This document shows, one piece after another, positions 1-64,000 of a stretch of 64,000 nt of DNA. The DNA is from a virus, in IMG/VR virus record IMGVR_UViG_3300008050_000030, one strand, 5' to 3'. The notes below the pieces were generated by a model, which was not told where the DNA came from, did no database searches, and was given only the letters and a program-made list of their open reading frames with translations. Both the position numbers and the translations under genes were made by a program. Within the stretch, counting starts at the first letter, position 1. The number at the start of each line of letters is the position of its first letter.

Positions 1-710
1 TCCGAACCCTAGCTGACTTCGCTCTCCCCTTGGGCTGGCGAGTGTGGCATCTGCTGGCCGGGCTCCCTGCCGCCGGCGCCGCGGAAGCCACCCTCTGGGA
101 CAGCGGAGGCCTCTACCCCTGGGCGAGTCTGGTCGGTGGTCCGCACCCCATGGAGATCCTCGCCGGGGCCGCCGACACCAACAAGCGCATTCGGGTCACC
201 GGCATCCGTGCAGGCGCGCTCGTCACGGAGACCAAGACCACCAACGGCGCCAACGGCAGCACGCCGGAAGCCCTCGTCGCCCCCTTCGACCGCGTTCTGT
301 TGGTCGAGGCCCTGGATGCCTGCGCCGGTGCGGTGTCGGTCCGCATCGTCGCGGGAGCAGTCGTTGTTGCGACGATCGCAGCTGGACTGGGCACCTCCCG
401 CATGGGCGTCTTCTCCGTGCCGGCGAACCACCGAGGCTACGTGATCCGCACGGAGTCCTGGCTGAGCGCCTCCGCGGATGTGGAGACCAGGGTCTACGGC
501 CGCCTGGCCGCCACGGACGCCTTCGCTCTGCGGCACCACGGGCCGTGCGGCACGGGACCGAGGGACCTCATCGACATGGGCTTGGGGCCGATGAGCGGTC
601 TGGACTTCCCTGCCGGGTCGGACATCGACATGCGCGCCATCGAATTGACCGGCGTCGTCACCCCCAGAGTGGGCGCCGCCTTCAAGGTCATCACGGTCCC
701 CAACGGGTAG
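1..710 (+). CDS. hypothetical protein, 5'-truncated (open to window start)
   Basis: Frame open from nt 3 to TAG 708-710; very high GC3; Gly/Ala/Val/Thr-rich, possibly structural. Confidence 0.6.
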   Translation, partial: RTLADFALPLGWRVWHLLAGLPAAGAAEATLWDSGGLYPWASLVGGPHPMEILAGAADTNKRIRVTGIRAGALVTETKTTNGANGSTPEALVAPFDRVLLVEALDACAGAVSVRIVAGAVVVATIAAGLGTSRMGVFSVPANHRGYVIRTESWLSASADVETRVYGRLAATDAFALRHHGPCGTGPRDLIDMGLGPMSGLDFPAGSDIDMRAIELTGVVTPRVGAAFKVITVPNG

Positions 711-1090
711 TGGCCACTGACGAACAGCAGCAGGCCGCCGACAGGGCGATCGACAACGCCAAGCACAAGAGGTTCTGGGACAGCCGGAAGTTCTGGTTCG
801 GCATGGCTACCATCGCCTCTTGGACGTACCTGTACGACCGCATGCTGACGCTGGGCATCGGCGCGGGGGCCAAGTCCCTGGAGATCCCCCAGGAGCTCTG
901 GTGGGCCATGGTCATCAAGGGTGCGCTGGAGGCCTTGATCTTCGGTGGCGTCGCTGCGCTGGACGCCTACGCCACGAAGCTACCCTTCTCGGCGATGATC
1001 AACGGAGTGACCGGCCAGGTCACTCCTCCGAAGAGGGAGCCGGAGGAGTCTCCGCCGGCACCGAAGGCGCCTTCGTCAACGGAGCCGTGA
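710..1090 (+). CDS. hypothetical membrane protein
   Basis: GTG start overlaps upstream TAG (TAGTG); two hydrophobic helices; high GC3; 3' end overlaps a convergent minus gene. Confidence 0.5.
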   Translation: MATDEQQQAADRAIDNAKHKRFWDSRKFWFGMATIASWTYLYDRMLTLGIGAGAKSLEIPQELWWAMVIKGALEALIFGGVAALDAYATKLPFSAMINGVTGQVTPPKREPEESPPAPKAPSSTEP

Positions 1091-1436
1091 TCCCCTCCTT
1101 CTTGTAGAACTCGAGCGGCGGCTGCTCGAACCCCTCAGGGGCTTCCCCGCACTTCACCGCGGCCTTGTCCGCCAAGTAGGCGTTGAGCGCGTCGATGTCG
1201 CTGCTCATCTGCTGGAGCTGCTGCTCCTGCGCCTCCAGCCGCTCCTGCACCTTCATCAGCGGAGGAGCGTTCTCCTGGGGCGGAGCAGCCGAGTCGTCAT
1301 CGTCGGAGGCCGAGTCGTCGTCATCCACGACGAGGAAGGGCGGCCCCTCCCGGTAGGTGTCGTCGAGCCACTGGGCCCAGGCGGCCGTCCAGATGAGGGC
1401 GAGGGCGAGCACGAGGAGAATGGTCAGTTTGCGCAT
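1020..1436 (-). CDS. secreted acidic protein with N-terminal signal peptide
   Basis: MRKLTILLVLALALIWTAAWA signal-like N-terminus; D-rich tract; coiled-coil; high GC3. Confidence 0.65.
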   Translation of the reverse strand: MRKLTILLVLALALIWTAAWAQWLDDTYREGPPFLVVDDDDSASDDDDSAAPPQENAPPLMKVQERLEAQEQQLQQMSSDIDALNAYLADKAAVKCGEAPEGFEQPPLEFYKKEGITAPLTKAPSVPAETPPAPSSEE

Positions 1437-1439
1437 GAT

Positions 1440-1724
1440 CTACTCGATCTGAGCGACCGCGAGGGTCAGCCCGTCCAAGGATTTGCGGATGTAGGTCAGG
1501 CTCTCGTCGAGGCGCGCGTCGCGTACCTCTCGGGCCTGCTTCGCGGTCTCCAGGGACTTGACGCGCTCCGTCAGGGCCACGACCTTCGCCTGCTCGAGCA
1601 CGAAGTCCTGCTGCAGGTCGTGGAAGGCCAGGTAGCCGGCGAACACCATCGGGAGGACGACTCCCGCGTACTTGCCGAGGCCCCGCACCCACGGAGGAAG
1701 CATCACTGGTTTGTCGTCGGACAC
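1440..1724 (-). CDS. hypothetical membrane/coiled-coil protein
   Basis: GTG start preceded by AGGAGTAGCC; packed 4 nt after upstream gene; high GC3. Confidence 0.65.
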   Translation of the reverse strand: MSDDKPVMLPPWVRGLGKYAGVVLPMVFAGYLAFHDLQQDFVLEQAKVVALTERVKSLETAKQAREVRDARLDESLTYIRKSLDGLTLAVAQIE

Positions 1725-1732
1725 GGCTACTC

Positions 1733-2242
1733 CTACTCGGTGAGTCTCTTCAGCACCCAGGCCACGGCGCCCATCTTGTCGAGCACGAAGTAGACCCCGC
1801 CCATCAACAAGAACTGGAAGGGCTTGTTGTTCCAGAGTTCTACTACACCTGCCCGGATGTCCCTGGCCAAGTCCTTCTTCTGGTCCGCCTTGTCGGCCGC
1901 GGCAGCGGCCTGCCTCTCCCCGGCCTTCACCAGCCGTTCACGCTGGTCCTCGGCCTCCTTGAGGAGGGCGATGATCTCCCGTTGCACAGGCGCTTGGCCC
2001 CTCAACCACGCCAGCAAGCTCTCGTTGGCCTGCTGGGACTGCACGGCGACCTTCTTCATCTCGAGGAGCAGCCGCACCCAGCGGGCCTCGGGGTCTTCCC
2101 CTTCCCCGGTGGCGAACAGGTAGGCCCGCAGCAGTCGAGCCCGTCGCGGATACTCCTGGGAGATCTCTACGAGAAACTGCTCTACCTCCTCCTGTGTGGG
2201 GATCTCCAGGGAGACCCCGACCGGCTCTTCGGGCTCTGACAT
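1733..2242 (-). CDS. hypothetical protein (169 aa)
   Basis: High GC3 ORF in a tight minus-strand operon. Confidence 0.7.
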   Translation of the reverse strand: MSEPEEPVGVSLEIPTQEEVEQFLVEISQEYPRRARLLRAYLFATGEGEDPEARWVRLLLEMKKVAVQSQQANESLLAWLRGQAPVQREIIALLKEAEDQRERLVKAGERQAAAAADKADQKKDLARDIRAGVVELWNNKPFQFLLMGGVYFVLDKMGAVAWVLKRLTE

Positions 2243-2245
2243 GGA

Positions 2246-3148
2246 TCATCTCGATCGCGGCGAGGGAAGGGGGGCAACGCACTTCAGGCACATACCGGGA
2301 GCGCGCAGGGCCACCCCATACATACCGTCGAACTCCCCGTCCGTGAGAACGGACCCGAAACAGGTCAGCCAGGTGCCTGCGTTGGGGTAGTGGTTGAAGT
2401 TCAGCAGCTTCGTGATCGGGGGCGCCGACGGGTTCTTCTTGAGGGCGTCGAAGGCGGAGATGTGCGAGGGCTCTCCCCAGTCAACCAGCCGAGTACCGAC
2501 GGCATCTGCCGACGCGAAGCCGAACCACTTCTGCGCACCGCCTCCCGCGACCCGGATGTTCACGCCGTCCGCGTCCACCACCCACGCCAGGCAGTCGTCC
2601 ATCAGATCCAGCGTCTTCAGCCAGCCGTTGATGGTTGCGTGCTGCGGAGGAGAGGCCAGGACCGCATCGATTTCCGGGCTCGATGTGATGGCTCGTTCCT
2701 GGGCCTGTAGCCGCTCGACCGTTGCCTTGCCGGCCATCGCTTGCGCGATGAGTCGCTCCTGGGCGACTCTCAGGTTCCTCTCGACAGTCTCCAGTCGTTG
2801 TCCGAGGCCCGCGCTGTGCTCGAGGCGATCACGGCGGGCCTTCTCGTGCTCCTCCCGCACGGTCTCCTTGACGCCGTTCTCTTCCTGCTCGTAGTGGTGC
2901 GTCAGCACGCGGATGCCGGCGATGGCGCTCAGCGTGAGCGCCGCGGCGAAGAGCCGAGTCACCTCGGAAGCCGTCCCCCATCCAAGCAGTTCCAGCTGCA
3001 AGCTCATCGCCACGAGGAAGGTCAGGGCTGCTGAGCCGAGGTAGGCCTTCCTTCGGGGGGAGGACAGCTGTCGAGATCGTACTCCCGACAGCAGCAGGAG
3101 CAGGGACATCGCGGCCAGGACGATCTCAAGGACCAGTGTGCCGAGCAT
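2246..3148 (-). CDS. membrane-anchored coiled-coil protein with globular C-terminal domain
   Basis: ATG preceded by GGAGTAGCCG; N-terminal TM helices; long coiled-coil; 300 aa. Confidence 0.7.
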   Translation of the reverse strand: MLGTLVLEIVLAAMSLLLLLSGVRSRQLSSPRRKAYLGSAALTFLVAMSLQLELLGWGTASEVTRLFAAALTLSAIAGIRVLTHHYEQEENGVKETVREEHEKARRDRLEHSAGLGQRLETVERNLRVAQERLIAQAMAGKATVERLQAQERAITSSPEIDAVLASPPQHATINGWLKTLDLMDDCLAWVVDADGVNIRVAGGGAQKWFGFASADAVGTRLVDWGEPSHISAFDALKKNPSAPPITKLLNFNHYPNAGTWLTCFGSVLTDGEFDGMYGVALRAPGMCLKCVAPLPSPRSR

Positions 3149-3268
3149 CGGCTACTCCATGGTGGGTGCCCCCCGGTTGTTGCGGCTCTGGGGAAGAGCG
3201 GACATCGCTCGTAGAGTACGTGGTGGTAAGCTCGCAGGGCAACAGCCGGATTTTGGGGCATAAGCGCC

Positions 3269-3529
3269 GTGGCCACCTCTTACGTCTCCTTCCGCGACAA
3301 GCGCGGGATTCACCTGAAGCTGGGCGACACCGCCCGGTTCTTCGATGGTGAACGTCGAGTCGTAGGCTGGGTGGAGAACCTCTCCGAAGGGAAGGTCACA
3401 TTGCGCTATCCCCAGACCCTGGTCCCCGTCAGCTCCGACGGCGGACCGACTCCTGAGCGAGCCGCCCCCGACTCCCCGAAGTGGGCCCGCCGCACTCTGC
3501 CTGCTGCCGAGGTGGAGCGGTGGGGGTAG
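3269..3529 (+). CDS. hypothetical small protein (86 aa)
   Basis: GTG start directly after GGGGCATAAGCGCC (motif-like); first gene of the + block. Confidence 0.5.
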   Translation: MATSYVSFRDKRGIHLKLGDTARFFDGERRVVGWVENLSEGKVTLRYPQTLVPVSSDGGPTPERAAPDSPKWARRTLPAAEVERWG

Positions 3530-4050
3530 AGGCGAAGCTCGACCTCGCTCTCCGACATTTGCTGCCCCGAGTCAAGTCCACCCCCCTCAACCTCCTGCGC
3601 GCGAAGAACACCACCGACGCGCTGAGGACGATGATCTGCTGCTGCTCGTGGGTCACGGGCAACGACGGCGACATCTACTGGTGCGGCAACAACGAGGGCA
3701 TCTCCATCTGGCGATGGAAGAAGGGATACGGCCGCGAAGAAGTCACGGTCCCCTGGAAGACCGCGCTGGTGCACGCTCACGAGTCCGGCATCCTGGTTGA
3801 CCTCATCCTCGACACCTACGAGTCCTTCGGCATGTATCGAGCGGATCATCTCCGTTGGAGAACCATGCACCCCTACGGTATGCTCACGACCCCCGGCGCC
3901 ATCCGAGACGAGGCGCGAAGACGAGGGTGGGATGACCCCGCCCCACCCGGAGAACAGCCAGATGCCCCGATTCCGCCGACGCCCGATCACCATCCGAAAC
4001 AGTCCTCCCGTGGCTACCACCCGAGGCGACGTCCTCGACAGCGACGGTGA
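3520..4050 (+). CDS. hypothetical Cys/Trp-rich protein
   Basis: GTG after GAGGTGGAGCG; strong GC3 to about 3840, then it decays; 3' end overlaps next gene by about 120 nt. Confidence 0.5.
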   Translation: MGVEAKLDLALRHLLPRVKSTPLNLLRAKNTTDALRTMICCCSWVTGNDGDIYWCGNNEGISIWRWKKGYGREEVTVPWKTALVHAHESGILVDLILDTYESFGMYRADHLRWRTMHPYGMLTTPGAIRDEARRRGWDDPAPPGEQPDAPIPPTPDHHPKQSSRGYHPRRRPRQRR

Positions 4051-4432
4051 GGCCGTCGCCGACTTCACCTTCTCCGTCCTGAAGACCCAGGTCGACGGCT
4101 ACGAGGCCGTCAAGAACGGCGTGAAGGAGGTCCTCGGCGACAACTCCGCCCCGCAGGTGGTCGACCTCGTCACCTCCATCGTCAAGCTGCAGGTGGGCGA
4201 GGACGAGGCCCACAGCCCGATGCTGAAGAGCCTCGTCGACGACCTCGGGGTCGACGAGGACGAGGTGGAGCTCGCCCAGGACATCATCCTGGCGGGCCTC
4301 GACATCACCGCCCTCATCGCCCAGGCCGTCAACAGCGGCAACCCGAAGGCGGTGCTGTGGCAGATCATGGGGCAGGTCAGCCAGATCATCCCCGAGCTCG
4401 AAGCGGACATCGCCGCGATCAAGCAGGGCTGA
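3929..4432 (+). CDS. hypothetical acidic protein (167 aa)
   Basis: ATG after GAGGGTGGG; high GC3 from the start; +1 frame relative to the upstream ORF. Confidence 0.6.
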   Translation, partial: GMTPPHPENSQMPRFRRRPITIRNSPPVATTRGDVLDSDGEAVADFTFSVLKTQVDGYEAVKNGVKEVLGDNSAPQVVDLVTSIVKLQVGEDEAHSPMLKSLVDDLGVDEDEVELAQDIILAGLDITALIAQAVNSGNPKAVLWQIMGQVSQIIPELEADIAAIKQG

Positions 4433-4512
4433 GGCCGTCGGAGGAAGCGCTGGTCCTGTCGGCGCTTCCTCCGGTACTCTGCCCAGTGTCCATTCCCTCG
4501 AAAGGAGCCCAG

Positions 4513-4794
4513 GTGGCTCATCCGTCTGTGCAGATCCCCGTCCTGTGCGAGGGGAAGCTCCAGCCGAACCCCGCCGTCATCAGCGCCAGCGAAGGCGACG
4601 TGACGATCCTGGTGGGCGCCAGCGCGCTGGTCTACCCCCGCACCGGAGTGGTGCGTCAGCTCATCAACCACTGCTACGAGGCCGACACGGTCCTGCAGGA
4701 CCACCTCCCCTACAAGGTCAAGACCTTCCAGCTCCTGGCAGCCCTCAAGAGGCTCGGGGTGTTCGGGCAGCGAGCGCGAGGCTGTGCCGCGTGA
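4513..4794 (+). CDS. hypothetical protein (93 aa)
   Basis: GTG 5 nt after AAGGAG; overlaps the ligase start by 11 nt. Confidence 0.55.
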   Translation: MAHPSVQIPVLCEGKLQPNPAVISASEGDVTILVGASALVYPRTGVVRQLINHCYEADTVLQDHLPYKVKTFQLLAALKRLGVFGQRARGCAA

Positions 4795-6991
4795 TCTCAA
4801 ACCGCTGAAGGAGTTCGCCCCGGGCCTACCTGAGAAAGGTCGGGCCCGGGGTCTCCCTGCGGTCAAGGGGCGCCAGACCTGGGAACTGGCAGTACAAGAC
4901 CACGACGCTCATCGAGCGGGCAGGCACTTTGATCTTAGGTTGGGAGACCCCTCGACGGGTGTCGCGCACTCCTGGGCGTTGCCCAAGGCGAAGCTCCCCG
5001 GCCCCGGGGAGCGCCCCGTGCTCGCGGTACAGCAAGGCGACCACACCTTGGAGTACATGGACTTCCGCGGGAAGATCCCCTCGGGGTACGGCGCTGGGAC
5101 CGTGAAGCGGCATCTGCGGGACCAGGCGGAGGTCTTCCACGCAGATCCCGACAAGATCAAGTTCAACCACTACCGCGGCTCGGGGCACGACGAGTACATC
5201 CTGCGGCGCACCAAGGACAAGAACTGGCTGCTGCAGAACGTGACTCGGCACTCGGGGCGCACACCCGCCATGCCCAAGCCCAAGTACAAGGAGGAGAAGC
5301 GCGAGGCCCAGCTGACCCCCGAGGATGAGGGCAAGGTCTGGGCGCCGAAGGCGGACGGGTCTCACAACGTCTTCGTGCTGGAGAAGGGGAGGCCGATCCG
5401 TGCCTTCTCACACAGGCCGGCGAAGGCGCGGCGCACTGGCCTGATCGAGCACTCCCACAAGGTCCCCGGCCTGATGGACAAGAAGGTCCCCTCTCACCTG
5501 GATGGCACGATCGTCCGTGGGGAGATCTTCGCACGCCCGCATGGAGGAGGGCGACCTCTCCCTGCTGAGCGAGTCAGCGGCCTGCTCAACGCAGGGGTCT
5601 GGAAGTCCCGGAAGGGGCAGGAAGAGCACGGTCCGCTCGAGGTCATGACCTTCGACGTCGCCAGGTACCGCGGCAAGGACATGTCGGCTGCGCCCTACTC
5701 CGAGAAGCTGCGAGTGCTGAAGCAGGTCCAGGCGGAGTTCCCCGGCCTCAAGAGGACCCCAGTGGCCCGGACGAAGTCGGAGAAGCTCCAGATGCTGGAG
5801 GCCATCCGGCGCAAGGAGCACCCGCTCACCGATGAGGGCATCGTCGAGTGGGATCTCGCCGAGGGCACGAGGCCGAAGAAGTACAAGTTCAAGCCGGACG
5901 AGGACCTGGAGATCGTCGGCTTCTTCAAGACCAAGGGGGGCAAGTACGAGGGCACGCACGTCGGCGGCGTGCTGGTCAAGGACCCCAAGGGCAACGTCAG
6001 TCGTGTCGGCACCGGCTTCACCGACGACTTCCGCCGGCTGGCCCACGAGAAGCCCGAGCTCCTCATCGGGCGCACAGCCAAGATCACCTCGATGGGCAAG
6101 TACCCCAGCGGCAAGCTCCGCATCCCCTCCTTCCAGGGCTTGCACCCCGAGAAGAACGACCCCGACGACCTCAAGAAGCTCGAGGAGGCCGGGGTAACGC
6201 TGGAGCAGATGACCCGCACGAAGAAGGCGCACATCACCATCCTCACGGGCGGCATGGGAGCAGGCAAGAGCACTTGGGCCGAGAAGCATCGGGGCAAGTT
6301 CGACTTGGTCCTGGGGACAGACACGGGCAGCCCAGACGGGAAGGGCGGGTACAGCAGCCCCTCGAAAGAGACGAGGGACCGCATTCGCCAGGAGAAGGAT
6401 GAGCAGGCACTTGCGGCCCACAGGGCAGGGAAGCGAGTGTTGCTGGAGGGTTTCCCCAAGGGGATTCTCCAACACCCGAGGTCTCTGGCCGCAGCCGATC
6501 AACGGCTGGTCATGGGGACAGGGCCCGTGAGAAGGCTGTTCCGTGTCGCGAAGCGCTCAAGGCAGCGGGGAACCTCCACGCTAGAGGATTTGGCCTACGC
6601 AGCTGGGACGTTCAAAACGGACCGGGAGAGCTACAGGAAGATCAAAGAGCACGGGCCCCTCACAAAGGTGGCCTCAGCACTGCTGCGCGGGAAGACGGCC
6701 GCCCTGCTCCCACTCAACAAGCCCGTCGTCGTCTCCAAGACGAAGCAGAAGCACATCGACAGCTGGGAGAAGCGCAAGGGCAAGGAGGACCTGGTCTCGA
6801 CCAACCTGGGCACCGTGGCGTACAACCCCAGCAGGAAGACGATGCACGTGGAGTTCGCCAAGGGTGGCCTGTACAGGTACTCCGGGGTCTCCCCGGAGAC
6901 CTACGCCGGCGTGCTGAAGGCGAAGTCCCACGGCAAGCACTTCCACAAGCACGTGAAGGAGCCGGGGTTCCGGTACAGGAGGCTGGTGTGA
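4784..6991 (+). CDS. multidomain nucleic-acid repair enzyme: LigD-type 3'-phosphoesterase + ATP-dependent ligase + P-loop polynucleotide-kinase-like + KTSC domain
   Basis: PE motifs (HFDLRLGD, SWALPKA, FRGKIPSGYGAG); ligase motifs I KADG, III HLDGTIV, IV DEGIVEW, V KKYKFK, plus VGTGFTD; Walker A ILTGGMGAGKST; C-terminal KTSC-like YRYSGVSPETYAGVLKAKSHGKHF. Confidence 0.85.
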   Translation: MPRDLKPLKEFAPGLPEKGRARGLPAVKGRQTWELAVQDHDAHRAGRHFDLRLGDPSTGVAHSWALPKAKLPGPGERPVLAVQQGDHTLEYMDFRGKIPSGYGAGTVKRHLRDQAEVFHADPDKIKFNHYRGSGHDEYILRRTKDKNWLLQNVTRHSGRTPAMPKPKYKEEKREAQLTPEDEGKVWAPKADGSHNVFVLEKGRPIRAFSHRPAKARRTGLIEHSHKVPGLMDKKVPSHLDGTIVRGEIFARPHGGGRPLPAERVSGLLNAGVWKSRKGQEEHGPLEVMTFDVARYRGKDMSAAPYSEKLRVLKQVQAEFPGLKRTPVARTKSEKLQMLEAIRRKEHPLTDEGIVEWDLAEGTRPKKYKFKPDEDLEIVGFFKTKGGKYEGTHVGGVLVKDPKGNVSRVGTGFTDDFRRLAHEKPELLIGRTAKITSMGKYPSGKLRIPSFQGLHPEKNDPDDLKKLEEAGVTLEQMTRTKKAHITILTGGMGAGKSTWAEKHRGKFDLVLGTDTGSPDGKGGYSSPSKETRDRIRQEKDEQALAAHRAGKRVLLEGFPKGILQHPRSLAAADQRLVMGTGPVRRLFRVAKRSRQRGTSTLEDLAYAAGTFKTDRESYRKIKEHGPLTKVASALLRGKTAALLPLNKPVVVSKTKQKHIDSWEKRKGKEDLVSTNLGTVAYNPSRKTMHVEFAKGGLYRYSGVSPETYAGVLKAKSHGKHFHKHVKEPGFRYRRLV

Positions 6992-7824
6992 TCATCCGAA
7001 ACGCCCTCGCAGAGGAGATCTTCAAGCTCGCCGCTCCCGTAGAGGAGTCCCCCGAAGGCGCCTCCCCCTCCTCGGGCGAGAGCGAGCTGAAGGAGGGCCC
7101 CTCAGAGTACTGGACCCAGCGCCGGCAGAAGGCTCGAGCGCACCGCGTCTTCAAGAACCTCCACGGACGCATGCGAACCGAAGGCGTGCTCACCGGGGCA
7201 GGCAAGTACCGCGTGGCCGTCCCGAAGCACGTGCTGACCAAGCAGGACCTCGAGAAGCACCTGGGCTTCGTGCCGGTCAACATCGCCGTGCCGGAATCGG
7301 GACAGCGGCAGTTCGGCAGCTGGAGGCACCCCTACCACAACAACCACGTGCACGATCACGACTCGCACTGGGTCATGCACGAGGACGATCACGCGTCGAC
7401 GACGATGCTGATGCACAAGCGAAAGCTCGAGCTGGCGAAGATCCGAGAAGCTCGGCGGTCGGGTGGCGGCGGGGGCGGAAGAAAGGGCAAGGACATCCCC
7501 GGCCTGGGCGACATCGCCAAGACCACCATCCAGGGCATGCCGCACCTCATCGGTGAAGGCGGGCCCGGCATCCTCTCGTACACGAAGAACCGCATCCTCG
7601 GCCGAGAGGGCATGCTCTCCATCGTGCAGAAGGGGCTGCCCAAGCAGTACCACCGGCGCGTGCGGCGGATGAAGGCGAGCCCGACCTACCAGCGGGCGGC
7701 GGCAGGCAGCCACGATGCCCGGGAGCAGATGCGGCACGTGGGCCGCCACGCCAACCAGATGCGGCAGAGCGCCATGCGGAAGCAGGCCGCCCTGGACGAG
7801 CTCCGTCGCTGGAGGAAATCGTAG
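6988..7824 (+). CDS. hypothetical His-rich protein coupled to the repair enzyme
   Basis: GTG overlaps ligase stop (GTGA); HPYHNNHVHDHDSHWVMHEDDH cluster; G6 linker; basic C-terminus. Confidence 0.7.
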   Translation: MIIRNALAEEIFKLAAPVEESPEGASPSSGESELKEGPSEYWTQRRQKARAHRVFKNLHGRMRTEGVLTGAGKYRVAVPKHVLTKQDLEKHLGFVPVNIAVPESGQRQFGSWRHPYHNNHVHDHDSHWVMHEDDHASTTMLMHKRKLELAKIREARRSGGGGGGRKGKDIPGLGDIAKTTIQGMPHLIGEGGPGILSYTKNRILGREGMLSIVQKGLPKQYHRRVRRMKASPTYQRAAAGSHDAREQMRHVGRHANQMRQSAMRKQAALDELRRWRKS

Positions 7825-7834
7825 ATCTCCTGTG

Positions 7835-7867
7835 GGATGAGTAGAGTACTGATCCCCAGGAGGCTGC
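7835..7867 (+). promoter_or_regulatory. plus-strand copy of the start-associated cassette
   Basis: GGGATGAGTAGAGTACTGATCCCCAGGAGGCTGCATG. Confidence 0.5.
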
Positions 7868-8407
7868 ATGCACGGATGGGCGCGCGACCTACGTCGCGGC
7901 GATCTCTTGGAGCTGGTTGAGAAGGCGAACGGCACGCGACGTGTCCGGTACCGAGTAGGAGATCCTCTTAGCCGGGGAGACCACCGCGTCGGGTGGGACA
8001 TGCAGATGGTCGGCCCCAGCGGCGACACCATCGGCAAGGCCGTCCCCTACTACGACGCGGACATCGAGTCCGCCTTCCACCAGCTCCACCTCGACAACAA
8101 CCGCTACCCCTACGGCACGCGCGCCCTCCTCATGGTGCACATCACCTACGACGACGGACACGTCGCGCCGCAGCCGTGGGTAGAGGGGTCTGAGTGCCCT
8201 GTGGAGAGCTTCGAGGGGGCGAGCTTCGAGTACCGGGGCCAAGTCGATGCCCGGGCCGCCGGACTCCCTCCTGAGGAACTCTGGGCGCACCAGGACGAGC
8301 TCGTCCTGGGCAACTACCGATTCGTGGGGGCGGGCGGCGAGCTCCGCCCCTCTCCCCGAGACAGCTCCAGCAGCAGGCGCCGCATCCGGCGTTTCCGAGG
8401 ACGATGA
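7868..8407 (+). CDS. hypothetical protein (start possibly about 8002)
   Basis: Preceded by the + strand motif copy GGGATGAGTAGAGTACTGATCCCCAGGAGG; GC3 rises after about 8000. Confidence 0.6.
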   Translation: MHGWARDLRRGDLLELVEKANGTRRVRYRVGDPLSRGDHRVGWDMQMVGPSGDTIGKAVPYYDADIESAFHQLHLDNNRYPYGTRALLMVHITYDDGHVAPQPWVEGSECPVESFEGASFEYRGQVDARAAGLPPEELWAHQDELVLGNYRFVGAGGELRPSPRDSSSSRRRIRRFRGR

Positions 8408-8793
8408 CCGCACTGGATTACATCTGGAACTGGACGGGCCGCTGGGCCCTGAAGCTACTCGCCCTCGTGGGCGAAGAGGAGGCCGTCGTGGCCCAAGAAG
8501 AGATCATGCTCGGCAGCAGGCCGTGCGCGTCCATCACCCTGACCTCGAAGCACTTCGAGGTCATCGAGGACACGAAGGAGGCCCTCATCGGGGGCAGCAT
8601 CTACATCAACGGCAAGCAGCACCACCTGATGGGGCTGAAGGTCGTGGACAAGGACGGGGAGTGGGTCCCCGTGCACGACCCGGACGGGTGGTACGACTCC
8701 GTCTGTGCCCTCGACCAGATCAAGTTCGGCGTCACGGAGATCGAGGGCCTGGACGGGCTCTGGATCCTCTGGACCCACCCCGCGGAGCACTGA
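8404..8793 (+). CDS. hypothetical protein (129 aa)
   Basis: ATGA overlap with upstream gene; high GC3. Confidence 0.7.
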   Translation: MTALDYIWNWTGRWALKLLALVGEEEAVVAQEEIMLGSRPCASITLTSKHFEVIEDTKEALIGGSIYINGKQHHLMGLKVVDKDGEWVPVHDPDGWYDSVCALDQIKFGVTEIEGLDGLWILWTHPAEH

Positions 8794-9074
8794 TGCTGCG
8801 GCTCAACCTGCCGAGGCTCACCGAGGACCTCAGGAACAGGCTCAACGGCTGGCGAGTGGCGTACGTGAACATCGAGGAGGCCCGGACGATCGGGACCTTC
8901 GACCCGCCGTGTGCGTACATCAAGCTCACGAACTGCCTCGGCTATGTGGACGTGGTCGCAGACGGCGAGGTCTTCCTGGACAACGAGAACTGGCAGATGC
9001 CGCTCAAGAGCTTCAAGAAGCAGAAGCACGCCGCGGCCTGGCTGGTCACGCGGCTGGCGAAGGGGAACCAATGA
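8793..9074 (+). CDS. hypothetical protein (93 aa)
   Basis: TGATG overlap with upstream gene; high GC3. Confidence 0.6.
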   Translation: MLRLNLPRLTEDLRNRLNGWRVAYVNIEEARTIGTFDPPCAYIKLTNCLGYVDVVADGEVFLDNENWQMPLKSFKKQKHAAAWLVTRLAKGNQ

Positions 9075-10204
9075 TCACCAACGAAGAGGAGGCTGAGTGC
9101 CCTCTGTGCACGAACGGGACGCTCGGCATCAGCCCCGACCAGGAGAACGGCGAAGCCGAGCTGGTCTGCCGAGGCGAGTGCGGCAGCTACGTGCCCGTGC
9201 AGATGTGCGACTGGATGCGCTACCGCGGCAAGCTCTGCGGTGGGAAGCTCCACATCGTGGAAGGCTCCGGCGCCTGGTGCGGGGAGTGCGAGACGATGTT
9301 CGCCGACGGGAAGGGTCTGCAGGCGGCGTTGAACATGCTGGGCGTGTTCGGGAGCTTCCTCGACGATGACCACACCGAGGCGGACTACGAGAAGTACAGC
9401 GACGTGCTGGGGTTCGTGCAGGGCCACCTCATCGGAGCCGTGAAGCCCGCAGAGCCCACCTGCTGGGTTCTGCTCTACCACCACCGCCACGGCACCGACG
9501 TGGACGTTCACCCGTCTCGGACGGTGGCTGAGGCGGTCGGAGCGTCCATCGTGGCGGACAACCGCCACGAGTTCCCCGACATCCCGAAGGAGTGGTCCAA
9601 CGAGAAGTGCTACGAGCGCTGGGAGGACATGACGGAGGGCATCGAGCGTTTCGAGCTCGTGGAGCGGCCGAGCCCGCTCCCGGCGGTTGCGGCCAACGCT
9701 CAGGCCCTCGTGCCGGTGCCCATGGACGAGGCGTGGATCGAGCAGCTCACCGCTGAGATCGAACGATGGAGGGCTGACGGGTCGGTGCCGATGATGCCGA
9801 TGGACGTGGAGGTGTTGCGCATCCCACCCAACACGCACGGGCTGGAGTCGTTGATGGCGTTCAGCACGGCCCACATCACCCCGGAGACGTGCGGGCGGCT
9901 GGAGGCCGGCGCCAAGTACGCGCGCATGGTCCCCGGACCGAGCAGGACCCGGATCGACGAGATCAAGACGCAGCACGGGCACGTGCCGCGAGATCAGTGG
10001 CTCGAGGCCAGCTTCCTGCGTCAGCGCGGGATGATGCGCCCCGAAGGCTTCCTGCTCCACGTCCCCGAGAACCCTGACGACTGGCCCGAGATGCCCGATG
10101 ACCTGGAGGCCCTGTTCCTCAAGGCGCGGACCAACAACTGCTGCTGGCTGCTGCTCGACGCGGATGGCCCGAAGCACGATGACCTGCCGACCTGGGAGTG
10201 GTGA
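9071..10204 (+). CDS. zinc-finger-containing hypothetical protein (377 aa)
   Basis: ATGA overlap; N-terminal CPLC...CRGEC...CGGK...CGEC cysteine clusters. Confidence 0.7.
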   Translation: MITNEEEAECPLCTNGTLGISPDQENGEAELVCRGECGSYVPVQMCDWMRYRGKLCGGKLHIVEGSGAWCGECETMFADGKGLQAALNMLGVFGSFLDDDHTEADYEKYSDVLGFVQGHLIGAVKPAEPTCWVLLYHHRHGTDVDVHPSRTVAEAVGASIVADNRHEFPDIPKEWSNEKCYERWEDMTEGIERFELVERPSPLPAVAANAQALVPVPMDEAWIEQLTAEIERWRADGSVPMMPMDVEVLRIPPNTHGLESLMAFSTAHITPETCGRLEAGAKYARMVPGPSRTRIDEIKTQHGHVPRDQWLEASFLRQRGMMRPEGFLLHVPENPDDWPEMPDDLEALFLKARTNNCCWLLLDADGPKHDDLPTWEW

Positions 10205-10734
10205 TGACCGACAAGAAGTTCTACCGGACCGTGTTCCGCATCGAGGTCCTCGGAGACGAGTCTCTCATCGACGAGTCTCTCGACATGAAGGACATCCACG
10301 AGATGACCTACGAGGGCCCCCGATCCGGCCGGTTCCTCGACACCTTCGAGGAGGAGGTCACTCCCGCCCACATGGGGCACCTGCTGGAGGCTCAGGGGTC
10401 GGACCCGCAGTTCCTGCTGGGCGACGCCTGGCCCATGAAGCAGGAGCTGGGGAAGCTCGAGTTCGCCTTCAAGACCACGGGGAGCGTTCGGTCGAGCTGG
10501 CCGAGCGGATCGACGAGCTGCGAGCTGACATCGAGGAGGCTGAGCTGTGAAGCAGAACGGACCATGAACGACGTGGCGGAGCGCCAGGGCTGGAACGAGG
10601 CGACCAAGCTCGACCTGGTGTACCGCTTCCTCAACAACCTCGACGTCCTGCAGAAGCGCGAGGACGAGGCACCCCTCGACCACTTCAAGCGGTGGCTCGA
10701 GAACAAGGCCAAGTGGGAGAACAACGATGCCTGA
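10204..10734 (+). CDS. hypothetical protein; coding signal switches to the -1 frame near 10480 (that frame stops at 10550)
   Basis: ORF frame turns Ser/Arg-rich while the -1 frame reads ERSVELAERIDELRADIEEAEL*. Confidence 0.45.
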   Translation: MTDKKFYRTVFRIEVLGDESLIDESLDMKDIHEMTYEGPRSGRFLDTFEEEVTPAHMGHLLEAQGSDPQFLLGDAWPMKQELGKLEFAFKTTGSVRSSWPSGSTSCELTSRRLSCEAERTMNDVAERQGWNEATKLDLVYRFLNNLDVLQKREDEAPLDHFKRWLENKAKWENNDA

Positions 10735-10924
10735 TTACCGAGTCCCCTTCGTTCGCCAGTCGACCGAGAAGGGGTACATCGCGGTCGAAGCCAGCAGCCC
10801 CGCGGACGCAGCGAAGATCGCACAGGAGATGCTCGACGAGAGCGACGAGTGCATCACCTACGCCAAGTACGGGCAGTGCGAGACGATCCTGCAAGACGCC
10901 GTGCTGGCCCCGGAGGACAAGTAG
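10727..10924 (+). CDS. hypothetical small acidic protein
   Basis: 65 aa; high GC3; overlaps upstream stop. Confidence 0.55.
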   Translation: MPDYRVPFVRQSTEKGYIAVEASSPADAAKIAQEMLDESDECITYAKYGQCETILQDAVLAPEDK

Positions 10925-10991
10925 ATGCCGATGATCTGGGCTGCCCACGAAGTGCTGGGAGTCCTGCTGGGCTGCCTGTCTGGAGACTGAC

Positions 10992-11267
10992 ATGAGCATC
11001 GAGAACGCGATGGAGGCGCCCGACATCGGGCCGGGCCCGGGCCGCCAAGTCGTCCGGGTCGTCCTGGAAGTCGAGCGGTACGTCTACGCCGACAACAAGG
11101 ACATGGTCGACGGCGCCTACGCCGACATGGCGAACGAACTGAAGACGGTGCTGCCCAAGGACGAGTTCGTGGCGCGCTGCGAGATCGTCTCGGCCCGGCC
11201 TGAGGACCACATCCACATCAACGACTGGCTGCGCGAGCGGTACGAGCCTGATGCACATCTGCCCTGA
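10992..11267 (+). CDS. hypothetical protein (91 aa)
   Basis: SD TCTGGAGACTGAC before ATG; high GC3. Confidence 0.65.
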   Translation: MSIENAMEAPDIGPGPGRQVVRVVLEVERYVYADNKDMVDGAYADMANELKTVLPKDEFVARCEIVSARPEDHIHINDWLRERYEPDAHLP

Positions 11268-11358
11268 CGAGATTATCGCTGCCGTGGCAACCATCACCTT
11301 CGCCAAGCCGAGCTGGCTGTGGTTGAAGATGAAGATCAAGGCCTGGAGAGAACGATGA
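11251..11358 (+). CDS. possible small hydrophobic peptide (35 aa)
   Basis: Ends with ATGA overlap onto the next gene; weak RBS. Confidence 0.3.
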   Translation: MHICPDEIIAAVATITFAKPSWLWLKMKIKAWRER

Positions 11359-11798
11359 CCCCCAACGAGATGACGAACATCCTCCACCTCGCCCTGTTGA
11401 AGAAGATGACGGAGATCTGCGAGGCCCTGGGGAAGAAGGCCGAGGACCTGGCCGTCGAGGAAGGTGTCGACTACGAGCACCTCCTCGACTTCATCCACCA
11501 GCGGCAGCTTCACCTGCCCACGGTGGTCGCGGTCTTCCGCGCCCTGGGCTTCAGCCTCGACCTGACGCTGACGGGGTACCCCGCCATCACCTTCCACCCC
11601 CTCGCTCCCGCGGAGGCCAAGAAGTACTTCGTCACGCTGACGGGGCTGGCCCGCATGAAGCAGTTCCAGGAGGTGCACGCGGACAGCGAGGAGGCGGCCA
11701 TCGAGGCCGCCTTCCTCCAGTCCGGCGACCGCGTCTGGAAGTACCAGGGGATGGTGGACGACACCCTCGAGGGCGACGCCGCCCTCAAGGAGAACTAG
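11355..11798 (+). CDS. hypothetical protein (147 aa)
   Basis: CTGGAGAGAACGATG initiation context; high GC3. Confidence 0.65.
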   Translation: MTPNEMTNILHLALLKKMTEICEALGKKAEDLAVEEGVDYEHLLDFIHQRQLHLPTVVAVFRALGFSLDLTLTGYPAITFHPLAPAEAKKYFVTLTGLARMKQFQEVHADSEEAAIEAAFLQSGDRVWKYQGMVDDTLEGDAALKEN

Positions 11799-11800
11799 GG

Positions 11801-12070
11801 ATGCCCACGTACCAGTACCGGCGCGAACAGCGCGTCACCATCGAGGCAGACAACGAGGATGCCGCCTGGAAGGCCGCGGAGGAGCTGCAGCTGACCAGCC
11901 GCGATGACGAGTCGGACGACAAGGGGGAGATGGAGCTCCTCGAAGGCGAGGAGTTGCGGGACTGGGGGTGCTGCGGGTGCACCTGCTCGGTCTGCATGAA
12001 CGGCCACTCCGGCGGCGCTCACGCGGAGAACTGCGAGAAGCGGATGGCGGCGAGGCAGGCCGCGGGGTGA
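11801..12070 (+). CDS. Cys-rich small protein
   Basis: AAGGAG SD; WGCCGCTCSVCMNGH cysteine cluster. Confidence 0.65.
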   Translation: MPTYQYRREQRVTIEADNEDAAWKAAEELQLTSRDDESDDKGEMELLEGEELRDWGCCGCTCSVCMNGHSGGAHAENCEKRMAARQAAG

Positions 12071-12627
12071 GCTGGTTCCTGTACGTCGTGGAGTGCAACG
12101 CTCGCGGCAAGCCGCTGTACACCGGCATCTCGACGAACGTCGAGCAGCGCGTCAAGACCCACAACGCCGGCAAGGGCGCGAAGTACGTGAAGGGGAAGCT
12201 CCCCGTCGTCCTGGTGGCGACGTGGGAGTACCCCGACAAGAGCACTGCGCTGAGGGCCGAGATCGCCTTCAAGAGCCTGAGCCGGCTGGCCAAGCAGATC
12301 TACGTCCAGTCCCCCGATCAGTGGGACTGGGAGAATCCGAAAAGACGACGCGTTCAAGCGGATGCTGAAGAAGCTGGGATGGAGAGGGTGATGGCCAAGA
12401 CCAGGATCGTTTCGAGCAAGGAGCTGACCTCTCGGTCGCTCCGGGCCGAGGACTACGTGGACAGGGAGACCGCCTGCTGGGGCTGCGGCAAGTGGTCCTC
12501 CACGATCTACTGCCAGGGGTGCGCCGACGCCGGCAAGGCGAAGTGCCCCCACGACAAGGAGGTCACCGACTGCAACGACTGCATGGTCGAAGGCGACCTC
12601 GCCCACGACGCGAGGAGGGAGGGGTGA
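12067..12627 (+). CDS. GIY-YIG nuclease superfamily protein with C-terminal Cys-rich zinc ribbon
   Basis: WFLYVVECNARGKPLYTGISTNVEQRVKTHNAGKGAKYVKGK matches the YhbQ/UPF0213-type GIY-YIG core; GTGA overlap start. Confidence 0.75.
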   Translation: MSWFLYVVECNARGKPLYTGISTNVEQRVKTHNAGKGAKYVKGKLPVVLVATWEYPDKSTALRAEIAFKSLSRLAKQIYVQSPDQWDWENPKRRRVQADAEEAGMERVMAKTRIVSSKELTSRSLRAEDYVDRETACWGCGKWSSTIYCQGCADAGKAKCPHDKEVTDCNDCMVEGDLAHDARREG

Positions 12628-13592
12628 GGCTCAACGCCGAGCGGATCGTGACCCTGAACCTGGGGCTCGGCCGCGACTCCATCGCGATGCTGCTGTTGCT
12701 CCTCGCCGACGCCCTTGTGGTGGACGGCGAGGAGCGGGGGCAGGAGGACATCGACGTCGTCGTCTTCAGCAACACCGGCGCGGAGTGGCCCCACACTTAC
12801 GCCTTGCTGCCGCAGATCAGAGAGCTGTGCGAGAGCGTGGGGCTCCGCTTCATCGTGCTGGAGAAGCCGCCCGCGGGTGCGTGGCAGCCGTGGCTGCACG
12901 AGAAGATGTCCCAGGGCATCAGCAAGCTGCTCCAGCCCTGGACCCAGGGCGAGTGGCGGACTATCGAGGAGAAGGCGGCCTCGGGCGCCTACCACCTGCG
13001 CCCGCCCATCATCGACGACTACCGCAGCCGCAAGACGGTGGTGTCCATCAGCAAGGGAGACTGCACCGACAACCACAAGATCCAGCCCATCCGCAAGCTC
13101 ATCGCCGACCTCGCGCGTGAGCGCTTCGACGTCAAGAGCAACGCCTCCTGGGGCCACCAGGTCCGCAAGGGCACCCGGCCGACACACCTGAGCCTCATCG
13201 GCATCGCCGCGGATGAAGCCAGCCGGGCGGAGGCGGAGAGCGAGGCGCAGTACGTCAGCGAGGCCTACCCCCTTCTGGAGATGGGCATCACCAAGGCCGG
13301 CGAGAGCGAGATCTTGGAGCCTTGGGGCTTCGATCACGTCTTCAAGAGCGGCTGCTACCACTGCCCCTACCAGCCCCCGGGCTGGTACTGGGTAGTGCGC
13401 GAGACCCTGCCGGACTTCTGGCTGGAGCTCCTGGAGTACGAGGCAGCTGCCCTGGCCGAGAACCCCCGCATGTTCGTCACCGGGAAGAAGCCCCTCGCCG
13501 ATGTGGTGGAGACCTGGAGAGCCAAGAACCCGGACGCGACCATCGAGGCCGTGCTCCGCAAGTCCTACAAGCGGTGCGGACGCGCCGCATGA
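12624..13592 (+). CDS. PAPS-reductase / DndC-like ATP-pyrophosphatase family protein
   Basis: VTLNLGLGRDS PP-loop-like N-terminus; C-terminal CYHCPY cysteines; GGAGGG SD; GTGA overlap. Confidence 0.65.
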   Translation: MRLNAERIVTLNLGLGRDSIAMLLLLLADALVVDGEERGQEDIDVVVFSNTGAEWPHTYALLPQIRELCESVGLRFIVLEKPPAGAWQPWLHEKMSQGISKLLQPWTQGEWRTIEEKAASGAYHLRPPIIDDYRSRKTVVSISKGDCTDNHKIQPIRKLIADLARERFDVKSNASWGHQVRKGTRPTHLSLIGIAADEASRAEAESEAQYVSEAYPLLEMGITKAGESEILEPWGFDHVFKSGCYHCPYQPPGWYWVVRETLPDFWLELLEYEAAALAENPRMFVTGKKPLADVVETWRAKNPDATIEAVLRKSYKRCGRAA

Positions 13593-13601
13593 GGAGCCCC
13601 G

Positions 13602-13898
13602 ATGTACCACATCTGGAAGTGCCTGAACTGCAGCTGGCAAGGAGCATCTCCTGCCCCACCCGAGTACGATGGAGATCGTGCGTCCTGCCCCGACTGTGAG
13701 GGCGTTGTCACTCGGTACGAGTGCGAGTTCCCCATCAAGATCACGATCTACAACTCGAAGGTCACCCACGGGGTTGTGCAGCCCCTGACCTGCCCAGCCA
13801 ACCGCTTCATCATCGTTCACGGAGCCATTGCCTGCTTCGACTGTGGGCAGCAGCTGGTCGCGGAGACCGTGAAGGTCATCGAGGTCGAGGAGGCCTGA
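13602..13898 (+). CDS. zinc-ribbon protein
   Basis: CLNC...CPDC...CFDC motifs; GAGGAG SD. Confidence 0.65.
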   Translation: MYHIWKCLNCSWQGASPAPPEYDGDRASCPDCEGVVTRYECEFPIKITIYNSKVTHGVVQPLTCPANRFIIVHGAIACFDCGQQLVAETVKVIEVEEA

Positions 13899-13904
13899 CG
13901 GATC

Positions 13905-14105
13905 ATGGGAGACTGCACGGCTATACCAGACACCATCCTCGCCACCGTCACCGACCTCGTCCGCGACTTCCTCTACTACGGTCGCAAGGAGGACGAGGAA
14001 CTCCCTCGGGGGAAGATCGAAGAGGCCCTTGCCAACGGCGACATCACCATCGAGCAGATCGTCACGAAGTTCGAGGAGGGTCTTCGTGAGAGGGTGCCGC
14101 AGTGA
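13905..14105 (+). CDS. hypothetical small protein
   Basis: 66 aa; high GC3. Confidence 0.55.
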   Translation: MGDCTAIPDTILATVTDLVRDFLYYGRKEDEELPRGKIEEALANGDITIEQIVTKFEEGLRERVPQ

Positions 14106-14431
14106 CCGACTGGAATCCGAGGTACATCGCCTACTGCGACTCCCTCGGCCTGACCCCTGAGCAGGAGCGCGCCAGCGTCGCCGAGCGCTTCCAAGGCTCC
14201 ACCACGATGCACGAGTTCATCATCTGGATGAGCGCGCGTCAGCGGGAGTTCCAGAAGGATCGGGAGTGCATCGCCAACGAGGACCCCGACCAAGAACGCT
14301 TCTGCTTCCACATGCACATCGCCTGCGACCGCGGGCAAAACGACTGGACGGCTTGGCTCCAAGAGCGGGCGATCCAGCTTCGAGAGGGCAGACCATGGAC
14401 TTCAATCTCCGGCAGCACACCCACCTGCTGA
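14102..14431 (+). CDS. hypothetical protein
   Basis: GTGA overlap start; 3' end overlaps next gene by 37 nt. Confidence 0.55.
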   Translation: MTDWNPRYIAYCDSLGLTPEQERASVAERFQGSTTMHEFIIWMSARQREFQKDRECIANEDPDQERFCFHMHIACDRGQNDWTAWLQERAIQLREGRPWTSISGSTPTC

Positions 14432-15510
14432 CCGTTGCAGGTTCCCGTGCCTACGGTATTCACACCGAGACCAGCGACGTCGACATGGCCGGCGTCGCCA
14501 TCCCCCCGAAGGAGTACACCTACGGCTTCCTGAAGAAGTTCGACCAAGCCGTCGGCAAGAGCCACTTCGGCGCCTTCGCGCACAGGCTCCACCTCGATGA
14601 GGCCCGGGCCTCCGTGAACGGGCTGGAGGGGGTGATCTACGACCTCCGCAAGTTCATGAAGCTGGCGTCGGACTGCAACCCCAACATCCTGGACGTCCTG
14701 TTCTGTCGCGACGATGAGGTCCGGCTCATGACCCCCACCGGCGAGTGGCTGCGTGACCGCCGAGACTGGTTCCTCAGCCAGAAGGCCAAGCACACCTTCA
14801 GCGGGTACGCGATGAGCCAGCTCAAGCGCATCCGTGGGCACCGGAACTGGCTACTCAGCCCTCCGACGGCGCCGCCCTCCCGGAGCGACTTCGGTCTGCC
14901 CGAGCGCACCGTCATCCCTGCTGATCAGCGAGGGGCGGCGCTGTCCCTGGTGAAGAAGCGGATGGCCTCGTGGGACGTGGACCTGGAGGTCCTGGACAAG
15001 CCGGACCGGCTCGCGGTGAAGGGAGAGCTGGAGGCGATGATGGTCGAGCTGCAGCTCGCCTCAGACACGGAGCTGTGGCAGGCCGCGGCGCGCACTGTCG
15101 GGCTCAGCGACAACTTCATCGACCTGCTGGAGCGGGAGCGCGGCTACCGCGCGGCCATGGGCAACTGGAAGCAGTACCAGAACTGGAAGACCAGCCGGAA
15201 CCCGGCTCGCGCTGCCCTGGAGGAGAAGTACGGCTACGACACGAAGCACGGCGGGCACCTCGTCCGCCTCATGAACATGGGGCTCGAGCTGCTCCAGACG
15301 GGGGAGCTCAACGTCTGGCGCGGCGACATCGACGCCGAGTTCATCCTCAGCGTGCGCGCTGGGCACCTCCCCTACGACGAGCTCATCCAGTGGGCCGAGG
15401 ACCGGGAGGCGCTGATGGACGAGGCGGTGAAGACCTCCCCGCTGCCGAAGAGGCCGAACCGCAAGAAGCTGGACGAGCTCTGCGTCCAGCTGATCGAGTC
15501 GAATCTGTAG
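14395..15510 (+). CDS. Pol-beta-superfamily nucleotidyltransferase (pfam10127-like)
   Basis: GSRAYGIHTETSDVDMAGVA is the NTase G-S...D-x-D signature; GAGGG SD before ATG. Confidence 0.7.
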   Translation: MDFNLRQHTHLLTVAGSRAYGIHTETSDVDMAGVAIPPKEYTYGFLKKFDQAVGKSHFGAFAHRLHLDEARASVNGLEGVIYDLRKFMKLASDCNPNILDVLFCRDDEVRLMTPTGEWLRDRRDWFLSQKAKHTFSGYAMSQLKRIRGHRNWLLSPPTAPPSRSDFGLPERTVIPADQRGAALSLVKKRMASWDVDLEVLDKPDRLAVKGELEAMMVELQLASDTELWQAAARTVGLSDNFIDLLERERGYRAAMGNWKQYQNWKTSRNPARAALEEKYGYDTKHGGHLVRLMNMGLELLQTGELNVWRGDIDAEFILSVRAGHLPYDELIQWAEDREALMDEAVKTSPLPKRPNRKKLDELCVQLIESNL

Positions 15511-15520
15511 ACGGAGAGCA

Positions 15521-16268
15521 CATGACCGAAGATCTGGACCGCTTCACCGCGGGCACGCACCCCTTCGCCTTGGTCCGCCGGGCCCCTCCCGAGTTGTTGG
15601 GGGCCCGGCGGAGCCACGAGGACGTCGAGAAGCTGCTGATGGGGGTGACGAGCTCGGACCTGCGCTATGCCTACCAGGACCCCAACTACGCCATCGTCCG
15701 GGGCTTCTCCGAGGAGAGGCTCAAGGAGCTGGGGATCGGCTACGACCTGGACCTGGGCGGCCACGAGTGGTCGAACCCTGCTCCGGATCACCCGCTCGTC
15801 AACGACTGCTGTGCGCTGTGGGAGAGCCCGGACCTGGACTACCTCGGCCTGCAGGACGTCGCGGGGTGGGACGTCGACCTCTGCGCCTTCGCTCCGAACT
15901 CGGGGCACTTCCAAGCGACGCGGTGGCCGCCCACCATGAGGGTGGACGGGGATCCCTACGATCTGGTCGGGCAGGGGATCTACTCCGAGACCGACCACGA
16001 CTGCATCTGCCACGGCGGCCTGGAGTACTGGACCGGCGCCGCCGGCGAACCCAAGGAGCCCATCACCCTCGACCAGCTCGGCGAGTGGTCGGAGAAGGGG
16101 GCGCTGCCCCCGAACATGCTCGCCGACGCCCTTCGTTGGAAGGGCCTGGCCTACTGGAAGTGCTCCGGCAACGTCGGAGACATCCCCTACCCCCTCTGTG
16201 ATCGCTGTGAAGGCGATGGACACGTCACCTCCCCTGGAGGGGAGTGGGCGCTCTACAGGAGAACCTGA
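15521..16268 (+). CDS. hypothetical protein (249 aa)
   Basis: GTAGACGGAGAGCACATG initiation context; high GC3. Confidence 0.7.
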
Positions 16269-16798
16269 TGCAGATTCTGACCGCCCCCCTCGTGGTGGCT
16301 GACCTCGACCTCGTGCAGGTCGTCCTCTGGAAGAAGGCCGTCGACTCGGCCCTGAACAAGGTGTCCGCCGAGGACACGGAGCTGCTTTGCGGCTTGCTCG
16401 ACTTCCTCAACGCTCTGCACGACGCCCACCCGGGCCTGGAGGACACCGCTCGAGCTGCCGAAGCCCTCACCGGCGAGGAGGAGCAGGACAACCTCGCTCC
16501 CGACGCCGTCGACCCCGACTTCGACCCGATGGCCATGCGCCACTGTGCCCAGGTCGGCCCCTTCGGCACGGAGGTCCCCTCCACCACGGACTTCGGCAAG
16601 AAGTACCGGGTCGAGTACACGGCCTACGGCAAGTGGGTCTGCTCCTGCCCCAACTTCCAGCAGCGCGGGGCGGTCTGCAGCCACATCAACACGGTGCAGT
16701 CGTCGCGATGCGACTGGCACCAGCTGCTCCACGGTGACGCCGCCAAGGCCCCCGACTACAAGTGCCCCAAGTGCGGCGGGCCGACCAGCGAGGTGTGA
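16268..16798 (+). CDS. SWIM zinc-finger protein
   Basis: CSCPNFQQRGAVCSHI fits the SWIM C-x-C-xn-C-x-H motif; AGGAGAACCTGATG context. Confidence 0.7.
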   Translation: MQILTAPLVVADLDLVQVVLWKKAVDSALNKVSAEDTELLCGLLDFLNALHDAHPGLEDTARAAEALTGEEEQDNLAPDAVDPDFDPMAMRHCAQVGPFGTEVPSTTDFGKKYRVEYTAYGKWVCSCPNFQQRGAVCSHINTVQSSRCDWHQLLHGDAAKAPDYKCPKCGGPTSEV

Positions 16799-16799
16799 G

Positions 16800-17759
16800 A
16801 TGCAGACCGACGACGAGCTGTACGCGAGCCTTGTGCTCCCCTGGGAGGCCGACAACGCCTCCTCCATCAACATCCAGGGCGCCGACGACCTCGACGCGGC
16901 GCTGACGATGGCGGACCTGGACTGGACCGCGGCGAGCCGCCCGCTCCTGTTCCGGGATCCCGACGACGAGACCAACCTGATCGAGGTGGAGACCCACAAG
17001 GCGGTGGTGCGGGAGGACACGCTGGACCAGATCGGCGTGGTCGGTGTCACCTACGAGATCGTGCAGAACCGAGAGGCTCTGTCCCTGCTCCGCGGCATCG
17101 CCGGCCGGGGCAAGGACCTCACCTTCGTCCGAGGAGGCACCTTCAAGGAGGGCCGGGTCGTCTGGGTGATGCTCAGCATCGACGACTTCCTCATCGAGCC
17201 GGTGCCGGGAGACGTGCTCATCCCCTACATCCTCATCTCGAACAGCCACAACGGCAGTCAGGGGGTGCGAGCCACGTTCTCGGCCCACCGACACGCCGGG
17301 CTGAGCGTGCACAACGTCGGTCGGGGGCTGAGTTTCCGGCACACGAGGCACGTGGTCGATCGGATGGAGCGCGGGGAGAGCGTCCTGGCCGCCGGGCTGG
17401 ACTCCTTCGAGCGGTTCCACGACTTCGCCCTCGACCTGGCGCAGCAACCGATGCCGCAGGAGGACTGGGAGGCCTTCCTGGACGCCTTCATCCCGCCCCC
17501 GGAGGAGGGAGTCCGCCCTGGGCGCCGCAACAAGGCCAGGGCGACGCTCACGCGCCTCTTCGAGTCCGGGCCGGGCACGGACATCCCGGGTGTCAAGAAG
17601 ACGCGCTGGGCGGCGCTCAACGCCGTCTCGCTGTGGCAGACGCACTTCGCCTCGTCCAAGGACGGGGAGAAGGCCCTGAACTCGCTCTGGTTCCAGAGCG
17701 GGGCGTCCAAGCTGGACGTGGCGGCAGGCCTGCTGAGGAAGCTGCACGCGGTGCGGTGA
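16800..17759 (+). CDS. DUF932-like phage/plasmid-associated protein
   Basis: ILISNSHNGSQGVRATFSAHR resembles the DUF932 core; last gene of the + block. Confidence 0.65.
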   Translation: MQTDDELYASLVLPWEADNASSINIQGADDLDAALTMADLDWTAASRPLLFRDPDDETNLIEVETHKAVVREDTLDQIGVVGVTYEIVQNREALSLLRGIAGRGKDLTFVRGGTFKEGRVVWVMLSIDDFLIEPVPGDVLIPYILISNSHNGSQGVRATFSAHRHAGLSVHNVGRGLSFRHTRHVVDRMERGESVLAAGLDSFERFHDFALDLAQQPMPQEDWEAFLDAFIPPPEEGVRPGRRNKARATLTRLFESGPGTDIPGVKKTRWAALNAVSLWQTHFASSKDGEKALNSLWFQSGASKLDVAAGLLRKLHAVR

Positions 17760-17770
17760 TCAGAGCTAAG

Positions 17771-17805
17771 CAAGGACCCCGACCGTCGTGGTCGGGGTCC
17801 TTGCG
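17771..17805. terminator. bidirectional hairpin between convergent blocks
   Basis: CAAGGACCCCGACC-GTCGT-GGTCGGGGTCCTTG preceded by GCTAAG; a second, smaller hairpin follows. Confidence 0.6.
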
Positions 17806-17868
17806 AAAGGGAGTTTGTCTACGGACGAGATCGGCGTCCCTTATGAAAGGGTCGGGGCCGATCCTTTC

Positions 17869-18132
17869 TTAGCTGGAGTCGGGATCAGTGGCCTCAGCCA
17901 GCTCCTGGGGGGTCTTCTTGCGGATCAGCGCGCTGTACAGGTGGCGTTCGCGATCGATGCCCTTGATCATCACCTCGACATCCAGGGTCCGGGCCGCCCA
18001 GAGGGGGAAGTCACGGGGGAAGGAGGGGTCGCGGGTTCGGATGTCGAGGGAGGCTCCCGCAGGCATCTGTGTCCAGGCCGCCATGAGGAAGGCGAGGAAG
18101 GGGATCTCTTGCAGGTCGATGCGGTGTGTCAT
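17869..18132 (-). CDS. hypothetical protein (87 aa)
   Basis: High GC3; ATGA overlap with upstream small ORF. Confidence 0.55.
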   Translation of the reverse strand: MTHRIDLQEIPFLAFLMAAWTQMPAGASLDIRTRDPSFPRDFPLWAARTLDVEVMIKGIDRERHLYSALIRKKTPQELAEATDPDSS

Positions 18133-18224
18133 TTGAACGATTGGTAGATCTTCCACGCTAAGGCCACCGCGAGCGTCACCATGAGGGTGACGCCCGCGGC
18201 GAAGCCGAGGATGAAGCAGGTCAC
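18129..18224 (-). CDS. possible 31-aa hydrophobic membrane peptide
   Basis: GTGA-coupled to upstream gene; all codons GC3-rich; single TM. Confidence 0.3.
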   Translation of the reverse strand: MTCFILGFAAGVTLMVTLAVALAWKIYQSFK

Positions 18225-18487
18225 TCCAGGACGGGCCCGAGCCGTCGCTCGAGCTCGCCCCAGTCGAGGCCAGCGATGCCGGTGACCGGCTTGACCTTGT
18301 GGGTCGTCCAGGCCGCGGGGTCGACCCGCATCTCCAGAGGCGGGTCGATGTCGACGACGATGAGAGCCTCCCCCTCCTTCGCGGGCGGGAACATCTCTCG
18401 CAGACGGGCAGCATCATCTTGGGTGAACTCGGCGCCCTTGCACGATGAAGTGCACGGAACCTTTCCACAGTCAGCGCAGTGGATCAT
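18221..18487 (-). CDS. Cys-rich small protein
   Basis: GGGATAAGTAGAGTAGATCCCAACCAGGAGGCCCCATG upstream context. Confidence 0.6.
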   Translation of the reverse strand: MIHCADCGKVPCTSSCKGAEFTQDDAARLREMFPPAKEGEALIVVDIDPPLEMRVDPAAWTTHKVKPVTGIAGLDWGELERRLGPVLE

Positions 18488-18525
18488 GGGGCCTCCTGGT
18501 TGGGATCTACTCTACTTATCCCGCG
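18488..18525 (-). promoter_or_regulatory. start-associated cassette
   Basis: GGGATAAGTAGAGTAGATCCCAACCAGGAGGCCCCATG. Confidence 0.55.
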
Positions 18526-18531
18526 GATCGA

Positions 18532-19611
18532 CTACGAGCTGATCTGGAAGAGGTCAGCCTGCTCGAAGGCGACGGACAGCTTCAGCAGCCCCGAACGGAC
18601 GTCCCGGGCCATGTCCTCTCCGATGTCCACGACGTACTTGCGGATGGCCCGAGAGACCTGCCGCGCCGTGCCCTCCGGCAGCCGCACCTCCGGGACCCGG
18701 CCGGACTCCGCGTGCCGGGCCAGCAGGGCGCTCAGGCGGTCCTCCAGCTCACGGAGTTCGACCCCCATCGGGGCCGTCTCCTGGATGACGTTCTCTCCTC
18801 GCGGGAGCTGTCGCCGGCGGATGCGGGTGCCGTTCTCGCGCTCCACATCGCCCCCGCCCCCGAGGCCGAGGCCCGAAGCGGTGCGCCGCGTCTTCTTCAT
18901 CTCGTTCATCTGGGCCTTGATGGCCGGGCGCCCGCCCTGCGTGGCGACGGCGATGGGGCGCCCTTGCTCCCGGGCCTGGCGCTTGGCCTCCTCCTTCATC
19001 TCCCAGGCCTCCTCGTAGGTCAGCGGGGTGTTGCCCTTGGAGAAGGCTCGGACGCTTCGCTCGAGCTCGTCGTGCACCGACAAGGCGCCCAGCGTGTCGC
19101 GCTGGGCGTAGGAGCGCAGGGAGTCTGCCGACCGAGGGCGGTCGCGGTCATCTGCAGCAAAGGCCGCGCCCACGCCGAGGAAGGCGTACCGGGCAGCGTC
19201 GGACATGTCACCGCTGAAGGGCCCCTGGGCGGGCATGTCCCGGCTCTTGCTGAACTTCAGCTCCCGCGTCGGCGAGGAGTCCTGGATGGCGAGGATCATG
19301 TCCGCGTCGAAGGGGTGGCTGGCGAAGCCGGCCGGCTTCGCCATCTCGCGCGCCGCCAGGAAGCGGTTGCGGGACTCCGCGGCCCGCACGTCTGCGGCCT
19401 GCAGCTCGTGCTCGTGGAAGATCTCCCGGTGGCTGCGGTCGGCCTGGACCCACCAGAAGCCCGGGAGGTCCGTGACCTCCGAGACGACCTTGCCCACGAT
19501 GGGCCCGGTACGCAGAGCTCCTCCCGTGGGGGAGCGGTTGCCGATCTTGAACTCGTAGTAGCTGCCCTTGGTGGGCGAGGTGGCGACGATGTCGCCGATG
19601 TGGGGGATCAT
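18532..19611 (-). CDS. hypothetical protein (359 aa)
   Basis: CGGAGACACCATG context; high GC3. Confidence 0.75.
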   Translation of the reverse strand: MIPHIGDIVATSPTKGSYYEFKIGNRSPTGGALRTGPIVGKVVSEVTDLPGFWWVQADRSHREIFHEHELQAADVRAAESRNRFLAAREMAKPAGFASHPFDADMILAIQDSSPTRELKFSKSRDMPAQGPFSGDMSDAARYAFLGVGAAFAADDRDRPRSADSLRSYAQRDTLGALSVHDELERSVRAFSKGNTPLTYEEAWEMKEEAKRQAREQGRPIAVATQGGRPAIKAQMNEMKKTRRTASGLGLGGGGDVERENGTRIRRRQLPRGENVIQETAPMGVELRELEDRLSALLARHAESGRVPEVRLPEGTARQVSRAIRKYVVDIGEDMARDVRSGLLKLSVAFEQADLFQISS

Positions 19612-19844
19612 GGTGTCTCCGAATCGCCGCGGTAGTTGGCGGCTTCACGTAGGGAGCCCTCCCAGGTCAGGAGGGCGAAGGGTCCGGCGCCCAGCAGGAA
19701 CTGCGGGCCGTCGTACCAGTCTTCTTGGAGGCCCCAGACCCACTCGGATCGGGGCAGGAGCAGGTGAAGGGCGAAGCCTCGCCAGCCGGCGCAGATCAGG
19801 CCGGCGTTCTTCTCGAGGCCGAAGGACAGGAGCCAGGCGCTCAT
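19608..19844 (-). CDS. hypothetical Trp-rich small protein
   Basis: ATGA overlaps on both sides. Confidence 0.5.
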   Translation of the reverse strand: MSAWLLSFGLEKNAGLICAGWRGFALHLLLPRSEWVWGLQEDWYDGPQFLLGAGPFALLTWEGSLREAANYRGDSETP

Positions 19845-20979
19845 GGGACTCTCGTGGCGGGGATGTAGGGGAGGGACTCGTCGTTGGGGCTCTGGTGCGC
19901 GGCGACCTCGGTCACCTTGATGGCGGTCCACTCGTCGTGGTGCCTCAGGTGCTTGCCGCGCTCCACCAAGAGCTCCTTCAGCTCGTCGTCGTAGTCATCG
20001 CCGGGCATGTAGATCTTGTAGCCTCGCGCCGTGTACTTCTCGTGGTCCTCTCGGGTGATCGGCAGCTTGCCGCGCTTGAAGTACACCCGCTCGTGGCGGG
20101 CGACGTCGAAGCGGTGGGAGTAGTGGCGCTTCACACGCCCCCCGCCCATCAGGTTCGGCATGCGCTCCTTGATCTCGGTCGTCTGCATCTTGACGATGTA
20201 GTAGGGCGGCGGGATGGGCCGCTTGATGCCCAGCTGCTTGCCGATCTTCTTCACCGCCATCCGGTAGGACAGGCGACGATCCCCCTCTTCGATGAAGGAG
20301 CGGTACTGCGTGAGCATCTCGGCGATGCAGGTCAAGATCCAGGGGTGCAGTGTCCTCGGCGTCGGCCACATCATTCGAGTGCGGCTGAAGACGGTGGCGT
20401 AGACCAAGCGGCGGGTGCCGTCGGCCTGCTGCACTCGGTAGATCACCCAGTAGTTGTCGTTGGTCGTGAGCACGGCGCCGAGGAGCTCGGCGCCCACGAG
20501 GCCGATCTGCTCGACCATCTCCCCGGGGAAGTAGACCGACATCTGCTCCGGCTTGAAGCGCATTCCCTGCCCGAAGGCGAGGAAGCACACGTCGAAGGGG
20601 AGCGCCTCGGCCGGCGGCAGAGCATGCCCCGCTTCCGTGGTCATCTCCGCGATCTTGGGCCCCTCCGCCAGGTCCTCGGGGGTGGGCGTCCTGGTGAGGT
20701 CGAGAGGCTTCCAGTCGAAGCCGCACAACTCCTCGGTGATCCATACGTCCGTGCCGTGGTGCAGCGTGATGTAGGTCTGCGGCTGGATGAGGAAGAGCTT
20801 GGCCTCCCGGAGCAGACGCCACAGCCGGCCCGCCTCGTCGTCCGTCTCCTGCTTCCAGCCTCGCCCAGCCCAGAGATCCACCGTCGCAGACCCCTTCTCC
20901 CCTCTCGCCAGCTGCAGCGCCAAGCGCTTGGTCTCCATGAACGTCTCGATGGCCTCGGCGAGGCCCTTCTCCAGCGCCA
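19841..20979 (-). CDS. hypothetical protein (379 aa)
   Basis: Start chosen at ATG 20979 with GGAGGT SD; the upstream part of the longer ORF would translate the operator palindrome. Confidence 0.7.
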
Positions 20980-20995
20980 TGCGTACCTCCGCAAC

Positions 20996-21017
20996 TCTCG
21001 CAAGTATACCTGCGAGA
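20996..21017. promoter_or_regulatory. 22-bp near-perfect palindrome (operator candidate)
   Basis: TCTCGCA-A-GTATAC-C-TGCGAGA; two symmetric mismatches. Confidence 0.5.
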
Positions 21018-21087
21018 TAAAGGTAACGATCTCCGCGTCCCCACAACTGCCAGTTGGCAGCGGGGGACGGAGAAGGTCGGGTTTTCG

Positions 21088-21392
21088 TTACTTCTGGACG
21101 GCCTGCACCTTCGCGCGGGCCAGCACCAGCGCGAAGTCCTCCTTGGGGTGGCGCTCCCAGAGCCACTCGGGCCACTGGTCGAGCCAGGGGAGGACGCGGT
21201 CGGCGAGGTCGGTGGCGGCGCGGGCTTCACCGCGCTCCCGGACGTCGTTCAGGATGTCGATGTCCTCCTGCGTGGGCAGGGGGTACTGGGCGTAGCGGAG
21301 CGCCATGCCCTTGAACCGGGCGGTGGCCTCCTCCTTGCCGTTGCGGAGGGTGAGAGCGAGCAGCAGGCAGCGGTAGTACAGCATCTTCAGCA
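21088..21392 (-). CDS. hypothetical Trp-rich protein (101 aa)
   Basis: GGGATAAGGGAGATGAAGGAGATCCACATG context. Confidence 0.6.
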
Positions 21393-21413
21393 TGTGGATC
21401 TCCTTCATCTCCC

Positions 21414-21686
21414 TTATCCCTCCGGCGGGGGCTCCTCGTTCGTCTCTTCGTTGCTGCGGCGGGCCACGTACAGGTTCACCGGCCACTCGGGGTGGGCGTC
21501 GGGGGTGTAGGCGGCGTAGGCGCTGTAGCCCTCGCCCTCCCCAGTCTCCACGATCTCGATCAGGGGGTAGCCCTTCACGACGAGGATGTACCCCTCGGCC
21601 CGGAAGATGGTGCCGGGCGGTGGGACGACGGGGTAGTTGAAGACGTGCGTGTGGCCGTCTTGGTCTTTGGCGTAGATGGTGAGCAT
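21414..21686 (-). CDS. hypothetical protein (90 aa)
   Basis: Very high GC3; start ATG after CTGATCTGGACTCCCGC. Confidence 0.6.
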   Translation of the reverse strand: MLTIYAKDQDGHTHVFNYPVVPPPGTIFRAEGYILVVKGYPLIEIVETGEGEGYSAYAAYTPDAHPEWPVNLYVARRSNEETNEEPPPEG

Positions 21687-22081
21687 GCGGGAGTCCAGAT
21701 CAGGGGGAAGGGCGCGCTGGCCCAGAGTTGCCGGGCGGTCCAGTCGTAGCACTGATCGCCGACGTAGTTGAACGCGTGCCAGCGCACGCACTCGCGAGCC
21801 TGGTAGACGTAGGGGAAGTCGTAGAAGTAGCCCGTGAAGTCGGGGCTGTGGGACTGCATCTCGATCACGATGACGCCGAAGGTGGGGCGCTCTCCCCAAC
21901 CGTGCTCATCGAACCACGCTCGCTCCTCTTCGGTCTCGCACACCACGCCCTCGCGCAGCAGGAAGTCCATGAACTCTCCACTGGCTTCGACGCAGGCATT
22001 GGAGGCCTCGAAGGGGCTGCGATAGATGCTGCCGGCGCCGTTGGCGAAGGTGGTGACGGCCTCGTCCAATGTCATGGGCAC
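21575..22081 (-). CDS. hypothetical protein; true 3' end uncertain (GC3 decays after about 21690)
   Basis: GAGGAGG SD; GGGCATAAGG upstream; tail overlaps the next gene in its -1 frame. Confidence 0.55.
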   Translation of the reverse strand: MPMTLDEAVTTFANGAGSIYRSPFEASNACVEASGEFMDFLLREGVVCETEEERAWFDEHGWGERPTFGVIVIEMQSHSPDFTGYFYDFPYVYQARECVRWHAFNYVGDQCYDWTARQLWASAPFPLIWTPACSPSTPKTKTATRTSSTTPSSHRPAPSSGPRGTSSS

Positions 22082-22167
22082 CTCCTCGGATCACCTGCCT
22101 TATGCCCTGCAGATCGCTAAGGTTGCGACGCCCGAAGGCGTCGCAGGTGGAAGGTGGTGCCGAGGCT

Positions 22168-22446
22168 CTACGCCTCGGCGGTGGGGGCCGTGCCCCAGCC
22201 CGTCATCATGACGGGACGGTCGGGGCGCGGCATCGCCTTCATCGTCCGGGCCCGCAGCGACGCCGTCCGGGCGTCGAGCTCGGCGGCCTTTTCGTTGTGG
22301 AACCGCACCAGCGGTTCCACGGCCAGGGGCCCGAGCCGCTTGCGCTGCTCGACGATCCGTGCGTTGAAGCGGGCCAGCTTCTCGGTCTCTCGGAGGATGT
22401 CCTCCGCTTCGGCTTCGAGGGCTGCCAGGTCGGGGGGAAGTGCCAT
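22168..22446 (-). CDS. small coiled-coil protein
   Basis: Full cassette GGGATAAGAGAAGTAGACCACCAACCCTGGAGAAAGATCATG. Confidence 0.6.
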   Translation of the reverse strand: MALPPDLAALEAEAEDILRETEKLARFNARIVEQRKRLGPLAVEPLVRFHNEKAAELDARTASLRARTMKAMPRPDRPVMMTGWGTAPTAEA

Positions 22447-22486
22447 GATCTTTCTCCAGGGTTGGTGGTCTACTTCTCTTATCCCT
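22447..22486 (-). promoter_or_regulatory. start-associated cassette
   Basis: GGGATAAGAGAAGTAGACCACCAACCCTGGAGAAAGATCATG. Confidence 0.6.
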
Positions 22487-22515
22487 CGACCAGATCTACG
22501 AGTTGCGCCCCGCAC

Positions 22516-22878
22516 TCATTCCACAGGTTTCCACACTCCCATGTGCAGCTGGAACTGCCCCGTCTCGACGACCCCGAAGAGCAGGTCGCCGTGCTCCTCG
22601 AGCAGGTCTTCGACTCGTCCTTCGAGCTGGCCCCGAGTCAGGGCCGGCTCGCCCGGCCCCCCGAACCCGCTGCTGTCGCAGAAGAGGGTGTCGATTCGCT
22701 CGTGCTTCTCGTCGACGTCGTCGGCGCTGTCGCCGAGGTTCGGGAAGCCGCCGAGCTTGGCGACATCGGTCAGGCTGAAGAACGAGGAGGGGCTCAGGCG
22801 CAGGGGCTGCTTGCCTTCCTCTCGCGCCTTGTCCCCGGCCTCCCGGTTCAGCTCGTTGATCGTCTCAAGTCCCCACAT
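22516..22878 (-). CDS. hypothetical acidic protein (120 aa)
   Basis: AAGGAGTGACACGATG context; high GC3. Confidence 0.65.
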   Translation of the reverse strand: MWGLETINELNREAGDKAREEGKQPLRLSPSSFFSLTDVAKLGGFPNLGDSADDVDEKHERIDTLFCDSSGFGGPGEPALTRGQLEGRVEDLLEEHGDLLFGVVETGQFQLHMGVWKPVE

Positions 22879-22882
22879 CGTG

Positions 22883-23275
22883 TCACTCCTTGATCTTGTT
22901 CCAGCGCTTCACCGTTCGGGTGAATTGGCGCCACAGGGTGTCTCCGGGCCGTACCTTGTCCCGGGCCTGGCCCTCATCCGAGGTCTCCGCCCACAGCTCG
23001 TCGTCGGGGCCCAGCACCTGCCACCACCGTCCCGGGTCGGGCAGGGGAAGGAACCAGGCGATGGCCTCCTCCATGGCGGCATCGAACTCCTCGCGGGTCG
23101 GGTAGACCCCGTGGTTGGTGCCGCGCTTGCCGCTGCGGCTCGTGGTCGTGTAGCTGCCGCTCACCTTGTCGCCCCGCAACGACCAGCTCTCGTCGCCCTC
23201 GAAGCGGACGGCGACGAAGTCGGCGGTGCAGGTGAAGCCGATGACTCGGCCCCCGGCCTTGCCTCGAACAGTCAT
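22883..23275 (-). CDS. hypothetical protein (130 aa)
   Basis: CTGGAGAGATCATG context. Confidence 0.6.
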   Translation of the reverse strand: MTVRGKAGGRVIGFTCTADFVAVRFEGDESWSLRGDKVSGSYTTTSRSGKRGTNHGVYPTREEFDAAMEEAIAWFLPLPDPGRWWQVLGPDDELWAETSDEGQARDKVRPGDTLWRQFTRTVKRWNKIKE

Positions 23276-23526
23276 GATCTCTCCAGTTCCCACTGCCAGT
23301 GCTTGAGGATGTCGGGCAGGCGCTTCAGGGAGTAGAACGGCGGATGGGCGTAGTCGGACGCGCTGGGCTCGACCCAGTGACCGCCGGAGAAGACGACCGA
23401 GGTGATGCGTACCTCGGTCGTCTCGCCGTCTTCGTCCTCCCAGATGACGACGGTCCAGTCCTCTTCAGGCTGCGCCTCCATCTTCGCCAGCTTCTTCTTG
23501 CCGATGGGCTTCAGCTTCGGGCTCAC
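23272..23526 (-). CDS. hypothetical protein (84 aa)
   Basis: GTG after AAGGGGGTG; ATGA-coupled downstream. Confidence 0.6.
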   Translation of the reverse strand: MSPKLKPIGKKKLAKMEAQPEEDWTVVIWEDEDGETTEVRITSVVFSGGHWVEPSASDYAHPPFYSLKRLPDILKHWQWELERS

Positions 23527-23891
23527 GACACCCCCTTCGCACGTTCCTGTGCGCGTTGCAGGTGGGCGGAGGTGATGACGGAGACCACGAACAGTTCGTG
23601 ATCGACCTCCATCAGCAGTTCCTTGCAGTAGTACCGGCTGCGCACGGCGTGCCGGGTCTTCCGTGCGCAGACGGGGTCATCGCCGTGGGCGCAGTCGACG
23701 ACGCAGTCGGAGTAGCGGTCAGCGTCCAGCTCTTCGGTGACGTCGAGGATCAGCTCGTAGCCCTGCACGGTGGAGACGAGGAGCCTCTGGCCCACCGCGG
23801 AGTGCGCGAACCCGTGCAAGGTCACGTCCTTGAGGTCCACGACGTCGCCGCCGAGGCGGGCTTCCAGCACTTTGGGAACGATCACGTCCAT
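23523..23891 (-). CDS. hypothetical protein (122 aa)
   Basis: GAGAAGGG SD; high GC3. Confidence 0.65.
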   Translation of the reverse strand: MDVIVPKVLEARLGGDVVDLKDVTLHGFAHSAVGQRLLVSTVQGYELILDVTEELDADRYSDCVVDCAHGDDPVCARKTRHAVRSRYYCKELLMEVDHELFVVSVITSAHLQRAQERAKGVS

Positions 23892-24274
23892 CCCTTCTCG
23901 AGCTTGATGCTCTTCTCGGCGAGGAGCACGTCGGCACGTCCGTAGCTCATGTCCATGACGAAGAGCATCAGGAGCTGGGCCAGCTCGGCCCCGTTCTCGG
24001 CGACTCGCAGGGACTGGAGCATGTGGTCGTACTTCCCCTTGTCCTGGGCCTGGTCGCGCAGCCGCCGGAAGGGCAGCCGTGCGGTGTGGGCCTCGTCCCG
24101 GAACACGGTGTCGGACAGCCCCCAGCTGTGCGCGAGGTTGCGCACGGTCTCGGGAAGCTGCTCGAAGCGGGCCCGAAGGTCCTCAGGCGAGAGCTTCTCG
24201 TCGGGGCCGACCACGGTGTCGTGGAAGGCGTTCACTCCGCCGCGATCGGCGAAGAGTTCATCGGTGGTCTGCAT
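23882..24274 (-). CDS. hypothetical protein (130 aa)
   Basis: TGATG coupling to upstream gene. Confidence 0.65.
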   Translation of the reverse strand: MQTTDELFADRGGVNAFHDTVVGPDEKLSPEDLRARFEQLPETVRNLAHSWGLSDTVFRDEAHTARLPFRRLRDQAQDKGKYDHMLQSLRVAENGAELAQLLMLFVMDMSYGRADVLLAEKSIKLEKGWT

Positions 24275-24801
24275 CAGGCGTGGTCCACGAAGAAGCGCGG
24301 CAGCCGCTCAGCGGGCTCCGGCTCTTCTTGATTCGGGGTGTCGGCGACGTCGGCGTAGGGGGTGATGTAGAGCGAGTAGTCCTTCATCCGCTTGCCTCCT
24401 CCCAGGTCGATGTAGCCGTTCCAGGTGACCCGGACGGGGTCGCTGGGACCGACCTGCGAGGCATCGATGAGCTGGATGAGCTTCACCCCGGAGAGGGTGA
24501 AGGCGCCGACGCCGGGGACGATGATGAGCGCCACCTCGTAGGGGCCGTACTGCCCCTGGTACAGCGTCCGCCCGGCGTAGTAGCCGGCCAGCTCGCTGCC
24601 CTCCACCTCTGGGCGCCACCGCTGAGGCGCCCGGACCTGCTTCCAGTCGTAGCGCTCCAGGATGTCGTCGCCGACCACCTCAGGCCGCGGACGGCTCTTG
24701 AGGCACTCGAAGCAGGTCACCTTGGCCCAGTCCCTGGTGGAGTCGACGTCCTCCTCGGTGCAGTTGGGGGCTTCGGCGGAGCTGTACCAGTGCGTGATCA
24801 T
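24274..24801 (-). CDS. hypothetical protein (175 aa)
   Basis: GGAGGAGCGAGGATG context. Confidence 0.6.
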   Translation of the reverse strand: MITHWYSSAEAPNCTEEDVDSTRDWAKVTCFECLKSRPRPEVVGDDILERYDWKQVRAPQRWRPEVEGSELAGYYAGRTLYQGQYGPYEVALIIVPGVGAFTLSGVKLIQLIDASQVGPSDPVRVTWNGYIDLGGGKRMKDYSLYITPYADVADTPNQEEPEPAERLPRFFVDHA

Positions 24802-25199
24802 CCTCGCTCCTCCGGCTTGGCGCGCAGGCAGTCGGCGCAGGTGACCTCGGCCCACACCCCAGTGGTGTAGTCGTCGTCGCCTGCGCCGACGCAGTTCTTG
24901 GTGTCGGTGTGCCAGTGCGTCACGGCCCCGGCCTGGACCGGACCGACACCGACGTGCCCGACGAAGCCGCACTTGCACAGGAAGAAGGACGGGCCCTCGT
25001 AGTCGGCCTCCTGGGGGGCGAGCAGGACCACCCGGCTGTGGCAGCCGGGGCAGGTGCTCGACTCCATCTCGGTGACGATGTACGGGCTGGCTTCCGCCCG
25101 CTCGATCGACTCGACCTTCATGGTCAGCTCGAGCTTGATGCCGATGTCGCCGTCATCGTCGATGCCGACGAGGCAGCGGGGGCAGGTGAGATCACTCAT
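24798..25199 (-). CDS. zinc-binding protein with four CxxC pairs
   Basis: CPRC...CPGC...CKC...CADC; GGAGGG SD. Confidence 0.65.
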   Translation of the reverse strand: MSDLTCPRCLVGIDDDGDIGIKLELTMKVESIERAEASPYIVTEMESSTCPGCHSRVVLLAPQEADYEGPSFFLCKCGFVGHVGVGPVQAGAVTHWHTDTKNCVGAGDDDYTTGVWAEVTCADCLRAKPEERG

Positions 25200-25432
25200 G
25201 ATCAGGCTCCCTCCTGAGGATAGCTCCCTCCTCCATGGTGTCCCCGTGCTTGGGGGTGCCGAACTGGGTGATCTTGTTGTGGTGCGGGATCCTCTGCACG
25301 GCTCGAATCCCTCTGGCCGCGTAGGCTTGCCACGGTCCCCAGCTCTTGTCGGGGCGTCGCCGACGCCCCCACCTCTGGCCGCGAGTGAGGGCGCGGAGGG
25401 TGTCGCCCTCCTTGTAGACGGGACGCATGGCT
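25192..25432 (-). CDS. hypothetical basic protein (80 aa)
   Basis: GAGGAGTAGCCATG context. Confidence 0.5.
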
Positions 25433-25499
25433 ACTCCTCGGATTGAAAATGGGCCACACCGCTCGTAGAAGCTGGTGTGGCGGTCCGGCATGTCGGTGT

Positions 25500-25826
25500 T
25501 CAGCAAGTTGAGGATGTCCTGCATCCCCTCGGGCGCCCCCTCAAGGGCACGGGGTGCTTGCCCATGCAGAGCTCGCACACCGTGACCGTGGTGGTCAAGA
25601 ACACCGTCGTCAGCTCTTCGTCCGGGCCCAGAACCCGTGCCAGCGCGGCCTCGCCCCCGAGCATCATCGTCAGTCCCTGCTGGCGGTTCAGGGCGTCCGA
25701 CTTCACCCCGTGCCGCTCCAGCGTCATCCTCCAGAAGAGCGGGAGGCCGCCGGCGCCGATGGGCTTGTCGCACAGCTTGCAGATCGCAGCCGCCCGCAGC
25801 GCATCCTCACGCATGGGGCCCGCCAT
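25500..25826 (-). CDS. hypothetical Cys-containing protein
   Basis: TGATG coupled to upstream gene. Confidence 0.5.
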   Translation of the reverse strand: MAGPMREDALRAAAICKLCDKPIGAGGLPLFWRMTLERHGVKSDALNRQQGLTMMLGGEAALARVLGPDEELTTVFLTTTVTVCELCMGKHPVPLRGRPRGCRTSSTC

Positions 25827-26167
25827 CAGAGGTCCCGCAGCTTGATGTGGAAGGCGCCGGTCTCCTCGCGGAGGAAGAGGCGACGTTGGACGTACCAGAT
25901 CTCCTTGAACTCGGGGTAGCCCGGGTCGATGGGGAAGAGGGACAGGGAGACGAGGACCGTGACGGTCTCGACGTCGATGTCGTCGAAGCTGAGGTCCCGC
26001 ACGATCTCGAGGTCCAGCTCGCCGTCGATCGGGTCGATGCTGATGCGGACCGAGGTGACGTCGCCGTCGACGATGGCGTAGGCGAAGAAGTCCCCCATGT
26101 CGTCGACGAAGTAGCCCCACTCCATCGAGCGCAGGTAGGCGCACAGGCTGTTGATGTCGTCGCCCAT
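25826..26167 (-). CDS. hypothetical acidic protein (113 aa)
   Basis: GAAGGAGG SD; high GC3. Confidence 0.6.
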   Translation of the reverse strand: MGDDINSLCAYLRSMEWGYFVDDMGDFFAYAIVDGDVTSVRISIDPIDGELDLEIVRDLSFDDIDVETVTVLVSLSLFPIDPGYPEFKEIWYVQRRLFLREETGAFHIKLRDL

Positions 26168-26496
26168 CACGCACCTCCTTCGGCGGCCACGGCCTTGGAG
26201 TAGAGCGCGGTCAGCGAGGGGATGGGGGCGAGCCTCTTCCAGCGCTCCCCGATCCAGCCGTAGAAGAGGTCCCCGCTGTAGAGGATGTCGCCTCCACGGG
26301 GCCGCAACCCCTCCTGCAGGGCCCCCTCGGACTCGTTGAGCCAGCGCACGGCGAAGTCGTGGTCGGCGCGGTGTCCCGCGGGCACGGAACGGGTGAGGTT
26401 GACGCGGCTGTCCGGGGGAACGCCGGCGTTGGAGTCGGTGACGAAGAAGACGGTGCGCAGGTGGTCACCGTTGCGGAAGAGGCGGATGCGGTGCAT
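26167..26496 (-). CDS. hypothetical protein (109 aa)
   Basis: CCTGGAGATCTTCAATG context. Confidence 0.55.
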   Translation of the reverse strand: MHRIRLFRNGDHLRTVFFVTDSNAGVPPDSRVNLTRSVPAGHRADHDFAVRWLNESEGALQEGLRPRGGDILYSGDLFYGWIGERWKRLAPIPSLTALYSKAVAAEGGA

Positions 26497-26719
26497 TGAA
26501 GATCTCCAGGTCGGTCCACGACTGCCCGAGGCAGTGGTGCATGGTGGCGATGAAGGAGGTGCCGAGGCCCAGCTGGGCCTCCAGCCACTCCTGCGAGACG
26601 GCGTTGTCGTTGAAGCGGCAGGGGAATCCGCGAGAAGCGCAGTGCCCCAAGACGTGGGCAGGGAGTTCGACGAGCCGGCGCTGGCGCGTCTCGAAGATCT
26701 TGCCGGGTGCGCGAGGCAT
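26465..26719 (-). CDS. hypothetical Cys/His small protein
   Basis: Cassette GGGATAAGGGGCGTAGACCACCAACCCGGAGAACCAATG. Confidence 0.5.
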   Translation of the reverse strand: MPRAPGKIFETRQRRLVELPAHVLGHCASRGFPCRFNDNAVSQEWLEAQLGLGTSFIATMHHCLGQSWTDLEIFNAPHPPLPQR

Positions 26720-26995
26720 TGGTTCTCCGGGTTGGTGGTCTACGCCCCTTATCCCTCCCTCCAACTCTCAGTTGACGCTAAGGAGGGGCGCCACTCCCTC
26801 GACTGTCCCGGCGCACTCGCAACGGGACCAACACGAACTTCATGATCTTTGTCTCCAGGGGTGCGGTTGCCTTATCCCGCTGCGCACGCATGAAGGTGCA
26901 GGGGAGCGACCCTGGTGAAGGATCCCACGGGGAGGGTGTAGGGAGAGAGAGAGAGGGAGGGAGAGCAATGCTCGGGAGCCGGGATCTTGTCGAAC

Positions 26996-27011
26996 ACAAC
27001 TGCGCAGTTGT
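26996..27011. promoter_or_regulatory. perfect 16-bp palindrome ACAACTGCGCAGTTGT
   Basis: Longest version of the recurring CAACTG/CAGTTG half-sites. Confidence 0.55.
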
Positions 27012-27124
27012 CATTCGGCAGAGGCCGTGCGTCCTCCCAGAGAAACAGCAACACCTAGTTGCTCAACAGGGAACTGCGCAAGCGGTCCGAAATCTACGAC
27101 AACCGAGTGTCCTACGCTAAGCGA

Positions 27125-27153
27125 GACCCTCCCCCCAGCGTAGGGGAGAGGGT
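27125..27153. terminator. GC-rich hairpin
   Basis: GACCCTCCCC-CCAGCGTA-GGGGAGAGGGTC, preceded by GCTAAG. Confidence 0.55.
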
Positions 27154-27187
27154 CTGCTTCCAGAGTGCCACGCGGCGACCCCTGGAA

Positions 27188-27205
27188 GAGCGCCGCGCGG
27201 CGCTC
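27188..27205. terminator. perfect palindromic hairpin GAGCGCCGCGCGGCGCTC
   Basis: 18-bp self-complementary sequence just after the stop of the 27205..27405 gene. Confidence 0.55.
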
Positions 27206-27405
27206 TAGTTCGAGGTGTCGGGCTCCTCGGCCTTGGGGGCCTCGGCCTCCTCGGCCTTGGAGAACTTGCCCTTGATCCAGGTGACGGCCTTGCCACCGGT
27301 GCGGGACCAGATCGGCATGGCGGCGACGCCGCTCAGGAAGGTGAGGGCCAGCACGAGGGCGAGCTTGACGAGGGACTGGGCGGTGAAGCGGGCGATGGTC
27401 TTCAT
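27205..27405 (-). CDS. small single-pass membrane protein (MKTIA-family paralog)
   Basis: MKTIARFTAQSLVKLALVLALTF; full promoter cassette upstream. Confidence 0.55.
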   Translation of the reverse strand: MKTIARFTAQSLVKLALVLALTFLSGVAAMPIWSRTGGKAVTWIKGKFSKAEEAEAPKAEEPDTSN

Positions 27406-27588
27406 GATCTTGACTCCAGGGGTTGGTAGGAACGCGTCGCAGAGAGCACTTGCTTCCTGGACACTTCTCTTATCCCCCCGTAGAGGGCTGATTTCACGAG
27501 ATCCGTATATCTCTGCGGCTATCTCAATTCCTGGGCGAGGGGCCTTCATGAGGTAACTGTGTAGTGGCCGCCGATTCAGGGCCCGGAT

Positions 27589-27733
27589 GCCAACCGCTTG
27601 TTGTACCCCCCGCCGGTCGGGGACTTAGGCGTCAACTGCTTGTTGTAGTGACCGCTGGTTTGGGACCTGGGTGCCAACTGCTTGTTGCTCCCATATACCT
27701 GGCCCGGAATCTGGAGTGACAACCACTTGTTGC
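27589..27733. repeat. four tandem direct repeats with about 42-bp period
   Basis: Cores CAACCGCTTGTTG 27591, CAACTGCTTGTTG 27633 and 27675, CAACCACTTGTTG 27720. Confidence 0.7.
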
Positions 27734-27796
27734 TAAGGACAATCGGCCGGGGACCCGGGGCAACGGCATGCAGCCATGTACCCCGGGTCCCAGATC

Positions 27797-28135
27797 TCAT
27801 CGGCCACAGCCAGAGCACTCCGTGAGGGGGAGCCCCTGCTGCTTCTCGTGCCGCACCAGCCGCGGGCTGGTGAGCACGATCTCGTTGCTGTGTCGCCGGT
27901 TCCACGGCATCCAGAGCCGGGTGCGCAGCTCCACGCAGTCTCCGGGGGAGACGACCTTCATGTCCTCGCGGAACACGGAGATCTGCGTACGTGTACGGGG
28001 CACCTCGTACGTGTAGGTCTTGGTCCCGTCCGAGAAGACGTAGACATCCCAGACCTTGTCCGGGGCGCCCTTCTTCTGACGGCGGGCGTCCACCTCGCGG
28101 GAGACGAGGTGGACGCTCAGGGTGACGGCAGCCAT
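27797..28135 (-). CDS. hypothetical protein (112 aa)
   Basis: TGATG coupled; C-terminal CSGCGR. Confidence 0.6.
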   Translation of the reverse strand: MAAVTLSVHLVSREVDARRQKKGAPDKVWDVYVFSDGTKTYTYEVPRTRTQISVFREDMKVVSPGDCVELRTRLWMPWNRRHSNEIVLTSPRLVRHEKQQGLPLTECSGCGR

Positions 28136-28497
28136 CAGCCCAAGGTCACGGTGTCGAGGACCTCGTACACCCAGGCCTCGTGATCCCGGGCCTCACCGCG
28201 CCAGACCTGCTCGTGGCGGAGCATGATCAGCGTGGCCAGGTGGCCAGGCTTGTCGAAGTCACCGAGACGCTCCAGGAGCTTCTCCTTCATCTCCTTCTGG
28301 TACGCGTGGTAGGTCTCGCGGTCGACGCCGTCCGAGAGGTCGATCAGCCAGATCGGTCGGCCGACGAGGTAGCCCTGCAGGCTCATGAGGTAGTTCCGCA
28401 GCTCCATGCGGCGACGCATGGCCCGTCCGAAGAGGCCGACGATTCCGAAGAGGCCGACGATGACGAAGGTGATGAGGAGGCGGGCGAGGGTCTTCAT
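28135..28497 (-). CDS. small membrane protein (MKT-family paralog)
   Basis: MKTLARLLITFVIVGLFGIVGLFG; full cassette upstream. Confidence 0.65.
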   Translation of the reverse strand: MKTLARLLITFVIVGLFGIVGLFGRAMRRRMELRNYLMSLQGYLVGRPIWLIDLSDGVDRETYHAYQKEMKEKLLERLGDFDKPGHLATLIMLRHEQVWRGEARDHEAWVYEVLDTVTLG

Positions 28498-28560
28498 AGT
28501 GAGCTCCAGGGGTGGTTGGTCTACTTCTCTTATCCCCCAGTGACAACTCCCAGTTGTCGC
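28498..28560 (-). promoter_or_regulatory. promoter/5'-UTR cassette
   Basis: Minus sense: GACAACTGGGAGTTGTC ... GGGGGATAAGAGAAGTAGACCAACCACCCCTGGAGCTCACTATG. Confidence 0.6.
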
Positions 28561-28753
28561 CCAACGCTAAGGGAGGGGGATTGGCGATCCCCTTAGCCCA
28601 GATCCCGAAGGAGCTGGTCCCATGAGAGGAAACCTCACCTGCGGCCGGGGCGTCCGGCCGGCGGGGATCGAACCCGCTCCTGTTCATGCCCAGCCCCCTG
28701 CTGCGTGTACGTGGAGGTGCCGGCCTCACCGCAGCAGGGGGTTTGTCGATCAC

Positions 28754-29194
28754 TCAGACGACCCGGAGGCCTCGGGGGTTGCCGGACTCGTCGAGGCCGA
28801 GGGCCGCGCGCTGCTCGGGACCGAGCATGCCGGCCTCCATGAAGGCGTCACGCATCTGCTCTCGGGGCAGCACACCCTCCCAGCGCCACTCGACGGTGCC
28901 GTTGGGGGCGATGTGGCGCTGGGTGTGCGCCACCTCTCCTGGCCGGGCGAGGGCGTGGCCCACGTGCTCCGCCGGCAGGCGGAAGAGCGCGTACCCGACG
29001 TCGAGCTCGACGGACCCGTCGGGGTAGACCGCGGCGACGCGGGCCTCGGTGGGCTGGTCGACGGTCATCGTCTCCGGCTTGGCGGCGGGCTTGGTGGGCT
29101 TGGCGGCGGGCTTGCGCCATCCCAGCAGGGTGACGATGGCTCCGAGGATGAAGCCGAGGATCACGGGGGCGAACAGACGGATGAAGGCCTTCAT
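28754..29194 (-). CDS. membrane protein with Lys/Pro-rich linker (MK-family paralog)
   Basis: MKAFIRLFAPVILGFILGAIV; AKPTKPAAKP linker. Confidence 0.65.
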   Translation of the reverse strand: MKAFIRLFAPVILGFILGAIVTLLGWRKPAAKPTKPAAKPETMTVDQPTEARVAAVYPDGSVELDVGYALFRLPAEHVGHALARPGEVAHTQRHIAPNGTVEWRWEGVLPREQMRDAFMEAGMLGPEQRAALGLDESGNPRGLRVV

Positions 29195-29255
29195 TGGAAA
29201 CTCCAGGGGTTGGTGGTCTACTCCTCTTATCCCGCCGTACCAACTGCCAGTTGCC
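29195..29255 (-). promoter_or_regulatory. promoter/5'-UTR cassette
   Basis: Stop TGA then GGCAACTGGCAGTTGGTACGGCGGGATAAGAGGAGTAGACCACCAACCCCTGGAGTTTCCAATG. Confidence 0.6.
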
Positions 29256-29852
29256 TCAGTCGTACAGGCCCAGCGCAGCGACGACCGCGTGCGCCTTCTT
29301 CAGGGTCTTCTCATCGACCGACCCCCCCGGGTCGATCGAGACCCGGATGTAGATGCCGCTCCGCTCGAGCTCGTAGTCTTCGACGTAGGGGAGCGCCCGC
29401 TCCTCGGGCTCCTCCTGCGTCTCATGCGCGCTTGCGACGGCCAGGGCGTCGCTGAGGTAGCAGTTGCACCGCGGCTCCTCCTCCCAGCTGTTCTGGTGGG
29501 TGCAGGCGTCACCGTGCGCCTGGTCCGAGTCGGAGACGCGCTGGAGCACGGCTCGGAGCAGCGCGATCGTGTGCGCCTCTTCGGAGGGCTCGGAGTAGGT
29601 CTTCTCCGCGTCGCCCATGGCGAAGATGCGAGCCGGCTTCGCATGCGTCCGGAGGATGTTCTGGATCGGCCTTCCCATGAGGAGGCCGGTGGAGTCCTTC
29701 ACGCCGAGGATCTCCCACCCCTCGCCTTCGAGATCTTCGACCGCCTCCTTTGCGATGACGGCGGGACCGGCGATGCCGACCTGCGCACTCGTGGTGCTGT
29801 GGCGGATCTGAAGGAGCTGGGTGCGGGTCAACAGGATGTCTTTGTCTGCCAT
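29256..29852 (-). CDS. hypothetical protein (198 aa)
   Basis: Cassette upstream; high GC3. Confidence 0.7.
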   Translation of the reverse strand: MADKDILLTRTQLLQIRHSTTSAQVGIAGPAVIAKEAVEDLEGEGWEILGVKDSTGLLMGRPIQNILRTHAKPARIFAMGDAEKTYSEPSEEAHTIALLRAVLQRVSDSDQAHGDACTHQNSWEEEPRCNCYLSDALAVASAHETQEEPEERALPYVEDYELERSGIYIRVSIDPGGSVDEKTLKKAHAVVAALGLYD

Positions 29853-29965
29853 GATCTTCTCCGGGGAAGGGGTTCACACCTCTTATCCCCCCATACCAAC
29901 TGGAAGTTGTCAGCTAAGCAGGAGCGAGGGGGGACCCTCGCTGCGACTGCTTTCGGCCCGCCCCC

Positions 29966-30285
29966 CTAGAAGGGGGACAGGTCTTCCAGCCCGGTTCCGA
30001 ACCGGGCCCGGACTGCGTCCCACACGCGGCACGCCGCGTAGTACGGCAGCCCAATGGGTGCCGTCACCACCAGCAGGGCGGCCATGCCCGCGCGCTGCCA
30101 GCCCGACTCCGACGAGTCGGAGGCGAACCCGACCCCGGTCCCGTACAGGGACCCGAGCATCCTCGTCACCGTGACGGTGATGAAGGAGGCGGCGGCGAGA
30201 GCCAGCGGCCGGAGCGCTGCCGTGAGGCAGCGGGTCAGCAGGGTGGCGATGAACTTGGCGAGGAACTTGGCGATGGTCTTCATAT
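29966..30285 (-). CDS. small membrane protein (MKTIA-family paralog)
   Basis: MKTIAKFLAKFIATLL; CCCTGGAGTTCGATATG context. Confidence 0.6.
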
Positions 30286-30563
30286 CGAACTCCAGGGAAC
30301 GAAGACGGCAGGGGCGCGAGAAAACCTCGCAAAGCCTCCTGTTGGTGACACTTCTCTTATCCCCGAAACACCCCCTTTTTCTGCACTTTGCAGCTGCCCT
30401 CACGCCTCCCCATCGAGCGGGTAAGTGTGCCCCTCGGCCCCGGTCAAGGGGCGCGTTTGACGGGCGGGCCGCCCGAGCTATTGCTCCCAGAGTCAGCCAG
30501 GGGTTATTGCCCCTGACCTGTCGCGCGGGGATCGAACCCGCCTCCCTTCACACCTGTCGTCAG

Positions 30564-31151
30564 CTACCCAGCCGGACTCGAACCGGCCCTTTCCTGGATC
30601 GTCTGCTCTCGGTACCAGCACCAGTAGGTCTCGGTGTGGTGCCGCCGCCATGGGTTGTGCCCTTCCGGCTTCGGCACCAAGTCCCAGGCGACCCCGCGGC
30701 TGTGGGTGCGCCGAGGCCGCTGCTTGCAGCCGGGGTCGGGGTCGTGGATGCCCCAGTACTCCGACTTCAGCGCGTAGCAGTAGACGCGGCCCCTCCCTCG
30801 GCCCCAGCGGATGGCCTGATCGATCTCCCAGGGCAGGTCCGCCTCGGCGATCTCAGGCAGGTACCCGTGCTCCTCCACCAGCCGAGTGAGCATCCTCTGG
30901 CCCAGCGCCCTCCTCTCTGCCTTCGTCATCGGGATGAGCGGAGGCCGGGAGGGGAACTTGGGGAGCTCGCCCTCCCAGAGCCGCTTGCAGTCCCCGCAGA
31001 CGTCCTCGGCGAAGATGGACTCGAGCGGGCGCTCGACAGGGTCCTTGGGCAGCGCGTTGTGGTCGACGCCGGCGATGTGCGCCTTGCCTGTGTTCCACGG
31101 GTCCTTCAGGCCGAGCTGGTACTCGGTACGCCGGGCCTGGATGAACCTCAT
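30564..31151 (-). CDS. Cys/His-rich hypothetical protein, possibly HNH-like
   Basis: CGDC...CYALKSEYWGIHDPDPGC...H..H; preceded by a 12-codon uORF. Confidence 0.6.
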   Translation of the reverse strand: MRFIQARRTEYQLGLKDPWNTGKAHIAGVDHNALPKDPVERPLESIFAEDVCGDCKRLWEGELPKFPSRPPLIPMTKAERRALGQRMLTRLVEEHGYLPEIAEADLPWEIDQAIRWGRGRGRVYCYALKSEYWGIHDPDPGCKQRPRRTHSRGVAWDLVPKPEGHNPWRRHHTETYWCWYREQTIQERAGSSPAG

Positions 31152-31188
31152 GTCGGCGTCTCGCGGTAGGTCACGCTCAGGGACATGC

Positions 31189-31395
31189 TCACTTCCTCTC
31201 GTGGGACCGTCGAAGACGCTCGGCGCGCTGCAGGACCCCGGGCCTGCGGGGGCCCAGGCGCAGCTCTTCCCCGAAGCGGAGTCCGCCCTCGTCGAGGATG
31301 AACTTCTTGTGGAAGCCCGGGCCGTAGCCCGAACTCGCTCGAGGGTTCCTGGACCCGTGGGGGATGCCGCGGGCTTCCCAGCTGGGAATGGTCAT
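31189..31395 (-). CDS. hypothetical basic small protein
   Basis: CCTGGAGATCTCACCATG context. Confidence 0.5.
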   Translation of the reverse strand: MTIPSWEARGIPHGSRNPRASSGYGPGFHKKFILDEGGLRFGEELRLGPRRPGVLQRAERLRRSHERK

Positions 31396-31817
31396 GGTGA
31401 GATCTCCAGGCAGGGCGGGTTCTCGCCGCGAATGACGGAACAGCAGAAGGTGATCGAGCGGACGGGCGGCAGGGTGTTGAACTGGCCGCCCTTGCAGTGG
31501 TAGTCGCCGCCGTTGCCGCGCTCCCGGTGCGAGCTCCCCTCCTCCAGCCAGAAGGACTCTCGGTTGATCTCGTACCCGGATCGAGGCAGCCAGGTCTCGA
31601 AGTTGTCGGTCGCGGTGTTGATGTAGACGGTGGCGTCGAGCTCGCGCTCCTCGGACAGCCGGGCCTCCTGGAAGATCCAGAGGATGCCGGCCAGCGCCCC
31701 GATGATGATCAGGGTGATGAGCAGATCCATGCCGCTCATCGAGCCCCCGCCACCGCCCGAGCTGTAGTCGTTGTAGTCCCCGCCACCGCCGCCCGAATCG
31801 AACATTCCATCAGCCAT
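31392..31817 (-). CDS. Gly-rich N-terminus + TM helix protein
   Basis: SGGGGGDYNDYSSGGGGG then DLLITLIIIGALAGILWIF; AAGGAGAAGACCGATG. Confidence 0.65.
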   Translation of the reverse strand: MADGMFDSGGGGGDYNDYSSGGGGGSMSGMDLLITLIIIGALAGILWIFQEARLSEERELDATVYINTATDNFETWLPRSGYEINRESFWLEEGSSHRERGNGGDYHCKGGQFNTLPPVRSITFCCSVIRGENPPCLEISP

Positions 31818-31990
31818 CGGTCTTCTCCTTGTTGTGCGCGGTCACGCCCCGGCTGCGATGACGGCGACGAAGCCCGGGTCGGGACCGAAGTACCAGTAGA
31901 TCCGAGCACTCTTCCTTCTTGCCGAGTTCGATCACGTCTGTCTCCAGTTGGGTGTACCCGCCTTATCCCGTGAACAACTGTCGGTTGCTA

Positions 31991-32061
31991 ATCAGCGAGG
32001 GGGACTCGAACCCCCAACATCTCCTTTGCGCGGGAGGGCTCTACCATTGAGCTATCTCTGA
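31991..32061 (-). tRNA. tRNA-like gene with defective anticodon arm
   Basis: Canonical D-arm TAGCTCAATGGTAGAGC and T-arm GGGGGTTCGAGTCCCCC; acceptor stem with one A-G mismatch; anticodon arm is only CTCC/GGAG with an 8-nt loop lacking U33; no encoded CCA. Confidence 0.5.
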
Positions 32062-32097
32062 CACTCTTCTTATCCCCTCAACAACTCCCAGTTGACG

Positions 32098-32298
32098 CTA
32101 AGCGCAGAGCCCCTCGAAGAGGGGGTGCGCAGTCGTCTCAGGACAGATCGGAGAGCACGAGGAGGACCAGCCAGCGCCGGCCCCCTCACGCCAGATGACG
32201 TAGTCCTTGCCTTCGTGGCGGTGGGTCCCGCATCGGCGGGCGGTGCGGGGCGGCTTGTCCACGATCACCGCCACCCCCAGCCGGGTCTTGACCCTCAT
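32098..32298 (-). CDS. small Cys/His protein (66 aa)
   Basis: ATGA-coupled; stop TAG lies inside the CTTAGC element. Confidence 0.5.
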   Translation of the reverse strand: MRVKTRLGVAVIVDKPPRTARRCGTHRHEGKDYVIWREGAGAGWSSSCSPICPETTAHPLFEGLCA

Positions 32299-32766
32299 CC
32301 CGCGAAGTGGGTGAAGCGCGCTTCGCCCGTCTTCTCTTGGGGAGCGAGCGCGCCTGCGATGATGCGCTGAACCTGCCGCGCCATCAGGCGGAACCGGAAG
32401 TAGTCGATCCACTCGTGCTCGCGCTGGTGGTCCCGCAGCTCGAGCAGGGGCAGGGCCGCCTGGCAGAACTTGACCGCCAGCTCGGGGTTGACCACGGCGA
32501 CGGCCGCCACCATGTCCACCACGGCCTGTCCGTGGACGACGTGGATGCGCTCCCACCACGCGATGTTCTCCTCCCGCGAGGCGCCCGGGACGTCGGCGAA
32601 GACGTCCCGGTTGTCCTCCGTGATCTGATCGACGGCGGGTCGGGCGTCGGGGCAGGCGTCCAGCAGGACGTCGAAGAAGTCCAGCAGGAAGCCGTGGGTG
32701 CAGGAGTGGTCGTTGGCCAGCAACAGGCGCTGGAACTTCTCGGTCGGGTTCTCTTCGTTGAGCATG
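32295..32766 (-). CDS. hypothetical protein (157 aa)
   Basis: Cassette GGGATAAGGAGATCACAACCCTGGAGGAGCACATG. Confidence 0.65.
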
Positions 32767-32873
32767 TGCTCCTCCAGGGTTGTGATCTCCTTATCCCGCC
32801 GGACCCGCATCGGTTGCTAAGAGCGAGCGTCCACCGGACCCAGGAACCACGAGGGTTCCTGGGTCCGAGGACT

Positions 32874-33582
32874 TCAGCTCGCTGCCCGGGCGGAGAACCG
32901 CAGGACCCCCGGCTTGGCGACGTCCAGGAGTCCCTCGGCCCGCCACCGGAAGACGGTGGCCCTCTCGTTGAGCATCGTCGCCGTGCGGGTCGCGGCGTAC
33001 TGCTGCGCGGCGTACTCTTCTGCGGGACGGAGGAGAGCCGCCCATGCCTGCTCGTCGTACGGCAGCTCGAGCTCGAACTTCGCGTCCCCTGGGTCCGAGT
33101 CCGGGGGCGAGCCGGCGGCTTCCCACTCCGCGTAGAGGGCCTCGTCCTCGGCCACTACTTTCTGCAGCCTCTCCTGGAGGTCGGTGGTGTCCCAGTAGGC
33201 CGAGACGGCCTTGCGCGCCTCCTCGCGCTCGACCTTCTCCTTGGCTGCTGCGCGCTCTCGCCCCAGCGCGGCCTCGTGCCGCTCCAGGGCGCCGGCCGTC
33301 ATGGCCTTGATGTCTTGGAAGGCCGCAGCGGTGGCCTTGGCCACGATGGCGCGGTGGTGTCCCCGCAGGGCCTTGGCCAGGTCCGCGGAGATGGCCTTCT
33401 CTGAGAAGGTGGGGCCGTCGTCCACCTTCAGGGTGAGGCCGTCGCCGTCGTCCACGTAGAGGAGGAGCTTCAGGCAGCTCCCCTCGAACTTGCACTCGAG
33501 GTCGCAGAGGTCGACCTTCCACTCTCCGGGGAGGGCGTCGGCCGCGTCGAAGAGGGCGTCGAGGATGGTCTTCTTGCTCATG
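32874..33582 (-). CDS. hypothetical protein (236 aa)
   Basis: Cassette with CCCCCGGAGATCATCATG. Confidence 0.65.
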
Positions 33583-33647
33583 ATGATCTCCGGGGGTTGT
33601 GGTCTGCTTCTCTTATCCCTCCGCGGCAACCCCCAGTTGACGCTAAG

Positions 33648-33680
33648 AGAGGAGGGGCAGCCGTAGCCGCCCCTCCTCTC
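33648..33680. terminator. GC-rich hairpin
   Basis: GAGGAGGGGC-AGCCGTAG-CCGCCCCTCCTC between stop and next cassette. Confidence 0.55.
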
Positions 33681-33697
33681 CCTCGGCCGCCGCCGTC

Positions 33698-34225
33698 CTA
33701 CATGTCGTCGAAGCCGGCCGCCGCCGGCTCGTCGTCGGACACCCACTGGGTGCCCTCGGCGGCCTCGTCGGCGGGGACCGTGAAGGAGTCGGCCACCGCC
33801 TCGCGGCGGCGGCGCTCCTCGGCCAGGAAGGACGACGCCTGCGCCGCCTCGGCCTGCAGACCCGCCATGCGGGCGCGCATCTCCTCCATCTCCATCGCGA
33901 TGGCCTCCTGGCCGTTGCCGATGACCTCGAGCGCCGGGCGCTCGAGGCCGAAGATGGCGCTGACGGTGTCGTGGGCGGCGACGGCGGGGATCCCCGCCTC
34001 CGTCATCGTCGCGAAGGCCTTCGCGAAGGCCGTCGCCTTCGCCGTCGCCACCTCGACGCTCTGGAGGCGCACCTGGTGCACCCCCATCACGATGCCGGTG
34101 ATGGCGGACGTACCGAGCGTCACGAGGCTGGTGGCGTGTGCGAGTTCGTCTTCGAGGCGGGCCTTGCGCTCCTCGCGCTCGAGCTCCATCTCCTTGCGGC
34201 GGGCAGCGATCTGGTCCTTGGTCAT
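33698..34225 (-). CDS. hypothetical Ala/Glu-rich coiled-coil protein
   Basis: CCTGGAGACTGAGACCATG context. Confidence 0.65.
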   Translation of the reverse strand: MTKDQIAARRKEMELEREERKARLEDELAHATSLVTLGTSAITGIVMGVHQVRLQSVEVATAKATAFAKAFATMTEAGIPAVAAHDTVSAIFGLERPALEVIGNGQEAIAMEMEEMRARMAGLQAEAAQASSFLAEERRRREAVADSFTVPADEAAEGTQWVSDDEPAAAGFDDM

Positions 34226-34314
34226 GGTCTCAGTCTCCAGGTCGAGGGGAAGTTGAAGTCCTCGACACCTCTCTTATCCCTCCAACAACCGCCAGTTGCA
34301 CTCGGATCTAAAAG

Positions 34315-34385
34315 TTGAAAAACAAGCTCTCGGCGATGCCCAGGCCGAACGATCTCACCGAGAGCAGTCCTGATTGAGTGCGTTC
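34315..34385 (-). ncRNA. candidate small RNA with its own cassette promoter and a U-tract terminator
   Basis: GGGGGATAAGGAGAACG promoter copy at 34381-34396; 8-bp stem GCTCTCGG/CCGAGAGC (34326-34365) followed by TTGTTTTTCAACTTTTAG; no ORF. Confidence 0.35.
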
Positions 34386-34424
34386 TCCTTATCCCCCGAA
34401 ATCGGGGAGTTGCCGATCGGGGAG

Positions 34425-34455
34425 GAGGGACCTAGATCCCTCCTCCCCTTCTCCG
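34425..34455. terminator. GC-rich hairpin downstream of the kinase gene
   Basis: GGGGAGGAGGGA-CCTAGATCC-CTCCTCCCC. Confidence 0.55.
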
Positions 34456-34562
34456 CGGGCAGGCACCGAGGCGGGGTACAGACTCCACGCCTTCTGTTCG
34501 TGCGGGTCGCCCTCAGCCACGCTCTCGGGCATGAGTCCCGCCCTGCGGACTTTCGATCGAAC

Positions 34563-35012
34563 TCAGCCCCTATCCCAAGGAGGCACGGGGTTGCCGGCTC
34601 CCCAGGGGTGCTCCCACCTGGACCGCATGCGGCGAATCGCGTCCAGAGGGACCCCATGGCTGTTCCGCTTGAACAGCTGCTCGTCGGTGAGCCCTCCGTC
34701 GAAGAGGTCGACGATGAAGGTCTTCAGGCGGAGAGGGGAGTCGGAGAGCTGGAGGTAGGGCTCCAGCTCCCACCGAGTGCTGAAGGTGTTGGCCACCGCG
34801 GTGATGGGCTGCCCGGCCAGGACCGACTCCTGGGCGCCCTTGATGCACTGGGCGTGGGCCTGCGCCAGCTCCTGCGGCTTGAAGGTGTACGTGCCGTCCT
34901 CCGCGGTGAAGTAGTCGTCGGCCGAGAAGATGGCGGCGTCGAGGAGGTGAGCGAAGGAGGTCTTCCCCGAGCCGGGGAGGCCTCGAACGAGAATCAAGAT
35001 CTGGTCAGTCAT
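34563..35012 (-). CDS. P-loop kinase (AAA_33 / polynucleotide-kinase-like)
   Basis: ILVRGLPGSGKTSFAHLL Walker A near N-terminus; about 150 aa; ATGA-coupled. Confidence 0.7.
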   Translation of the reverse strand: MTDQILILVRGLPGSGKTSFAHLLDAAIFSADDYFTAEDGTYTFKPQELAQAHAQCIKGAQESVLAGQPITAVANTFSTRWELEPYLQLSDSPLRLKTFIVDLFDGGLTDEQLFKRNSHGVPLDAIRRMRSRWEHPWGAGNPVPPWDRG

Positions 35013-35134
35013 CCGAGCACCAGGGCGAGGAGAGCCAGCACCCCGAGGAGGGAGAGCCAGGGGAGGGAGACGATGAGCACGATGAAGAGCACCGTGTTGC
35101 GGGCGACGCGGCGGAGGTAGCGGAGGAGGCGCAT
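35009..35134 (-). CDS. possible 41-aa membrane peptide
   Basis: MRLLRYLRRVARNTVLFIVLIVSLPWLSLLGVLALLALVLG; weak RBS. Confidence 0.3.
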   Translation of the reverse strand: MRLLRYLRRVARNTVLFIVLIVSLPWLSLLGVLALLALVLG

Positions 35135-35142
35135 GGGTTGTC

Positions 35143-35778
35143 TCAGAGGACCGAGACGCCGCACAGCTCCCAGAGAGGCTGCGTGGTGATGTCGAGGACA
35201 TCGACGAGGCGGGCCAGCGCAGTGGCGCTGAGCTCGCGGACGTTCCAGTTCAGGGACACCTGGGTCTCCATCTCTCCGTGCCGCGGCCCGTTCACCCAGG
35301 ACTCCTCGGGGATGGGCCCGGGGCCGCGGTGGGTCGAGGAGCGGTCCAGGTGCGGGCGCTCGTCCATGTTGGTGAGTCGGCAGCCCTCGGACGCGGCCAG
35401 CTCCCGAATCTGCTTCCAGGTCTCGGCCTCGGCATCGAAGGCGATGAACTCCGTGGACAGGTCGATCATCTCCTTCTTCTCGGTCCACAGCCCGTAGACG
35501 CGCCAGCGCGACCGGCGGGCGACGACGTCCTGGAGCGGGCGGACGCGGGCCAGGAAGGCGCGCTCGCCGTCGGAGAGGTGCAGGAACTCCTCGGTCTGGT
35601 AGTGGAGGCGGATGGCCTCTCGCCACGCCGGAGAGTCGAGGCCGGCAGGTTGCTCGGGCGGCCACGTCAGGTTGGCGGCCTTGGCCAAGTCGGGCAGGTG
35701 GCAGGTGGAGACGTCGCGGAGGTACTCACCGTGGCGGTGAATCTCCCCGATGCTGTTGATGTGGAGACCGATCTGCAT
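35143..35778 (-). CDS. hypothetical protein (211 aa)
   Basis: High GC3; preceded by a 200-bp lower-GC leader carrying the TATACCTGCGAGAT box. Confidence 0.7.
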   Translation of the reverse strand: MQIGLHINSIGEIHRHGEYLRDVSTCHLPDLAKAANLTWPPEQPAGLDSPAWREAIRLHYQTEEFLHLSDGERAFLARVRPLQDVVARRSRWRVYGLWTEKKEMIDLSTEFIAFDAEAETWKQIRELAASEGCRLTNMDERPHLDRSSTHRGPGPIPEESWVNGPRHGEMETQVSLNWNVRELSATALARLVDVLDITTQPLWELCGVSVL

Positions 35779-35983
35779 TCATGTCCCTCGGTAAGCATTG
35801 TGGAGGTCGGGCCGACGATCGCATCGGAAAGTCTGTTGTGTCTTGTGCACGTCCGTCCTCTAGCAACCTCCTTATACCTGCGAGATCACAGCACTTTCAG
35901 GGCTAAAGATGCGGTCCTTTCGGTCCTAGATCGAGGTCACGACTCCTCTTGAAGTGATCACCTGTGGTTTTGATCTACTCTAT

Positions 35984-36166
35984 TTATGCCTCCAGGCGCC
36001 CGCGGATTTCACTCCGCAGGCGCCCATCAGCACGTTCTCTCAGCCGCCCCGTCAGGACGTAGATGACCTCGCCGATCGGGCGGGCGACGAGGTTGTGGGC
36101 GGTCCACTGCAGCCGGCGGGGAAGCCGGTCGAGCAGCGGGGCGAAGAAGCCAGTCTTCTGTTCCAT
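35984..36166 (-). CDS. hypothetical small protein
   Basis: CCTGGAGATCTGATG context; its stop lies inside a motif copy GGCATAAATAGAGTAGATC. Confidence 0.45.
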   Translation of the reverse strand: MEQKTGFFAPLLDRLPRRLQWTAHNLVARPIGEVIYVLTGRLRERADGRLRSEIRGRLEA

Positions 36167-36224
36167 CAGATCTCCAGGTAGGTAGGTGGTCGTCCTACTT
36201 ATCCAGGAAATCCGCCCACTTTCA

Positions 36225-36875
36225 TCAGCCGAGGGTGAGCCACTTCTCCTCGTACGCGGCGATGGCCTTGCACTCCTCCTCGATCTTGCCGAGGAGTTCG
36301 TCCGCCCCCACCGAGAGCCCCTCGAGCCCCTCGAGCATGTCCCGGTACCGCCGGTTGCCGCCGGCGAGGTTCCGCACGAAGCGGTGCGAGGACACCGGCG
36401 GCTTCGGCGCGTGCGACCCGATGATGTTGATGAGGGCGTGCGTCGCCCCCATCTCGGTGAAGGCGTCCCGCGCCGCCTGGGTGACTTGGCGGTCGGCGAG
36501 GAACGCGTCCGCCGTGTACACCACCGCCCCCACGAAGGCGGGGGTCAGGTCGGCGCCCTTCTTCTGGAACCAGGCGCGGTCTCCGACGAGGACCACCTCG
36601 CCCCGGTGGATCCGCGGCTTGAACATCTCCGGCTGCGGCACGGCGGGCCGCTCGATGGCGCCCGACACGACCATGTCGTACGCCCAGGCGGGCAGGGGCA
36701 CCATCTCCTGGCCGTTCTCCGGGAACTTGAACTCTGCGGCGGCCTCCGCCACGACATCCTGGATTTCGTGGTGGCGCCCGTCCGCGCAGAGGAACGAGGG
36801 GTCCATGACGGTGCCGACGGCGCCGCCGCCGATCTGGTCGAGGGCGAGGGGGTGGGTGAAGAGATTCATGGTCAC
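36225..36875 (-). CDS. hypothetical protein (216 aa)
   Basis: CGGAGACGTGACCATG context; high GC3. Confidence 0.7.
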   Translation of the reverse strand: MTMNLFTHPLALDQIGGGAVGTVMDPSFLCADGRHHEIQDVVAEAAAEFKFPENGQEMVPLPAWAYDMVVSGAIERPAVPQPEMFKPRIHRGEVVLVGDRAWFQKKGADLTPAFVGAVVYTADAFLADRQVTQAARDAFTEMGATHALINIIGSHAPKPPVSSHRFVRNLAGGNRRYRDMLEGLEGLSVGADELLGKIEEECKAIAAYEEKWLTLG

Positions 36876-36937
36876 GTCTCCGTGCCGGGGGAAGTTAGGG
36901 TCCCAGCACTCCTCTTATCCCTCCGTTGATCCCTAAA

Positions 36938-36979
36938 CGACGAAGGGCGCCCCACCAGTCGGTGGGGCGCCCTTCGTCG
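36938..36979. terminator. long GC hairpin
   Basis: CGACGAAGGGCGCCCCACC-AGTC-GGTGGGGCGCCCTTCGTCG. Confidence 0.6.
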
Positions 36980-36997
36980 GTGTCGCTCGGCGGAGGG

Positions 36998-37477
36998 TCA
37001 GGCGGCCTTGGCTTCTCGCGCCTTCTTGGCCTTCTTGGCCCGGCAGGTGCGGCAGTGGGACTGCGCGGCGACGCGGACCTTCTCGCCCTCCTTCTTCGTC
37101 TTCGTCTTCATGTTGCGGTAGCCGAACATCTTCGCGATGTCGCCCGTCTCGTTGCAGCTGGGGCAGGTCTTCTCGCCCGTCGGCCCACCCGTCGGCGTCT
37201 TCCGCTTCGCCGGCGTCTTCTTCGCCTTGGCCTTCTTGGCCGGCGCCTTCTTGGGCTTGGCGGCCGGGGCCTCGTCCGCGGCCAGCAGCTTGGTCAGCCG
37301 CGTCTGCGCGGGCTTCACGACGAGGACGCGGGCCTCTCGGGGCTCCACGCCGGCGTCGGTGTCCCCGACGAGGGCACGCAGCACATCGACGTTGTCCTCC
37401 TTGCGGACGGCGTTGCGGGCGTCGACGCCCCGCATGCCCAGGATCTCGGTGATGCGGTCTTCGGTGGTCTGGCTCAT
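36998..37477 (-). CDS. lysine-rich nucleoid-associated-like protein with C-terminal zinc ribbon
   Basis: AKPKKAPAKKAKAKKTPAKRK tract; CPSC...CRTC; N-terminal SAP/Rho_N-like helix. Confidence 0.7.
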   Translation of the reverse strand: MSQTTEDRITEILGMRGVDARNAVRKEDNVDVLRALVGDTDAGVEPREARVLVVKPAQTRLTKLLAADEAPAAKPKKAPAKKAKAKKTPAKRKTPTGGPTGEKTCPSCNETGDIAKMFGYRNMKTKTKKEGEKVRVAAQSHCRTCRAKKAKKAREAKAA

Positions 37478-37501
37478 GGTCTGGCTCCGGTGTGGGTTGA
37501 T

Positions 37502-37530
37502 CTGCGGATCTTGACAGCCAAGATCTGCGA
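37502..37530. promoter_or_regulatory. imperfect palindrome GCAGATCTTGGC-T-GTCAAGATCCGC
   Basis: 12-bp arms with 2 mismatches, upstream of the nucleoid-protein gene; contains TTGACA on the + strand. Confidence 0.45.
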
Positions 37531-37554
37531 TTGCAACTAAGAGGATCGGGTTTC

Positions 37555-37582
37555 GGCGGCCCCCCGAAAGGAGGGCCGCCGG
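37555..37582. terminator. GC hairpin
   Basis: CGGCGGCCC-CCGAAAGGAG-GGCCGCCG after the stop of the 2H phosphoesterase gene. Confidence 0.55.
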
Positions 37583-37588
37583 CAGGGG

Positions 37589-38059
37589 TTAGAGGGAGAC
37601 GGTCTCGCCCAGCTCGGTGCCGGGCTCGAACGCTGGGCCCACCGAGCTGAACGGGCTGCCGTCCTTGTTGACGAGGCTCAGGTGGAAGACCCGCCCCTCG
37701 TCGATCACGGGGATGCCCATGGCCCCCAGCAGGCGCATGCGCCAGCTGTGCCAGAGGGGCTGGTCCTGGAGCCTGCAGGCCCAGGACCATCGACCCGACT
37801 CCAGTTGCTGGAGCTGGGCCGAGAGCTCGATGCTCGCCCTCGGCGGGGCGGGCAACTCGTCCTCTCGTCCCACCCACGACTTGAGGATGTCGCGGTGGGG
37901 CTTGAGGCTCCCGAAGCTGCACACCGTGACGTGCAGCTTCCCGGCCGGGAGGGGAACACCTTCCTGGTCGGTGATGATCGCCTGCTGGAGGCGCGAGGCC
38001 TCCGCCAAGGCACCGACCCCTACGCCGACACCGATGAAGGTCTTGGAGATGCGCAGCAT
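37589..38059 (-). CDS. 2H phosphoesterase (LigT/CPDase-like)
   Basis: Two H-x-T/S-x motifs (LHVTVCSF and VFHLSLVN); AAGGAGG SD; TGATG-coupled. Confidence 0.7.
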   Translation of the reverse strand: MLRISKTFIGVGVGVGALAEASRLQQAIITDQEGVPLPAGKLHVTVCSFGSLKPHRDILKSWVGREDELPAPPRASIELSAQLQQLESGRWSWACRLQDQPLWHSWRMRLLGAMGIPVIDEGRVFHLSLVNKDGSPFSSVGPAFEPGTELGETVSL

Positions 38060-38358
38060 CACGCCTCCTTCTTCGGTGCGGGCTTGGGGTTGGCGGCCAG
38101 GTGCGCCTGGTGGCGCAGGTGCGCGTCCACGCCCTGGGCGTGCTCCTCCGCCTCCGTCTTGTTGTAGAAGATCTCCCCCGTCAGGGGGTCCTCGTAGGAG
38201 GCCGCCATCTGGGTCTGGCGGCGGAGGGAGGCACCCAGGCTGTCGGTCCAGGAGGCCCGCTTCTCGCGGGCCTCCCGGCTGAAGAAGACCTTGTAGATGA
38301 TGCCGGCGCAGGCGGAGTAGACGGCCACGATGAGCAGCCGGAGAGCGAGTTTCTTCAT
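38059..38358 (-). CDS. small membrane protein (MKK-family paralog)
   Basis: MKKLALRLLIVAVYSACAG; cassette GGGATAAGAGGAGTACACCCCCTACCTGGAGATCTCATG. Confidence 0.6.
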   Translation of the reverse strand: MKKLALRLLIVAVYSACAGIIYKVFFSREAREKRASWTDSLGASLRRQTQMAASYEDPLTGEIFYNKTEAEEHAQGVDAHLRHQAHLAANPKPAPKKEA

Positions 38359-38396
38359 GAGATCTCCAGGTAGGGGGTGTACTCCTCTTATCCCTG
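38359..38396 (-). promoter_or_regulatory. start-associated cassette
   Basis: GGGATAAGAGGAGTACACCCCCTACCTGGAGATCTCATG. Confidence 0.6.
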
Positions 38397-38399
38397 ATC

Positions 38400-38879
38400 T
38401 CAGGGGCAGTTCTCGTTCACGAACTCACGAGCTTCATCGGGCCGCAACTCGGCCCCGAAGTAGTCCTCCCGGGCGAAGGTCGTCTCCACGAGATCGTGTC
38501 CGTGGCGCCCCCAGCTGTGGGATCGCCAGACCCCGTCGTCGAGGCAGTATCCGGTGATGAGGACGAGCCTCTCGTCGAGAAGCCACTCGTGGGAGATGTT
38601 GGAGTGGCAGCGTCCGGCCTCCCCCTCCCGGAGCTGGATCTTCTCCGGGCGGTAGGGCTGGCCGCGCTCGAGGAGGATCTTCAGATGCTCCTCGATGCCG
38701 TTGACGCAGATCTCTTCCCCTCCCTCAGCGAGGAGCACCTCCCGCAGTCTTGCCAGCGCCGGCTGCACGCGTAGGGCGCTCTCGTACCTCGATCTCAGGA
38801 AGGTCAGTTGTCGTGGGGTCATCAGGCAGTCGTTGCTGAAGGAGTCGTTGAGCGCGCTTCGGCTCGGTTCCGAAGGCAC
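38400..38879 (-). CDS. hypothetical protein (GTG 38879 or ATG about 38822)
   Basis: Strong GC3; +1 frame relative to the 3' tail of the sigma factor ORF. Confidence 0.55.
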   Translation of the reverse strand: MPSEPSRSALNDSFSNDCLMTPRQLTFLRSRYESALRVQPALARLREVLLAEGGEEICVNGIEEHLKILLERGQPYRPEKIQLREGEAGRCHSNISHEWLLDERLVLITGYCLDDGVWRSHSWGRHGHDLVETTFAREDYFGAELRPDEAREFVNENCP

Positions 38880-39816
38880 CGCGCACTGCGCCGGCGGAGA
38901 CGCCGGGAGGGAGCACGGTCTCGGTCAAGATCTCGTAGGACTCCGCCATCCCGGCCAGAGAGCCTTCCAGCTCTCGGACACGGGCGCGCAGAGCCGCCAC
39001 GGTGTACAGGTCGTCCTCGGTCATTCCCTCCGCCATCTCGGCCATCTTCTTCATGGCCCGCAGCTCAAGTTGTCGTACACGTTCGCGAGTCAGGCCCATG
39101 TCGGTCCCGACCATCTCCAGGGAGTCGCCTTCCTTCACGAGCGAGGGGTGGCCGCCAGGAAGCATCCTTCGCCGAAGGATGATGTACCGCTCTCTCGCCG
39201 GAAGAGCCCCCAGGAGCATGCGGACGACCAGTTCTCGTCGAGAGGCTCGCCACTGGATGTCGTAGGCGTCCTCGGGGGTGTGTCGGTCGATGAACAGCTG
39301 GTGAGGAGGGCGGTCCTCGTCCCCCAGATCTTCTCGCTGCTCCCACCGCAGAACGGCCTGGAGCCGGATGAGGTCCTCCACGGGGCGGCCCACATCCTTG
39401 GACAGGCTCTCCATGAACTTGTCGTCTCCCAGGGTCTCCGAGACGGAGTTCCCGGTCTTCATCATGTGCCGGGTGATGCGAACCAAGGCCGCTTGTGCCC
39501 AGGAGGAGCGAGTGGCCTTGAACTGGTCCTTTTCGAGGCGGCGGTAGCGCTGGAGAAACGCCTTGATCCAGTGGTAGCAGTAGGTGGACAGGCGGGCCTT
39601 CTCGGGGTCGTACTTCAGCACGGCTCGGTGGAACCCCATGGCGACCTCCTGGAAGGCGTCATCCGGGTCCAGACCCTTGCCGTGCGTGTGCACCATCTTC
39701 CAGAACAACTGCACGTACGAGCGCGTGAGCGTGTTCATGGCGTTCGAGTCCCCCGCCTGTGCAGCGCGAGCAAGCCGGTCCTGCTCCTCTGCCGGGAAGG
39801 GAGGTAAGGGGGTCAT
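38725..39816 (-). CDS. RNA polymerase sigma factor, sigma-70 family
   Basis: Region 2 (STYCYHWIKAFLQRY) and region 4 (GLTRERVRQLELRAMKKMAE); GCTGGAGGTGCCGATG context; coding GC3 fades after about 38880. Confidence 0.8.
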   Translation of the reverse strand: MTPLPPFPAEEQDRLARAAQAGDSNAMNTLTRSYVQLFWKMVHTHGKGLDPDDAFQEVAMGFHRAVLKYDPEKARLSTYCYHWIKAFLQRYRRLEKDQFKATRSSWAQAALVRITRHMMKTGNSVSETLGDDKFMESLSKDVGRPVEDLIRLQAVLRWEQREDLGDEDRPPHQLFIDRHTPEDAYDIQWRASRRELVVRMLLGALPARERYIILRRRMLPGGHPSLVKEGDSLEMVGTDMGLTRERVRQLELRAMKKMAEMAEGMTEDDLYTVAALRARVRELEGSLAGMAESYEILTETVLPPGVSAGAVRGAFGTEPKRAQRLLQQRLPDDPTTTDLPEIEVRERPTRAAGAGKTAGGAPR

Positions 39817-39830
39817 CGGCACCTCCAGCG

Positions 39831-39856
39831 GTGCCCGGCACGAAGGCCGGGCACCG
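39831..39856. terminator. perfect 10-bp-stem hairpin
   Basis: GGTGCCCGGC-ACGAAG-GCCGGGCACC between the HicA/STAS-like and sigma genes. Confidence 0.6.
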
Positions 39857-39867
39857 CGGTATCTGGC

Positions 39868-40756
39868 TCAGGACCGCTCGACCACGATGGTCGGCAGGCC
39901 CTCGGTGGTCCGCTCCTCCAGCAGCAGCTGGCCGCCGCGGGCGAAGGTGAGGCCGGACAGGTTCTGGAGGCGGCACAACCGCTCCAGCGCCCAGCCGATG
40001 GTCTCCAGGTTGGACAAGTCGACGACGATGTCGCCACGGTAGTCGAAGCCGATCCCCTCGGAGTCCGCCCGCATCTCTTCGCGCCAGGGCTTCGCCGTCT
40101 CCTCGACCTTGTCGGCCGGGCGGAGCTTGACCGGCGCCTTCTTCGGGGCCTTCTTGGCCGGCTCCTTGGTCGGCTCCGCGCTCACCCGCTCCACGACGCG
40201 CCCGAGGCGGTCGAAGCGGAACGGGGCCGTCTCCGGCGTCGTGAGCAGCGTGCCCAGTCCGCCGTTCTGGACCATCTTCGTCTCCATCGCGGTGAGGGTG
40301 AGGTGCTGCGCCGTCTTGCCGACGCTGGGGTCGAGCGCGGTCTTCCCCTTCGCCGCCGCGACGGCGTTGCGCAGCACGGAGCAGGTCGGGGAGCTGATGC
40401 CCTTCCCGTGCTCCTTCTTGACGGCCGACTGCAAGGCCGACTGCCCCGTCGCGGGGTTCTCGGCGACGACGTTGATGGCGGTGAAGCGCCGGCGAGCGGA
40501 CTCGCGCTGCTTGTCGGGCAGCTCGGCCCAGAGGTGGGTGGTCGTGGTCATGGTCTCTTCTTCCAGTTGTTTTCGCAGGGCGTTGTAGGCGCGCATGAGG
40601 CGGTTGGAGCTGTGCTTCCGCAGATAGCGCTTCTCCACCTTCAGGGACCGTCCGTCTGGCGATTTCCAGAGTTCGGACTGTCCTCGATTGCCCACACGCG
40701 ACCAGCCGTTGCGGGTCAGGAACTGGAGAATCTCGGTGGTCATGGGTGTCTTCATG
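39868..40756 (-). CDS. protein with HicA/YcfA-like N-terminal domain and STAS-like C-terminus
   Basis: GWSRVGNRGQSELWKSPDGRSLKV resembles the HicA core; C-terminal VVDLSNLETIG...LTFARGG; lysine-rich linker. Confidence 0.6.
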
Positions 40757-40869
40757 CTCGAGCCTCCAGGGGTAACAATGCCCTTATCCCGCGCAGATCC
40801 GCGCATTGCTAAGCGAGGGCCCACCCCACGGTGGGGTAGTCGCCGTGCGGCGGGCCCTGCTTCGGATCC

Positions 40870-41160
40870 TCAGCCGCCGGCGATGCGCCGGCGGACTCGG
40901 ATCCTCGTCCCCACCTGGAGAGGGGACGTTTCCTGGGGCGCCTCGGGAGGCGCCTGCACCTTCTTGGGCTTCGGCGGAGGTGCCGCCATCGCCCGCTGCC
41001 GGTGCATCTCGCGGGCGAGGGCCCGCTTCATCTTGATCTTCGCTCGTGCTCGGCGGCGCTTCATCTTGCGGGAGGGCTTGCGTCCTCCGCTACCGCTGCG
41101 CGTGAGCTTCTTCTGCGTTCCAGGTCGGGGGTGACCCCCGGTGTGGCGGTGGTGATCCAC
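40870..41160 (-). CDS. highly basic small protein
   Basis: KMKRRRARAKIKMKRALAREMHRQR; high GC3; weak RBS. Confidence 0.5.
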   Translation of the reverse strand: MDHHRHTGGHPRPGTQKKLTRSGSGGRKPSRKMKRRRARAKIKMKRALAREMHRQRAMAAPPPKPKKVQAPPEAPQETSPLQVGTRIRVRRRIAGG

Positions 41161-41181
41161 GTTCGTCTTTCGTGTGTGGGG

Positions 41182-41469
41182 CTACAGCAATCGCTGCCAC
41201 AGGGGCTTCTTGCGCTCTTCGATGCGGGCGAGGATCTCCTCTTCCGTCACCCCGGTCTCCTCGCGGAGCTGCGGGTGGTGGAGGAGGACGAGTTCCTCGG
41301 GCAGAAACCGCCCCATCGTCCCGTCGTCGAGCTGGTAGTCCACTCCCTCCTTCTCGAGCCGTGCCAGGTGGCTTGCGAAGGCGCCCGTGTGAGCGGCGAG
41401 GAAGGGGACCGTGAAGGGGAACATGGAGGCCGCGCCGGCCAACAGTCCCCAGATCAGTGCGTACAACAT
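41182..41469 (-). CDS. small membrane protein (95 aa)
   Basis: MLYALIWGLLAGAASMFPFTVPFLAA; AAGGGA SD. Confidence 0.55.
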   Translation of the reverse strand: MLYALIWGLLAGAASMFPFTVPFLAAHTGAFASHLARLEKEGVDYQLDDGTMGRFLPEELVLLHHPQLREETGVTEEEILARIEERKKPLWQRLL

Positions 41470-41536
41470 CGAACCGTCCCTTCAGGCGTGCGACGCCCCC
41501 CAGAATCGGGGGACGCCGCATTCCCTGGAGAAAGGA

Positions 41537-42370
41537 CTACTCCGCCTCGTCGGCGGGCTTGTCCTTGCGCCCCCGGTACCAGCGGGAGCCGGCCTTGACC
41601 GTTTCCGTGGTGACCGAGAGCCCCGCGCCGACCGTGACCACCACGGCGCGAGAGTTGGGCAGCCGGGAGATCTTCCCGGCCACGAGCTTGTAGAGGAGTC
41701 CGAAGGCCACGGCCTTCGCGACGGTGTTGACGGGGTCGAAGGCCGCTCGGCCGCTGATGCGGCTGTAGTCCAGGGCCACCTGGCCCCACGGCGTCGTGGC
41801 GCGCTTCGGGGCGGCCTCCTCGCGGGCCACCTTCGCGGCCCGCTCGATGGCCGAGGCCATGTCCGCCGTCATGGCCTCGCGGATGACGGCCTCGAGGCCC
41901 TTGGCCATGGCCTCCACCTCGTGGTCCTCGCTCACCTCCATCGAGAGGAGGTACTCGCGGACCACGCCCCCGAGCGCCTCGGGGCTGATGGCCGAGGAGA
42001 GGTCGTCCTTGGTGGGGACCTTGCCGTCGGCGACCATCTGGTTGAACTTGGAGACCTCGGCCTCCAGCTTCTTCCAGGTCTTCTGGCCGAGGATCGACTC
42101 GATGCGGGCGTCGACGGCGGGGCCGGCGGCCTCGAGGGCGGGGCCGGCGAGCGCCTTGGCCTCGTGCTTGAGCACGATGGCGCCGAGCTCGACGGCGAGG
42201 GCCTCGGAGACCTCCGGGCTGACCGCGTCGCAGTTGCCGACGGCGGCATCGAGCAGGAGCGCCATGACGACCTTCTGGTCGTCGGGGTTGAGCTCGTTGA
42301 GGGGGACGCTGACCACGTCCCCTCCTTCGGGGAGGATCACCTCGGTGGGGGCGGAACTGGAATCGGTCAC
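41537..42370 (-). CDS. Ala/Glu-rich hypothetical protein (277 aa)
   Basis: GTG start; cassette GGGGATAAGGCGACTACAACCCCAGGCACACGTGCCCCAACGGAGATACATCTAGTG. Confidence 0.7.
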   Translation of the reverse strand: MTDSSSAPTEVILPEGGDVVSVPLNELNPDDQKVVMALLLDAAVGNCDAVSPEVSEALAVELGAIVLKHEAKALAGPALEAAGPAVDARIESILGQKTWKKLEAEVSKFNQMVADGKVPTKDDLSSAISPEALGGVVREYLLSMEVSEDHEVEAMAKGLEAVIREAMTADMASAIERAAKVAREEAAPKRATTPWGQVALDYSRISGRAAFDPVNTVAKAVAFGLLYKLVAGKISRLPNSRAVVVTVGAGLSVTTETVKAGSRWYRGRKDKPADEAE

Positions 42371-42443
42371 TAGATGTATCTCCGTTGGGGCACGTGTGCC
42401 TGGGGTTGTAGTCGCCTTATCCCCTTCTTCTGGGCAGTTTTCA

Positions 42444-42461
42444 GGCAACTCAAAAGTTGCC
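42444..42461. promoter_or_regulatory. palindrome GGCAACT-CAAA-AGTTGCC in divergent intergenic region
   Basis: Perfect 7-bp arms; variant of the CAACT/AGTTG site. Confidence 0.5.
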
Positions 42462-42526
42462 AGTCGAGATCTGAAGGGCCATACTCCTGGTGCGGGTGTA
42501 TTCCCGCAGGAAGGAAGGGCTGTACG

Positions 42527-42709
42527 GTGTTGGCCGCGCTCGAGATCCCGCTGCAGAGAGTCGACCAGGAGATCTGGAAGGTCACCGAGACCTTGCGGAC
42601 AGCTCATGGGCGCGAGGCATCCGAGCTGCAGGCGCGGCTTCGGAAGCTCCGGCGCATCCGTGATCTGGCGCAGGATGTCGTGAACCTGCGCTCTCGCTCG
42701 GCGGCGTAG
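42527..42709 (+). CDS. small coiled-coil protein (60 aa)
   Basis: GTG after AAGGAAGGG; first gene of the + block. Confidence 0.5.
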   Translation: MLAALEIPLQRVDQEIWKVTETLRTAHGREASELQARLRKLRRIRDLAQDVVNLRSRSAA

Positions 42710-43494
42710 TGCGCCTGCGTGTGATGCACGTGGGCCCCGAGCGAGGCGCCCACGAAGGGTCCCGCCTGCTCTGGGAACGAGCATCGGCGGGTGTCGGCCC
42801 CTCGGCGTACCTGCCGATCCCGGAAGGCATGAAGGACCGCGCACTCCGGGACTGGCTCGTCTTCCAGAGGAAGAAGCACCGTCCCTCCCTCCTGGTCACG
42901 CACTGCGACGATGCGGTCGGCCCCGCAGCCTGGGCTGCGGGGTCGGCCCGTGTCCTATGCCACCGCTACACCTCGAAGGCCCTTCAGAGGAAGACGGTCA
43001 AGGGAGCGTCTCGCCGCGTCACCTTCATCGTGCATTCCCTGGAGGCCGAGGAAGCCGTCACGGCAGTCAGCGCCGTTGCGAAGGTGGTGGACCCGCTCCC
43101 TCTGGAGCTGGAGCCCAGCGCCGCTCCCGAGACCTACGCGGTGGGGACCGTACGAGCGGCTGACGCAGAGAAGATCAGGGGCCACTTCTTGATCCATGGG
43201 GTCGAGATCCCGGTGATCTCAGGAGACGAGCTTTCGGTTTTGCGAGGGGCGTCCGTCGTGGTAGATCTGGCGCCCTCGCCGGAGCCCAACCAGGTCTTGT
43301 TGGAAGCGCAGAGGTGGGGGAGACTGGTGGCCGTTCCCGAGGGGACGCCGCATCTCTCGGCGTACGGGGAGGAGGCGCTCGTGTTCAGTCCCAGAACCCT
43401 GTACAGCATCTTGCTGTCTCCGCCCGAGTTCCCGGAGCCGCGTCGCTTCCGCGGCCTGCAGCAGCTCCGGCAGATCTACCTGGGGGCCTCGTGA
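42709..43494 (+). CDS. hypothetical protein with glycosyltransferase-like C-terminus
   Basis: 261 aa; C-terminal EPNQVLLEAQRWGRLVAVPEG resembles the GT1 C-terminal motif (weak). Confidence 0.6.
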   Translation: MRLRVMHVGPERGAHEGSRLLWERASAGVGPSAYLPIPEGMKDRALRDWLVFQRKKHRPSLLVTHCDDAVGPAAWAAGSARVLCHRYTSKALQRKTVKGASRRVTFIVHSLEAEEAVTAVSAVAKVVDPLPLELEPSAAPETYAVGTVRAADAEKIRGHFLIHGVEIPVISGDELSVLRGASVVVDLAPSPEPNQVLLEAQRWGRLVAVPEGTPHLSAYGEEALVFSPRTLYSILLSPPEFPEPRRFRGLQQLRQIYLGAS

Positions 43495-43757
43495 GCTACA
43501 CCGTCCCACGCCTGAACCCCCGCGCGGCGAAGAAGACCGCTCGAACGGCCCGGATGGGGCGGCCCCGCCGCTCGGCGAGCTCCAAGGACACCGTCGACCT
43601 CCTCTCCCACGCCGGCGCGCTGGCCACGTGGTACCGCGAGGAGTTCCTTCCCTCCCCGCTGGGCGGCCTCCTTCGGGACGGGCTCGCCGGCGAGACCAAC
43701 GCCCTGGCCGACGCCGTCCGCACGGGCGACCTCGAGGAGATCGTCGAATGGCGATGA
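43491..43757 (+). CDS. hypothetical protein (88 aa)
   Basis: GTGA overlap; high GC3. Confidence 0.55.
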   Translation: MSYTVPRLNPRAAKKTARTARMGRPRRSASSKDTVDLLSHAGALATWYREEFLPSPLGGLLRDGLAGETNALADAVRTGDLEEIVEWR

Positions 43758-44041
43758 CGGGCGCGACGACGAAGGTGCTGACCCAGGAGGACGTAGCTCT
43801 CCTGGTGCGGGTGGAGAAGTTCGCGCTCACCATCGATGAGGTGCTCTTCTGCTCCGCGGACAGGTCGGCAGGGGAGAAGGTCATCTTCCTGTCGGTCGGC
43901 GTGGCGCGTGACGTCGGCCCGGCCCGTAGAACGTGGATCCACGGACTGCTCAGCAGCCGTGCCCAGCAACAAGGCTGGACCCCCAACATCCGGATCCTTC
44001 GGGGGTCTGGCAGAGGACCCAATGCTGAAAGTGATCACTAG
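43748..44041 (+). CDS. hypothetical protein (97 aa)
   Basis: ATG overlaps upstream stop by 10 nt. Confidence 0.5.
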   Translation: MAMTGATTKVLTQEDVALLVRVEKFALTIDEVLFCSADRSAGEKVIFLSVGVARDVGPARRTWIHGLLSSRAQQQGWTPNIRILRGSGRGPNAESDH

Positions 44042-44201
44042 CCCCAGGTGTCCGAAGTGCCAGCGAGAGAACATGCAGCGGTTCGGGTACCGGAAGGAGA
44101 AGGGCGGGTCGGAGTACGGCTGCCGGAACCCCGAGTGTCGACACACCCTCCTCGTCCCCACCCTCCGCTTTCGCCTGTCCCCGGTCCGCCCGACCCAGTG
44201 A
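44019..44201 (+). CDS. zinc-ribbon small protein
   Basis: CPKC...CRNPEC; GAGGA SD. Confidence 0.5.
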   Translation, partial: PMLKVITSPRCPKCQRENMQRFGYRKEKGGSEYGCRNPECRHTLLVPTLRFRLSPVRPTQ

Positions 44202-44383
44202 TTCAGGCGCTCGACGCTGAACGGCTCCGCAGGGGGCTGAGTCACAGGCAGCTGGGAGAGATGTGCGGGATGAAGCGGCAGCAGGTGAGCCGCCTGCTGG
44301 CCGGCAACGACCCGCGGCTGTCCACCGTACGACGCGTAGCCTCTGCGCTCGGAATGAAGCTCGGAATCCTCCTGGCTCCTTGA
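44198..44383 (+). CDS. XRE-family helix-turn-helix protein
   Basis: LSHRQLGEMCGMKRQQVSRLLAGNDPRLSTVRRVASALGMKL is the HTH_3 pattern; GTGA overlap. Confidence 0.65.
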   Translation: MIQALDAERLRRGLSHRQLGEMCGMKRQQVSRLLAGNDPRLSTVRRVASALGMKLGILLAP

Positions 44384-44414
44384 CAGTCCTCGCGGGACGA
44401 GTTCAGACTGTCAG
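44381..44414. promoter_or_regulatory. inverted repeat TGACAGTC-N18-GACTGTCA with promoter-like TTGACA / TACATA
   Basis: Lies between the HTH gene and the next gene; AT-rich TTTGTACATAC directly before the ATG. Confidence 0.5.
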
Positions 44415-44429
44415 CACGTTTGTACATAC

Positions 44430-44909
44430 ATGCCTCTATCCGCCTCCCAGATGAAGCTGCTTCGGAACCTCGAAGATCAGCCCTACGCCCAGCTGAGTCC
44501 CGACGACAAGCTGATGCTCCGCCGTTTGAAGGAGCGGGCGCAGGGGCTGTCGGCCGACATGACGAGGACGGGAGGCAAGTCGATCCTGGACATGATTCAG
44601 ATCGGCCAGGAGGAGGGTGCTGGTGCCGGAGCGCCCACGATGGCTCGTCGTCAGACGCGGCCGTCGCTGGCCCAGCCCTGTCGGAAGTGCCAGACCCTGA
44701 CCCGGGCGAAGGGCGCGGTGGGCAAGAACATCTATCGGTGCCCGAACGCGAAGTGCCGCTTCGTGTGGAGTGGTCCCACCTCGGTCCCCATCCAAGAGAT
44801 CCAGCCCGTGCCCGTTGTCCAGCCCCCCATCACGCCTCAGGAGGGTGGCCCGGAGTGGCTGGCTTCCGGGCAGAAGTCGCGGATCTACGCCAGCGGCAAG
44901 GAAGAATGA
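44430..44909 (+). CDS. zinc-ribbon protein (159 aa)
   Basis: CRKC...CPNAKC; high GC3. Confidence 0.65.
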   Translation: MPLSASQMKLLRNLEDQPYAQLSPDDKLMLRRLKERAQGLSADMTRTGGKSILDMIQIGQEEGAGAGAPTMARRQTRPSLAQPCRKCQTLTRAKGAVGKNIYRCPNAKCRFVWSGPTSVPIQEIQPVPVVQPPITPQEGGPEWLASGQKSRIYASGKEE

Positions 44910-44913
44910 CCCG

Positions 44914-45846
44914 ATGACCGATGTGCCCATCACGGACCAGGAAGTCCCGCAGTCCGAAATCGACCGCGCGAAGTCGTTGCTCGATCGTGCCCGCGGGGGG
45001 ACCGCGAACCGGGCGATCAGCCCGCCGCGAGAGAACACGCCCGCCTTCAGCTCCGTCATCCAGCAGGAAGGGCAGCCCGTGCCGCGCCCGGGGCTGCCCA
45101 CCATGCAGCCCGGTGAGCTGGCGCAGCGCCTCCAGACGGGTGAGGCCGTAGGGGGCGTTGGGGCTGCCTACGAGCAGAACCAGCCCTCCGCCCCGGCCCG
45201 CGGCCTGCGGAGGGAGACCGTGCAGGGGCTGAACGCCCTGGCGGAGGCTCAGGCAGCTCCCGCGCCGCCGCCCCAGGAAGAGATCGCGCCGACCGAGGAG
45301 GGCGCGGCCCCCGATGTCGAGGAGGACGGGCTCTCGGCCGAGGAGGTGGAGGCCACGCTCCGCTCCATCCAGGGCCGCACGGTCTTCTCCCCCATCCGGG
45401 ACCTCTTCGACAACGACCGCCGGGTGGCCCTGGAGAAGGACCTGCCCCCGCTGAGCATCAGCGACATCCTCATCAACCAGGACGCCCGCCAGGCCGTGCC
45501 CCTGACGAAGGGGCTGCACATCACCTACCGCTCCCTCAACGGGCACGAGACGGACTACATCGAGAAGTTCATCTGGGAGCGGTTCCAGGGGGACCTCACC
45601 CAGCAGATCTACGCCATGACGCGCAGCCTGGCCGCGCTGACCCTCTCCGTCGTCTCCGTCGGCAAGCAGAAGATGCCCGAGTGCCGGACGGAGGGCGGCT
45701 CGGTCGACGACAAGCTGTTCGAGACGAAGTGGCGGGCGCTCCTGCGCTGGCCGGGCTTCGTCCTCGAGGCCGCGGACATCAACCGGGTGTGGTTCGAGGA
45801 GCGCTGCGCGCAGCTCCTCGACGTAGGGGCGGTGGGAAATGGCTGA
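44914..45846 (+). CDS. hypothetical protein (310 aa) with slippery heptamer before its stop
   Basis: AAGGAAG SD; G_GGA_AAT at 45834-45840, two codons before TGA. Confidence 0.7.
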   Translation: MTDVPITDQEVPQSEIDRAKSLLDRARGGTANRAISPPRENTPAFSSVIQQEGQPVPRPGLPTMQPGELAQRLQTGEAVGGVGAAYEQNQPSAPARGLRRETVQGLNALAEAQAAPAPPPQEEIAPTEEGAAPDVEEDGLSAEEVEATLRSIQGRTVFSPIRDLFDNDRRVALEKDLPPLSISDILINQDARQAVPLTKGLHITYRSLNGHETDYIEKFIWERFQGDLTQQIYAMTRSLAALTLSVVSVGKQKMPECRTEGGSVDDKLFETKWRALLRWPGFVLEAADINRVWFEERCAQLLDVGAVGNG

Positions 45847-46349
45847 AGACCCCTGCCGGGTGGGCGCGGGCGAAGATCTGGTACGCCAAGCTGGATCGCT
45901 CCCCACGCCCGGGCTCCTGGCAGGAGGTCCTGGCCATCCTCGTAGTTCTTGGCGAGAGCGAGCTCGACGTGGCCAGGACGCGGGTCATGGTGCAGGCAGC
46001 GCGGCAGGCCAAGGACATCGCCGCCGAGTTCACGTCGTACGTGGACGCAGCCTTCCCCTACCGCCGCAAGGTGGAGGAGGAGGTCAAGAACCAGCAGCAG
46101 AAGGTGCTCACGCAGTGGACAGCCATGGGGAAGATCCCGATCATGCCTTCGGAGCGGGACGACCCGGAGAAGGGTCTCCGCGAGCGGCAGCGGGAGAAGG
46201 GGCGGAAGCTCCAGATGCCTCGGCCAGCGCCGAAGAACCTTCCCGGGGCGTGGACGCCGTCAAAGCGAACTCGATCTGCTTCCTCGACCGTGCCCGTCCC
46301 TGCGAGATCTCCTGTACGGCTGCACATCCCGTCGGGAGTAGCCGAGTGA
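45838..46349 (+). other. candidate -1 frameshift extension (about 167 codons)
   Basis: The -1 frame has high GC3 immediately after the slip site and no start codon before 45966. Confidence 0.4.
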
Positions 46350-46438
46350 CGTGCCTCCTCCTGCATCGGCCCGATACGGGGCCGCAGATCCTTCAACTGC
46401 CGGCACACCTGTCGGCTCCCGTCCCCAAGGTGACCCAA

Positions 46439-46776
46439 TGATTTCGTGCGTCGAAGCCGGCCAGACCGTGAACTTCCAGACCGGGGCGATGACCAACCGC
46501 TTGGTCCTCCGCAACAGCCGAGGCAACTCGGTGGAGCTCCACGTGGACGTGGGCGTCCTGCAGCAGGTCATGTCCCTCCTGGAGCAGGAGAAGGAAGCGC
46601 CCCCACAGGAGCCCGGCCTCTCGGACGAGGAGATCGCCATCATCCGGGCTCACCGGGCCCAGGCGCCTCCCCCGAACACCGAGGAGCTCGCTGACCGGCT
46701 GATGCGGGGCGAGGAGATCGGCGACGAGCTCTTCGAGGACGAAGAGCAGCCCCTCTCCACCCCCTTCCAGGGCTGA
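46439..46776 (+). CDS. hypothetical acidic protein
   Basis: AAGGTGACCCAATG; high GC3. Confidence 0.65.
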
Positions 46777-46777
46777 C

Positions 46778-47116
46778 ATGTACCTGGCCGACCCCAAGGA
46801 GAAGATGGTCTTCGCCGCCGCCGACTTCGGCGGACGGGCCCGTCTCGGCTTGTCCGGGGGCAAGCTCTTCTCGGTGGCGGCCAGCAGGCTCATCACGCTG
46901 GCGGAGGCCGGCTACAACCGGGTGAGTGTGCAGTGGCCGCGGGCCGGAGAGGTCGTGGACCTGGACGGCCCGTACGAGCCCCACCTGGTCTACGAGGAGG
47001 GCAAGCCGGTGGCGGTGAAGTACCTCCAGAACGGCAGCGGGGACCAGCGGCTCTGGCTCTGTGCGGGTCAGGGGTTTGCCGCGGTGTTCGCGGTGACGAG
47101 GACTCCCGATGTCTGA
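46778..47116 (+). CDS. hypothetical protein (112 aa)
   Basis: Start 2 nt after upstream stop. Confidence 0.65.
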   Translation: MYLADPKEKMVFAAADFGGRARLGLSGGKLFSVAASRLITLAEAGYNRVSVQWPRAGEVVDLDGPYEPHLVYEEGKPVAVKYLQNGSGDQRLWLCAGQGFAAVFAVTRTPDV

Positions 47117-47414
47117 CGCGAAGGTGATGGAGCGCCTCCTGATCGTCGAGCACAAGCTCGACGCCCTCATCGGCGCGGCGCGTGTCGGCGTCCCCCCGAT
47201 GGCGTCCGGGCTGATGTGTCCGGCGTGCGAGAAGGAGATCTCCTTCTCCGCGGACTTCATGTCCAAGATGATCCTCCGTACCTGCGGCTGCGGGCACGGG
47301 CAACGAGCGCCGATGATTGGATTCGGCGACCTGAACAGTGGAGCAAGGAACGATGGCAGGACAGCTCAAGACGTACGGCTCGGACCCGAACGCAGCGATC
47401 TCGAGGAGGGTTGA
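47109..47414 (+). CDS. Cys-rich small protein
   Basis: CPAC...CGCGHG; GAGGA SD; 3' part overlaps next gene. Confidence 0.55.
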   Translation: MSDAKVMERLLIVEHKLDALIGAARVGVPPMASGLMCPACEKEISFSADFMSKMILRTCGCGHGQRAPMIGFGDLNSGARNDGRTAQDVRLGPERSDLEEG

Positions 47415-47730
47415 CCGAGGCCGGGCAAAGAAGCCGGCCTTCATCGGCCTGACGGTCGGCAAGGTGGTCGCCGTCAAGGTGCACGACCCCAAGGCCCGGG
47501 CGGACCGCACGCGCCTCGCGCTCGTCTTCAACGAGCACACCGAGTCGCCGCAGGTCCTCCTCTTCCCGGAGAACACGGCCTTCGAGAGCCTGCGGGACGA
47601 CATCACCCGCGAGGTCGCCCTCAAGGTGCGCGAGTTCCCCGAGTTCCTGGCCCAGCAGCCGGTGGCCTCCCTCAGCGCGGAAGAAGTCGCCGAGACCGTG
47701 ACCGCCGCCGGGGAGGCCGCGGAGCTGTGA
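47353..47730 (+). CDS. hypothetical protein (125 aa)
   Basis: AAGGAACGATG. Confidence 0.6.
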   Translation: MAGQLKTYGSDPNAAISRRVDRGRAKKPAFIGLTVGKVVAVKVHDPKARADRTRLALVFNEHTESPQVLLFPENTAFESLRDDITREVALKVREFPEFLAQQPVASLSAEEVAETVTAAGEAAEL

Positions 47731-48113
47731 GAGCCGATCAAGTCAGCCCACAAGGGAACTGGGTTTTCCTGCGCCTCGACGCGCGTCGGGAGCAGGTGGG
47801 GCTCATCCACCTGCCCGGCGAGACGACGGGCGTGGAGAAGGTGGGCCACAACACGGCGCACGTCGTGGCGGTGGGGCCTGGCCGGGACGAGGAGCGCGGG
47901 GACAAGGGCAAGGTCTACTGCTTCCGCCCCCGTCAGCACCTGTCCCCCGGCGACCGGATCCTCTTCCGGGACTTCCACCGGGAGTTCCACCCCATCAACG
48001 TGGAGGACGAGGGCACCTACTTCCTCCTCCACTTCAACGACATCGAGGCCGCCGTGGAGGAGGGTGTCCTCATCGGCGCGTGGTCGGGGATTCAGGATGC
48101 CGAGGCGGGTTGA
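47727..48113 (+). CDS. GroES/Cpn10-like co-chaperonin
   Basis: WVFLRLD...HLPGETTGVEKVGHNTAHVVAVGPGRDEERGDKGKV matches the GroES fold, including the mobile loop and the VVAVGPGR roof region. Confidence 0.7.
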   Translation: MRADQVSPQGNWVFLRLDARREQVGLIHLPGETTGVEKVGHNTAHVVAVGPGRDEERGDKGKVYCFRPRQHLSPGDRILFRDFHREFHPINVEDEGTYFLLHFNDIEAAVEEGVLIGAWSGIQDAEAG

Positions 48114-48294
48114 TGCCCGGCTCCGCGGGGAGCAAGATCCCTACCGGGCTCGGGGCCGCAAGGACCCGCACTCCTTCCGCCCCTTCGGGGAACCGCCGCA
48201 GGAAGGAGAAGAGGAGGGCGAGGTCTTCCTCGCCGAGGCCACTCGAGTGCTCATGGGGGAGATGGCGGCTCTCCTGACGAAGGGAAGACGATGA
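48097..48294 (+). CDS. possible small basic/acidic protein
   Basis: Moderate GC3; overlaps GroES-like 3' end. Confidence 0.4.
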   Translation: MPRRVDARLRGEQDPYRARGRKDPHSFRPFGEPPQEGEEEGEVFLAEATRVLMGEMAALLTKGRR

Positions 48295-48530
48295 ACGACT
48301 ACCGCAACCTCGCGGCAGCTGTGAACGAGGCCGAGGGACGACTGAACGACAGGGACCTGCGCGGGAACACCGTGGAGCTGCCTCCTCTCCAGTACGAGCT
48401 CGCCAAGTCCGAGGGAGACATGCTCCTGGGCCTGCGGGTGAAGCGCGGAGAGGCCGCTCGGGTGGTGACGCACGAGCGGTTCGGTCCCCAGCACGAGTCG
48501 ATCACCCTGCCGGAGCCCGCCGCACGATGA
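48291..48530 (+). CDS. hypothetical protein (79 aa)
   Basis: ATGA overlap. Confidence 0.6.
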   Translation: MNDYRNLAAAVNEAEGRLNDRDLRGNTVELPPLQYELAKSEGDMLLGLRVKRGEAARVVTHERFGPQHESITLPEPAAR

Positions 48531-49468
48531 CGATCTACCTACAGCGCGGCGACAAGGGCGCCCGTGGCGACGGCGCGAAGGGCGACTGGATCGTCTCCTG
48601 GCAGGCTTTCCTCGCCGGCGAAGGCCACTACGAGGGGGACTACAGCCCGCATTTCGGGCCCAAGACCCAAGCGGCCACCGAGTCGTTTCAGTCGGCTCAC
48701 ACCTTGATGATGGATGGGATCGTCGGGGACGGGGTCACCGCCACTGCGCGAGGGAGGGGCCTCAACCCTCCGTGGTCGCCGAACAAGAACGACACGACGA
48801 TCGAGCAGCTCGACGATGAGGACGAGGGGTACATGGACCCCGACTGGCCTCAGCCGGCAGACCTGGACGGCGACGGCCGCGCGGACCTGGTCTACCTCAA
48901 GGAGGCCGAACGCCAGAAGCTCTGGGGCCCACTCAAGTTCAAGGTGGTGGACGGCAAGCCGAAGCTGACCAACGACTGGTACAGCAAGTACATCCGCCGC
49001 GTGTTCGTGCCGCAGCTCAAGGGCGTCGACTGCTACGGCAGTCCCAGCAGCGGGAACGTGCTCTTCCACAAGCTCGCGATCCCGCAGCTGCTCGGCGCCC
49101 TCCAGGAGTGCGAGGACGAGGGGCTCATCGGCGACATCGAGTCGTTCGGCGGGACCTACGTGATGCGCTTCATCCGCGGGTCGACGAAGACGCTCTCGAA
49201 CCACGCGTTCGGAGTCGCCCCCGACTTCAACATGAAGGAGAACGGGCTCGGCAAGCAGCCGGCGCTCGTCGGCGAGAAGGGCACCCTGCGCCGCATCGTC
49301 AAGATCTTCGAGAGGTGGGGCTTCTTCTGGGGCGGCTGGTACCGCAACCGCAAGGACGGCATGCACTTCGAGTGCGTGAAGCTCATCCCGACGAACGAAC
49401 TCTGCGACATGGTCGCGCAGCTCAGCACGGTCGACCACATCCTCCCCTGGCTGAAGGACGTGGCATGA
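48527..49468 (+). CDS. endolysin: peptidoglycan-binding domain + M15 peptidase (L-Ala-D-Glu peptidase-like)
   Basis: PG_binding_1-like N-terminus (FGPKTQAATESFQSAHTLMMDGIVG); M15 motifs SNHAFGVAPD and DGMHFE. Confidence 0.85.
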   Translation: MTIYLQRGDKGARGDGAKGDWIVSWQAFLAGEGHYEGDYSPHFGPKTQAATESFQSAHTLMMDGIVGDGVTATARGRGLNPPWSPNKNDTTIEQLDDEDEGYMDPDWPQPADLDGDGRADLVYLKEAERQKLWGPLKFKVVDGKPKLTNDWYSKYIRRVFVPQLKGVDCYGSPSSGNVLFHKLAIPQLLGALQECEDEGLIGDIESFGGTYVMRFIRGSTKTLSNHAFGVAPDFNMKENGLGKQPALVGEKGTLRRIVKIFERWGFFWGGWYRNRKDGMHFECVKLIPTNELCDMVAQLSTVDHILPWLKDVA

Positions 49469-49785
49469 AGTTCGACCCCGCCAACATCGAGCTGCCTGCT
49501 GGGCAGGTCGCTGCGCTCTGCGAGCCGATCAAGGACCCCTTCCGCCCGGGCGACCGGGTGCACCTCGAAGACCGCGACGGCGTCGACGACCAGGTGACCC
49601 TGCACCTGGACGACGTCATCGTCCTCAGGAACCCGGACGGCCGGCTCACCCTGTCGCGGCTCGGAGTCATCAACACCCTCCTCGACCACGCGGCGCCCGG
49701 CCTCCGCTTGGTTGCCCACGTACCGGGCCCCTACGATGATCCCTCCGAGGGGCCGTTCGGGCTCAGCCTCCAGGTGATTCCGTGA
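49465..49785 (+). CDS. hypothetical protein (106 aa)
   Basis: ATGA overlap. Confidence 0.6.
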   Translation: MKFDPANIELPAGQVAALCEPIKDPFRPGDRVHLEDRDGVDDQVTLHLDDVIVLRNPDGRLTLSRLGVINTLLDHAAPGLRLVAHVPGPYDDPSEGPFGLSLQVIP

Positions 49786-49982
49786 CGGAGCCTGGGAAGT
49801 TCGAGTACCACCTCTGTGGAGATCGTACGATGGATTCCTACGGCATTGTCATGCGCCAATGGCTGTGTGCCTCCAAGGCAGGGCAGACATCGGGATGGCG
49901 CCTCGGCGCAGATGTCGAGGACATCCCCATCACCTTCTGCCCCTTTTGCGGGGTGGAGCTACCAGAGGAGCCGAGGCTGTGA
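49782..49982 (+). CDS. Cys-containing small protein
   Basis: GTGA overlap; CPFCG. Confidence 0.55.
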   Translation: MTEPGKFEYHLCGDRTMDSYGIVMRQWLCASKAGQTSGWRLGADVEDIPITFCPFCGVELPEEPRL

Positions 49983-50521
49983 GCAAGGTCAATCCCAGCT
50001 ACGTCCCCCTCCTGCTCTGCATCGACCCGAACGAGGAGCCCTGGTCCGCCCGGGAGCTCCGTGTCCTTGCCGTCGGCATGAGCAAGTGGGAGTGGGCGGA
50101 CCCCGTCCGCAAGAAGCGACTCCCCTCCCTGGTGGAGTTCACCGGCGACGAGCACAGCTGCGACGTCATCGTCCGCTGGGAAGACGACATGGGCATGACC
50201 GACGTGGAGGTCGATGACGACACCGCGGGCAAGGTGACCCGTTCCGTGCCCGTCCTCGGCTCCGTCGACACCGACCTCACCGGCCGCGAGAAGGTCATCA
50301 TGCGGCTCTCCCGCAAGATCTTCACCGAGGTCGATGCCACGAACTGGAGCCGGGCCGCCCAGCACGAGATCGGCCACTGCCTCGGCCTTCGGCACAGCGA
50401 CGGCGGCATCATGCAGGGCATCGGCCTGAGCCCGTCGTTCATCACCCAGCGCAACCGCGAGGCCGCGGCCGAGTTCCGCAACCAGGGTGTCGTCGGCGTG
50501 GACAGCCTCGAAGGGGATTGA
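49979..50521 (+). CDS. metzincin-type zinc metallopeptidase
   Basis: HEIGHCLGLRH is the HExxHxxGxxH signature; GTGA overlap. Confidence 0.7.
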   Translation: MSKVNPSYVPLLLCIDPNEEPWSARELRVLAVGMSKWEWADPVRKKRLPSLVEFTGDEHSCDVIVRWEDDMGMTDVEVDDDTAGKVTRSVPVLGSVDTDLTGREKVIMRLSRKIFTEVDATNWSRAAQHEIGHCLGLRHSDGGIMQGIGLSPSFITQRNREAAAEFRNQGVVGVDSLEGD

Positions 50522-50522
50522 A

Positions 50523-50759
50523 GTGATTCGGACGAATATCGAGGTCCAAGGCCACCGCTCGGACAAGGTCTGTCCCTCTGGGCAGCCCGGTCACCAGCTC
50601 ACCATCGTGCGCCAAGCCCTCGTCTGCAGCGAGTGCGGTGTCGCCCCCATCACCCGGTACTACCTCGAGGTGGACCAGGGAGACTACGACCGGGTGATCA
50701 AGCGCCTGGAAGGTCCCGTGCCCGTCACCAACAACAACCCTCCCTGCGAGTTCACCTGA
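50523..50759 (+). CDS. Cys-containing small protein
   Basis: GTG after AAGGGGATTGAA. Confidence 0.55.
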   Translation: MIRTNIEVQGHRSDKVCPSGQPGHQLTIVRQALVCSECGVAPITRYYLEVDQGDYDRVIKRLEGPVPVTNNNPPCEFT

Positions 50760-50761
50760 TC

Positions 50762-51244
50762 ATGCGCCTCTTCTCCTCCCCCTTCGAGACCGTCCTCGTC
50801 GCCGTCAAGCCCCGCAAGCAGGGCCCCGACGACGATCGCACCCTCGTCGTCGACCTCGTCGTGGACATCCTGGTGCCGGACCTCCAGATGGCCTACCAGA
50901 TCGACGACTGCGCCGGCGACATCCTCTTCGGTCCCACCGCCCAGCTGGTGAAGACCGTGCAGGTGGCGACGCGGCGCGCGAAGTGCGGTTCGTACGACAT
51001 CTCCGTCGGCTTCTCGCCCATCGCCGACGAGCAGGACGACGCCGTCGACCTCTTCTTCGCGCAGGCGCAGGCCAAGATCACGCACCTGAAGCCGGACCCC
51101 GAGGAGACCTCGATGGTCCGCGCGGTCCTGACGGTGTCGCCCGACGACCACCGCGCCGTGCAGCTGATGATGGAGAAGCTCGAAGACTCCATCTGGTGCG
51201 TTGCGACCGAGGCCATCATGGAGCAGGAGGACCGAGCAGCATGA
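50762..51244 (+). CDS. hypothetical acidic protein (160 aa)
   Basis: High GC3. Confidence 0.65.
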   Translation: MRLFSSPFETVLVAVKPRKQGPDDDRTLVVDLVVDILVPDLQMAYQIDDCAGDILFGPTAQLVKTVQVATRRAKCGSYDISVGFSPIADEQDDAVDLFFAQAQAKITHLKPDPEETSMVRAVLTVSPDDHRAVQLMMEKLEDSIWCVATEAIMEQEDRAA

Positions 51245-51462
51245 CCCCCACCAGAACCATCGCCGAGTGCCAGGACCTCGCCGAGCTGTGGCTCGGGGGC
51301 GAGAAGGACGCCGTGATCGAGCAGCTGGGCGGGGAGCCGTCGGAGCGGTTCATCGCCGACTACCGGCCGGGCGGCCCCTACGGCCTGCCCGTCCGAGAGA
51401 GCCTGAAGCTCGTGGACACCGTGAAGACGGCCGGCAAGGTCAAGACCAAGAAGGGCGCCTGA
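51241..51462 (+). CDS. hypothetical protein (73 aa)
   Basis: ATGA overlap. Confidence 0.55.
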   Translation: MTPTRTIAECQDLAELWLGGEKDAVIEQLGGEPSERFIADYRPGGPYGLPVRESLKLVDTVKTAGKVKTKKGA

Positions 51463-51821
51463 TGCACTGCTTCTTCCTCAACCAGAAGGAGGCCAACGAC
51501 CGCCAAGTCGCGCACCTCATCTCGGAGGGCACCTCGCAGGAGGCCGCGCAGCTCCAGGTCAAGGGGAGCCCTCCGGCCCCCATCCTCGAGGTGCAGTGGC
51601 AGTGGTTCCCCAACTTCATCGCCGTCGACCAGCCGATGCAGCGCCGCCTCTACGCGGCCTGGAACAAGCGCTGGGCCGGGCAGGAGGTGGTGGAGGGCGA
51701 GCTCGCCTGCGCCGCCGAGATGCACGAGTGGATCCTCAACTGGGTCACGACGCAGTACCCCTTCGTCAACGGCCTGCGCGACTACCTGAAGGGGATCGAG
51801 CAGGTCTCGCAGGCGGCCTGA
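51462..51821 (+). CDS. hypothetical Trp-rich protein
   Basis: TGATG overlap. Confidence 0.6.
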   Translation: MHCFFLNQKEANDRQVAHLISEGTSQEAAQLQVKGSPPAPILEVQWQWFPNFIAVDQPMQRRLYAAWNKRWAGQEVVEGELACAAEMHEWILNWVTTQYPFVNGLRDYLKGIEQVSQAA

Positions 51822-51822
51822 C

Positions 51823-52323
51823 GTGGCGGGGTATTGGGCAACTCGGCAGGAGAGCCGGTACTACCGCGCCGTCCTCCGGCTGGCCAAGAAGTACGCGGCG
51901 TCGGCGCAGAGCATGCTCGATGTCGGCACCGGGCCATGTCCCTACCCCGAGTGGTTCACCTGGATCCCTCGCAAGGTTCTCGTGGACAAGCGAGAGGGGC
52001 CTGCGGCACCCGGGACTGAGCGCATCTGCGCCGACTTCATGACGCTCGATATGGACGAGGCCTTCGACTTGGTCACCTGCCTGCAGGTGCTGGAGCACCT
52101 GCCTGACCCGGAGAAGATGGCGGCCCGGCTGCTGAAGCAAGGCAAAGCGGTGATCGTGTCGGTGCCGTACATGTGGCCCAAGGAGGCCTGCAGGTTCCAT
52201 GTCCAGGACCCGGTCAGCGAGAAGAAGCTCCTCTCGTGGTTCGGGGTGCCGGCGACCGAGACCTTGAAGGTGACCGAGCCAGGCACCAACGTCACCCGGC
52301 TGATCGCGGTCTTCGTTCTGTGA
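51823..52323 (+). CDS. class I SAM-dependent methyltransferase
   Basis: Motif I MLDVGTGPCP; post-I acidic LDMDEAFDLVTCLQVLEHL. Confidence 0.7.
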   Translation: MAGYWATRQESRYYRAVLRLAKKYAASAQSMLDVGTGPCPYPEWFTWIPRKVLVDKREGPAAPGTERICADFMTLDMDEAFDLVTCLQVLEHLPDPEKMAARLLKQGKAVIVSVPYMWPKEACRFHVQDPVSEKKLLSWFGVPATETLKVTEPGTNVTRLIAVFVL

Positions 52324-53051
52324 TCCGTCACCGCCAGCCCTCCTTCTCCGTGGGCTTGGCCGTGCGGGGTCGCGAGCCGGAGCGCCTGGCCAGGTGCCTG
52401 GCCAGCCTGCAGGCGCAGGAGAAGCGCCCGGTGCAGGTGGCTGTCGTGGAGATGCCTCTCGGAGGGGTTGTTCGGCACCGCCGGACCTGCCAGGAGTATG
52501 GGGCCAGGCACTTGGTCGTGGACCAGGTCGAGGGCCTCTTCCCTCTGGCCAGGTTGGCCAACATCGCGGCCAGGCAGCTCGTGGGCACGGCGACCCACTT
52601 CGTCAAGACCGACGTGGACGCCGTCTTCCTGCCCTCCGTGCTCCAGAGGCTGTCGTGGCGTCTGGAGGAAGGCCCCACCGACCTACTCAGCCTCCGCCCC
52701 CGCAGGCTCCCTGCGCACTACCTGTACCCTCGCCCGGGCCCAGTCAGGTGGGCCCGGGACGGCGTGATGGAGCCCGGGGACGAGAAGATGTGGGGCCTGT
52801 GCATGGTCCACGACTTCGACTCTTTCGGGGAGCTTCGCGGATTCGATGAGTCATTCGTGGGCTGGGGAGGAGAGGATCGGAACTACGTGCACCGCGCACA
52901 GCAGATCGGGAGGTGCACGGAGATGTTGGAGTGGGGCTCCCTGCTGCTGCACCAGTGGCATACTGTGGAGGAGGGCTCCAGGGTGAACGAGACCAAGCAC
53001 AAGGAGTGGCGCAAGAGGAAGCAGCGCAATGGGCCGGGGTGGGGTCGATGA
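52320..53051 (+). CDS. family 2 glycosyltransferase
   Basis: FSVGLAV...LARCLASLQAQ N-terminus; FVGWGGEDRNYVHRAQQIG C-terminus. Confidence 0.7.
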   Translation: MIRHRQPSFSVGLAVRGREPERLARCLASLQAQEKRPVQVAVVEMPLGGVVRHRRTCQEYGARHLVVDQVEGLFPLARLANIAARQLVGTATHFVKTDVDAVFLPSVLQRLSWRLEEGPTDLLSLRPRRLPAHYLYPRPGPVRWARDGVMEPGDEKMWGLCMVHDFDSFGELRGFDESFVGWGGEDRNYVHRAQQIGRCTEMLEWGSLLLHQWHTVEEGSRVNETKHKEWRKRKQRNGPGWGR

Positions 53052-53893
53052 TTCCCCCCACCAGAAAGGGCCGTCCGGGGGACCGGGCGCAGCCTCCGAA
53101 GCTGCCAGTGAAGATGCCGAAGGACCCGAAGTTCCGGCTGAGCGCGGTCATCCCTCTGCGGGACCGCCCGGCTAAGCACCTCGATGCGGCCTTGGGGTTC
53201 CTGGCAGCGCAGCGCCTGCCCATGGAAGAGGTCATCGTGGTGGACCAAGCCAGCCGGGCCAAGTTCCGGCAACGGTACGCGAAGGTCTGCGCCCGGCGAG
53301 GAAGTCGGAACTTCCCGGTGCGGCATGTGCTGCGCTCGGGCCCACCCAAGTGGAACAAGCCGATGGCGGCGAACTTCGGCATCCGCTCCACGTCGGAGAA
53401 GGCGACTCATGTCCTCAGCATGGACTGCGACATGCTGTTTGCTCCCCACGCGGCGGAGACCTTCCGCAGCCTGTCTCTGGGGAGCGAAACGGATCTTCTC
53501 GTGATCGGGCACCGGCACGACCTGGTGGACCCGGACCGAGTGCTGAAGCAAGCAGCACCCTGGAGCACCCTGGAACGCGCATCGAGGCTCACGGACCGCG
53601 TGGCGCACCCGTGGCACTTCGCGTCGAGGGAGTGGTTCTTCAAGATCCGCGGGTACGATGAGCGGATGTGGGGCAGGGGCGCCATGGATACGGACCTCTC
53701 CGCTCGAGCGGAGAGAGACAACGATGTCACTGTGGTGAGGCTCCGGGAGCAGCAGATCCTGGCGGTACATTACAGCCACGGCAGGCCGCCGTGGGAGCAA
53801 ACACGCAAGAAGCCCGAGACGATCCTGAACCGCCGCCTGAGGAACACCGACGAGTCGATCGTGCGCAACGACGAGACGTGGGGGACGACGTGA
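53048..53893 (+). CDS. family 2 glycosyltransferase (second copy)
   Basis: LSAVIPLRDRPAKHLDAALGFLAAQ; RGYDERMWGRGAMDTDL. Confidence 0.7.
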   Translation: MIPPTRKGRPGDRAQPPKLPVKMPKDPKFRLSAVIPLRDRPAKHLDAALGFLAAQRLPMEEVIVVDQASRAKFRQRYAKVCARRGSRNFPVRHVLRSGPPKWNKPMAANFGIRSTSEKATHVLSMDCDMLFAPHAAETFRSLSLGSETDLLVIGHRHDLVDPDRVLKQAAPWSTLERASRLTDRVAHPWHFASREWFFKIRGYDERMWGRGAMDTDLSARAERDNDVTVVRLREQQILAVHYSHGRPPWEQTRKKPETILNRRLRNTDESIVRNDETWGTT

Positions 53894-54051
53894 GCTGCAA
53901 CTGCAGGAAGAAGCGCGAGCGGAAGAAAGCGCCGAAGAGTGCCCGCAAGAGCACGACTCGTGTAGTGTACACACAGCGTGGCGTACATCGCAGAAGTCGG
54001 GGCGCCAACGAGCAGGTCGACCAGAAGGTGAGGCGGATCGGTGAGCAGTAA
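53890..54051 (+). CDS. possible basic small protein
   Basis: GTGA overlap; K/R-rich. Confidence 0.4.
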   Translation: MSCNCRKKRERKKAPKSARKSTTRVVYTQRGVHRRSRGANEQVDQKVRRIGEQ

Positions 54052-54061
54052 GGATGCACGG

Positions 54062-54229
54062 ATGCAGATCCGCCTTCCTGAGGATCTGAAGCAGTTCGCC
54101 ATCGAAGAGGCCGCCGAGGACGCCCAGGCAGGGGGCAACGTCTCGAAGCTGCTGAGAGGCATGCTCGAGGCCCGGCGGGAAGAGAAGCGGGCGAGGACGC
54201 TCGAAGGGATCAAGACGCATGAGTTCTGA
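54062..54229 (+). CDS. ribbon-helix-helix (CopG/Arc-like) protein
   Basis: MQIRLPEDLKQFAIEEAA...NVSKLLRGMLE; AAGGA SD. Confidence 0.55.
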   Translation: MQIRLPEDLKQFAIEEAAEDAQAGGNVSKLLRGMLEARREEKRARTLEGIKTHEF

Positions 54230-54899
54230 GCAAGTCGAGCGCGCTCACCGCCTGCAGCGGACGGATCCCGCCGGCATGGCCCGGCAGCTGCGCGAGCAGC
54301 TGGAGCAGGGCGGGGTGTCGGCCGCGGTCCTCAACATCGAGGAGCGGGTTCTCCTGGTGGTCCGCTCCGCTCAGGCGCAGCAGCAGATCGACCTCCGTGA
54401 GGAGGAGCAGATCGTCGCGGCGTCCCTGGACCCCCTGGATCGCGCCCAGGAGAACCTCACGGAGTTGAACGTCCGCGGCCTCTCGCTGCGCGGCGCTCTC
54501 TTCGAGGCCGCCGACGCTGCCGCTCAGGAGGGCGGGACGGTGGTGGCCTGGGTCTGCGGCGATCCCGCCGCAGTGGCCGAGCGCCTGGGCCGCAGAGCCC
54601 CGCGCATGCAGAACCAGCACCTGTTCCTCTTGCAGGCCCCCTTGCGGCACTCCTCGCGCCTCGACACGGCCGACCTCGTGGCGTGCGTCGGTCCGTCGCT
54701 CGATGACCCCAGCGAAGTGCTGGGTGGCATCCTCATCCACCTGGAGGACACGGCCTCCGAGGGAGCTCGACGTGAAGATTCTCCAGGTCCTGATCGAGAG
54801 CTCTCTGGTTCCCCAGCAGGCGGTCGGCCTCCTCGTGAAGCAGGGACTGCTGGATCAGGCGGAGGCCGACCGCTTTGGGCGGGCCCCGCTCCCAGTTGA
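54219..54899 (+). CDS. hypothetical protein; last 130 nt overlap the next gene with junk-like translation
   Basis: ATG overlaps the RHH gene stop. Confidence 0.5.
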   Translation: MSSEQVERAHRLQRTDPAGMARQLREQLEQGGVSAAVLNIEERVLLVVRSAQAQQQIDLREEEQIVAASLDPLDRAQENLTELNVRGLSLRGALFEAADAAAQEGGTVVAWVCGDPAAVAERLGRRAPRMQNQHLFLLQAPLRHSSRLDTADLVACVGPSLDDPSEVLGGILIHLEDTASEGARREDSPGPDRELSGSPAGGRPPREAGTAGSGGGRPLWAGPAPS

Positions 54900-55224
54900 C
54901 AACGAGGGGCTCCGCGAGCTCGCAGAACGAGTAGAGGAGGCTCTCGCGGATGCCCCCGAGGCAGAGACGTTCGACGACATCACTCGCGGGGCGGATGTCC
55001 TGGTCCGCGGCCAGTTCGATGCCCACGAGTCCCTGGCCGGCAAGGTGTGCGGCCAGGTCCTCTACCTCCGGCTCCCGCCGGACGTGGACGAGGACAGCCT
55101 GTTCCTCCTGCTCCCGGAAGAGATCGAGATCGTGGCGTGGGGAGGCAGCACGGTCGGCGTGCAGTACCGCTCCCCCGAGGTGGTGCAACACCGCGGCCAG
55201 CGCTGGCTGCGAGCGGAGCTGTAG
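54770..55224 (+). CDS. hypothetical acidic protein (151 aa)
   Basis: GTG after GAGGGAGCTCGAC; high GC3. Confidence 0.55.
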
Positions 55225-55227
55225 GTG

Positions 55228-55743
55228 ATGTCCTTCGCGAAGAGGCTGGAGAAGGCCCTCCTGAACACCGGGACGGTGTCGTCCATCTGGAGCTGCGTAG
55301 GCACCCAGGACGAGGCGACGGCGCTGTGCCGTGCCAACGGAGCAACCCGACAGGAGAAGGAGCGGACCATGGAGGCCCTGGCCCGCCTCGTCGCGCCGGC
55401 CGGCGTCTTCGTCGCCAAGCAGTTCATCTGCAAGGAGGGCGCCTTCGGGTACACCTGGAACGTGTCCGTCTTCGACGAGGAGCACCTCCGCATCCTGGAG
55501 GAGGTGCACCTGGCCCCTCCTACGCCCCCGCCTGCCCGGAAGGAGCCGACGGAGGATGACGGCTGGCGGGTAGGCCAGAACGAGGAGGGGGAGGACTACT
55601 ACTTCCGGGACTTTGCACTGCCTCATGCACCCGGCGGAGATCGAAACGCTCCGTCCGATGGTAGAGGTGATGGCCTGCACCCGGCCCCGTTGGGCCACGG
55701 GCGTGGAGCATCGAGAACGAAGAGGAACAGCAGGCGACGATGA
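55228..55743 (+). CDS. hypothetical protein; GC3 decays in the last 40 codons
   Basis: ATG after TAGGTG. Confidence 0.5.
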   Translation: MSFAKRLEKALLNTGTVSSIWSCVGTQDEATALCRANGATRQEKERTMEALARLVAPAGVFVAKQFICKEGAFGYTWNVSVFDEEHLRILEEVHLAPPTPPPARKEPTEDDGWRVGQNEEGEDYYFRDFALPHAPGGDRNAPSDGRGDGLHPAPLGHGRGASRTKRNSRRR

Positions 55744-56540
55744 CGAACGATCTGAAGCGGCGGGAGGAGTACTCCCCCGGCACCATCAAGAAGCACCACG
55801 ACCTGCACCAGAGCCGTGAGGGTGCGCAGCACCCGGACGCGAAGCTGGCCCAGGGCGAGGTGGACCCGGGCCTCGTGGAGGACTTGAAGCAGTTCGTGGT
55901 CGAGACCGCGCTCGAGCGCGAGAAGAAGGCCCGCTACAAGATCGAGGTCACCTTCAGCTCCGGCCGCACCCCGAACGGCTTCCCGAACGGCAACGCCGCA
56001 GTCATCTGCATCTACTCCAGCGGATCACGGCTGCACGGAGGCGGGGACGAGCTCGCTCTGTGGTGCGAGCAGCGGGATCCCGGGGCAGGGAAGCTGGCCC
56101 AGTTCGACCCCTCCAAGCTGAAGCCGGTCCGCAGGAACGAGCGGCTCGGGTGCGGGAAGGTCATCCACCCCGACTCCGTCATCACCAAGAACGTGCCGAG
56201 CGGCAAGGGAGGCATGGTCAGCAAGCGGATCGCCATCTGCCCCCACTGCCAGCGATCCTGGGACGTGCGGTACCTCACCGAGGAGATCTACGGTCGGTGG
56301 ACCACGCCTCGGCTGGCCATGCTGCTGTCGAAGCTGTGGCGCCGTGCGGGAGCCAACGCGGACATCTACGTGAAGTACCATCACACGGACATCAGGTACC
56401 AGATGATGGAGAAGGAGCACGGCACCGCTACGGCCAGGAGGCTGCGCGGGGCAGTGATCTACCCGTTGCAGCGCATCCTGGCCGACACCGCCACTGGAGC
56501 AGCTCTGGAGGCGCGTTTCCGCGCGCTTCTCTCGAGCTAA
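55740..56540 (+). CDS. hypothetical His/Cys-containing protein (266 aa)
   Basis: ATGA overlap; CPHCQRSWD. Confidence 0.65.
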   Translation: MTNDLKRREEYSPGTIKKHHDLHQSREGAQHPDAKLAQGEVDPGLVEDLKQFVVETALEREKKARYKIEVTFSSGRTPNGFPNGNAAVICIYSSGSRLHGGGDELALWCEQRDPGAGKLAQFDPSKLKPVRRNERLGCGKVIHPDSVITKNVPSGKGGMVSKRIAICPHCQRSWDVRYLTEEIYGRWTTPRLAMLLSKLWRRAGANADIYVKYHHTDIRYQMMEKEHGTATARRLRGAVIYPLQRILADTATGAALEARFRALLSS

Positions 56541-56701
56541 GAAGTGGGGCAAAAGCAGGTGCGCGGTCTCTTCATGTTCAGAGGGAACACTCACCAGACC
56601 GCGCGGCCAAGGCCGGGGACCTGCCCCCTGCGGGGGGTCGGCGCCAACCAACCCGCGCGCCTTGACCGCCACCCTTATACCCCGGATCAGCGGAGTTTGC
56701 C

Positions 56702-56935
56702 ATGAAGGCCGCAGAGCTTGTAGAGCAGGTGAAGGGACTGGACGGCCGCATTGCCGTGTGGTCCCATCTCCTCGAGATCGCAGAAGCGTCGCTTCACCAG
56801 GAGGGGCGTGATCTCCCCGCCCAGGTGCGCGACGTCCCCAAGGAGAGCATCACCGAGGTCACGCAGGAGTTGGAGGCGCAGATCGCCGAACTGAAGACTG
56901 CGCGCGACGACCTCCTGGACATGGACGTGAGCTGA
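56702..56935 (+). CDS. small coiled-coil protein
   Basis: GGAGTTTGCCATG; TTGACC / CCCTTATACCCC upstream. Confidence 0.6.
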   Translation: MKAAELVEQVKGLDGRIAVWSHLLEIAEASLHQEGRDLPAQVRDVPKESITEVTQELEAQIAELKTARDDLLDMDVS

Positions 56936-57408
56936 TGGCCAAGGAACCGAAGACGAAGAAGGACCTGATCGCGAGGCTGAAGAAGGAGCTGCACACGTAC
57001 ATCGAGCAGCGGCTCGATGCCTTCCGCAACGCGGTCAACGAGGCCACCGAGGTCAACATGCAGCGCGTGGGTGGGTGGCTCAACCACACCTCCTACGCCC
57101 TCGACTTCCAGGTCGACCGTGTCTCGGCGCTGATCGAGCTGACCACGACCAAGCTCGGCATCGCACCGGAGGAGTTCGAGGCCGAGGTCAAGCGGCAGCG
57201 CGAGCTGCGCCTGGCACGGGTCGAGGAGGTCCGGCAGCAGCAGAAGGCGGCGCAGGAGGCGGCCAAGGAGGCCGCGGAAGCTCCGCCCGAGGAGGAGGCC
57301 GAGCGGCCTCCGACCGAAGAGGAGGTCCTCCTGGCTGCCTCTTCGGAGAAGTTCACGACCGGCCCCGAGGGGGATCATCCTCCCGAGGCGCAGATCTTCG
57401 GAGGCTGA
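56935..57408 (+). CDS. Ala/Glu-rich coiled-coil protein
   Basis: TGATG overlap. Confidence 0.65.
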   Translation: MAKEPKTKKDLIARLKKELHTYIEQRLDAFRNAVNEATEVNMQRVGGWLNHTSYALDFQVDRVSALIELTTTKLGIAPEEFEAEVKRQRELRLARVEEVRQQQKAAQEAAKEAAEAPPEEEAERPPTEEEVLLAASSEKFTTGPEGDHPPEAQIFGG

Positions 57409-57409
57409 G

Positions 57410-57586
57410 ATGGCGAAGCAGAAGACCCAGGTGCGCGGCGTCGAGGTGAAGACCCAGGTGCGCCAAGCCCCCAAGAAGGGGCTCAACAACCTCCGCTGTG
57501 GCTGCGGCGGGGTGCTGCAGCGTGACGGCAAGGGCGCGATGAGGTGCACCAAGTGCCGCACCTCCAAGGTGGAGACCCCTCTGTAG
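57410..57586 (+). CDS. zinc-ribbon peptide (58 aa)
   Basis: GGAGGCTGAGATG; CGCGG...CTKC. Confidence 0.5.
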   Translation: MAKQKTQVRGVEVKTQVRQAPKKGLNNLRCGCGGVLQRDGKGAMRCTKCRTSKVETPL

Positions 57587-57694
57587 ACTGCGGCGGTGTC
57601 GAATCGCCCCCGCCCTGCCCTCGTGTCGTTGATGTGGGTGGCTGCCGCGGTGGGGATGGCGATCGGGGTGCTCCTCCCGACATGCTGAGCTAAG

Positions 57695-57720
57695 AGGAGG
57701 GGCGCCGCGGCGCCCCTCCC
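57695..57720. terminator. GC hairpin between convergent blocks
   Basis: GGAGGGGCGCC-GCG-GCGCCCCTCC preceded by GCTAAG. Confidence 0.6.
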
Positions 57721-57721
57721 G

Positions 57722-58159
57722 TCACCGGCGTTTCCTTCGTCGTCGGCGGGGTTTCTCCTCGGGCGTGACGCCCTTCTCCAGGACCAGCAGCCTCAACAGG
57801 CGCTGGCAGTCCTTCACGCCGAAGCGCGCGATGTGTGCGTCCTCCTTGGTCAGTCCCATGGCGTCCTGCATCCAGCGGTACGCAGCCCCGCGGCTGTAGT
57901 CCCCCGTCTTCCAGAGCTGATCGAAGGCGGAGTGCGCCTTGTTCCTCCAGTGCTTGTCGGCCTGCTGGATGGGAATCCCCAGCGGGACGCCGTCGGGGTG
58001 AGCTCCGATGCCACCGAGGCAGTCGAAGCGCCCGTAGTGCTCGCAGCGGTAGTGGAGCCCGTACATGGATTTGCGCAGCTTGAGCTGCCCCGAGCACTCG
58101 GGCTCGGGGCAGCTCAGAGGGTGCTCCCAGTACGGGACGCCGTCGATCTCAACCAGCAC
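57722..58159 (-). CDS. Cys/His-rich hypothetical protein
   Basis: CPEPEC...CEHYGRFDC; basic tail RRRRRKRR. Confidence 0.65.
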   Translation of the reverse strand: MLVEIDGVPYWEHPLSCPEPECSGQLKLRKSMYGLHYRCEHYGRFDCLGGIGAHPDGVPLGIPIQQADKHWRNKAHSAFDQLWKTGDYSRGAAYRWMQDAMGLTKEDAHIARFGVKDCQRLLRLLVLEKGVTPEEKPRRRRRKRR

Positions 58160-58321
58160 GTCGGGCCTCGGAGACCCTCTTGATCGTCTCGAACTCCTCT
58201 CGGGACACCAGCTGCCGCTCCGCCACGGTCAGGTGGGAGTACTCCCACTTGATGTCCTTGAAGTAGTAGTGGCTGAGCTTCAGCAGCGCGATCAGCGCGG
58301 CCTTCTCGTCGTCGGTCATGG
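58149..58321 (-). CDS. hypothetical small protein
   Basis: AAGGA SD; ATGA-coupled to the ligase. Confidence 0.5.
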
Positions 58322-59797
58322 CAGTCCTTGGAGCTTCGAGTTGACGCACTCCTCCACTTCCTTGTCGTCGCGGAAGGCGACGATGCGGGGGTGGATCATG
58401 GCGTTGGTCTTGCCCCCCTCGGAGACGTAGAAGCGCGTGGAGTACTCCACGCGCACGACCAGGGGGTAGAGGTCAGGGTCGGCCAGGTTGGCTTTGTTCT
58501 CCTTCGTCAGGCCGCCTCCGCAGTCGCAGAGGTAGATCAGGTCGCCATCGTCGGTGAGCTGGTGCAGCGCCACGCTGCCCACCTGCCCCTGGTACTTCCC
58601 CGTGCCCCAGGTGCCGAGGCCCTGGTCCGGCTCCCAGTAGGCGATGCAGTCGTCCTCGTAGACCGGCTTGAGCTTCCCAGTGAACTTGCCCGGCCGGTCC
58701 GGCTTGCCGCGGAAGTTGTAGGCCCGATCGCCGAAGACGCCCTTGGGGTCGACGACCACCCAGCCCTCCCAGCCGTTGTACTGCGCGAGGGCTCGGGCGA
58801 TCTGGTCGAGGTGGACCACCACCTCCTCCTTGCCCCCGCCCTCCATGAGGACGGCCGTCGGGAAGAGGGACCGTCGCTTGGAGTAGCGGAGCTCGCGCCC
58901 CTCCTGACCGGCGGCCCAGATCACCGCGCGGATGCCCTCCTCCCAGACCTGCTTGGGGGTGAGGGTCTGCAGAGGGAGCAGCCACTGCGCGTCCTTGGTG
59001 AGCTCCTCGATGGTCCCCATGCGCTCCGAGAAGGTGCGCGTGGTCCCCACCATCTCCCCGTCCCACGCCCCGATGTCCCAGACGTACATCGAGAGCCAGG
59101 GGTTGCCTCCGGACTGCTGGAGCTGGAGCGCCTTGTTGGTGTAGGACTTGGTGACCTGCTGGACGAAGGCGAAGTCGTCCTTGCCTCCTCGGTCGGCGAC
59201 GAGCTCCCCCAGCAGGATGGAGTTCGGAGGGATGACGCCCTCCCGCAGCATCACGAGGACCTCCTCGTAGAGCATGGGGAAGCGCTCGGCCCAGAGGCGG
59301 TAGCTCTCCCCCTCCGCCTCTCGGTCATGGGTGGGCCGCATCCGACGGCTGTAGATCTCCACGTCGTCGTCGGTGGTGCGGATGACGTGCATCATCCCCT
59401 CGCGCTTCCGCCCGAAGAGCACGCCCTTGCCCAGCAGCACCTTCTTGAGGAGCGTGGCGGACAGCGTGTTGTCCGGCTTGTAGAAGCAGAGGGAGAGCGG
59501 CAACTGCTCGTCGGGGAGCAGGGCGATGGGGGCCGCGTCCTCGCCGTCCTCGAGGTACCCCTTGTACACCTGCAGCATGATCTTTCGGGCGGCCCGGTCC
59601 AGGGCGTAGTCCTCGGCGTCGATCTCGTTGGACTTGCCCACGTTGATGGCGCTGTAGGTGTGGGAGGTCTCCTGCATGGCGCCCCCGAGGACGCCGTGGG
59701 TGGTGGTTTCGGTCGCGCCGTCGACGCGGATGGTCCAGGCCAGCGTGTGCTTGCGGCCCTTCTGTCGGAACTCGCGGGTCTCACCCGTCCAGGCCAT
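58316..59797 (-). CDS. ATP-dependent DNA (or RNA) ligase
   Basis: Motif I KREGMMHVIR...IYSRR; III LLGELV; IV EGWVVVDPKG; V GKLKPV; VI HPRIVAFRDDKEVEE. Confidence 0.75.
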   Translation of the reverse strand: MAWTGETREFRQKGRKHTLAWTIRVDGATETTTHGVLGGAMQETSHTYSAINVGKSNEIDAEDYALDRAARKIMLQVYKGYLEDGEDAAPIALLPDEQLPLSLCFYKPDNTLSATLLKKVLLGKGVLFGRKREGMMHVIRTTDDDVEIYSRRMRPTHDREAEGESYRLWAERFPMLYEEVLVMLREGVIPPNSILLGELVADRGGKDDFAFVQQVTKSYTNKALQLQQSGGNPWLSMYVWDIGAWDGEMVGTTRTFSERMGTIEELTKDAQWLLPLQTLTPKQVWEEGIRAVIWAAGQEGRELRYSKRRSLFPTAVLMEGGGKEEVVVHLDQIARALAQYNGWEGWVVVDPKGVFGDRAYNFRGKPDRPGKFTGKLKPVYEDDCIAYWEPDQGLGTWGTGKYQGQVGSVALHQLTDDGDLIYLCDCGGGLTKENKANLADPDLYPLVVRVEYSTRFYVSEGGKTNAMIHPRIVAFRDDKEVEECVNSKLQGLP

Positions 59798-60404
59798 CGT
59801 CTGCTCCTTCGCTCAGCTTCAGCTGCTTCTGGTTCTCGCACCAGGCGTGGTAGCCCAGGCGGGTGTCGCCGTTGGCGACTTCGTACTGCCAGTCCTTCGA
59901 GGGGTTGGTCGGGTCCTCCTCCCAGTGGCCGGGCGTCTCGGCCTTCAGGCTGTCCTCCTGGTCGCGGATCCAGCTCTGGGTGCCTCCCCAGCGGATGTCG
60001 TCGCGCAGGATGAAGCAGGCCCAGCCCCCGTGCTCCCCCTGGCGGAGCTTGTCGCAGGTGAAGGCGCCCTCGACCCAGAGGTAGGGGTACTCCTCCTCGT
60101 CCAGGCCCGTGAGGATGTGCTGAAGGAGGGTCGCCCCGTCCTCCGAGAGGCCGTATTCGCAGAAGAGGTAGAACTTGCCGCCCTGGGGCTCGAAGTCCAG
60201 TCGCCCGTCGCGGTACTCGTAGGTGAGGCCCAGGGCAATGGCCTTGCGGTCGAGAGCGAGCTGTTCGGTGTTCTCGGGGTCGAGGACCGTGCCGTCGTCG
60301 AAGTCGATCGCGGCGTCGTCGGGGTCCCAGCGAAGGAGGTCCTGTTGGGCCTCGGTCAAGGGGAGGAGAGGGGAAACGGTCCCCTGGGAGTGGTTGTTGG
60401 CCAT
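59781..60404 (-). CDS. hypothetical acidic protein (207 aa)
   Basis: High GC3; coupled downstream to the ligase. Confidence 0.65.
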   Translation of the reverse strand: MANNHSQGTVSPLLPLTEAQQDLLRWDPDDAAIDFDDGTVLDPENTEQLALDRKAIALGLTYEYRDGRLDFEPQGGKFYLFCEYGLSEDGATLLQHILTGLDEEEYPYLWVEGAFTCDKLRQGEHGGWACFILRDDIRWGGTQSWIRDQEDSLKAETPGHWEEDPTNPSKDWQYEVANGDTRLGYHAWCENQKQLKLSEGADDGLDG

Positions 60405-60434
60405 GTCTGCTTGATCCTAAGTTTTCACGCGCAA

Positions 60435-60468
60435 GGGAGCCCCACCAGCTTGTGCTGGTGGGGCTCCC
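60435..60468. terminator. GC hairpin after the MVP-like gene
   Basis: GGGAGCCCCACCAGC-TTGT-GCTGGTGGGGCTCCC preceded by CCTAAG. Confidence 0.55.
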
Positions 60469-60488
60469 GGGTTGTCTGCGGACGAGCT

Positions 60489-63092
60489 CTACGCCTGGGC
60501 GTCGACCCCGTTGCTGGGCGCCTGGAGCGCTCCCAGCACCTTCTGACCGATCGCGGTGCCGCCGAGGACCGTGGCGATCGTGCCGCCGAAGTCCCCGCCG
60601 TCCAGCGCCGTCTGGACCTTGAGGGCCTCCGCGAGCTGGATGACCGTCTGCTTGTCGCCCAGGGCCATGATGGCCTGGGAGACGTCACCGCTGACGGCCT
60701 TCGCCTTGTCGGTGAACGCGGCCGTCTGCGCCTGGATGAGGGCCAGCTCGATGACCTGCTTCGCCTGGGAGAAGGCGATCTCCTGGTCCTGCCCGGCCTT
60801 GCGCCGGGCGATGGCCGCCGTGTTCCGCTCGCCGTCGATCGCGTCGGAGGCCTTCTGCAGCTCGAGCTGCTGCTCGTGCTCGGCCTTGGTGGCCAGCTGC
60901 CGCGCCTCCGTCTCGGTCTTGAGCCGCGCGATGGCTTCCAGCTCGAGCTTGGCGTTCAGCGCCGCGGTCGCATCCTTCACCTCCATGCCCTGACGCTTGA
61001 GGTCCTCACGCTCGGTGGTCGCCTTCAGCTGACGACGCGCCTGCTCCAGGCTCAGGTTGAGGGTGATGGCCTCGACGGCCGCGTTGGTCAGCTGCTCGCC
61101 GATCTGGCGGTGGAGGATCTGGATGTCCAGCACCTCCACGTCCTTCACGTGCAGCCCGTTCTCCTCGAAGCTCAGCCCCGCACGGGACGCGGCCTCGGTC
61201 TTCTTGCCCTCCTTCTTCTCGCCCAGGATGGTGTCGCGGACGAACGCCTCGCCGTTCTTGAAGAACGACTCGATGCTCTCCTTGCGCACCGCCGCCCGCA
61301 GCATGCTGCGCGCCCGGTCCGTGAGCATCTTCACGTAGTTGTCCACGGTGAACCACTTGCTGTCGTCGCCGGTGAAGTCGCACCGGAAGGACAGCTTGAG
61401 GTTCACCTTGACGTGGTCCGACGTCTCGACGGTGACCACGTCCGACACCTGGTTGTTGGCGACGCGCAGGTACACGTCGGTGATCAGGCGATCCGTCGTC
61501 TTCGGCTTGCCCGTGGACAGGCTGAAGTACTCCAGGTCCTCGTCGTACGCCAGCAGCACCGGGGCCGGGCCCGTCACCACTCGGCGGTTCCCCTGCTTGT
61601 CCACGATCTGGACCGCGTAGCCCGTGTGGATGTTGAGGAGCGGGGCGCCGTTGAAGCGGCCCGAGAGGGTCACCATCCGCGGCTCGGTGAAGTTGGACTT
61701 GCGGGTGAACTCGTCGCCCACCGCGGAGCCCGTGCCGTAGGAGACCGAGGACCGCGCGGCGACGGCGCCGTCGATGTTCTCGGTGCCCCCGCCAGCCCGA
61801 CGGATCTTCTTGTTCCGGCGCACCTGGCCCTCGGACACGGTGCCCGCCCGGGTGGACGGCGTGCCGCGCATGGCCCGGCGGAGGGCGTCGTTGTACTCCA
61901 TCACCTCCTGGTTGTTGGGGTACCAGTGGCCACACTGGCGGGGGGACAGGATGCGACGGACGATCACCTCCTCGACGGGGTTGGGGAGCAGCATCGCCGG
62001 CCCCTTGACCATGCGGATGACGCCCGTGGTGCGGTTCATGACGTACCGCGCGTCGCCCGCGGGGATGGCCACCGCGTAGGACTTGGCCTCGCCGTCGTAC
62101 TTCACGAACGAGACGTGCTCGGTCGGGAAGAAGATGGTGGTGTCCTTGCCCGTGATGAAGACCTCCTGGCCCTCCTCGAACTCGCGCCCCTTCTTGCCGT
62201 AGACCCCGTTGGTGTCCTTGAACCCCGCGATGAAGCGGAGGTGGACGCCCTGGATCGGCGACAGCTCGATGGGGCTGAAGATGCGAATCGGGTTGCCCGC
62301 CTCGTCGATCTCCTCGGAGTGGAACCGCTGCGTCGGCGCGGGGAACACCACCGCCGGGCCGCGGACGAACGACTTGTCGCCGCTCTCGTCGACCAGGATG
62401 CAGTACTCGAGCCGCTCCAGCGTCACCGCGTCGCGGACGTACGTCTTGTGCCGGTCCGGGACCACCTCCACGCCCGTGGGCGGGATGTAGTAGGACACGT
62501 CCGTGCCCTTGACCAGGTACAGCTTGCCCTCGGCCAGGTCGGCCGGGATGCCGCTGTCCGCCGAGGCGATCTCCGTCGAGGCGGTCTCCTCGCCCTGGTT
62601 CTCCGGGTTGGGGGCGGCCGGCTTCATGACCGCCGAGCCCCAGTTCTCCCGCGCGTCGTCCGCGTCGTAGACGCGGATCAGCAGGTACTGGTTGCTCCGG
62701 AGCTGGTGCCCCGGGATCAGCTCGACGTGCTGGTGCGGCCAGGGGACGAAGTTCGCCGGGCCGTTGATGACGACGCGGCGGCCCATGTCCAGCTCGGCGC
62801 TGGGGCGGCTGCCCTTGATCGGGAACGGGGCGTCGTCGGACGCCGGGTTCTCGAGGATGGCGTACTGGCCCTTCTCCACCAGGATGGCGTTGTGGACGGC
62901 GTCGTACATCTGGTCGACGGCCAGGATGGCGCGCTGGCGGTGGTCGTAGTTGACGGCCTGCTCGGCACCGCTGATCTTGACGACGGTGGGCCCCACGTGC
63001 ACGTGGACGACTCCGGTCGTCGACGTGTCCTGCACGAAGGCGTACTGCCCCACGGGCAGCACGAGGTCACTGTTGTTTCGGCGAGGATCCAT
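60489..63092 (-). CDS. major vault protein (MVP) homolog
   Basis: Colinear with eukaryotic MVP: repeat domains, then VVTVETSDHVKVNLKLSFRCDF (compare [22 protein letters not shown]), shoulder WFTVDNYVKMLTDRARSMLRAAVRKESIESFFKN, cap-helix coiled coil; CACCTGGAGATAGAGAATG start context. Confidence 0.85.
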   Translation of the reverse strand: MDPRRNNSDLVLPVGQYAFVQDTSTTGVVHVHVGPTVVKISGAEQAVNYDHRQRAILAVDQMYDAVHNAILVEKGQYAILENPASDDAPFPIKGSRPSAELDMGRRVVINGPANFVPWPHQHVELIPGHQLRSNQYLLIRVYDADDARENWGSAVMKPAAPNPENQGEETASTEIASADSGIPADLAEGKLYLVKGTDVSYYIPPTGVEVVPDRHKTYVRDAVTLERLEYCILVDESGDKSFVRGPAVVFPAPTQRFHSEEIDEAGNPIRIFSPIELSPIQGVHLRFIAGFKDTNGVYGKKGREFEEGQEVFITGKDTTIFFPTEHVSFVKYDGEAKSYAVAIPAGDARYVMNRTTGVIRMVKGPAMLLPNPVEEVIVRRILSPRQCGHWYPNNQEVMEYNDALRRAMRGTPSTRAGTVSEGQVRRNKKIRRAGGGTENIDGAVAARSSVSYGTGSAVGDEFTRKSNFTEPRMVTLSGRFNGAPLLNIHTGYAVQIVDKQGNRRVVTGPAPVLLAYDEDLEYFSLSTGKPKTTDRLITDVYLRVANNQVSDVVTVETSDHVKVNLKLSFRCDFTGDDSKWFTVDNYVKMLTDRARSMLRAAVRKESIESFFKNGEAFVRDTILGEKKEGKKTEAASRAGLSFEENGLHVKDVEVLDIQILHRQIGEQLTNAAVEAITLNLSLEQARRQLKATTEREDLKRQGMEVKDATAALNAKLELEAIARLKTETEARQLATKAEHEQQLELQKASDAIDGERNTAAIARRKAGQDQEIAFSQAKQVIELALIQAQTAAFTDKAKAVSGDVSQAIMALGDKQTVIQLAEALKVQTALDGGDFGGTIATVLGGTAIGQKVLGALQAPSNGVDAQA

Positions 63093-63172
63093 TCTCTATC
63101 TCCAGGTGCACACGGGGAACGGCCCGTATACTGCTCAAGTTGTGATGGCCACCGTCTGGCCGGGAGTCTTGA
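63093..63172. promoter_or_regulatory. divergent intergenic region (MVP-like gene / + gene)
   Basis: 80 bp containing GTATAC and CAACTTGAGCAG half-site-like sequences. Confidence 0.4.
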
Positions 63173-63370
63173 ATGAAGTTGCAGATGTCCGTGATCGATG
63201 GGGAGGTGCCTGCGTCTCCGGAGGAGATGAAGGCTCTCGTGGACGAGGAGCTCGCCCGCTTCGATCGGTGGTGGGCGGCACAACCGGGCCACGAGGACCC
63301 GATGCACCCGCTGGAGCGGATGCTGGTGGCCACCTACATCGTGCAGAAGCTCAGGGGAGAGATCCCCTAA
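63173..63370 (+). CDS. hypothetical small protein (65 aa)
   Basis: GGGAG SD; high GC3. Confidence 0.55.
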   Translation: MKLQMSVIDGEVPASPEEMKALVDEELARFDRWWAAQPGHEDPMHPLERMLVATYIVQKLRGEIP

Positions 63371-63492
63371 TGAACGCTCGAGACCTCTACCCTATGGTCG
63401 CACGGGGCGCCGGCGGTGGAGGTATGCACCGTTCTCTGCAGTACGGGGCTTATCCCCGGCATCCCGTGGGTCTTTCGCGGTAGGAGTCGTTC

Positions 63493-64000
63493 GTGGTCTG
63501 GACATCCTCACAGACGTCGGCCCTGACGGCGCAGTCCCAGCAGGGCTTCATGCAGCAGGCCCAGATGTCGCAGCAGATCGGCGTCTCCGTCGGCACGGCG
63601 CCGGCCTACATGCACGGGTACCAGAACCCGACTCCGCGCTTCGCACAGAACATGGCCGCCACTGGAGGCATGGGGATCCCTCTGGCGTCGGGCATGGCTC
63701 ACGGGGCGCTCGCCTACGCGGCCCCCACGGTCTTCAACCCGATGTCGGCCGGCATGGCGGGGTACGGCGCAGCCGGTGCAGCCGGCATGGGGACGGTCGG
63801 CGCGGTGGGCATGGGGCTCGGGGCCGCGGCGCTACCCATGGCCGGGATCGCCGCAGGGGCTCGGATGGGGCAGGAGGCCTTCGCCGGCTTCCGGCACGGA
63901 GCCTCGTTCCGCCAGCAGGCGTCGGCGAACATGAACTTCGTCAACACGTCCAGCATGACCGGGCGCGGGATGGCCACCAAGCAGGTCACCGAGATGGCCA
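63493..64000 (+). CDS. Gly/Ala/Met-rich protein, 3'-truncated
   Basis: GTG after AGGAG; very high GC3; GMG/AAG repeats; continues past window end. Confidence 0.6.
   Translation, partial: MVWTSSQTSALTAQSQQGFMQQAQMSQQIGVSVGTAPAYMHGYQNPTPRFAQNMAATGGMGIPLASGMAHGALAYAAPTVFNPMSAGMAGYGAAGAAGMGTVGAVGMGLGAAALPMAGIAAGARMGQEAFAGFRHGASFRQQASANMNFVNTSSMTGRGMATKQVTEMA

Follow-up and report, generated by a model that had tools for sequence, protein, structure and literature searches.

Altered anticodon loops in phage-encoded tRNAs have been put forward as a means of resisting the anticodon nucleases of the host (van den Berg et al. 2023, eLife, PMC10264068), and VapC4 of M. tuberculosis is an anticodon-loop nuclease specific for tRNA-Cys (PMC13657306). 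No frameshifting is known for the yeast mitochondrial and phage tRNAs whose loops have 8 nt or are otherwise non-standard (Atkins et al. 2016, PMC5009743). In the A site SufB2 uses triplet pairing, and mechanistic work shows the same for expanded loops (PMC7803779). The nucleotidyltransferase RlaP, which extends damaged RNA 3' ends by one or two nucleotides and is required for restoring repaired tRNA (PMC12776372), co-occurs in large phages with ligases, kinases, and substitute tRNAs (PMC7824862).

We analyzed a 64,000-nt stretch of viral DNA (IMG/VR record IMGVR_UViG_3300008050_000030; the window) that belongs to a metagenome contig of 188,377 bp and ~67% GC (ENA ERZ27249009 k141_382418), and conclude with high confidence that it carries a genuine phage tRNA gene, with a promoter of its own, in which the body is canonical and the anticodon arm is not. 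The reading that we favor, tentatively and at a probability of roughly 0.35, is that the gene yields an expressed Cys-type tRNA with a remodeled loop, that UGC and UGU are read as triplets, and that the shape of the loop may protect it from anticodon-loop nucleases. The literature leans the same way, as 8-nt loops are compatible with triplet decoding (PMC7803779, PMC5009743) and anticodon-nuclease evasion has been proposed for phage tRNAs (PMC10264068), with VapC4 as a case of such a nuclease (PMC13657306).

The tRNA gene occupies positions 31991-32061 of the minus strand, is 71 nt long including the discriminator U73, and was found by both ARAGORN and Rfam. It reads UCAGAGA-UA-GCUC-AAUGGUA-GAGC-C-CUCC-CGCGCAAA-GGAG-AUGUU-GGGGG-UUCGAGU-CCCCC-UCGCUGA-U. 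The acceptor stem (UCAGAGA/UCGCUGA, 32061-32055/31998-31992) contains one A5.G68 mismatch, the D-arm (GCUC-AAUGGUA-GAGC, 32052-32038) carries A14, A15, G18, G19, and A21, and the T-arm (GGGGG-UUCGAGU-CCCCC, 31999-32015) is evident both in the sequence and in the ARAGORN drawing; the gene ends with the discriminator U at 31991, and CCA is not encoded. The tertiary core is canonical at these D-arm bases as it is at U8, A15:U48, C13-G22 with G46, U54, U55, C56, A58, and G53-C61. Outside the anticodon arm, 17 of the 18 stem pairs and every tertiary-core base are intact, and the departures from a canonical tRNA consist of the A5.G68 mismatch and the anticodon arm itself. The cloverleaf is the minimum-energy fold of the isolated 71 nt and makes up 55% of the ensemble, with a folding-energy z-score against shuffles of -0.77, unremarkable as is usual for single tRNAs. 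Detection by two independent methods and the canonical core both favor a Cys decoder, while the A5.G68 mismatch and a suboptimal U1-A72 pair count against it.

An earlier note on this DNA, made from the sequence alone, had described the same D- and T-arms and an acceptor stem with a single A-G mismatch, and proposed scoring with a covariance model. That scoring gives 45.4 bits for Rfam RF00005 against a gathering score of 29 (E = 1.8e-6 for the whole window), in an alignment that bypasses the anticodon loop through a local end and covers the rest. In phage tRNA arrays, 64 bona fide tRNAs score from 32.7 to 70.6 bits with a median near 56, so that the value obtained here, with the loop skipped by the model, is inside the phage range but at its low end, in the bottom tenth. 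That it falls within this range despite the skipped loop speaks for the Cys decoder; its low rank, together with the fact that this is the only Rfam tRNA in the 64 kb, is also what would be seen if the gene were decaying, that is, if a once canonical tRNA had acquired at least two anticodon-arm lesions and lost decoding, its promoter and body reflecting recent inactivation. We regard decay as a real possibility, slightly less probable than the Cys decoder. No Rfam family other than tRNA, bacterial Y RNA/YrlA included, matched the window at the gathering score or at E <= 5, and the gene is a compact 71-nt cloverleaf, whereas in YrlA-type Y RNAs a Ro-binding helix is attached to the tRNA-like domain.

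The anticodon arm (32021-32036) consists of a 4-bp stem, CUCC (32036-32033) paired with GGAG (32024-32021), and the 8-nt loop CGCGCAAA (32032-32025), as read from the sequence and drawn by ARAGORN. At 16 nt it is one nucleotide short of the canonical 17. The 5' side of the loop contains no U, at the U33 position or elsewhere, and the GCA triplet is followed by an A; the arm thus lacks the full set of features of a canonical elongator, namely a 5-bp anticodon stem, a 7-nt loop, U33, and a purine at 37. ARAGORN places a tRNA-??? at 31990-32062 and assigns it a 4-base anticodon, cgca, with the label 'tRNA-?(Ala|Cys)(cgca)' in its full output, and the possible anticodons are GCA (Cys, in the 3'-stacked register), CGC (Ala, in the 5' register), and the quadruplet CGCA. 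The short stem, the 8-nt loop, the absence of U33, and the missing nucleotide had all been pointed out in the earlier note, which would have taken a normal tRNA call on rechecking as the sign of a sequencing error; both ARAGORN and Rfam return a non-canonical anticodon arm. The loop complement TTTGCGCG has a single occurrence in the window, at 32025-32032, which is the loop itself. A regulatory kissing-loop role was therefore rejected, as the window holds no second site complementary to the tRNA loop.

All single-base insertions and deletions across the anticodon arm were generated, and ARAGORN was rerun on each. In no case were a 5-bp stem, a 7-nt loop, and U33 obtained at once, although many or most edits turned the call into Cys(gca) or Ala(cgc). 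The arm is therefore not the product of a one-base sequencing slip, and it lies at least two events from canonical. An assembly or sequencing artifact of a canonical tRNA might be suspected from the short C and G runs of the arm and from the origin of its DNA in one metagenome assembly (Illumina/megahit), other contigs having been compared through the products of the flanking genes. This explanation is barely credible given the outcome of the indel series; in addition, Illumina/megahit assemblies rarely introduce indels, and both flanking genes are found on three long contigs (the two others of 20-50 kb) with identical products.

The arm bears on the decay of the gene in two ways. It is off-canonical in at least two independent respects, its length and the missing U33, and the acceptor stem adds a mismatch. 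The near-complete set of stem pairs and core bases outside the arm argues against decay, and the lesions are restricted to the region where changes for nuclease evasion are expected (PMC10264068). With about three lesions only, their clustering in the arm is statistically indecisive in both directions. For the Cys decoder, the loss of U33 and the 4-bp stem amount to a double defect that weighs against function. We know of no characterized functional precedent for this combination.

The tRNA gene stands within a series of promoter cassettes. The octamer GGGATAAG occurs in 21 copies, all on the minus strand, against 0.4 expected, and the copies span positions 18515-42423 of the window, with a further one at 63449-63456. 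In an alignment of the 21 copies, a GC-rich hairpin is followed by CTTAGC, CAACTnnnAGTTG, 5-7 nt, and GGGATAAG, then by a stretch of about 7 nt with AGT(A/G) at its end, the conserved leader ACCaCCAACCCCTGGAG, a gap of 5-8 nt, and ATG. The cassette includes an SD, and nearly every gene of the 18515-42423 block has its own promoter. The cassette upstream of the tRNA (32062-32102, minus strand) has the full consensus, with CTTAGC at 32102-32097, CAACTGGGAGTTG at 32094-32082, GGGATAAG at 32076-32069, and the AGT motif; the 7-nt spacer aagagtg (32068-32062) that separates GGGATAAG from the tRNA ends in G(-1), which ARAGORN draws paired with U73 as an eighth acceptor pair. Position +1 of the tRNA is 8 nt past GGGATAAG, which in the 20 sister copies is exactly the start of the conserved leader. 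In sigma-70-family promoters the start site usually lies 6-8 nt from the -10 element, and from this spacing we infer transcription from G(-1) or U(+1). The full-consensus cassette with +1 at the leader onset favors a Cys decoder, and a full-consensus promoter copy that exactly abuts the 5' end of the tRNA counts against decay.

Downstream, the next cassette and its leader (31936-31991, minus strand) begin within the tRNA, as the TTAGC box starts from the discriminator (31991-31987) and is followed by AGTTG; the downstream GGGATAAG (31969-31962) starts 21 nt past the discriminator and is followed by the leader ACACCCAACUGGAG and a GTG start at 31935. The compound GC-rich hairpin at 32102-32130 (minus strand), downstream of the preceding ORFs, is terminator-like in its predicted fold and has no U tract; similar hairpins stand before other cassettes. 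Because the next TTAGC box starts at the discriminator and its GGGATAAG follows 21 nt on, the tRNA is, as far as the sequence can be read, a stand-alone transcription unit between a terminator-like hairpin and the next promoter. The two flanking cassette promoters claimed in the earlier note are borne out by the count of 21 against 0.4, and the tRNA begins 7 nt past the upstream copy. A sigma-70 consensus promoter was looked for and not found, and the idea was rejected.

No terminator was found between the tRNA and the next cassette, so that a transcript reading through would begin with the tRNA. This arrangement, like the strong promoter that the gene has to itself, would suit a tRNA mimic that decodes nothing and either draws off, as a bait or sponge, a host nuclease directed at tRNA or another factor that binds tRNA, or gives the downstream mRNA a structured 5' element or a signal for processing. 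We consider this unlikely. Direct evidence for it is lacking, the window contains no complementary target of the loop, neither Y RNA/YrlA nor any other tRNA-like family of Rfam is matched, and a decoy would have no need of the retained U73, GCA, and A37-like purine.

The phage encodes its own sigma factor (38725-39816, minus strand; 363 aa, with Sigma70 r2 and r4 by gene call and Pfam), which likely reads the GGGATAAG cassettes. Its homologs, apart from itself, are bacterial sigma-70-family proteins, mostly primary sigma factors, at <=35% identity, with the exception of one short local match. The nearest ones include proteins of Rubrobacteraceae and Gaiellaceae MAGs at about 30% identity, which suggests an Actinomycetota host, and the genome is most likely that of a large phage of an actinobacterial host. 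The window otherwise encodes an endolysin and mostly ORFan genes.

The bases that bear on amino-acid identity were considered one by one. Cysteine identity depends mainly on U73 and a GCA anticodon. The tRNA has U73, as a tRNA-Cys should, and G-C-A-A-A adjoins the 3' strand of the anticodon stem, as it does in canonical tRNA-Cys; the register is ambiguous in an 8-nt loop, as reflected in the Ala|Cys call of ARAGORN. With the 3' side of the anticodon stacked on the stem, the triplet is GCA, and the 5' bridge has three bases, not two. Alanyl-tRNA synthetase needs G3:U70, whereas pair 3-70 is A-U here, and alanine identity is excluded on that ground. Arginine identity normally needs A20, and position 20 is a U; glycine identity needs C35-C36 together with G1-C72/C2-G71/G3-C70. 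The tRNA is thus probably of the cysteine type, an assignment that rests on identity elements (U73, GCAAA, no G3:U70) and not on ancestry. These same elements, with the Ala|Cys label, favor the Cys decoder; the body of the tRNA speaks against it. In global similarity the tRNA reaches at best 9 against 8 phage tRNA-Cys genes and 22 against Gly(GCC)-type tRNAs, so that the body does not resemble that of a tRNA-Cys but is a generic class-I body nearest to Gly(GCC)-type phage tRNAs.

Codon use was counted over 87 genes called heuristically by GC3 (16,444 codons). Cys makes up 13.4 per 1000 codons, with UGC used 194 times and UGU 27 times, a demand that favors a Cys decoder. At 1.34% of codons, Cys seems frequent for a genome so rich in GC. 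CxxC pairs occur in several small proteins, for example those encoded at 16244-16798 and 36998-37477.

The earlier note had also raised a frameshift-suppressor-like tRNA, and this suggestion found no support. As a +1 suppressor or quadruplet decoder, the tRNA would read UGCG with CGCA, or slip after UGC, and so express frameshifted genes. An 8-nt loop and a 4-base anticodon call are what such a tRNA would show, and expanded loops are able to cause +1 frameshifting (PMC7803779; PMC9094753). The 87 called genes of the 64-kb window show no avoidance of in-frame UGC-G, which accounts for 69 of the 194 UGC codons (35.6%) compared with 37% for other NNC codons (p = 0.71), so that efficient reading of UGCG would affect dozens of the phage's genes and damage many of its proteins. 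A scan for coding signal continuing in the +1 frame returned 14 junctions, all of them ordinary gene boundaries with start codons; the sole one containing TGCG reads GAGGTG-TGA-G-ATG. No gene needing a +1 shift was thus found within the 64-kb window of the 188-kb contig, which is the span of these data. Suppressors combine a 5-bp stem with an 8-nt loop, whereas here the 8-nt loop sits on a 4-bp stem in an arm of 16 nt, not the classical 18, without U33. Frameshift suppression is accordingly highly improbable.

Perfect T-arm look-alikes, with a 5-bp stem and a TTCRANN loop, occur four times in the window, all on the minus strand, against 0.23 expected, and one of the four is that of the tRNA. 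The three others start at 30587, 30541, and 28677, 1.4-3.3 kb downstream of the tRNA. One lies inside the 3' end of the ORF 30564-31151; those at 30541 and 28677 are identical (GCGGG-TTCGATC-CCCGC) and occupy terminator positions. Rfam finds no tRNA at these hairpins, which may be what is left of an earlier tRNA cluster or may work as T-arm mimics at 3' ends. Two further ARAGORN calls, a tRNA-Pro(cgg) at 29953-30029 and a 95-nt tRNA-Thr(ggt) at 30563-30657 (both minus strand), overlap ORF 3' ends, are poorly drawn, have no Rfam match at E <= 5, and are probably false. The isolated T-arm-like hairpins and the two dubious calls together resemble tRNA debris, as expected from decay, and as possible relics of a decayed cluster the three look-alikes would favor a pseudogene over a Cys decoder. 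Their enrichment at terminator positions (4 vs 0.23) would also suggest that the phage makes use of tRNA-like modules, as the tRNA-mimic explanation supposes.

Odd anticodon loops are not confined to this gene. Among 398 ARAGORN tRNA calls in the viral contigs fetched by our probes, eight (2%) have loops other than 7 nt, five of 6 nt and three of 8 nt, so that the tRNA belongs to a recurrent minority among phage tRNAs and is not a unique find. Annotators often treat odd-loop tRNA calls as non-functional. The recurrence of such calls at about 2% in viral contigs counts against the Cys decoder and is compatible with decay. An unrelated contig (IMGVR_UViG_3300019762_000012, positions 1559-1641) carries another 'tRNA-?(Ala|Cys)', with the 6-nt loop UUGCAA, U73, and 48.4 bits in Rfam.

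The phage is a previously unseen high-GC phage of a near-singleton lineage. Close homologs of the immediate upstream neighbor gene and of the sigma factor were searched among 5.8 billion proteins, and both retrieved only themselves. GenBank phages gave no close match in megablast and blastn, only weak tRNA-level matches, and PLSDB plasmids gave none; in tblastn, one of two window proteins matched distant DNA ligases and the other nothing. IMG/VR returned no member of the family of this phage when probed with the exact tRNA, an arm-anchored pattern, and both flanking proteins, nor with the cassette, promoter-plus-T-arm, and two-sequence protein-alignment probes. The loop-anchored pattern and the cassette probe gave single chance matches only in genome contigs, and a metagenome scan with a D-arm/T-arm pattern gave, among the matches listed, only unrelated tRNA-Lys(UUU) genes.

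One true relative was reached through the AAA_33 kinase-like gene; its kinase is 72% identical, and it has the same gene order, 66% GC, and the GGGATAAG cassette. It has been assembled four times (L170-L173: ENA ERZ27249081 k141_433276 and JGI 3300025141, 3300002514, and 3300025131), and L170 contains five copies of GGGATAAG. All four contigs end about 0.3-0.7 kb downstream of the kinase gene, before the tRNA locus, probably because they break at the repeated cassette. In more distant phages that carry the kinase, the cassette is absent and no tRNA lies nearby. A near-singleton lineage whose only relative has contigs that stop before the locus weighs against the Cys decoder.

The earlier note had linked the tRNA to repair enzymes, and this holds for some of the genes. 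RlaP (14161-15510, in the plus-strand run 11968-17759) and the AAA_33 kinase-like gene (34563-35012), which lies 2.5 kb away from the tRNA, are in keeping with RNA repair. By sequence the ligases resemble LigD-type DNA ligases, and a strong RNA-repair reading of them was rejected on that ground; they comprise a fusion of LigD 3'-phosphoesterase, ligase OB, and KTSC domains (4604-6991, plus strand) and a second ligase-like gene. The run 11968-17759 encodes, besides RlaP, a GIY-YIG nuclease, a PAPS-reductase-like protein (phrog_424), and a DUF932 protein, and together with 4604-6991 it looks like a nucleic-acid repair or conflict island. Elsewhere, an 868-aa vault-like protein (60489-63095, minus strand; major-vault-protein shoulder E = 2.6e-25, vault-repeat 4.8e-10), an unusual phage cargo, adjoins a weakly ligase-like 498-aa protein (58316-59812, minus strand).

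This repair gene context fits a phage that expects attacks on tRNA, though it is no proof of that. The presence of RlaP and the kinase-like protein favors the Cys decoder, and it would also indicate the tRNA-damage conflict in which a tRNA mimic could act. On a bolder interpretation, which we think quite unlikely, the gene is a deliberately re-architected anti-tRNase tRNA, either an uncuttable Cys decoder or a tRNA-shaped bait, made almost leaderless from a phage-sigma promoter, and it may act with the T-arm look-alikes found where transcripts would end and with the set of RlaP, kinase, and ligase.

For the expressed Cys-type tRNA that we favor, a course of events can be proposed. The phage sigma factor would transcribe the gene from its GGGATAAG cassette, starting at the mature 5' end or 1 nt before it, and the near-leaderless transcript would require little or no trimming by RNase P. 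Host enzymes would trim the 3' side and add CCA. Through U73 and a G-C-A-A-A run stacked against the stem's 3' strand, the product could be a substrate of cysteinyl-tRNA synthetase. It would then decode UGC and UGU as triplets, providing Cys capacity to a phage that uses UGC almost exclusively, while the abnormal 5' half of its loop might spare it from efficient cleavage by the anticodon-loop nucleases of the host, of which a tRNA-Cys-targeting kind is known in actinobacteria. If functional, the gene would mean that phages can go beyond single loop bases and reshape the anticodon arm itself, in stem length, loop size, and loss of U33, while retaining a tRNA that is usable or protective; it would widen the known range of counter-defense against tRNA-cleaving immunity and offer a natural test case for the tolerance of the ribosome and CysRS to anticodon-arm distortion. 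If a relic, it would be an example of phage tRNA gene decay and a warning against taking ARAGORN 4-base anticodons as frameshift suppressors.

The locus can finally be compared with systems described elsewhere. In Nanoarchaeum equitans, leaderless tRNA genes are transcribed from position +1; the promoter described here likewise places the predicted start at -1/+1 of the tRNA, but that start is deduced from the GGGATAAG spacing and from the leader onset in sister cassettes. The 8-nt-loop tRNAs of yeast mitochondria and phages resemble this one in having an enlarged loop in an otherwise tRNA-like molecule. As far as is known, they keep a 5-bp stem and U33, whereas here the stem has 4 bp and the arm is one nucleotide shorter than canonical, not longer. 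The classical +1 suppressors sufD, sufA6, and SufB2 (PMC7803779) share the 8-nt anticodon loop, but arose by insertion of one base into a canonical arm, giving 18 nt, and were selected against a specific frameshift mutation; the present tRNA has a 16-nt arm, no U33, and neither a target site nor an avoidance signature was found for it in the window. The phage tRNAs of van den Berg et al. differ in that theirs are substitutions within a 7-nt loop relative to a known host tRNA, whereas here loop size and stem length are altered and U33 is lost. With those tRNAs it nevertheless shares a phage-borne gene, changes in the anticodon loop, a canonical body, and a genome that carries RNA-repair genes.

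Follow-up and report, generated by a model that had tools for sequence, protein, structure and literature searches.

The 77-nt OOP RNA of phage lambda and the lambda 6S RNA, which derives from PR'-tR', are phage short primary transcripts. Candidate noncoding RNAs (ncRNAs) that arise by premature termination in 5' untranslated regions (5'-UTRs) have been mapped in many virulent Pseudomonas phages and are conserved within genera (PMC10914365). We analyzed a 64,000-nt stretch of viral DNA, referred to below as the window, in which a unit composed of a promoter copy, a hairpin, and a U-tract is located downstream of a kinase gene. Judged from its sequence, this unit is in kind a phage short primary transcript, with a promoter, a hairpin, and an intrinsic terminator. 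It resembles OOP, 6S, and the Pseudomonas phage candidates in that (i) it has a phage promoter, (ii) an intrinsic terminator follows tens of nucleotides later, (iii) a discrete small RNA is predicted, and (iv) it has a homologous copy in a related phage. Unlike OOP, it is not antisense to any gene, and no plus-strand gene was found at 34300-34400. Unlike the PR'-tR' and 5'-UTR types, it has a separate full promoter downstream, and it has no sequence or Rfam relationship to OOP, 6S, or the Pseudomonas phage ncRNAs.

The unit also shares features with two broader classes of elements. Like Rho-independent terminators, it has a GC-rich stem (11 to 12 bp) directly followed by a U-rich tract, it is oriented in the direction of the upstream genes, and its stem is maintained between two phages by compensatory changes; it differs from them in having a dedicated promoter within 22 to 24 nt in both phages that carry it and a large conserved apical region of 18 nt. 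Like Hfq-type bacterial trans-acting small RNAs (sRNAs), it is predicted to have an unpaired 5' segment of ~18 nt, a terminator hairpin, a U-tail, and its own promoter. In contrast to these sRNAs, no target was found in the phage sequences, where the duplex energies of the 5' segment, the loop, and the tail were no better than those of shuffled queries (the window and contigs L009 and L014), and the seed is only moderately conserved.

A 188-kb metagenome contig in ENA (ERZ27249009 k141_382418) includes the window, whose GC content is 64 to 71% throughout. The window encodes an 867-aa protein with a major-vault-protein shoulder and repeat domains that is 38% identical to proteins of published uncultured phages with genomes of 460 to 735 kb. 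All genes between ~18 and 44 kb are encoded on the minus strand; the unit is read on this strand as well, and its elements and those flanking it, as described below, are minus-strand features. The gene upstream of the unit (35012..34563) encodes an AAA_33 kinase, and a polynucleotide-kinase-like P-loop kinase and ligases sit beside gene-less cassettes in this region. The kinase stop codon is followed by a lineage-specific spacer of 114 nt (34449..34562), which holds the start of a 47-codon open reading frame (ORF); folding of positions 34552-34456 revealed no significant structure compared with shuffled sequences (z = -0.25). A C-terminal extension of the kinase was considered and rejected, since all kinase homologues end at PPWER. 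Downstream of the unit is the next promoter, termed P2 (CAACTGGCGGTTG...GGGATAAG; 34273..34298), which carries an operator-like palindrome and is predicted to drive a gene for a 175-aa protein (34225..33698). Megablast searches of phage and plasmid collections returned no nucleotide matches to the region, and an inspection for the ends of mobile elements revealed neither convincing terminal repeats nor further copies in other places.

A preliminary description of this locus, made from the sequence alone, had noted two hairpins, a promoter copy, and a U-tract after the kinase gene, and we confirmed this arrangement on the minus strand. Hairpin 1 (GGGGAGGAGGGAUCUAGGUCCCUCCUCCCC; 34419..34448) has a 13-bp GC stem and a 4-nt loop when folded, and its 15-nt arms were detected at 93% in a repeat search. 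It is followed by GAUCGG and has no U-tract. The character assigned to it earlier, GC rich and without a U-tract, was thus correct, whereas the position given then (34425-34455) was ~6 nt off. Hairpin 1 represents the generic hairpin type of cassette ends and belongs to the upstream kinase operon. Next come a -35-like element, CAACT (34408..34412), and, 11 nt further downstream, the promoter core GGGATAAG (34388..34395), which lies where it had been placed previously. The core is intact (8 of 8 positions), belongs to a minus-strand family of ~25 copies, and has a score of 17.8 bits, which corresponds to the weak end of the family range. Other members of the family carry AACTG or CAACT 11 to 14 nt upstream of the core, and the spacing of 11 nt is the same as that in the copy at 42423. 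Transcription would start at 34383-34381, because the mature 5' end of the RNA in a tRNA-like cassette of the same phage lies 6 to 7 nt after the motif. The predicted transcript would begin with an 18-nt CA-rich single-stranded segment, (A)CGCACUCAAUCAGGACU (34366..34383).

Hairpin 2 (34326..34365) was found at the expected position; its stem, initially described as 8 bp long, consists of 11 bp including one G·U pair (GCUCUCGGUGA/UCGCCGAGAGC) and encloses an apical region of 18 nt (GAUCGUUCGGCCUGGGCA). Its free energy is -20.2 kcal/mol, and this copy folds no better than shuffled sequences (z = -0.63). The stem is abutted directly by TTGTTTTTCAACTTTTAG, which occupies 34325..34308 as reported, and the adjoining U-tract UUGUUUUU contains U at 7 of 8 positions. 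The U-tract and the tail together read UUGUUUUUCAACUUUUAG (34308..34325), with an expected 3' end near 34318, and the TTAG of the tail is part of the TTAG(C) element found before most promoters. At the sequence level, hairpin 2 thus combines a stable GC-rich stem-loop with a U-rich tract directly 3' of it. Sites with at least 6 T in 8 bases are rare (only 14 in 128 kb, counting both strands), and 34325 is the sole one among these 14 sites of the 64-kb window that has a clean abutting stem-loop on the coding strand. The claim that this is the only U-tract terminator of the window therefore stands when a terminator is defined in this way, and the unit differs in this respect from the other cassette ends of the region, where GC hairpins are followed by TTAGC. 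A stricter terminator scan returned 8 sites, compared with 7.3 in shuffled sequences and hence no excess, and missed hairpin 2 because of its large loop. The positions of promoter and terminator predict a small RNA of ~63 to 66 nt (34318..34383) with, at the sequence level, its own promoter directly upstream.

The promoter of the unit is one of a repeated family. The pattern CAACT-N13-18-GGGATAAG occurs 8 times, compared with 0.01 expected occurrences, and GGGATAAGRAG with one mismatch occurs 12 times, compared with 1.2 expected; in both cases, all occurrences are on the minus strand. The aligned promoter copies follow the scheme (TTAGC)(gt)CAACTgggAGTTG, 7 to 9 nt, GGGATAAGagaaGTAGACCAccAACCCctGGAG, 6 to 9 nt, and ATG. 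A position weight matrix built from 21 gene-proximal copies identified 25 sites above 12 bits in 128 kb (both strands), all 25 of them on the minus strand, and the leave-one-out scores of the family range from 6.5 to 32.7 bits. Ahead of most promoters are a GC hairpin, a short run of pyrimidines, and TTAGC, the last of which is found 17 times on the minus strand versus 3 times on the plus strand. The motif of one cassette is located 6 nt ahead of a tRNA-like RNA (45.4 bits with the Rfam tRNA model), which argues that the motif is a promoter with a start ~5 to 7 nt downstream rather than a translation signal. A degenerate copy, GGGATAGG at 34576, was rejected as a promoter; it scores -1.5 bits and encodes the C terminus of the kinase. 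Three mini-units that had been likened to the one studied here proved to be heterogeneous: those at 26878 and 31969 consist of a promoter, a Shine-Dalgarno sequence, and a short ORF, and that at 63456 is a weak copy of the motif (11.9 bits). A search of IMG/VR with the promoter pattern yielded single chance matches only. A resemblance of the sequence to type I-E CRISPR repeats (CCCCG-AUUU-CGGGG-GAUAAGG), considered as a sign of a viral single guide RNA or CRISPR-repeat mimic, was judged to be a by-product of the generic GGGATAAG motif.

A single related phage could be identified, through the kinase, which has a 72%-identical homologue on contigs from ERZ27249081, from three JGI samples, and on Ga0080013_1002674. 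A metagenome scan with the leader pattern of P2 returned this relative as the sole match. It is syntenic with the window over ~9 kb, with protein identities of 35 to 72% (35 to 65% for the neighboring genes), and it uses the same promoter family. Kinase homologues with ~55% identity (L013 and L015-L018) were discarded as relatives, as they belong to unrelated lower-GC phages that lack the promoter motif. At the orthologous junction of the relative, the kinase stop codon adjoins the P2 orthologue, and 262 nt (34562..34301) are missing, which, taken alone, would suggest a nonconserved insert. The orthologue of the 175-aa protein, found by synteny, is 35% identical; tblastn, a search of related loci, and a word-indexed protein search with the 175-aa protein returned only the query itself, and the same was true for a search with a neighboring 318-aa protein.

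A homologous unit was found in the relative 1.7 kb further downstream, between two genes for small membrane proteins (L014 2149-2266). It comprises (i) a GC hairpin (L014 2149-2175) that differs from hairpin 1 and has the same relative position, (ii) the promoter core GGGATAAG (L014 2177-2184; 17.5 bits) with GAACTT 13 nt upstream, (iii) a CA-rich 5' sequence of 24 nt after the core, (iv) a hairpin (L014 2209-2250) with a perfect 12-bp stem formed by 2209-2220 and 2239-2250 around GUCGUUUCGGCCCGGGCA, and (v) the tail AUCUUUUCAACUUAGG, after which comes the next promoter (L014 2262-2297). The U-tract of the relative, AUCUUUUCAACUU, is weaker than that of the window, and its predicted RNA is 69 nt long. 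BLASTN aligned window positions 34396..34312 with L014 2176-2263 at 76% identity (E = 3e-7), a span that runs exactly from the core to the tail. The distance between promoter and hairpin is 22 to 24 nt in both phages, in different gene contexts, and a covariance model of the two copies detected a single copy in each genome within the sequence available. The preliminary description had named conservation in related elements as a check of the proposal, and its outcome is favorable: the promoter core, the 5' segment of ~24 nt, the long hairpin, and TTTTCAACTT are kept at another position. From the alignment, the unit is a conserved module of promoter and hairpin that has moved its position within the same gene neighborhood. 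If the unit was transferred between the two lineages in the recent past, as is possible, the identity would be inflated.

The two copies differ in a way that maintains the stem. In a register-corrected alignment, U-A is replaced by C-G, A-U by G-C, and G·U by G-C, and there is one extra A-U pair, corresponding to two double compensatory changes, one one-sided change (G·U to G-C), and one inserted pair. All stem cells are paired (100%), compared with 32 to 55% and no double changes when the partners were slid. As the comparison comprises two homologues only, it lends the covariation no statistical weight, and the observed value was reached by 121 of 500 shuffles. Of the 19 columns of the apical region, 16 are identical, and TTTTCAACTT of the tail is the same in both phages, whereas the 5' segment, in which there is an indel of 2 nt, is identical in only ~62% of its columns. 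The CAACTT of the tail is also conserved, but it may belong to the next promoter as a DNA element and not to the RNA. The copy of the relative folds well below shuffled sequences (z = -3.7).

Searches beyond these two phages were negative. Rfam contains no family that matches the unit, the best local matches having E values of at least 0.1, far below the gathering threshold, which a single tRNA is the only sequence of the window to reach. The unit is not a tRNA, as neither ARAGORN nor the Rfam tRNA model detected a cloverleaf. Pattern searches, exact or degenerate, with the hairpin, with the conserved loop plus tail, and with a further noncoding unit at 35990 gave no matches in IMG/VR or GTDB genomes, and no homologue other than that of the relative was found in these collections. 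As far as sequence comparison reaches, the unit is thus without a relative outside the phage pair.

The reading that we favor, with about even confidence, is that the unit is a self-contained RNA-only expression cassette, a small-RNA gene that would also stop upstream transcription. RNA polymerase would use the repeated promoter (CAACT, 11 nt, GGGATAAG), start ~6 nt past the motif, near 34382, transcribe the unpaired CA-rich 5' segment of 18 nt and then the 40-nt hairpin, and be released in the U-tract near 34318. The product would be a discrete RNA of ~65 nt with a free 5' end, a terminator hairpin, and a U-tail, which may act on a partner from the host or the phage, either via its 5' segment or via the large, conserved loop. 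As a strong terminator in the same direction, hairpin 2 would also block read-through from the kinase operon, so that the 175-aa gene would be driven only by its own P2. The small RNA of 60 to 80 nt proposed initially is strengthened by the conservation of the module, the maintained promoter score, and the compensated stem, but it gains nothing from the Rfam, target, and folding analyses. Because the conserved module comprises the promoter as well as the hairpin, a small-RNA gene fits the data better than either a decayed cassette or a micro-protein gene. The conservation of the stem is equally expected for a plain terminator, given that only two homologues are available.

The main alternative, which we consider possible though clearly less probable than a small-RNA gene, is that the unit is only a terminator or insulator against transcription from the kinase operon and that the promoter copy is inactive or produces a functionless stub, carried along with the generic boundary of GC hairpin and promoter. 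The terminator has a canonical form that no other site of the window shares, and the compensatory changes in its stem are what a terminator would show; no target, Rfam family, or significant extra structure was found. Conservation of the loop is not special either, since the cassette-end hairpin at 36022..35993 also keeps its loop between the two phages. In addition, the unit uncouples the 175-aa gene from the kinase operon, and the relative is without a terminator at that junction. However, this explanation does not account for the promoter that precedes the hairpin by 22 to 24 nt in both phages and in different gene contexts, with its core intact, a -35-like element present, and scores of 17.8 and 17.5 bits. 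Furthermore, the upstream gene of either phage already has a GC hairpin at its end, and an apical region of 18 nt is unusually large for a terminator that works efficiently, yet it is conserved.

According to another explanation, the hairpin is a promoter-proximal regulated terminator, like lambda PR'-tR' with its 6S RNA or the premature-termination RNAs of 5'-UTRs, at which an antiterminator or a signal would permit timed read-through of a promoter that otherwise produces the short RNA all the time. This is unlikely. In both phages, a strong terminator comes within 70 nt of a promoter and is succeeded by genes on the same strand, and the many such RNAs mapped in Pseudomonas phages, conserved within genera, provide a precedent (PMC10914365). 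On the other hand, the full promoter with its operator-like palindrome directly after the terminator, again in both phages (34298..34273; L014 2262-2297), implies that expression of the downstream genes needs no read-through. Folding revealed no alternative anti-terminator structure, and a nonsystematic search identified no Q-, N-, or LoaP-type factor.

We regard as still less likely that the unit is a decayed or empty cassette that originated from recombination between repeated promoter and terminator modules and has no present function. In its favor, the region has a mosaic structure, in which the relative lacks the 262 nt at the orthologous junction and indels distinguish neighboring genes, and the geometry of the promoter relative to a downstream GTG (29 nt, with AGGA 9 nt upstream of it) mimics that of a normal gene start. 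Yet the relative possesses a homologue of the unit in which stem and promoter are maintained, and neutral noncoding DNA should be unalignable between phages with protein identities of 35 to 72%.

The statement in the preliminary description that no ORF is present was not literally true, as the locus holds an ORF of 47 codons (34532..34389) and one of 16 codons (34358-34308). The former, a call of the metagenome annotation, spans hairpin 1, and its stop codon is the TAA within the promoter core; an exhaustive HMMER search of 1.8 billion representatives returned only the ORF itself and repeat-protein artifacts and no true homologues. The latter (VRSFGLGIAESLFFNF*) extends from GTG at 34358 to TAG at 34308 inside hairpin 2 and was judged not to be a gene. 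Its AGGA sequence and its start, 29 nt from the core, reproduce the canonical cassette geometry, and its codon log-odds score against an off-frame background is high (19.9; P ~0.001 versus dinucleotide shuffles). Against a base-composition background, however, the score drops to 1.45, compared with 9.1 ± 7.0 for real 16-codon windows; with this background, the best window in the predicted transcript scores 5.5 and true intergenic regions score 1.6 to 6.5. Of the 16 codons, 4 are rare (TTT, used twice, at 0.5 per 1,000; AGA; and TTG). The GTG start is buried in the stem of hairpin 2, and the stop codon lies beyond the U-tract, so that terminated RNAs would have no stop codon. In the relative, the start codon is lacking, the frame stays open beyond the TAG position, and the differences amount to nonsynonymous changes at second positions (CTG/CCG, ATC/ACC, and GAG/GTG). 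These second-position differences, together with the nonconserved start and stop, point to a constraint on RNA or DNA structure and not on a protein; the unit is thus, like a small-RNA gene, not protein coding, its only internal ORF being nonconserved and composition neutral. A translated micro-protein, which would be a Phe-rich peptide and possibly a leader peptide coupled to the terminator, was therefore rejected as highly improbable in spite of its canonical promoter, Shine-Dalgarno sequence, and start spacing, and an attenuator of the pheL/trpL type is not indicated, as the ORF is absent from the relative and no alternative anti-terminator fold is predicted.

The best analogues of the unit are two other gene-less cassettes of the same phages, neither of which was among the similar mini-units of the preliminary description. 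The first is the tRNA-like cassette (window 32094..31985; L014 4123-4205), which has the same promoter type directly upstream and is 77% identical between the phages; the anticodon loop of its RNA is aberrant, with an 8-nt loop in the window and a GCAA tetraloop in the relative. The second is a conserved noncoding unit (35990..35900) with 82 to 88% identity to the relative and two compensatory pairs in the consensus fold. The unit shares with the phages' own tRNA and tRNA-like cassettes the promoter type upstream, the lack of a gene, conservation between the phages at the nucleotide level, and a TTAG(C) element with the next promoter after it, whereas its RNA, in contrast to theirs, has no cloverleaf. 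The tRNA-like RNA behind the same type of promoter shows that stable RNAs are among the products of such cassettes in these phages. A more speculative idea, which we consider improbable, is that the RNA-only cassettes, namely, those for the hairpin RNA, the tRNA-like RNA, and 35990..35900, encode protein-binding decoys or regulators directed against host RNA-targeting defense or repair, with the 18-nt loop as the recognition site. The hairpin RNA would then serve in RNA-based counter-defense and would not be a classical base-pairing sRNA.

The finding would be ordinary if the RNA were only a terminator, and it would surprise specialists only if the RNA-only cassettes proved to be a set of decoys or counter-defense elements. 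The small RNAs of uncultured huge phages with high GC content are essentially uncharted, and the unit is a concrete and cheaply testable sRNA candidate, accompanied by two further RNA-only cassettes nearby. It also provides a handle on the punctuation of transcription in this lineage, in which a repeated promoter and GC hairpins with TTAGC are found alongside one true U-tract terminator.

The repeated promoter motif of this phage occurs on the minus strand between window positions 18500 and 42500. Its -35 position is occupied by the palindrome CAACTnnnAGTTG, and its core is GGGATAAG. This core differs from a sigma-70 -10 box in lacking the final T, and in a subclass of the promoters the palindrome is replaced by GAAAnTG. 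Taken together, these features suggest that the phage has its own sigma factor, polymerase or regulator for this family. Cluster K mycobacteriophages possess a "start-associated sequence", GGGATAGGAGCCC, which the core resembles. However, the core analyzed here is located 25 to 31 nt upstream of the start codons, and the Shine-Dalgarno sequence is a separate GGAG.

The pentamer TTAGC showed a strong strand bias in the window: the minus strand has 17 copies and the plus strand 3; minus-strand examples are found at 33646, 32820, 32101, 29917, 28570, 27120, and 17769. Its placement is almost always the same: a GC hairpin with a short pyrimidine run precedes it, and the promoter that comes next begins after it with its -35 CAACT. 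In the relative, the only known related phage, TTAGC is joined with an operator-like palindrome to form TTAGCAACTGnCAGTTG. The element may be a termination or processing signal or else an upstream promoter or operator element.

A second gene-less unit, absent from the mini-units of the preliminary description, is located at 35900-35990 (minus strand), and its counterpart in the relative is found at L009 9668-9765 (plus strand). This unit contains a weak promoter-like motif, GGCATAAA in the window (18.1 bits) and GGGATGAG in the relative, which is followed by approximately 80 nt of transcribed sequence with TTAGC at its end. The two versions share 82 to 88% identity despite different flanking genes, and their RNAalifold consensus contains 2 compensatory pairs; a short ORF within the unit is not conserved between the two phages. 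The unit is a candidate for a further small RNA or leader.

Compensatory change was also observed in the leader of the 175-aa gene (34225..33698, minus strand), where a hairpin (34226-34272, minus strand; GUCGAGG...CCUCGAC) lies immediately upstream of the Shine-Dalgarno sequence. The relative (L009 10480-10527) maintains it as GUCGGG...CCCGAC, in which an A-U pair has become G-C. In both phages UUCAAC is part of the loop, which reads UUCAACUU in the window, and this motif is also present in the tail of the small RNA.

A tRNA-like cassette was identified at 31985-32094 (minus strand), and it is 77% identical to a homologous cassette of the relative (L014 4119-4215, plus strand). Its promoter core (32076-32069, minus strand) is located 6 nt upstream of an RNA (32062-31990, minus strand) that scored 45.4 bits with the Rfam tRNA model and for which ARAGORN predicted an 8-nt loop holding a 4-base anticodon. 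A GCAA tetraloop occupies the place of the anticodon loop in the relative, for which no ARAGORN call was obtained. The tRNA-like RNA is probably non-decoding. Two further ARAGORN tRNAs in the window (29953-30029 and 30563-30657) had no Rfam support, and both overlap ORFs.

On the plus strand, a strong hairpin (-30 kcal/mol) at 21030-21095 carries the promoter palindrome CAACTGCCAGTTG within its inner part and is followed by TTTTCGTT on that strand. The genes at the 21088-21175 junction lie on the minus strand, so that the hairpin is antisense to them.

Among the protein-coding genes of the window, an 867-aa protein (60489-63092, minus strand) matched the Pfam major-vault-protein shoulder (E = 2.6e-25) and Vault_3 repeat (E = 4.7e-10) domains and shares 38% identity with unannotated ORFs of LR756500, LR756501, and LR756503, which are uncultured phages of 462 kb and 735 kb. 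Two ATP-dependent ligase-like genes, one at 4784-6991 (plus strand; LigD 3'-phosphoesterase, ligase OB, and KTSC domains) and the other at 58316-59797 (minus strand), together with the P-loop kinase (35012-34563), hint at a nucleic-acid repair toolkit. The product of the 211-aa gene (35143-35778, minus strand) resembles a 36-aa ORF product of the relative in its first 24 residues only, whereas for the 60-aa gene (35984-36166, minus strand) the relative has no counterpart. This region is mosaic with respect to the relative, and cassette turnover here is high.

What the first reader, a model, noticed from the sequence alone, without database searches (positions are those of the whole stretch)
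60489..63092. Eukaryote-type major vault protein homolog in a phage-like element
The 867-aa protein is colinear with eukaryotic MVP, from N-terminal beta-repeat domains through the shoulder (SPFH-like) domain to the cap-helix coiled coil. Near-identical diagnostic stretches include VVTVETSDHVKVNLKLSFRCDF and WFTVDNYVKMLTDRARSMLRAAVRKESIESFFKN. MVP is essentially a eukaryotic protein with only sporadic bacterial homologs; a copy carried by a mobile/viral element next to a ligase and driven by the element's own cassette promoter is unexpected. It could form a vault-like shell (an alternative container, decoration or intracellular compartment), or it could be how MVP genes move between bacteria.
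Basis: partly seen in the sequence, partly recalled or inferred. Interest (0 to 1): 0.85.

Follow-up and report, generated by a model that had tools for sequence, protein, structure and literature searches.

The report
Vault-shell protein gene in a large phage
A large, mostly uncharacterised phage-like genome carries an intact bacterial-type homolog of the major vault protein next to a ligase gene; the homology is real, but such genes are common in Myxococcota and in many large phages and have been reported before, so this is a new member of a known but functionally untested group.

Summary
The 867-aa ORF at 60489-63092 (-) is real and is a true major vault protein (MVP) homolog. Pfam finds MVP_shoulder (2.6e-25) and Vault_3 (4.7e-10). 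An AlphaFold model aligns along its whole length to solved vault shells (E about 1e-30) and to the murine R1-R7 repeats (1e-10).

It is not "eukaryote-type". It is 43-48% identical over its full length to prokaryotic MVPs, mainly Myxococcota, and only 15-17% identical to eukaryotic MVP.

The family is large: 1,084 clusters at 50% identity, at least 360 bacterial species, and at least 234 IMG/VR viral contigs including 462-735 kb huge phages. Phage MVPs were reported in a 2023 preprint, and the bacterial MVP-RtcB RNA-repair link in 2016.

The host element is a 188-kb, ORFan-rich contig, probably a large phage, but no capsid, portal or terminase gene was seen.

The repeated "cassette promoter" is absent upstream of MVP. 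The gene has its own conserved 15-nt element and a strong downstream hairpin. MVP-ligase adjacency is conserved in the lineage.

Best reading: a soluble cage-forming shell protein, possibly tied to nucleic-acid end repair.

The parts
60489..63092 (-). MVP homolog, 867 aa. Vault-type beta repeats (about 1-380). A basic helical and disordered insert (381-484). A last repeat matching Vault_3 (485-545). An SPFH-like shoulder (546-661). A cap helix (662-796). A low-confidence C-terminal tail (797-867).
   Evidence: ORF. Pfam MVP_shoulder 2.6e-25 and Vault_3 4.7e-10. PDB MVP chains at 1e-18 to 4e-19. AF2 model. Foldseek to vault shells at 3e-30 and to R1-R7 at 1e-10. No TM segment, and the insert has net charge +7. 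GC3 is 0.97, among the highest in the window.
63124..63138 (-). Conserved 15-nt element TTGAGCAGTATACGG, 32 to 46 nt upstream of the MVP start codon. It is a candidate gene-specific promoter or operator.
   Evidence: It is identical in the window and in the 69%-identical relatives L004 and L006, while the flanking sequence has diverged. It is the only copy in the window, L001 and L168 with up to 3 mismatches. No sigma-70 consensus site is found in 57.5-64 kb.
63100..63103 (-). GGAG Shine-Dalgarno, 7 nt upstream of the ATG.
   Evidence: Read directly from the sequence. Conserved in L004 and L006.
60435..60468 (-). Perfect 15-bp GC-rich hairpin starting 21 nt after the MVP stop codon. It is a terminator- or stabiliser-like element that separates MVP from the downstream genes.
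   Evidence: Fold of window:60400-60495(-): z = -4.0, and 0 of 200 shuffles fold as well. An 18-bp hairpin sits at the same position in L004, z = -4.7.
59781..60404 (-). 207-aa ORF of unknown function between MVP and the ligase. It is absent from the P0002 lineage.
   Evidence: ORF. phrog_11556 (unknown function) at 1.5e-11 over the C-terminus only. No Pfam, NCBIfam or PADLOC hit. Missing in L004 and L005.
58316..59797 (-). 493-aa ATP-dependent ligase-like protein of the DNA-ligase clade. Its substrate is untested. Its adjacency to MVP is conserved in the lineage.
   Evidence: phrog_114 at 7.6e-13. PF01068 at 7.5e-5, below the cutoff. PDB 2cfm DNA ligase at 0.0025. Residues 21-95 match genes annotated as DNA ligase in 135 phage records. 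The ortholog in L004 is 80% identical and sits directly after MVP.
58149..58349 (-). Small ORF (56-66 aa) overlapping the end of the ligase gene, in the same operon.
   Evidence: No family hit.
57722..58159 (-). 145-aa DUF3268 / phrog_1934 protein, the last gene of the minus-strand operon.
   Evidence: phrog_1934 at 4e-20. PF11672 is listed for it.
63173..63370 (+). 65-aa ORF transcribed divergently from MVP. It is the first gene of the rightward block.
   Evidence: A counterpart of 66 aa is conserved in L004.
63493..64000 (+). N-terminus of an 1103-aa ORF that runs off the window. It is followed on the contig by a 316-aa ORF, an 1105-aa lysozyme-domain protein and a 452-aa ORF.
   Evidence: The 1105-aa protein matches phrog_7 endolysin at 6e-29 and phrog_430 tail lysozyme at 3e-4.

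Best explanation
The gene encodes an intact, soluble, prokaryotic-type major vault protein carried by a large (at least 188 kb), ORFan-rich, probably tailed-phage genome.

Shown:
- The protein has the whole MVP architecture: beta repeats, SPFH-like shoulder, and a cap helix of about 135 residues.
- It is conserved at 64-69% identity in sister elements.
- It heads a five-gene minus-strand operon: MVP, a 207-aa ORF, an ATP-dependent ligase, a small ORF and a DUF3268 protein.
- It has its own conserved upstream element, a good Shine-Dalgarno, very high GC3 and a strong hairpin immediately downstream.

Inferred:
- As in MVP and every other structurally solved SPFH-plus-coiled-coil protein, the shoulder and cap helix drive assembly into a closed ring or cap. 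The repeats would then form the wall of a cup- or barrel-shaped cage in the infected cell's cytoplasm.
- The hairpin lets MVP be made in large excess over the downstream enzymes.

More tentatively inferred from gene neighbourhoods: the cage works with nucleic-acid end-healing and sealing enzymes, here the adjacent ligase. In other phages the neighbours are RtcB, an RNA ligase, a PNK-like kinase or phosphatases, and in Myxococcota they are rtcR-rtcB. On this view the cage serves as a counter-defence or repair device against host nucleases.

The gene lineage sits nearer to Myxococcota and related metagenomic MVPs than to the main phage MVP clade. That fits exchange between phage and a Myxococcota-like host.
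For: Homology and architecture. Soluble.

Cage inference: the second-tier Foldseek hits are all cage-forming SPFH assemblies (flotillin, HflK/C, prohibitin, erlin, stomatin).

Conservation and synteny: the same gene order appears in three assemblies. MVP followed by the ligase is kept in the 69%-identical lineage.

Expression signals: and GC3.

Repair link in cells: RtcB (Pfam 2e-129) lies directly upstream on the same strand in 12 of 76 bacterial loci. RtcR (4e-72) is in 15, an RNA ligase in 4 and a 2H-like protein in 4, giving a union of 23 of 76. The link is published (Burroughs & Aravind 2016, via PMC13404743).

Repair link in phages: 12 of 79 viral loci carry such genes. L011 has MVP followed by RtcB. 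L083 has an RNA ligase, an AAA_33 kinase and a metallophosphatase. L030 has MVP followed by a 2H-like protein. LR756500 has an AAA_33 kinase 1.1 kb upstream.

Phage nature of the element:
- PHROG hits to a sigma factor, endolysin-like proteins, a nucleotidyltransferase and a ligase.
- 64 of the 71 small ORFs match neither PHROGs nor Pfam, and there are no housekeeping genes.
- One Rfam-supported tRNA.
- A repeated promoter motif.
- The nucleotidyltransferase matches 753 phage records, best a 485-kb huge phage at 46% identity.
- An 1105-aa lysozyme-domain protein lies next door.

Placement: the window clade is monophyletic in 60 of 60 bootstrap replicates, and its sister group is bacterial or metagenomic in 58 of 60.
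Against: - No assembly data exist for any prokaryotic or phage MVP. The model is a monomer of moderate confidence (pLDDT 68.8), with the C-terminal tail and several loops below 50.
- The adjacent ligase belongs to the DNA-ligase clade, not to a known RNA-ligase family.
- No RtcB, PF09414 RNA ligase, PNK-like kinase, 2H or VIT homolog occurs in the roughly 84 kb of the element examined.
- Repair-type neighbours are present in only 15% of viral and 30% of bacterial loci. No single neighbour family recurs in more than 9 of 79 viral loci. Enrichment over background was not tested statistically.
- No major capsid, portal or terminase gene was found in the window or flanks, so 'phage' is probable but not proven.
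- The tree is NJ, without eukaryotic or cyanobacterial sequences.
Confidence: 0.55

Rival explanations
1. Passenger or 'moron' gene. The MVP was picked up from a Myxococcota-like host and does for the phage whatever it does for the cell (unknown, perhaps a stress or storage function). It has no functional tie to the neighbouring ligase, and the adjacency is an accident of genome mosaicism.
For: The nearest relatives include chromosomal Myxococcota genes on Mb-scale contigs. No neighbour is conserved across phage MVP loci. The ligase looks like an ordinary phage DNA ligase. A strong hairpin separates MVP from the downstream genes.
Against: MVP is kept intact, with its own conserved upstream element and the ligase adjacency, across lineages that have diverged to 64-69% identity. 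MVP recurs in at least 234 viral contigs spanning 22-67% GC, which argues for a phage-beneficial function. Repair genes recur next to it in several unrelated phages.
Confidence: 0.17
2. Not a phage gene at all. The contig is a piece of a Myxococcota (or other high-GC bacterial) chromosome, plasmid or other giant mobile element, and the MVP is an ordinary cellular copy.
For: No capsid, portal or terminase gene was found in about 84 kb. The contig is not in IMG/VR, whose best viral hit is only 44% identical. MVP is typical of Myxococcota. GC is 66%.
Against: There are no housekeeping genes, and 64 of 71 small ORFs match nothing. The genes are short, co-oriented and tightly packed, with a repeated promoter motif. 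PHROG-type genes are present, and the best hit of the nucleotidyltransferase is a 485-kb huge phage. A giant lysozyme-domain protein is typical of virion-associated hydrolases. Curated huge phages LR756500, LR756501 and LR756503 carry MVP.
Confidence: 0.1
3. Virion-associated structure. The MVP forms a decoration, internal body or alternative container that is packaged with, or forms part of, the phage particle.
For: It is a self-assembling shell protein. The gene sits back-to-back with a block of very large ORFs that includes a probable virion lysozyme. It shows signals of high expression.
Against: It shares an operon with a ligase and small ORFs, not with structural genes. Cellular homologs sit in rtcB operons, not in prophage structural modules. 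The 2023 preprint also found phage MVPs outside the structural clusters. No PHROG structural family matches.
Confidence: 0.08
4. Nucleotide sponge. The cage sequesters NAD+/ADP-ribose-type molecules or immune signalling nucleotides through the shoulder pocket described for human MVP.
For: Human MVP binds NAD+, ADP-ribose and ADP in an SPFH-domain pocket (PMC12280208; 10.64898/2026.05.01.722283). The G-x-P-K core of the 'keyhole loop' is invariant in the prokaryotic family (G528, P530, K531).
Against: The positions aligned to human R507, H509, R511, D521, F522 and W545 are T, D, I, N, Q and C here (alignment; residues). The pocket is therefore largely not conserved.
Confidence: 0.05
5. Generic SPFH/Band-7 protein mistaken for MVP.
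For: Band_7 gives a weak hit at 0.018. SPFH cages are second-tier structural matches.
Against: MVP_shoulder at 2.6e-25 and Vault_3 at 4.7e-10 both pass their cutoffs, while Band_7 does not. MVP chains outrank SPFH proteins by more than 20 orders of magnitude, and the R1-R7 repeat crystal structure matches at 1e-10. There is no membrane anchor.
Confidence: 0.01

Closest known systems
Prokaryotic MVP homologs of Myxococcota (Nannocystaceae, Kofleriaceae, Haliangiales, Polyangia), including the rtcR-rtcB-MVP operons noted by Burroughs & Aravind 2016
   Same: Identity is 43-46% over the full length with the same domain order, including the basic insert before the last repeat. These are the nearest named relatives in the tree. 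In both cases the gene is associated with a nucleic-acid ligase.
   Different: The window copy is on a phage-like element, not a chromosome. Its partner is a DNA-ligase-clade enzyme rather than RtcB, and no RtcR or RtcB is present. It sits on a long branch with only two close relatives (P0002 at 69%, P0003 at 64%).
Phage MVPs of uncultured gut Caudoviricetes ctOa11 and ct2Ri15 (Santos et al. 2023, bioRxiv 10.1101/2023.11.10.566534)
   Same: They are full-length MVP homologs encoded by tailed-phage genomes, outside the structural gene clusters, and they cluster with bacterial rather than eukaryotic MVPs.
   Different: Those are low-GC gut phages of Bacillota-type hosts, and they were not among the tblastn hits in the phage collection searched. 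The element here has 66% GC and is at least 188 kb.
MVP genes of huge phages LR756500 (462 kb) and LR756501/LR756503 (735 kb) and the main IMG/VR viral MVP clade
   Same: Identity is 38-39%, over 96% of the query in LR756500 and 82% in LR756501/LR756503. They are carried by very large phages: 45 of the 80 listed contigs are at least 100 kb and 17 are at least 200 kb. Some have repair-type neighbours.
   Different: They form a separate clade from the window's lineage. Most have much lower GC, 22-50%. The Al-Shayeb et al. 2020 paper does not mention vault proteins.
Eukaryotic major vault protein (rat, human and rabbit vault shells; PDB 4V60, 4HL8, 9BW5, 9Z4W)
   Same: They share a colinear architecture of repeats, SPFH-like shoulder and a cap helix of similar length. 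These are the best structural matches, at E about 1e-30.
   Different: Identity is only 15-17% in the Foldseek structural alignments, and sequence similarity is significant only over residues 491-830. An extra basic helical and disordered insert (381-484) is present. No TEP1/TROVE, PARP4 or vault RNA partner was found. The NAD+ pocket is largely not conserved.
SPFH-family cages (HflK/C, flotillin, prohibitin, erlin, stomatin)
   Same: They share the SPFH-like domain followed by a long helix that forms a closed oligomeric cap (ranks 17-50).
   Different: Those are membrane-anchored and lack vault repeats. The window protein has no TM segment, and its Band_7 score is below threshold.

Membership tests
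Major vault protein (MVP) family | SPFH-like MVP shoulder domain (PF11978) | tested here: met
   E 2.6e-25, 89.2 bits against a cutoff of 25, residues 546-660 covering profile positions 2-117 of 118.
Major vault protein (MVP) family | Array of vault beta-repeat domains N-terminal to the shoulder | tested here: met
   Vault_3 at E 4.7e-10 over residues 492-536. The model's N-terminal half matches the murine MVP R1-R7 crystal structures at E about 1e-10. Caveat: only one repeat is detected by sequence profile, and the model is of moderate confidence.
Major vault protein (MVP) family | Long cap helix directly after the shoulder | tested here: met
   The predicted single helix at 662-796 aligns to the rat and rabbit cap-helix region in phmmer domain 4.
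Major vault protein (MVP) family | Colinear full-length match to solved MVP chains, ahead of any other fold | tested here: met
   The top 12 Foldseek hits are all MVP, E 3e-30 to 5e-25, with 855-1001 alignment columns. The next unrelated family (SPFH) starts at 2e-7.
Major vault protein (MVP) family | Self-assembly into a closed cage (39-fold half-vaults in eukaryotes) | not testable with these tools
   No multimer prediction or experiment is available. The inference rests only on homology.
Eukaryote-type MVP clade (eukaryotes plus cyanobacteria, as described by Sokolskyi 2019) | Closer to eukaryotic MVP than to MVPs of chemotrophic bacteria | tested here: not met
   Identity is 43-48% over the full length to prokaryotic and metagenomic MVPs. 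It is 15-17% to eukaryotic MVP, with a partial alignment only. The quoted 'diagnostic' stretches are 41% and 29% identical to rat MVP.
Vault ribonucleoprotein particle (MVP plus TEP1, PARP4 and vault RNA) | Minor vault components or vault RNA encoded by the element | tested here: not met
   No TROVE or PARP domain appears among the window ORFs scanned. There is no vault RNA or Y RNA hit in Rfam at gathering score over the whole window, or at E<=1 around the gene.
Bacterial rtcB-linked MVP RNA-repair operon (Burroughs & Aravind 2016) | RtcB and/or RtcR adjacent to MVP | tested here: not met
   tblastn with RtcB, a PF09414 RNA ligase, a PNK-like kinase and a 2H-like protein finds nothing in the window, L001 or L168 at E<=0.01. 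The feature is met in Myxococcota relatives and in viral locus L011.
Bacterial rtcB-linked MVP RNA-repair operon (Burroughs & Aravind 2016) | A nucleic-acid sealing enzyme in the same operon as MVP | tested here: inconclusive
   A 493-aa ATP-dependent ligase-like gene is present and its adjacency is conserved. However, it belongs to the DNA-ligase clade and its substrate is unknown.
Tailed phage (Caudoviricetes) genome | Hallmark genes: major capsid protein, portal, terminase large subunit | tested here: inconclusive
   None was detected among the ORFs of the window and about 20 kb of flanks. About 104 kb of the 188-kb contig could not be read.
Tailed phage (Caudoviricetes) genome | Phage-typical gene content and organisation, with no cellular housekeeping genes | tested here: met
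   PHROG hits to a sigma factor, endolysin-type proteins, a nucleotidyltransferase and a ligase. Most ORFs match nothing. A repeated promoter motif is present. The closest relative of the nucleotidyltransferase is a 485-kb huge phage.
Generic SPFH/Band-7 membrane scaffold | Band_7 domain above threshold plus a membrane anchor | tested here: not met
   Band_7 scores 15.6 bits against a cutoff of 23.6. The maximum Kyte-Doolittle 19-residue average is 1.22, so there is no TM segment.
Known anti-phage defence systems (PADLOC) | Match of MVP or its operon partners to a defence-system model | tested here: not met
   No PADLOC family matches any of the 7 proteins at E<=0.01.

The most novel reading that the evidence does not exclude
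Large phages of many hosts, including the largest known at 735 kb, routinely encode their own vault shells. These would assemble into cytoplasmic protein cages in the infected bacterium, acting as a phage-made compartment that houses or protects nucleic-acid end-repair activities against host nuclease defences. That would be a second kind of phage-built organelle after the phage nucleus. Phages would also be the vehicles that spread MVP among bacteria, and conceivably beyond.
Probability: 0.2. Interest if true: 0.85.

Novelty: new member of a known kind. Interest (0 to 1): 0.5.

Why it matters
The function of vaults has been unresolved since 1986, and no prokaryotic or viral MVP has been studied experimentally. 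All PDB hits here are eukaryotic.

This locus on its own adds one more phage MVP. The survey it prompted shows more:
- MVP genes are common in large phages: at least 234 IMG/VR contigs spanning GC 22-67%, including curated 462-735 kb genomes.
- They repeatedly sit beside RNA or DNA end-repair genes, both in phages and in Myxococcota.

If phage MVPs do form cages linked to repair or counter-defence, they would offer a genetically simple system for testing what a vault shell is for. They would also add a new type of phage-made intracellular structure. If they do not, the locus is just a horizontally acquired host gene.

Tried and rejected
- PHROGs, NCBIfam and PADLOC searches with MVP gave no family.
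The repeated GGGATAAGAG motif is absent there and in L001. The conserved MVP-specific 15-mer is not repeated anywhere in the roughly 84 kb examined. The sigma-70 consensus scan found nothing in 57.5-64 kb.
- I looked for an ncRNA in the MVP operon, because bacterial MVP operons are reported to carry ncRNAs. Rfam at E<=1 gave only implausible hits: a palindromic mir-486 match on both strands inside a coding region, and a sub-threshold SorX match. The intergenic structure is a simple hairpin.
- I looked for conserved neighbours of MVP across 79 viral loci. No family is present in more than 9 loci.
- I tested conservation of the human MVP NAD+/ADP-ribose pocket. Only G-x-P-K is kept, so the sponge idea is not supported.
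- I tried to read Burroughs & Aravind 2016 directly, but it is not held, so it is cited second-hand through PMC13404743.
- I looked for capsid, portal and terminase genes with PHROGs and Pfam on all sizeable ORFs and flanks. None was found.
- tblastn with E. coli GroES failed to locate the ORF that gave the Cpn10 Pfam hit.
- The 1172-aa plus-strand ORF at 59658-63176, antisense to MVP, is a high-GC artefact. It was not retained by the GC3/GC2 coding filter and clusters only with other antisense ORFs.

Full report
**1. The observation**

The ORF at 60489..63092 on the minus strand exists as described. It starts with ATG and encodes 867 aa. A GGAG Shine-Dalgarno lies 7 nt upstream. Both quoted peptides are in its translation.

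Pfam gives MVP_shoulder (E 2.6e-25, residues 546-660, almost the whole profile) and Vault_3 (E 4.7e-10, residues 492-536). Both are above their curated cutoffs. Band_7 is below its cutoff. phmmer against all PDB chains returns only major vault proteins, at E 4e-19 to 2e-18. The significant alignment covers residues 491-830, which is the last repeat, the shoulder and the cap helix.

The N-terminal 490 residues were not significantly aligned by sequence, so I built a 44-sequence alignment (A1) and predicted the structure (mean pLDDT 68.8). The model has these parts:
- a beta-rich region at about 1-380
- a helical segment at 384-433 followed by a disordered stretch
- another beta repeat at 485-540
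- an alpha/beta domain at 547-660
- one continuous helix at 662-796

Foldseek against the PDB puts twelve MVP vault-shell chains first, at E 3e-30 to 5e-25 with alignments of 855-1001 columns. The crystal structures of murine repeats R1-R7 follow at E about 1e-10. SPFH cages (flotillin, HflK/C, prohibitin, erlin, stomatin) appear only from E 2e-7.

That criterion is not met, and colinearity with MVP holds. The protein has no transmembrane segment.

The identical protein occurs with the same neighbours in three independent assemblies, so it is not an assembly chimera.

**2.

- The two 'near-identical diagnostic stretches' are 9/22 and 10/34 identical to rat MVP. They are about 54% identical on average to prokaryotic homologs.
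- The window does contain a clear repeated promoter-like cassette, GGGATAAGAG(R)AGTAGACC, preceded by CAACTnnCAGTTGACGCTAAG. All 14 copies lie on the minus strand between 18.5 and 40.8 kb. None lies upstream of MVP or in the right flank.
- MVP instead has a 15-nt element of its own, TTGAGCAGTATACGG at 63124-63138. It is perfectly conserved in the 69%-identical relatives while the surrounding sequence has diverged. It is unique in the roughly 84 kb of the element I could read.

**3. Which MVP it is**

The protein database search returned at least 3,815 relatives. After an identical entry and two close relatives (69% and 64% identity), the hits are 43-48% identical over the full length. Many come from Myxococcota MAGs.

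An exhaustive HMMER scan of 1.84 billion cluster representatives finds 1,084 clusters at 50% identity, of which 556 have E<=1e-30. In one-genome-per-species GTDB contigs, 360 stretches encode relatives. The best 80 are overwhelmingly Nannocystaceae, Kofleriaceae, Haliangiales and Polyangia. They are often on Mb-scale contigs, and some MAGs have two copies.

Identity to eukaryotic MVP is 15-17% in the Foldseek structural alignments. The protein therefore belongs to the prokaryotic ('chemotroph') MVP clade, not to a eukaryote-type one. The premise that bacterial homologs are sporadic is wrong.

**4. MVP in phages generally**

tblastn against 50,697 phage records gave three hits, all uncultured huge phages. 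LR756500 (462 kb) matches at 38% identity over 96% of the query. LR756501 and LR756503 (735 kb) match at 39% over 82%. The Al-Shayeb 2020 paper describes a 735-kb genome as the largest phage genome then known, and it does not mention vault proteins.

A pattern-based scan of IMG/VR found 234 viral contigs encoding relatives. Of the 80 kept, nearly all encode full-length or near-full-length copies at 35-44% identity. GC ranges from 22% to 67%. Forty-five contigs are at least 100 kb and 17 are at least 200 kb. BFVD, the set of predicted viral protein structures from UniProt, contains no phage MVP.

In the literature:
- A 2023 preprint reports the 'first viral MVPs', in two gut Caudoviricetes.
- Bacterial MVPs were described in 2013 and 2019.
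- A Borg 'vault protein' was noted in 2025.
- Among the jumbo- and huge-phage papers listed, only the Borg paper mentions vaults.

The kind is therefore known, but its breadth in large phages seems undocumented.

**5. The element**

The window corresponds to about positions 19,896-83,895 of a 188,377-bp contig. GC is uniform at about 66%, and the genes are short, tightly packed and in co-oriented blocks.

Larger ORFs match these PHROG or Pfam families:
- an ATP-dependent ligase, in two ORFs, one of which also has a LigD 3'-phosphoesterase domain and a KTSC domain
- a PAPS-reductase-like protein
- a nucleotidyltransferase
- a sigma-70 factor
- endolysin-type domains
- DUF5983

Of the 71 smaller ORFs, 2 match PHROGs and 5 match Pfam (GIY-YIG, methyltransferases, Cpn10, glycosyltransferase). 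There are no housekeeping genes.

The nucleotidyltransferase matches 753 phage records, and its best hit is a 485-kb uncultured huge phage at 46% identity. Just beyond the right end lie ORFs of 1103, 316, 1105 and 452 aa. The 1105-aa protein carries a lysozyme domain (phrog_7 at 6e-29, and a weaker match to the tail-lysozyme family).

No capsid, portal or terminase gene was detected in what I could read. I estimate about 0.8 probability that the element is a large phage, but this is not proven.

**6. Local anatomy**

MVP heads a five-gene minus-strand operon running from 63092 down to 57722:
- MVP
- a 207-aa ORF, which is absent in the 69%-identical lineage
- a 493-aa ligase-like gene that overlaps the end of the 207-aa ORF
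- a small ORF
- a DUF3268 / phrog_1934 gene

A perfect 15-bp GC hairpin starts 21 nt after the MVP stop codon (z = -4.0). An 18-bp hairpin occupies the same position in the relative (z = -4.7). MVP has GC3 of 0.97, among the highest in the window. Together with the private upstream element, this suggests that MVP is expressed abundantly, with limited read-through into the enzymes. That is what one would expect for a shell protein needed in many copies. This step is inference.

The ligase has the DNA-ligase-clade signature:
- phrog_114 at 7.6e-13
- PF01068 below its cutoff
- a best PDB hit to an archaeal DNA ligase at 0.0025
- an N-terminal match to genes annotated as phage DNA ligases

Its substrate is unknown.

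**7. Functional context from relatives**

I clustered ORFs within 8 kb of MVP in the 76 bacterial loci where an MVP ORF was recovered, out of the 80 fetched. This gave:
- RtcB (Pfam 2e-129) in 12 loci, in 10 of them immediately upstream on the same strand
- RtcR (4e-72) in 15 loci
- a PF09414 RNA ligase with a PHA02142 OB domain in 4 loci
- a 2H-phosphoesterase-like protein (my reading of its two HxT/S motifs; no Pfam match) in 4 loci

In total, 23 of 76 loci carry such genes. [quoted passage not shown]

Among the 79 viral loci, 12 have repair-type genes:
- L011 (a 209-kb contig) has MVP followed directly by RtcB, plus a homolog of the window's ligase about 9.5 kb away.
- L083 has an RNA ligase, an AAA_33 kinase and a metallophosphatase side by side.
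- L030 has MVP followed by a homolog of that 2H-like protein.
- LR756500 has an AAA_33 kinase 1.1 kb upstream.

The window itself has no RtcB, RNA ligase, PNK-like kinase or 2H homolog. The association is suggestive but partial, and I did not test it against a background frequency. No PADLOC defence model matches MVP or its operon partners.

**8. Origin**

In an NJ tree of 167 MVPs, the window, P0002 and P0003 form a long-branched clade inside the Myxococcota-dominated part. That part is separate from a clade of 65 viral contigs plus LR756500.

With 60 bootstrap replicates on a reduced set, the window clade is monophyletic in 60 of 60. Its sister group is bacterial or metagenomic rather than viral in 58 of 60. 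Median distances from the window protein are 0.88 to the metagenomic group, 0.97 to the bacterial group and 1.16 to the viral group.

The nearest outgroup on a long contig (P0011, 46% identity) lies in a dense run of small ORFans and itself looks phage-like. Viral and bacterial sequences interleave. That fits repeated exchange between phage and host, with a Myxococcota-like host most likely here. Direction and number of transfers were not resolved.

**9. Mechanism and verdict**

Best-supported reading, at confidence about 0.55 for the whole statement: this is a soluble, prokaryotic-type MVP that assembles, through its SPFH-like shoulder and cap helix, into a ring-capped cage in the infected cell. 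It is made in excess from its own promoter. It possibly acts with end-healing and sealing enzymes as a repair or counter-defence device.

My confidence by step:
- About 0.95 for homology and architecture, which are shown.
- About 0.6 for cage assembly, which is inferred from homology with MVP and every solved SPFH cage.
- About 0.35 for the repair link, which is inferred from neighbourhoods.

The rivals are listed with their evidence: a passenger gene, a cellular rather than phage origin, a virion component, and a nucleotide sponge. The sponge idea is weakened because only the G-x-P-K core of the human NAD+ keyhole loop is conserved.

Novelty: this is a new member of a known kind. Interest is moderate at 0.5. 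The single locus is not surprising to anyone who knows the 2016-2023 literature. However, the breadth of MVP in large phages and its repair-gene neighbourhoods make the old question of vault function more approachable.

Noticed in passing
window 18504-40790, minus strand (e.g. 22467-22485, 28518-28536, 29215-29233, 33601-33619, 38376-38394): A repeated promoter-like cassette, GGGATAAGAG(R)AGTAGACC, often preceded about 20 nt upstream by CAACTnnCAGTTGACGCTAAG. There are 14 copies of the 10-mer core against 2.6 expected, all on the minus strand in front of small genes. It could be the target of the element's own sigma factor (38725-39822, -).
   Followed up: partly
window 31990-32062 (-): A tRNA-like gene supported by Rfam (45.4 bits). 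ARAGORN reads it with a 4-base anticodon 'cgca', so it could be a frameshift-suppressor-type or otherwise unusual tRNA. The two other ARAGORN calls (29953-30029 Pro, 30563-30657 Thr) are not supported by Rfam at gathering score and overlap ORFs.
   Followed up: no
window 4784-6991 (+): A second, larger ligase-like protein (735 aa). It combines a LigD 3'-phosphoesterase domain, a ligase OB domain and a C-terminal KTSC domain, so the element carries two distinct end-repair-type ligases.
   Followed up: partly
L001:1790-9600 (beyond the window's right end; the 1103-aa ORF starts at window 63493): Two giant ORFs (1103 and 1105 aa) are transcribed divergently from MVP. The second has an internal lysozyme domain (phrog_7 at 6e-29) and is possibly a virion-associated hydrolase. 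The first has no detectable homology.
   Followed up: partly
L112:11634-14093 (+) and three other Myxococcota loci (cluster 12): A protein with VIT, proprotein-convertase P-domain and vWA domains lies 0.9-4.7 kb downstream of MVP in at least 3 of the 4 loci where it occurs. VIT plus vWA is the domain pair of the vault component PARP4. However, this protein has a signal-peptide-like N-terminus, so the link may be coincidental.
   Followed up: partly
BFVD entry A0A3G5A4K1 (Harvfovirus sp., 802 aa): A giant-virus 'prohibitin domain-containing protein' aligns to the model over 972 columns at E 1e-14. It may be an unrecognised MVP homolog in a virus of eukaryotes.
   Followed up: no
L088-L167, e.g. 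JADKKI01 (L118, L123), CANKMW01 (L116, L121), JAHBVW01 (L101, L126): Several Myxococcota MAGs carry two MVP paralogs on different contigs. One type tends to be the rtcB-linked copy.
   Followed up: no
L076:15237-16616 and four other low-GC viral loci (cluster 15): A protein of about 460 aa, judged flotillin-like from its sequence (no profile search was run), is encoded 3-7 kb downstream of MVP. It lies in the same phage loci that carry the AAA_33 kinase and metallophosphatases. These phages would thus have two different SPFH-type cage proteins close together.
   Followed up: no
window, one of the 71 ORFs of alignment A2 (coordinates not resolved): One small ORF matches Pfam Cpn10 (GroES co-chaperonin) at 8.8e-7. 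tblastn with E. coli GroES did not locate it.
   Followed up: partly
window 381-484 of the MVP protein (DNA about 61641-61952, -): A basic helical segment (net charge +7) plus a glycine-rich disordered linker is inserted before the last vault repeat. It is conserved across prokaryotic and phage MVPs and appears, from the partial sequence alignments, to have no counterpart in eukaryotic MVP. It is a candidate nucleic-acid-binding or cargo-binding segment.
   Followed up: no
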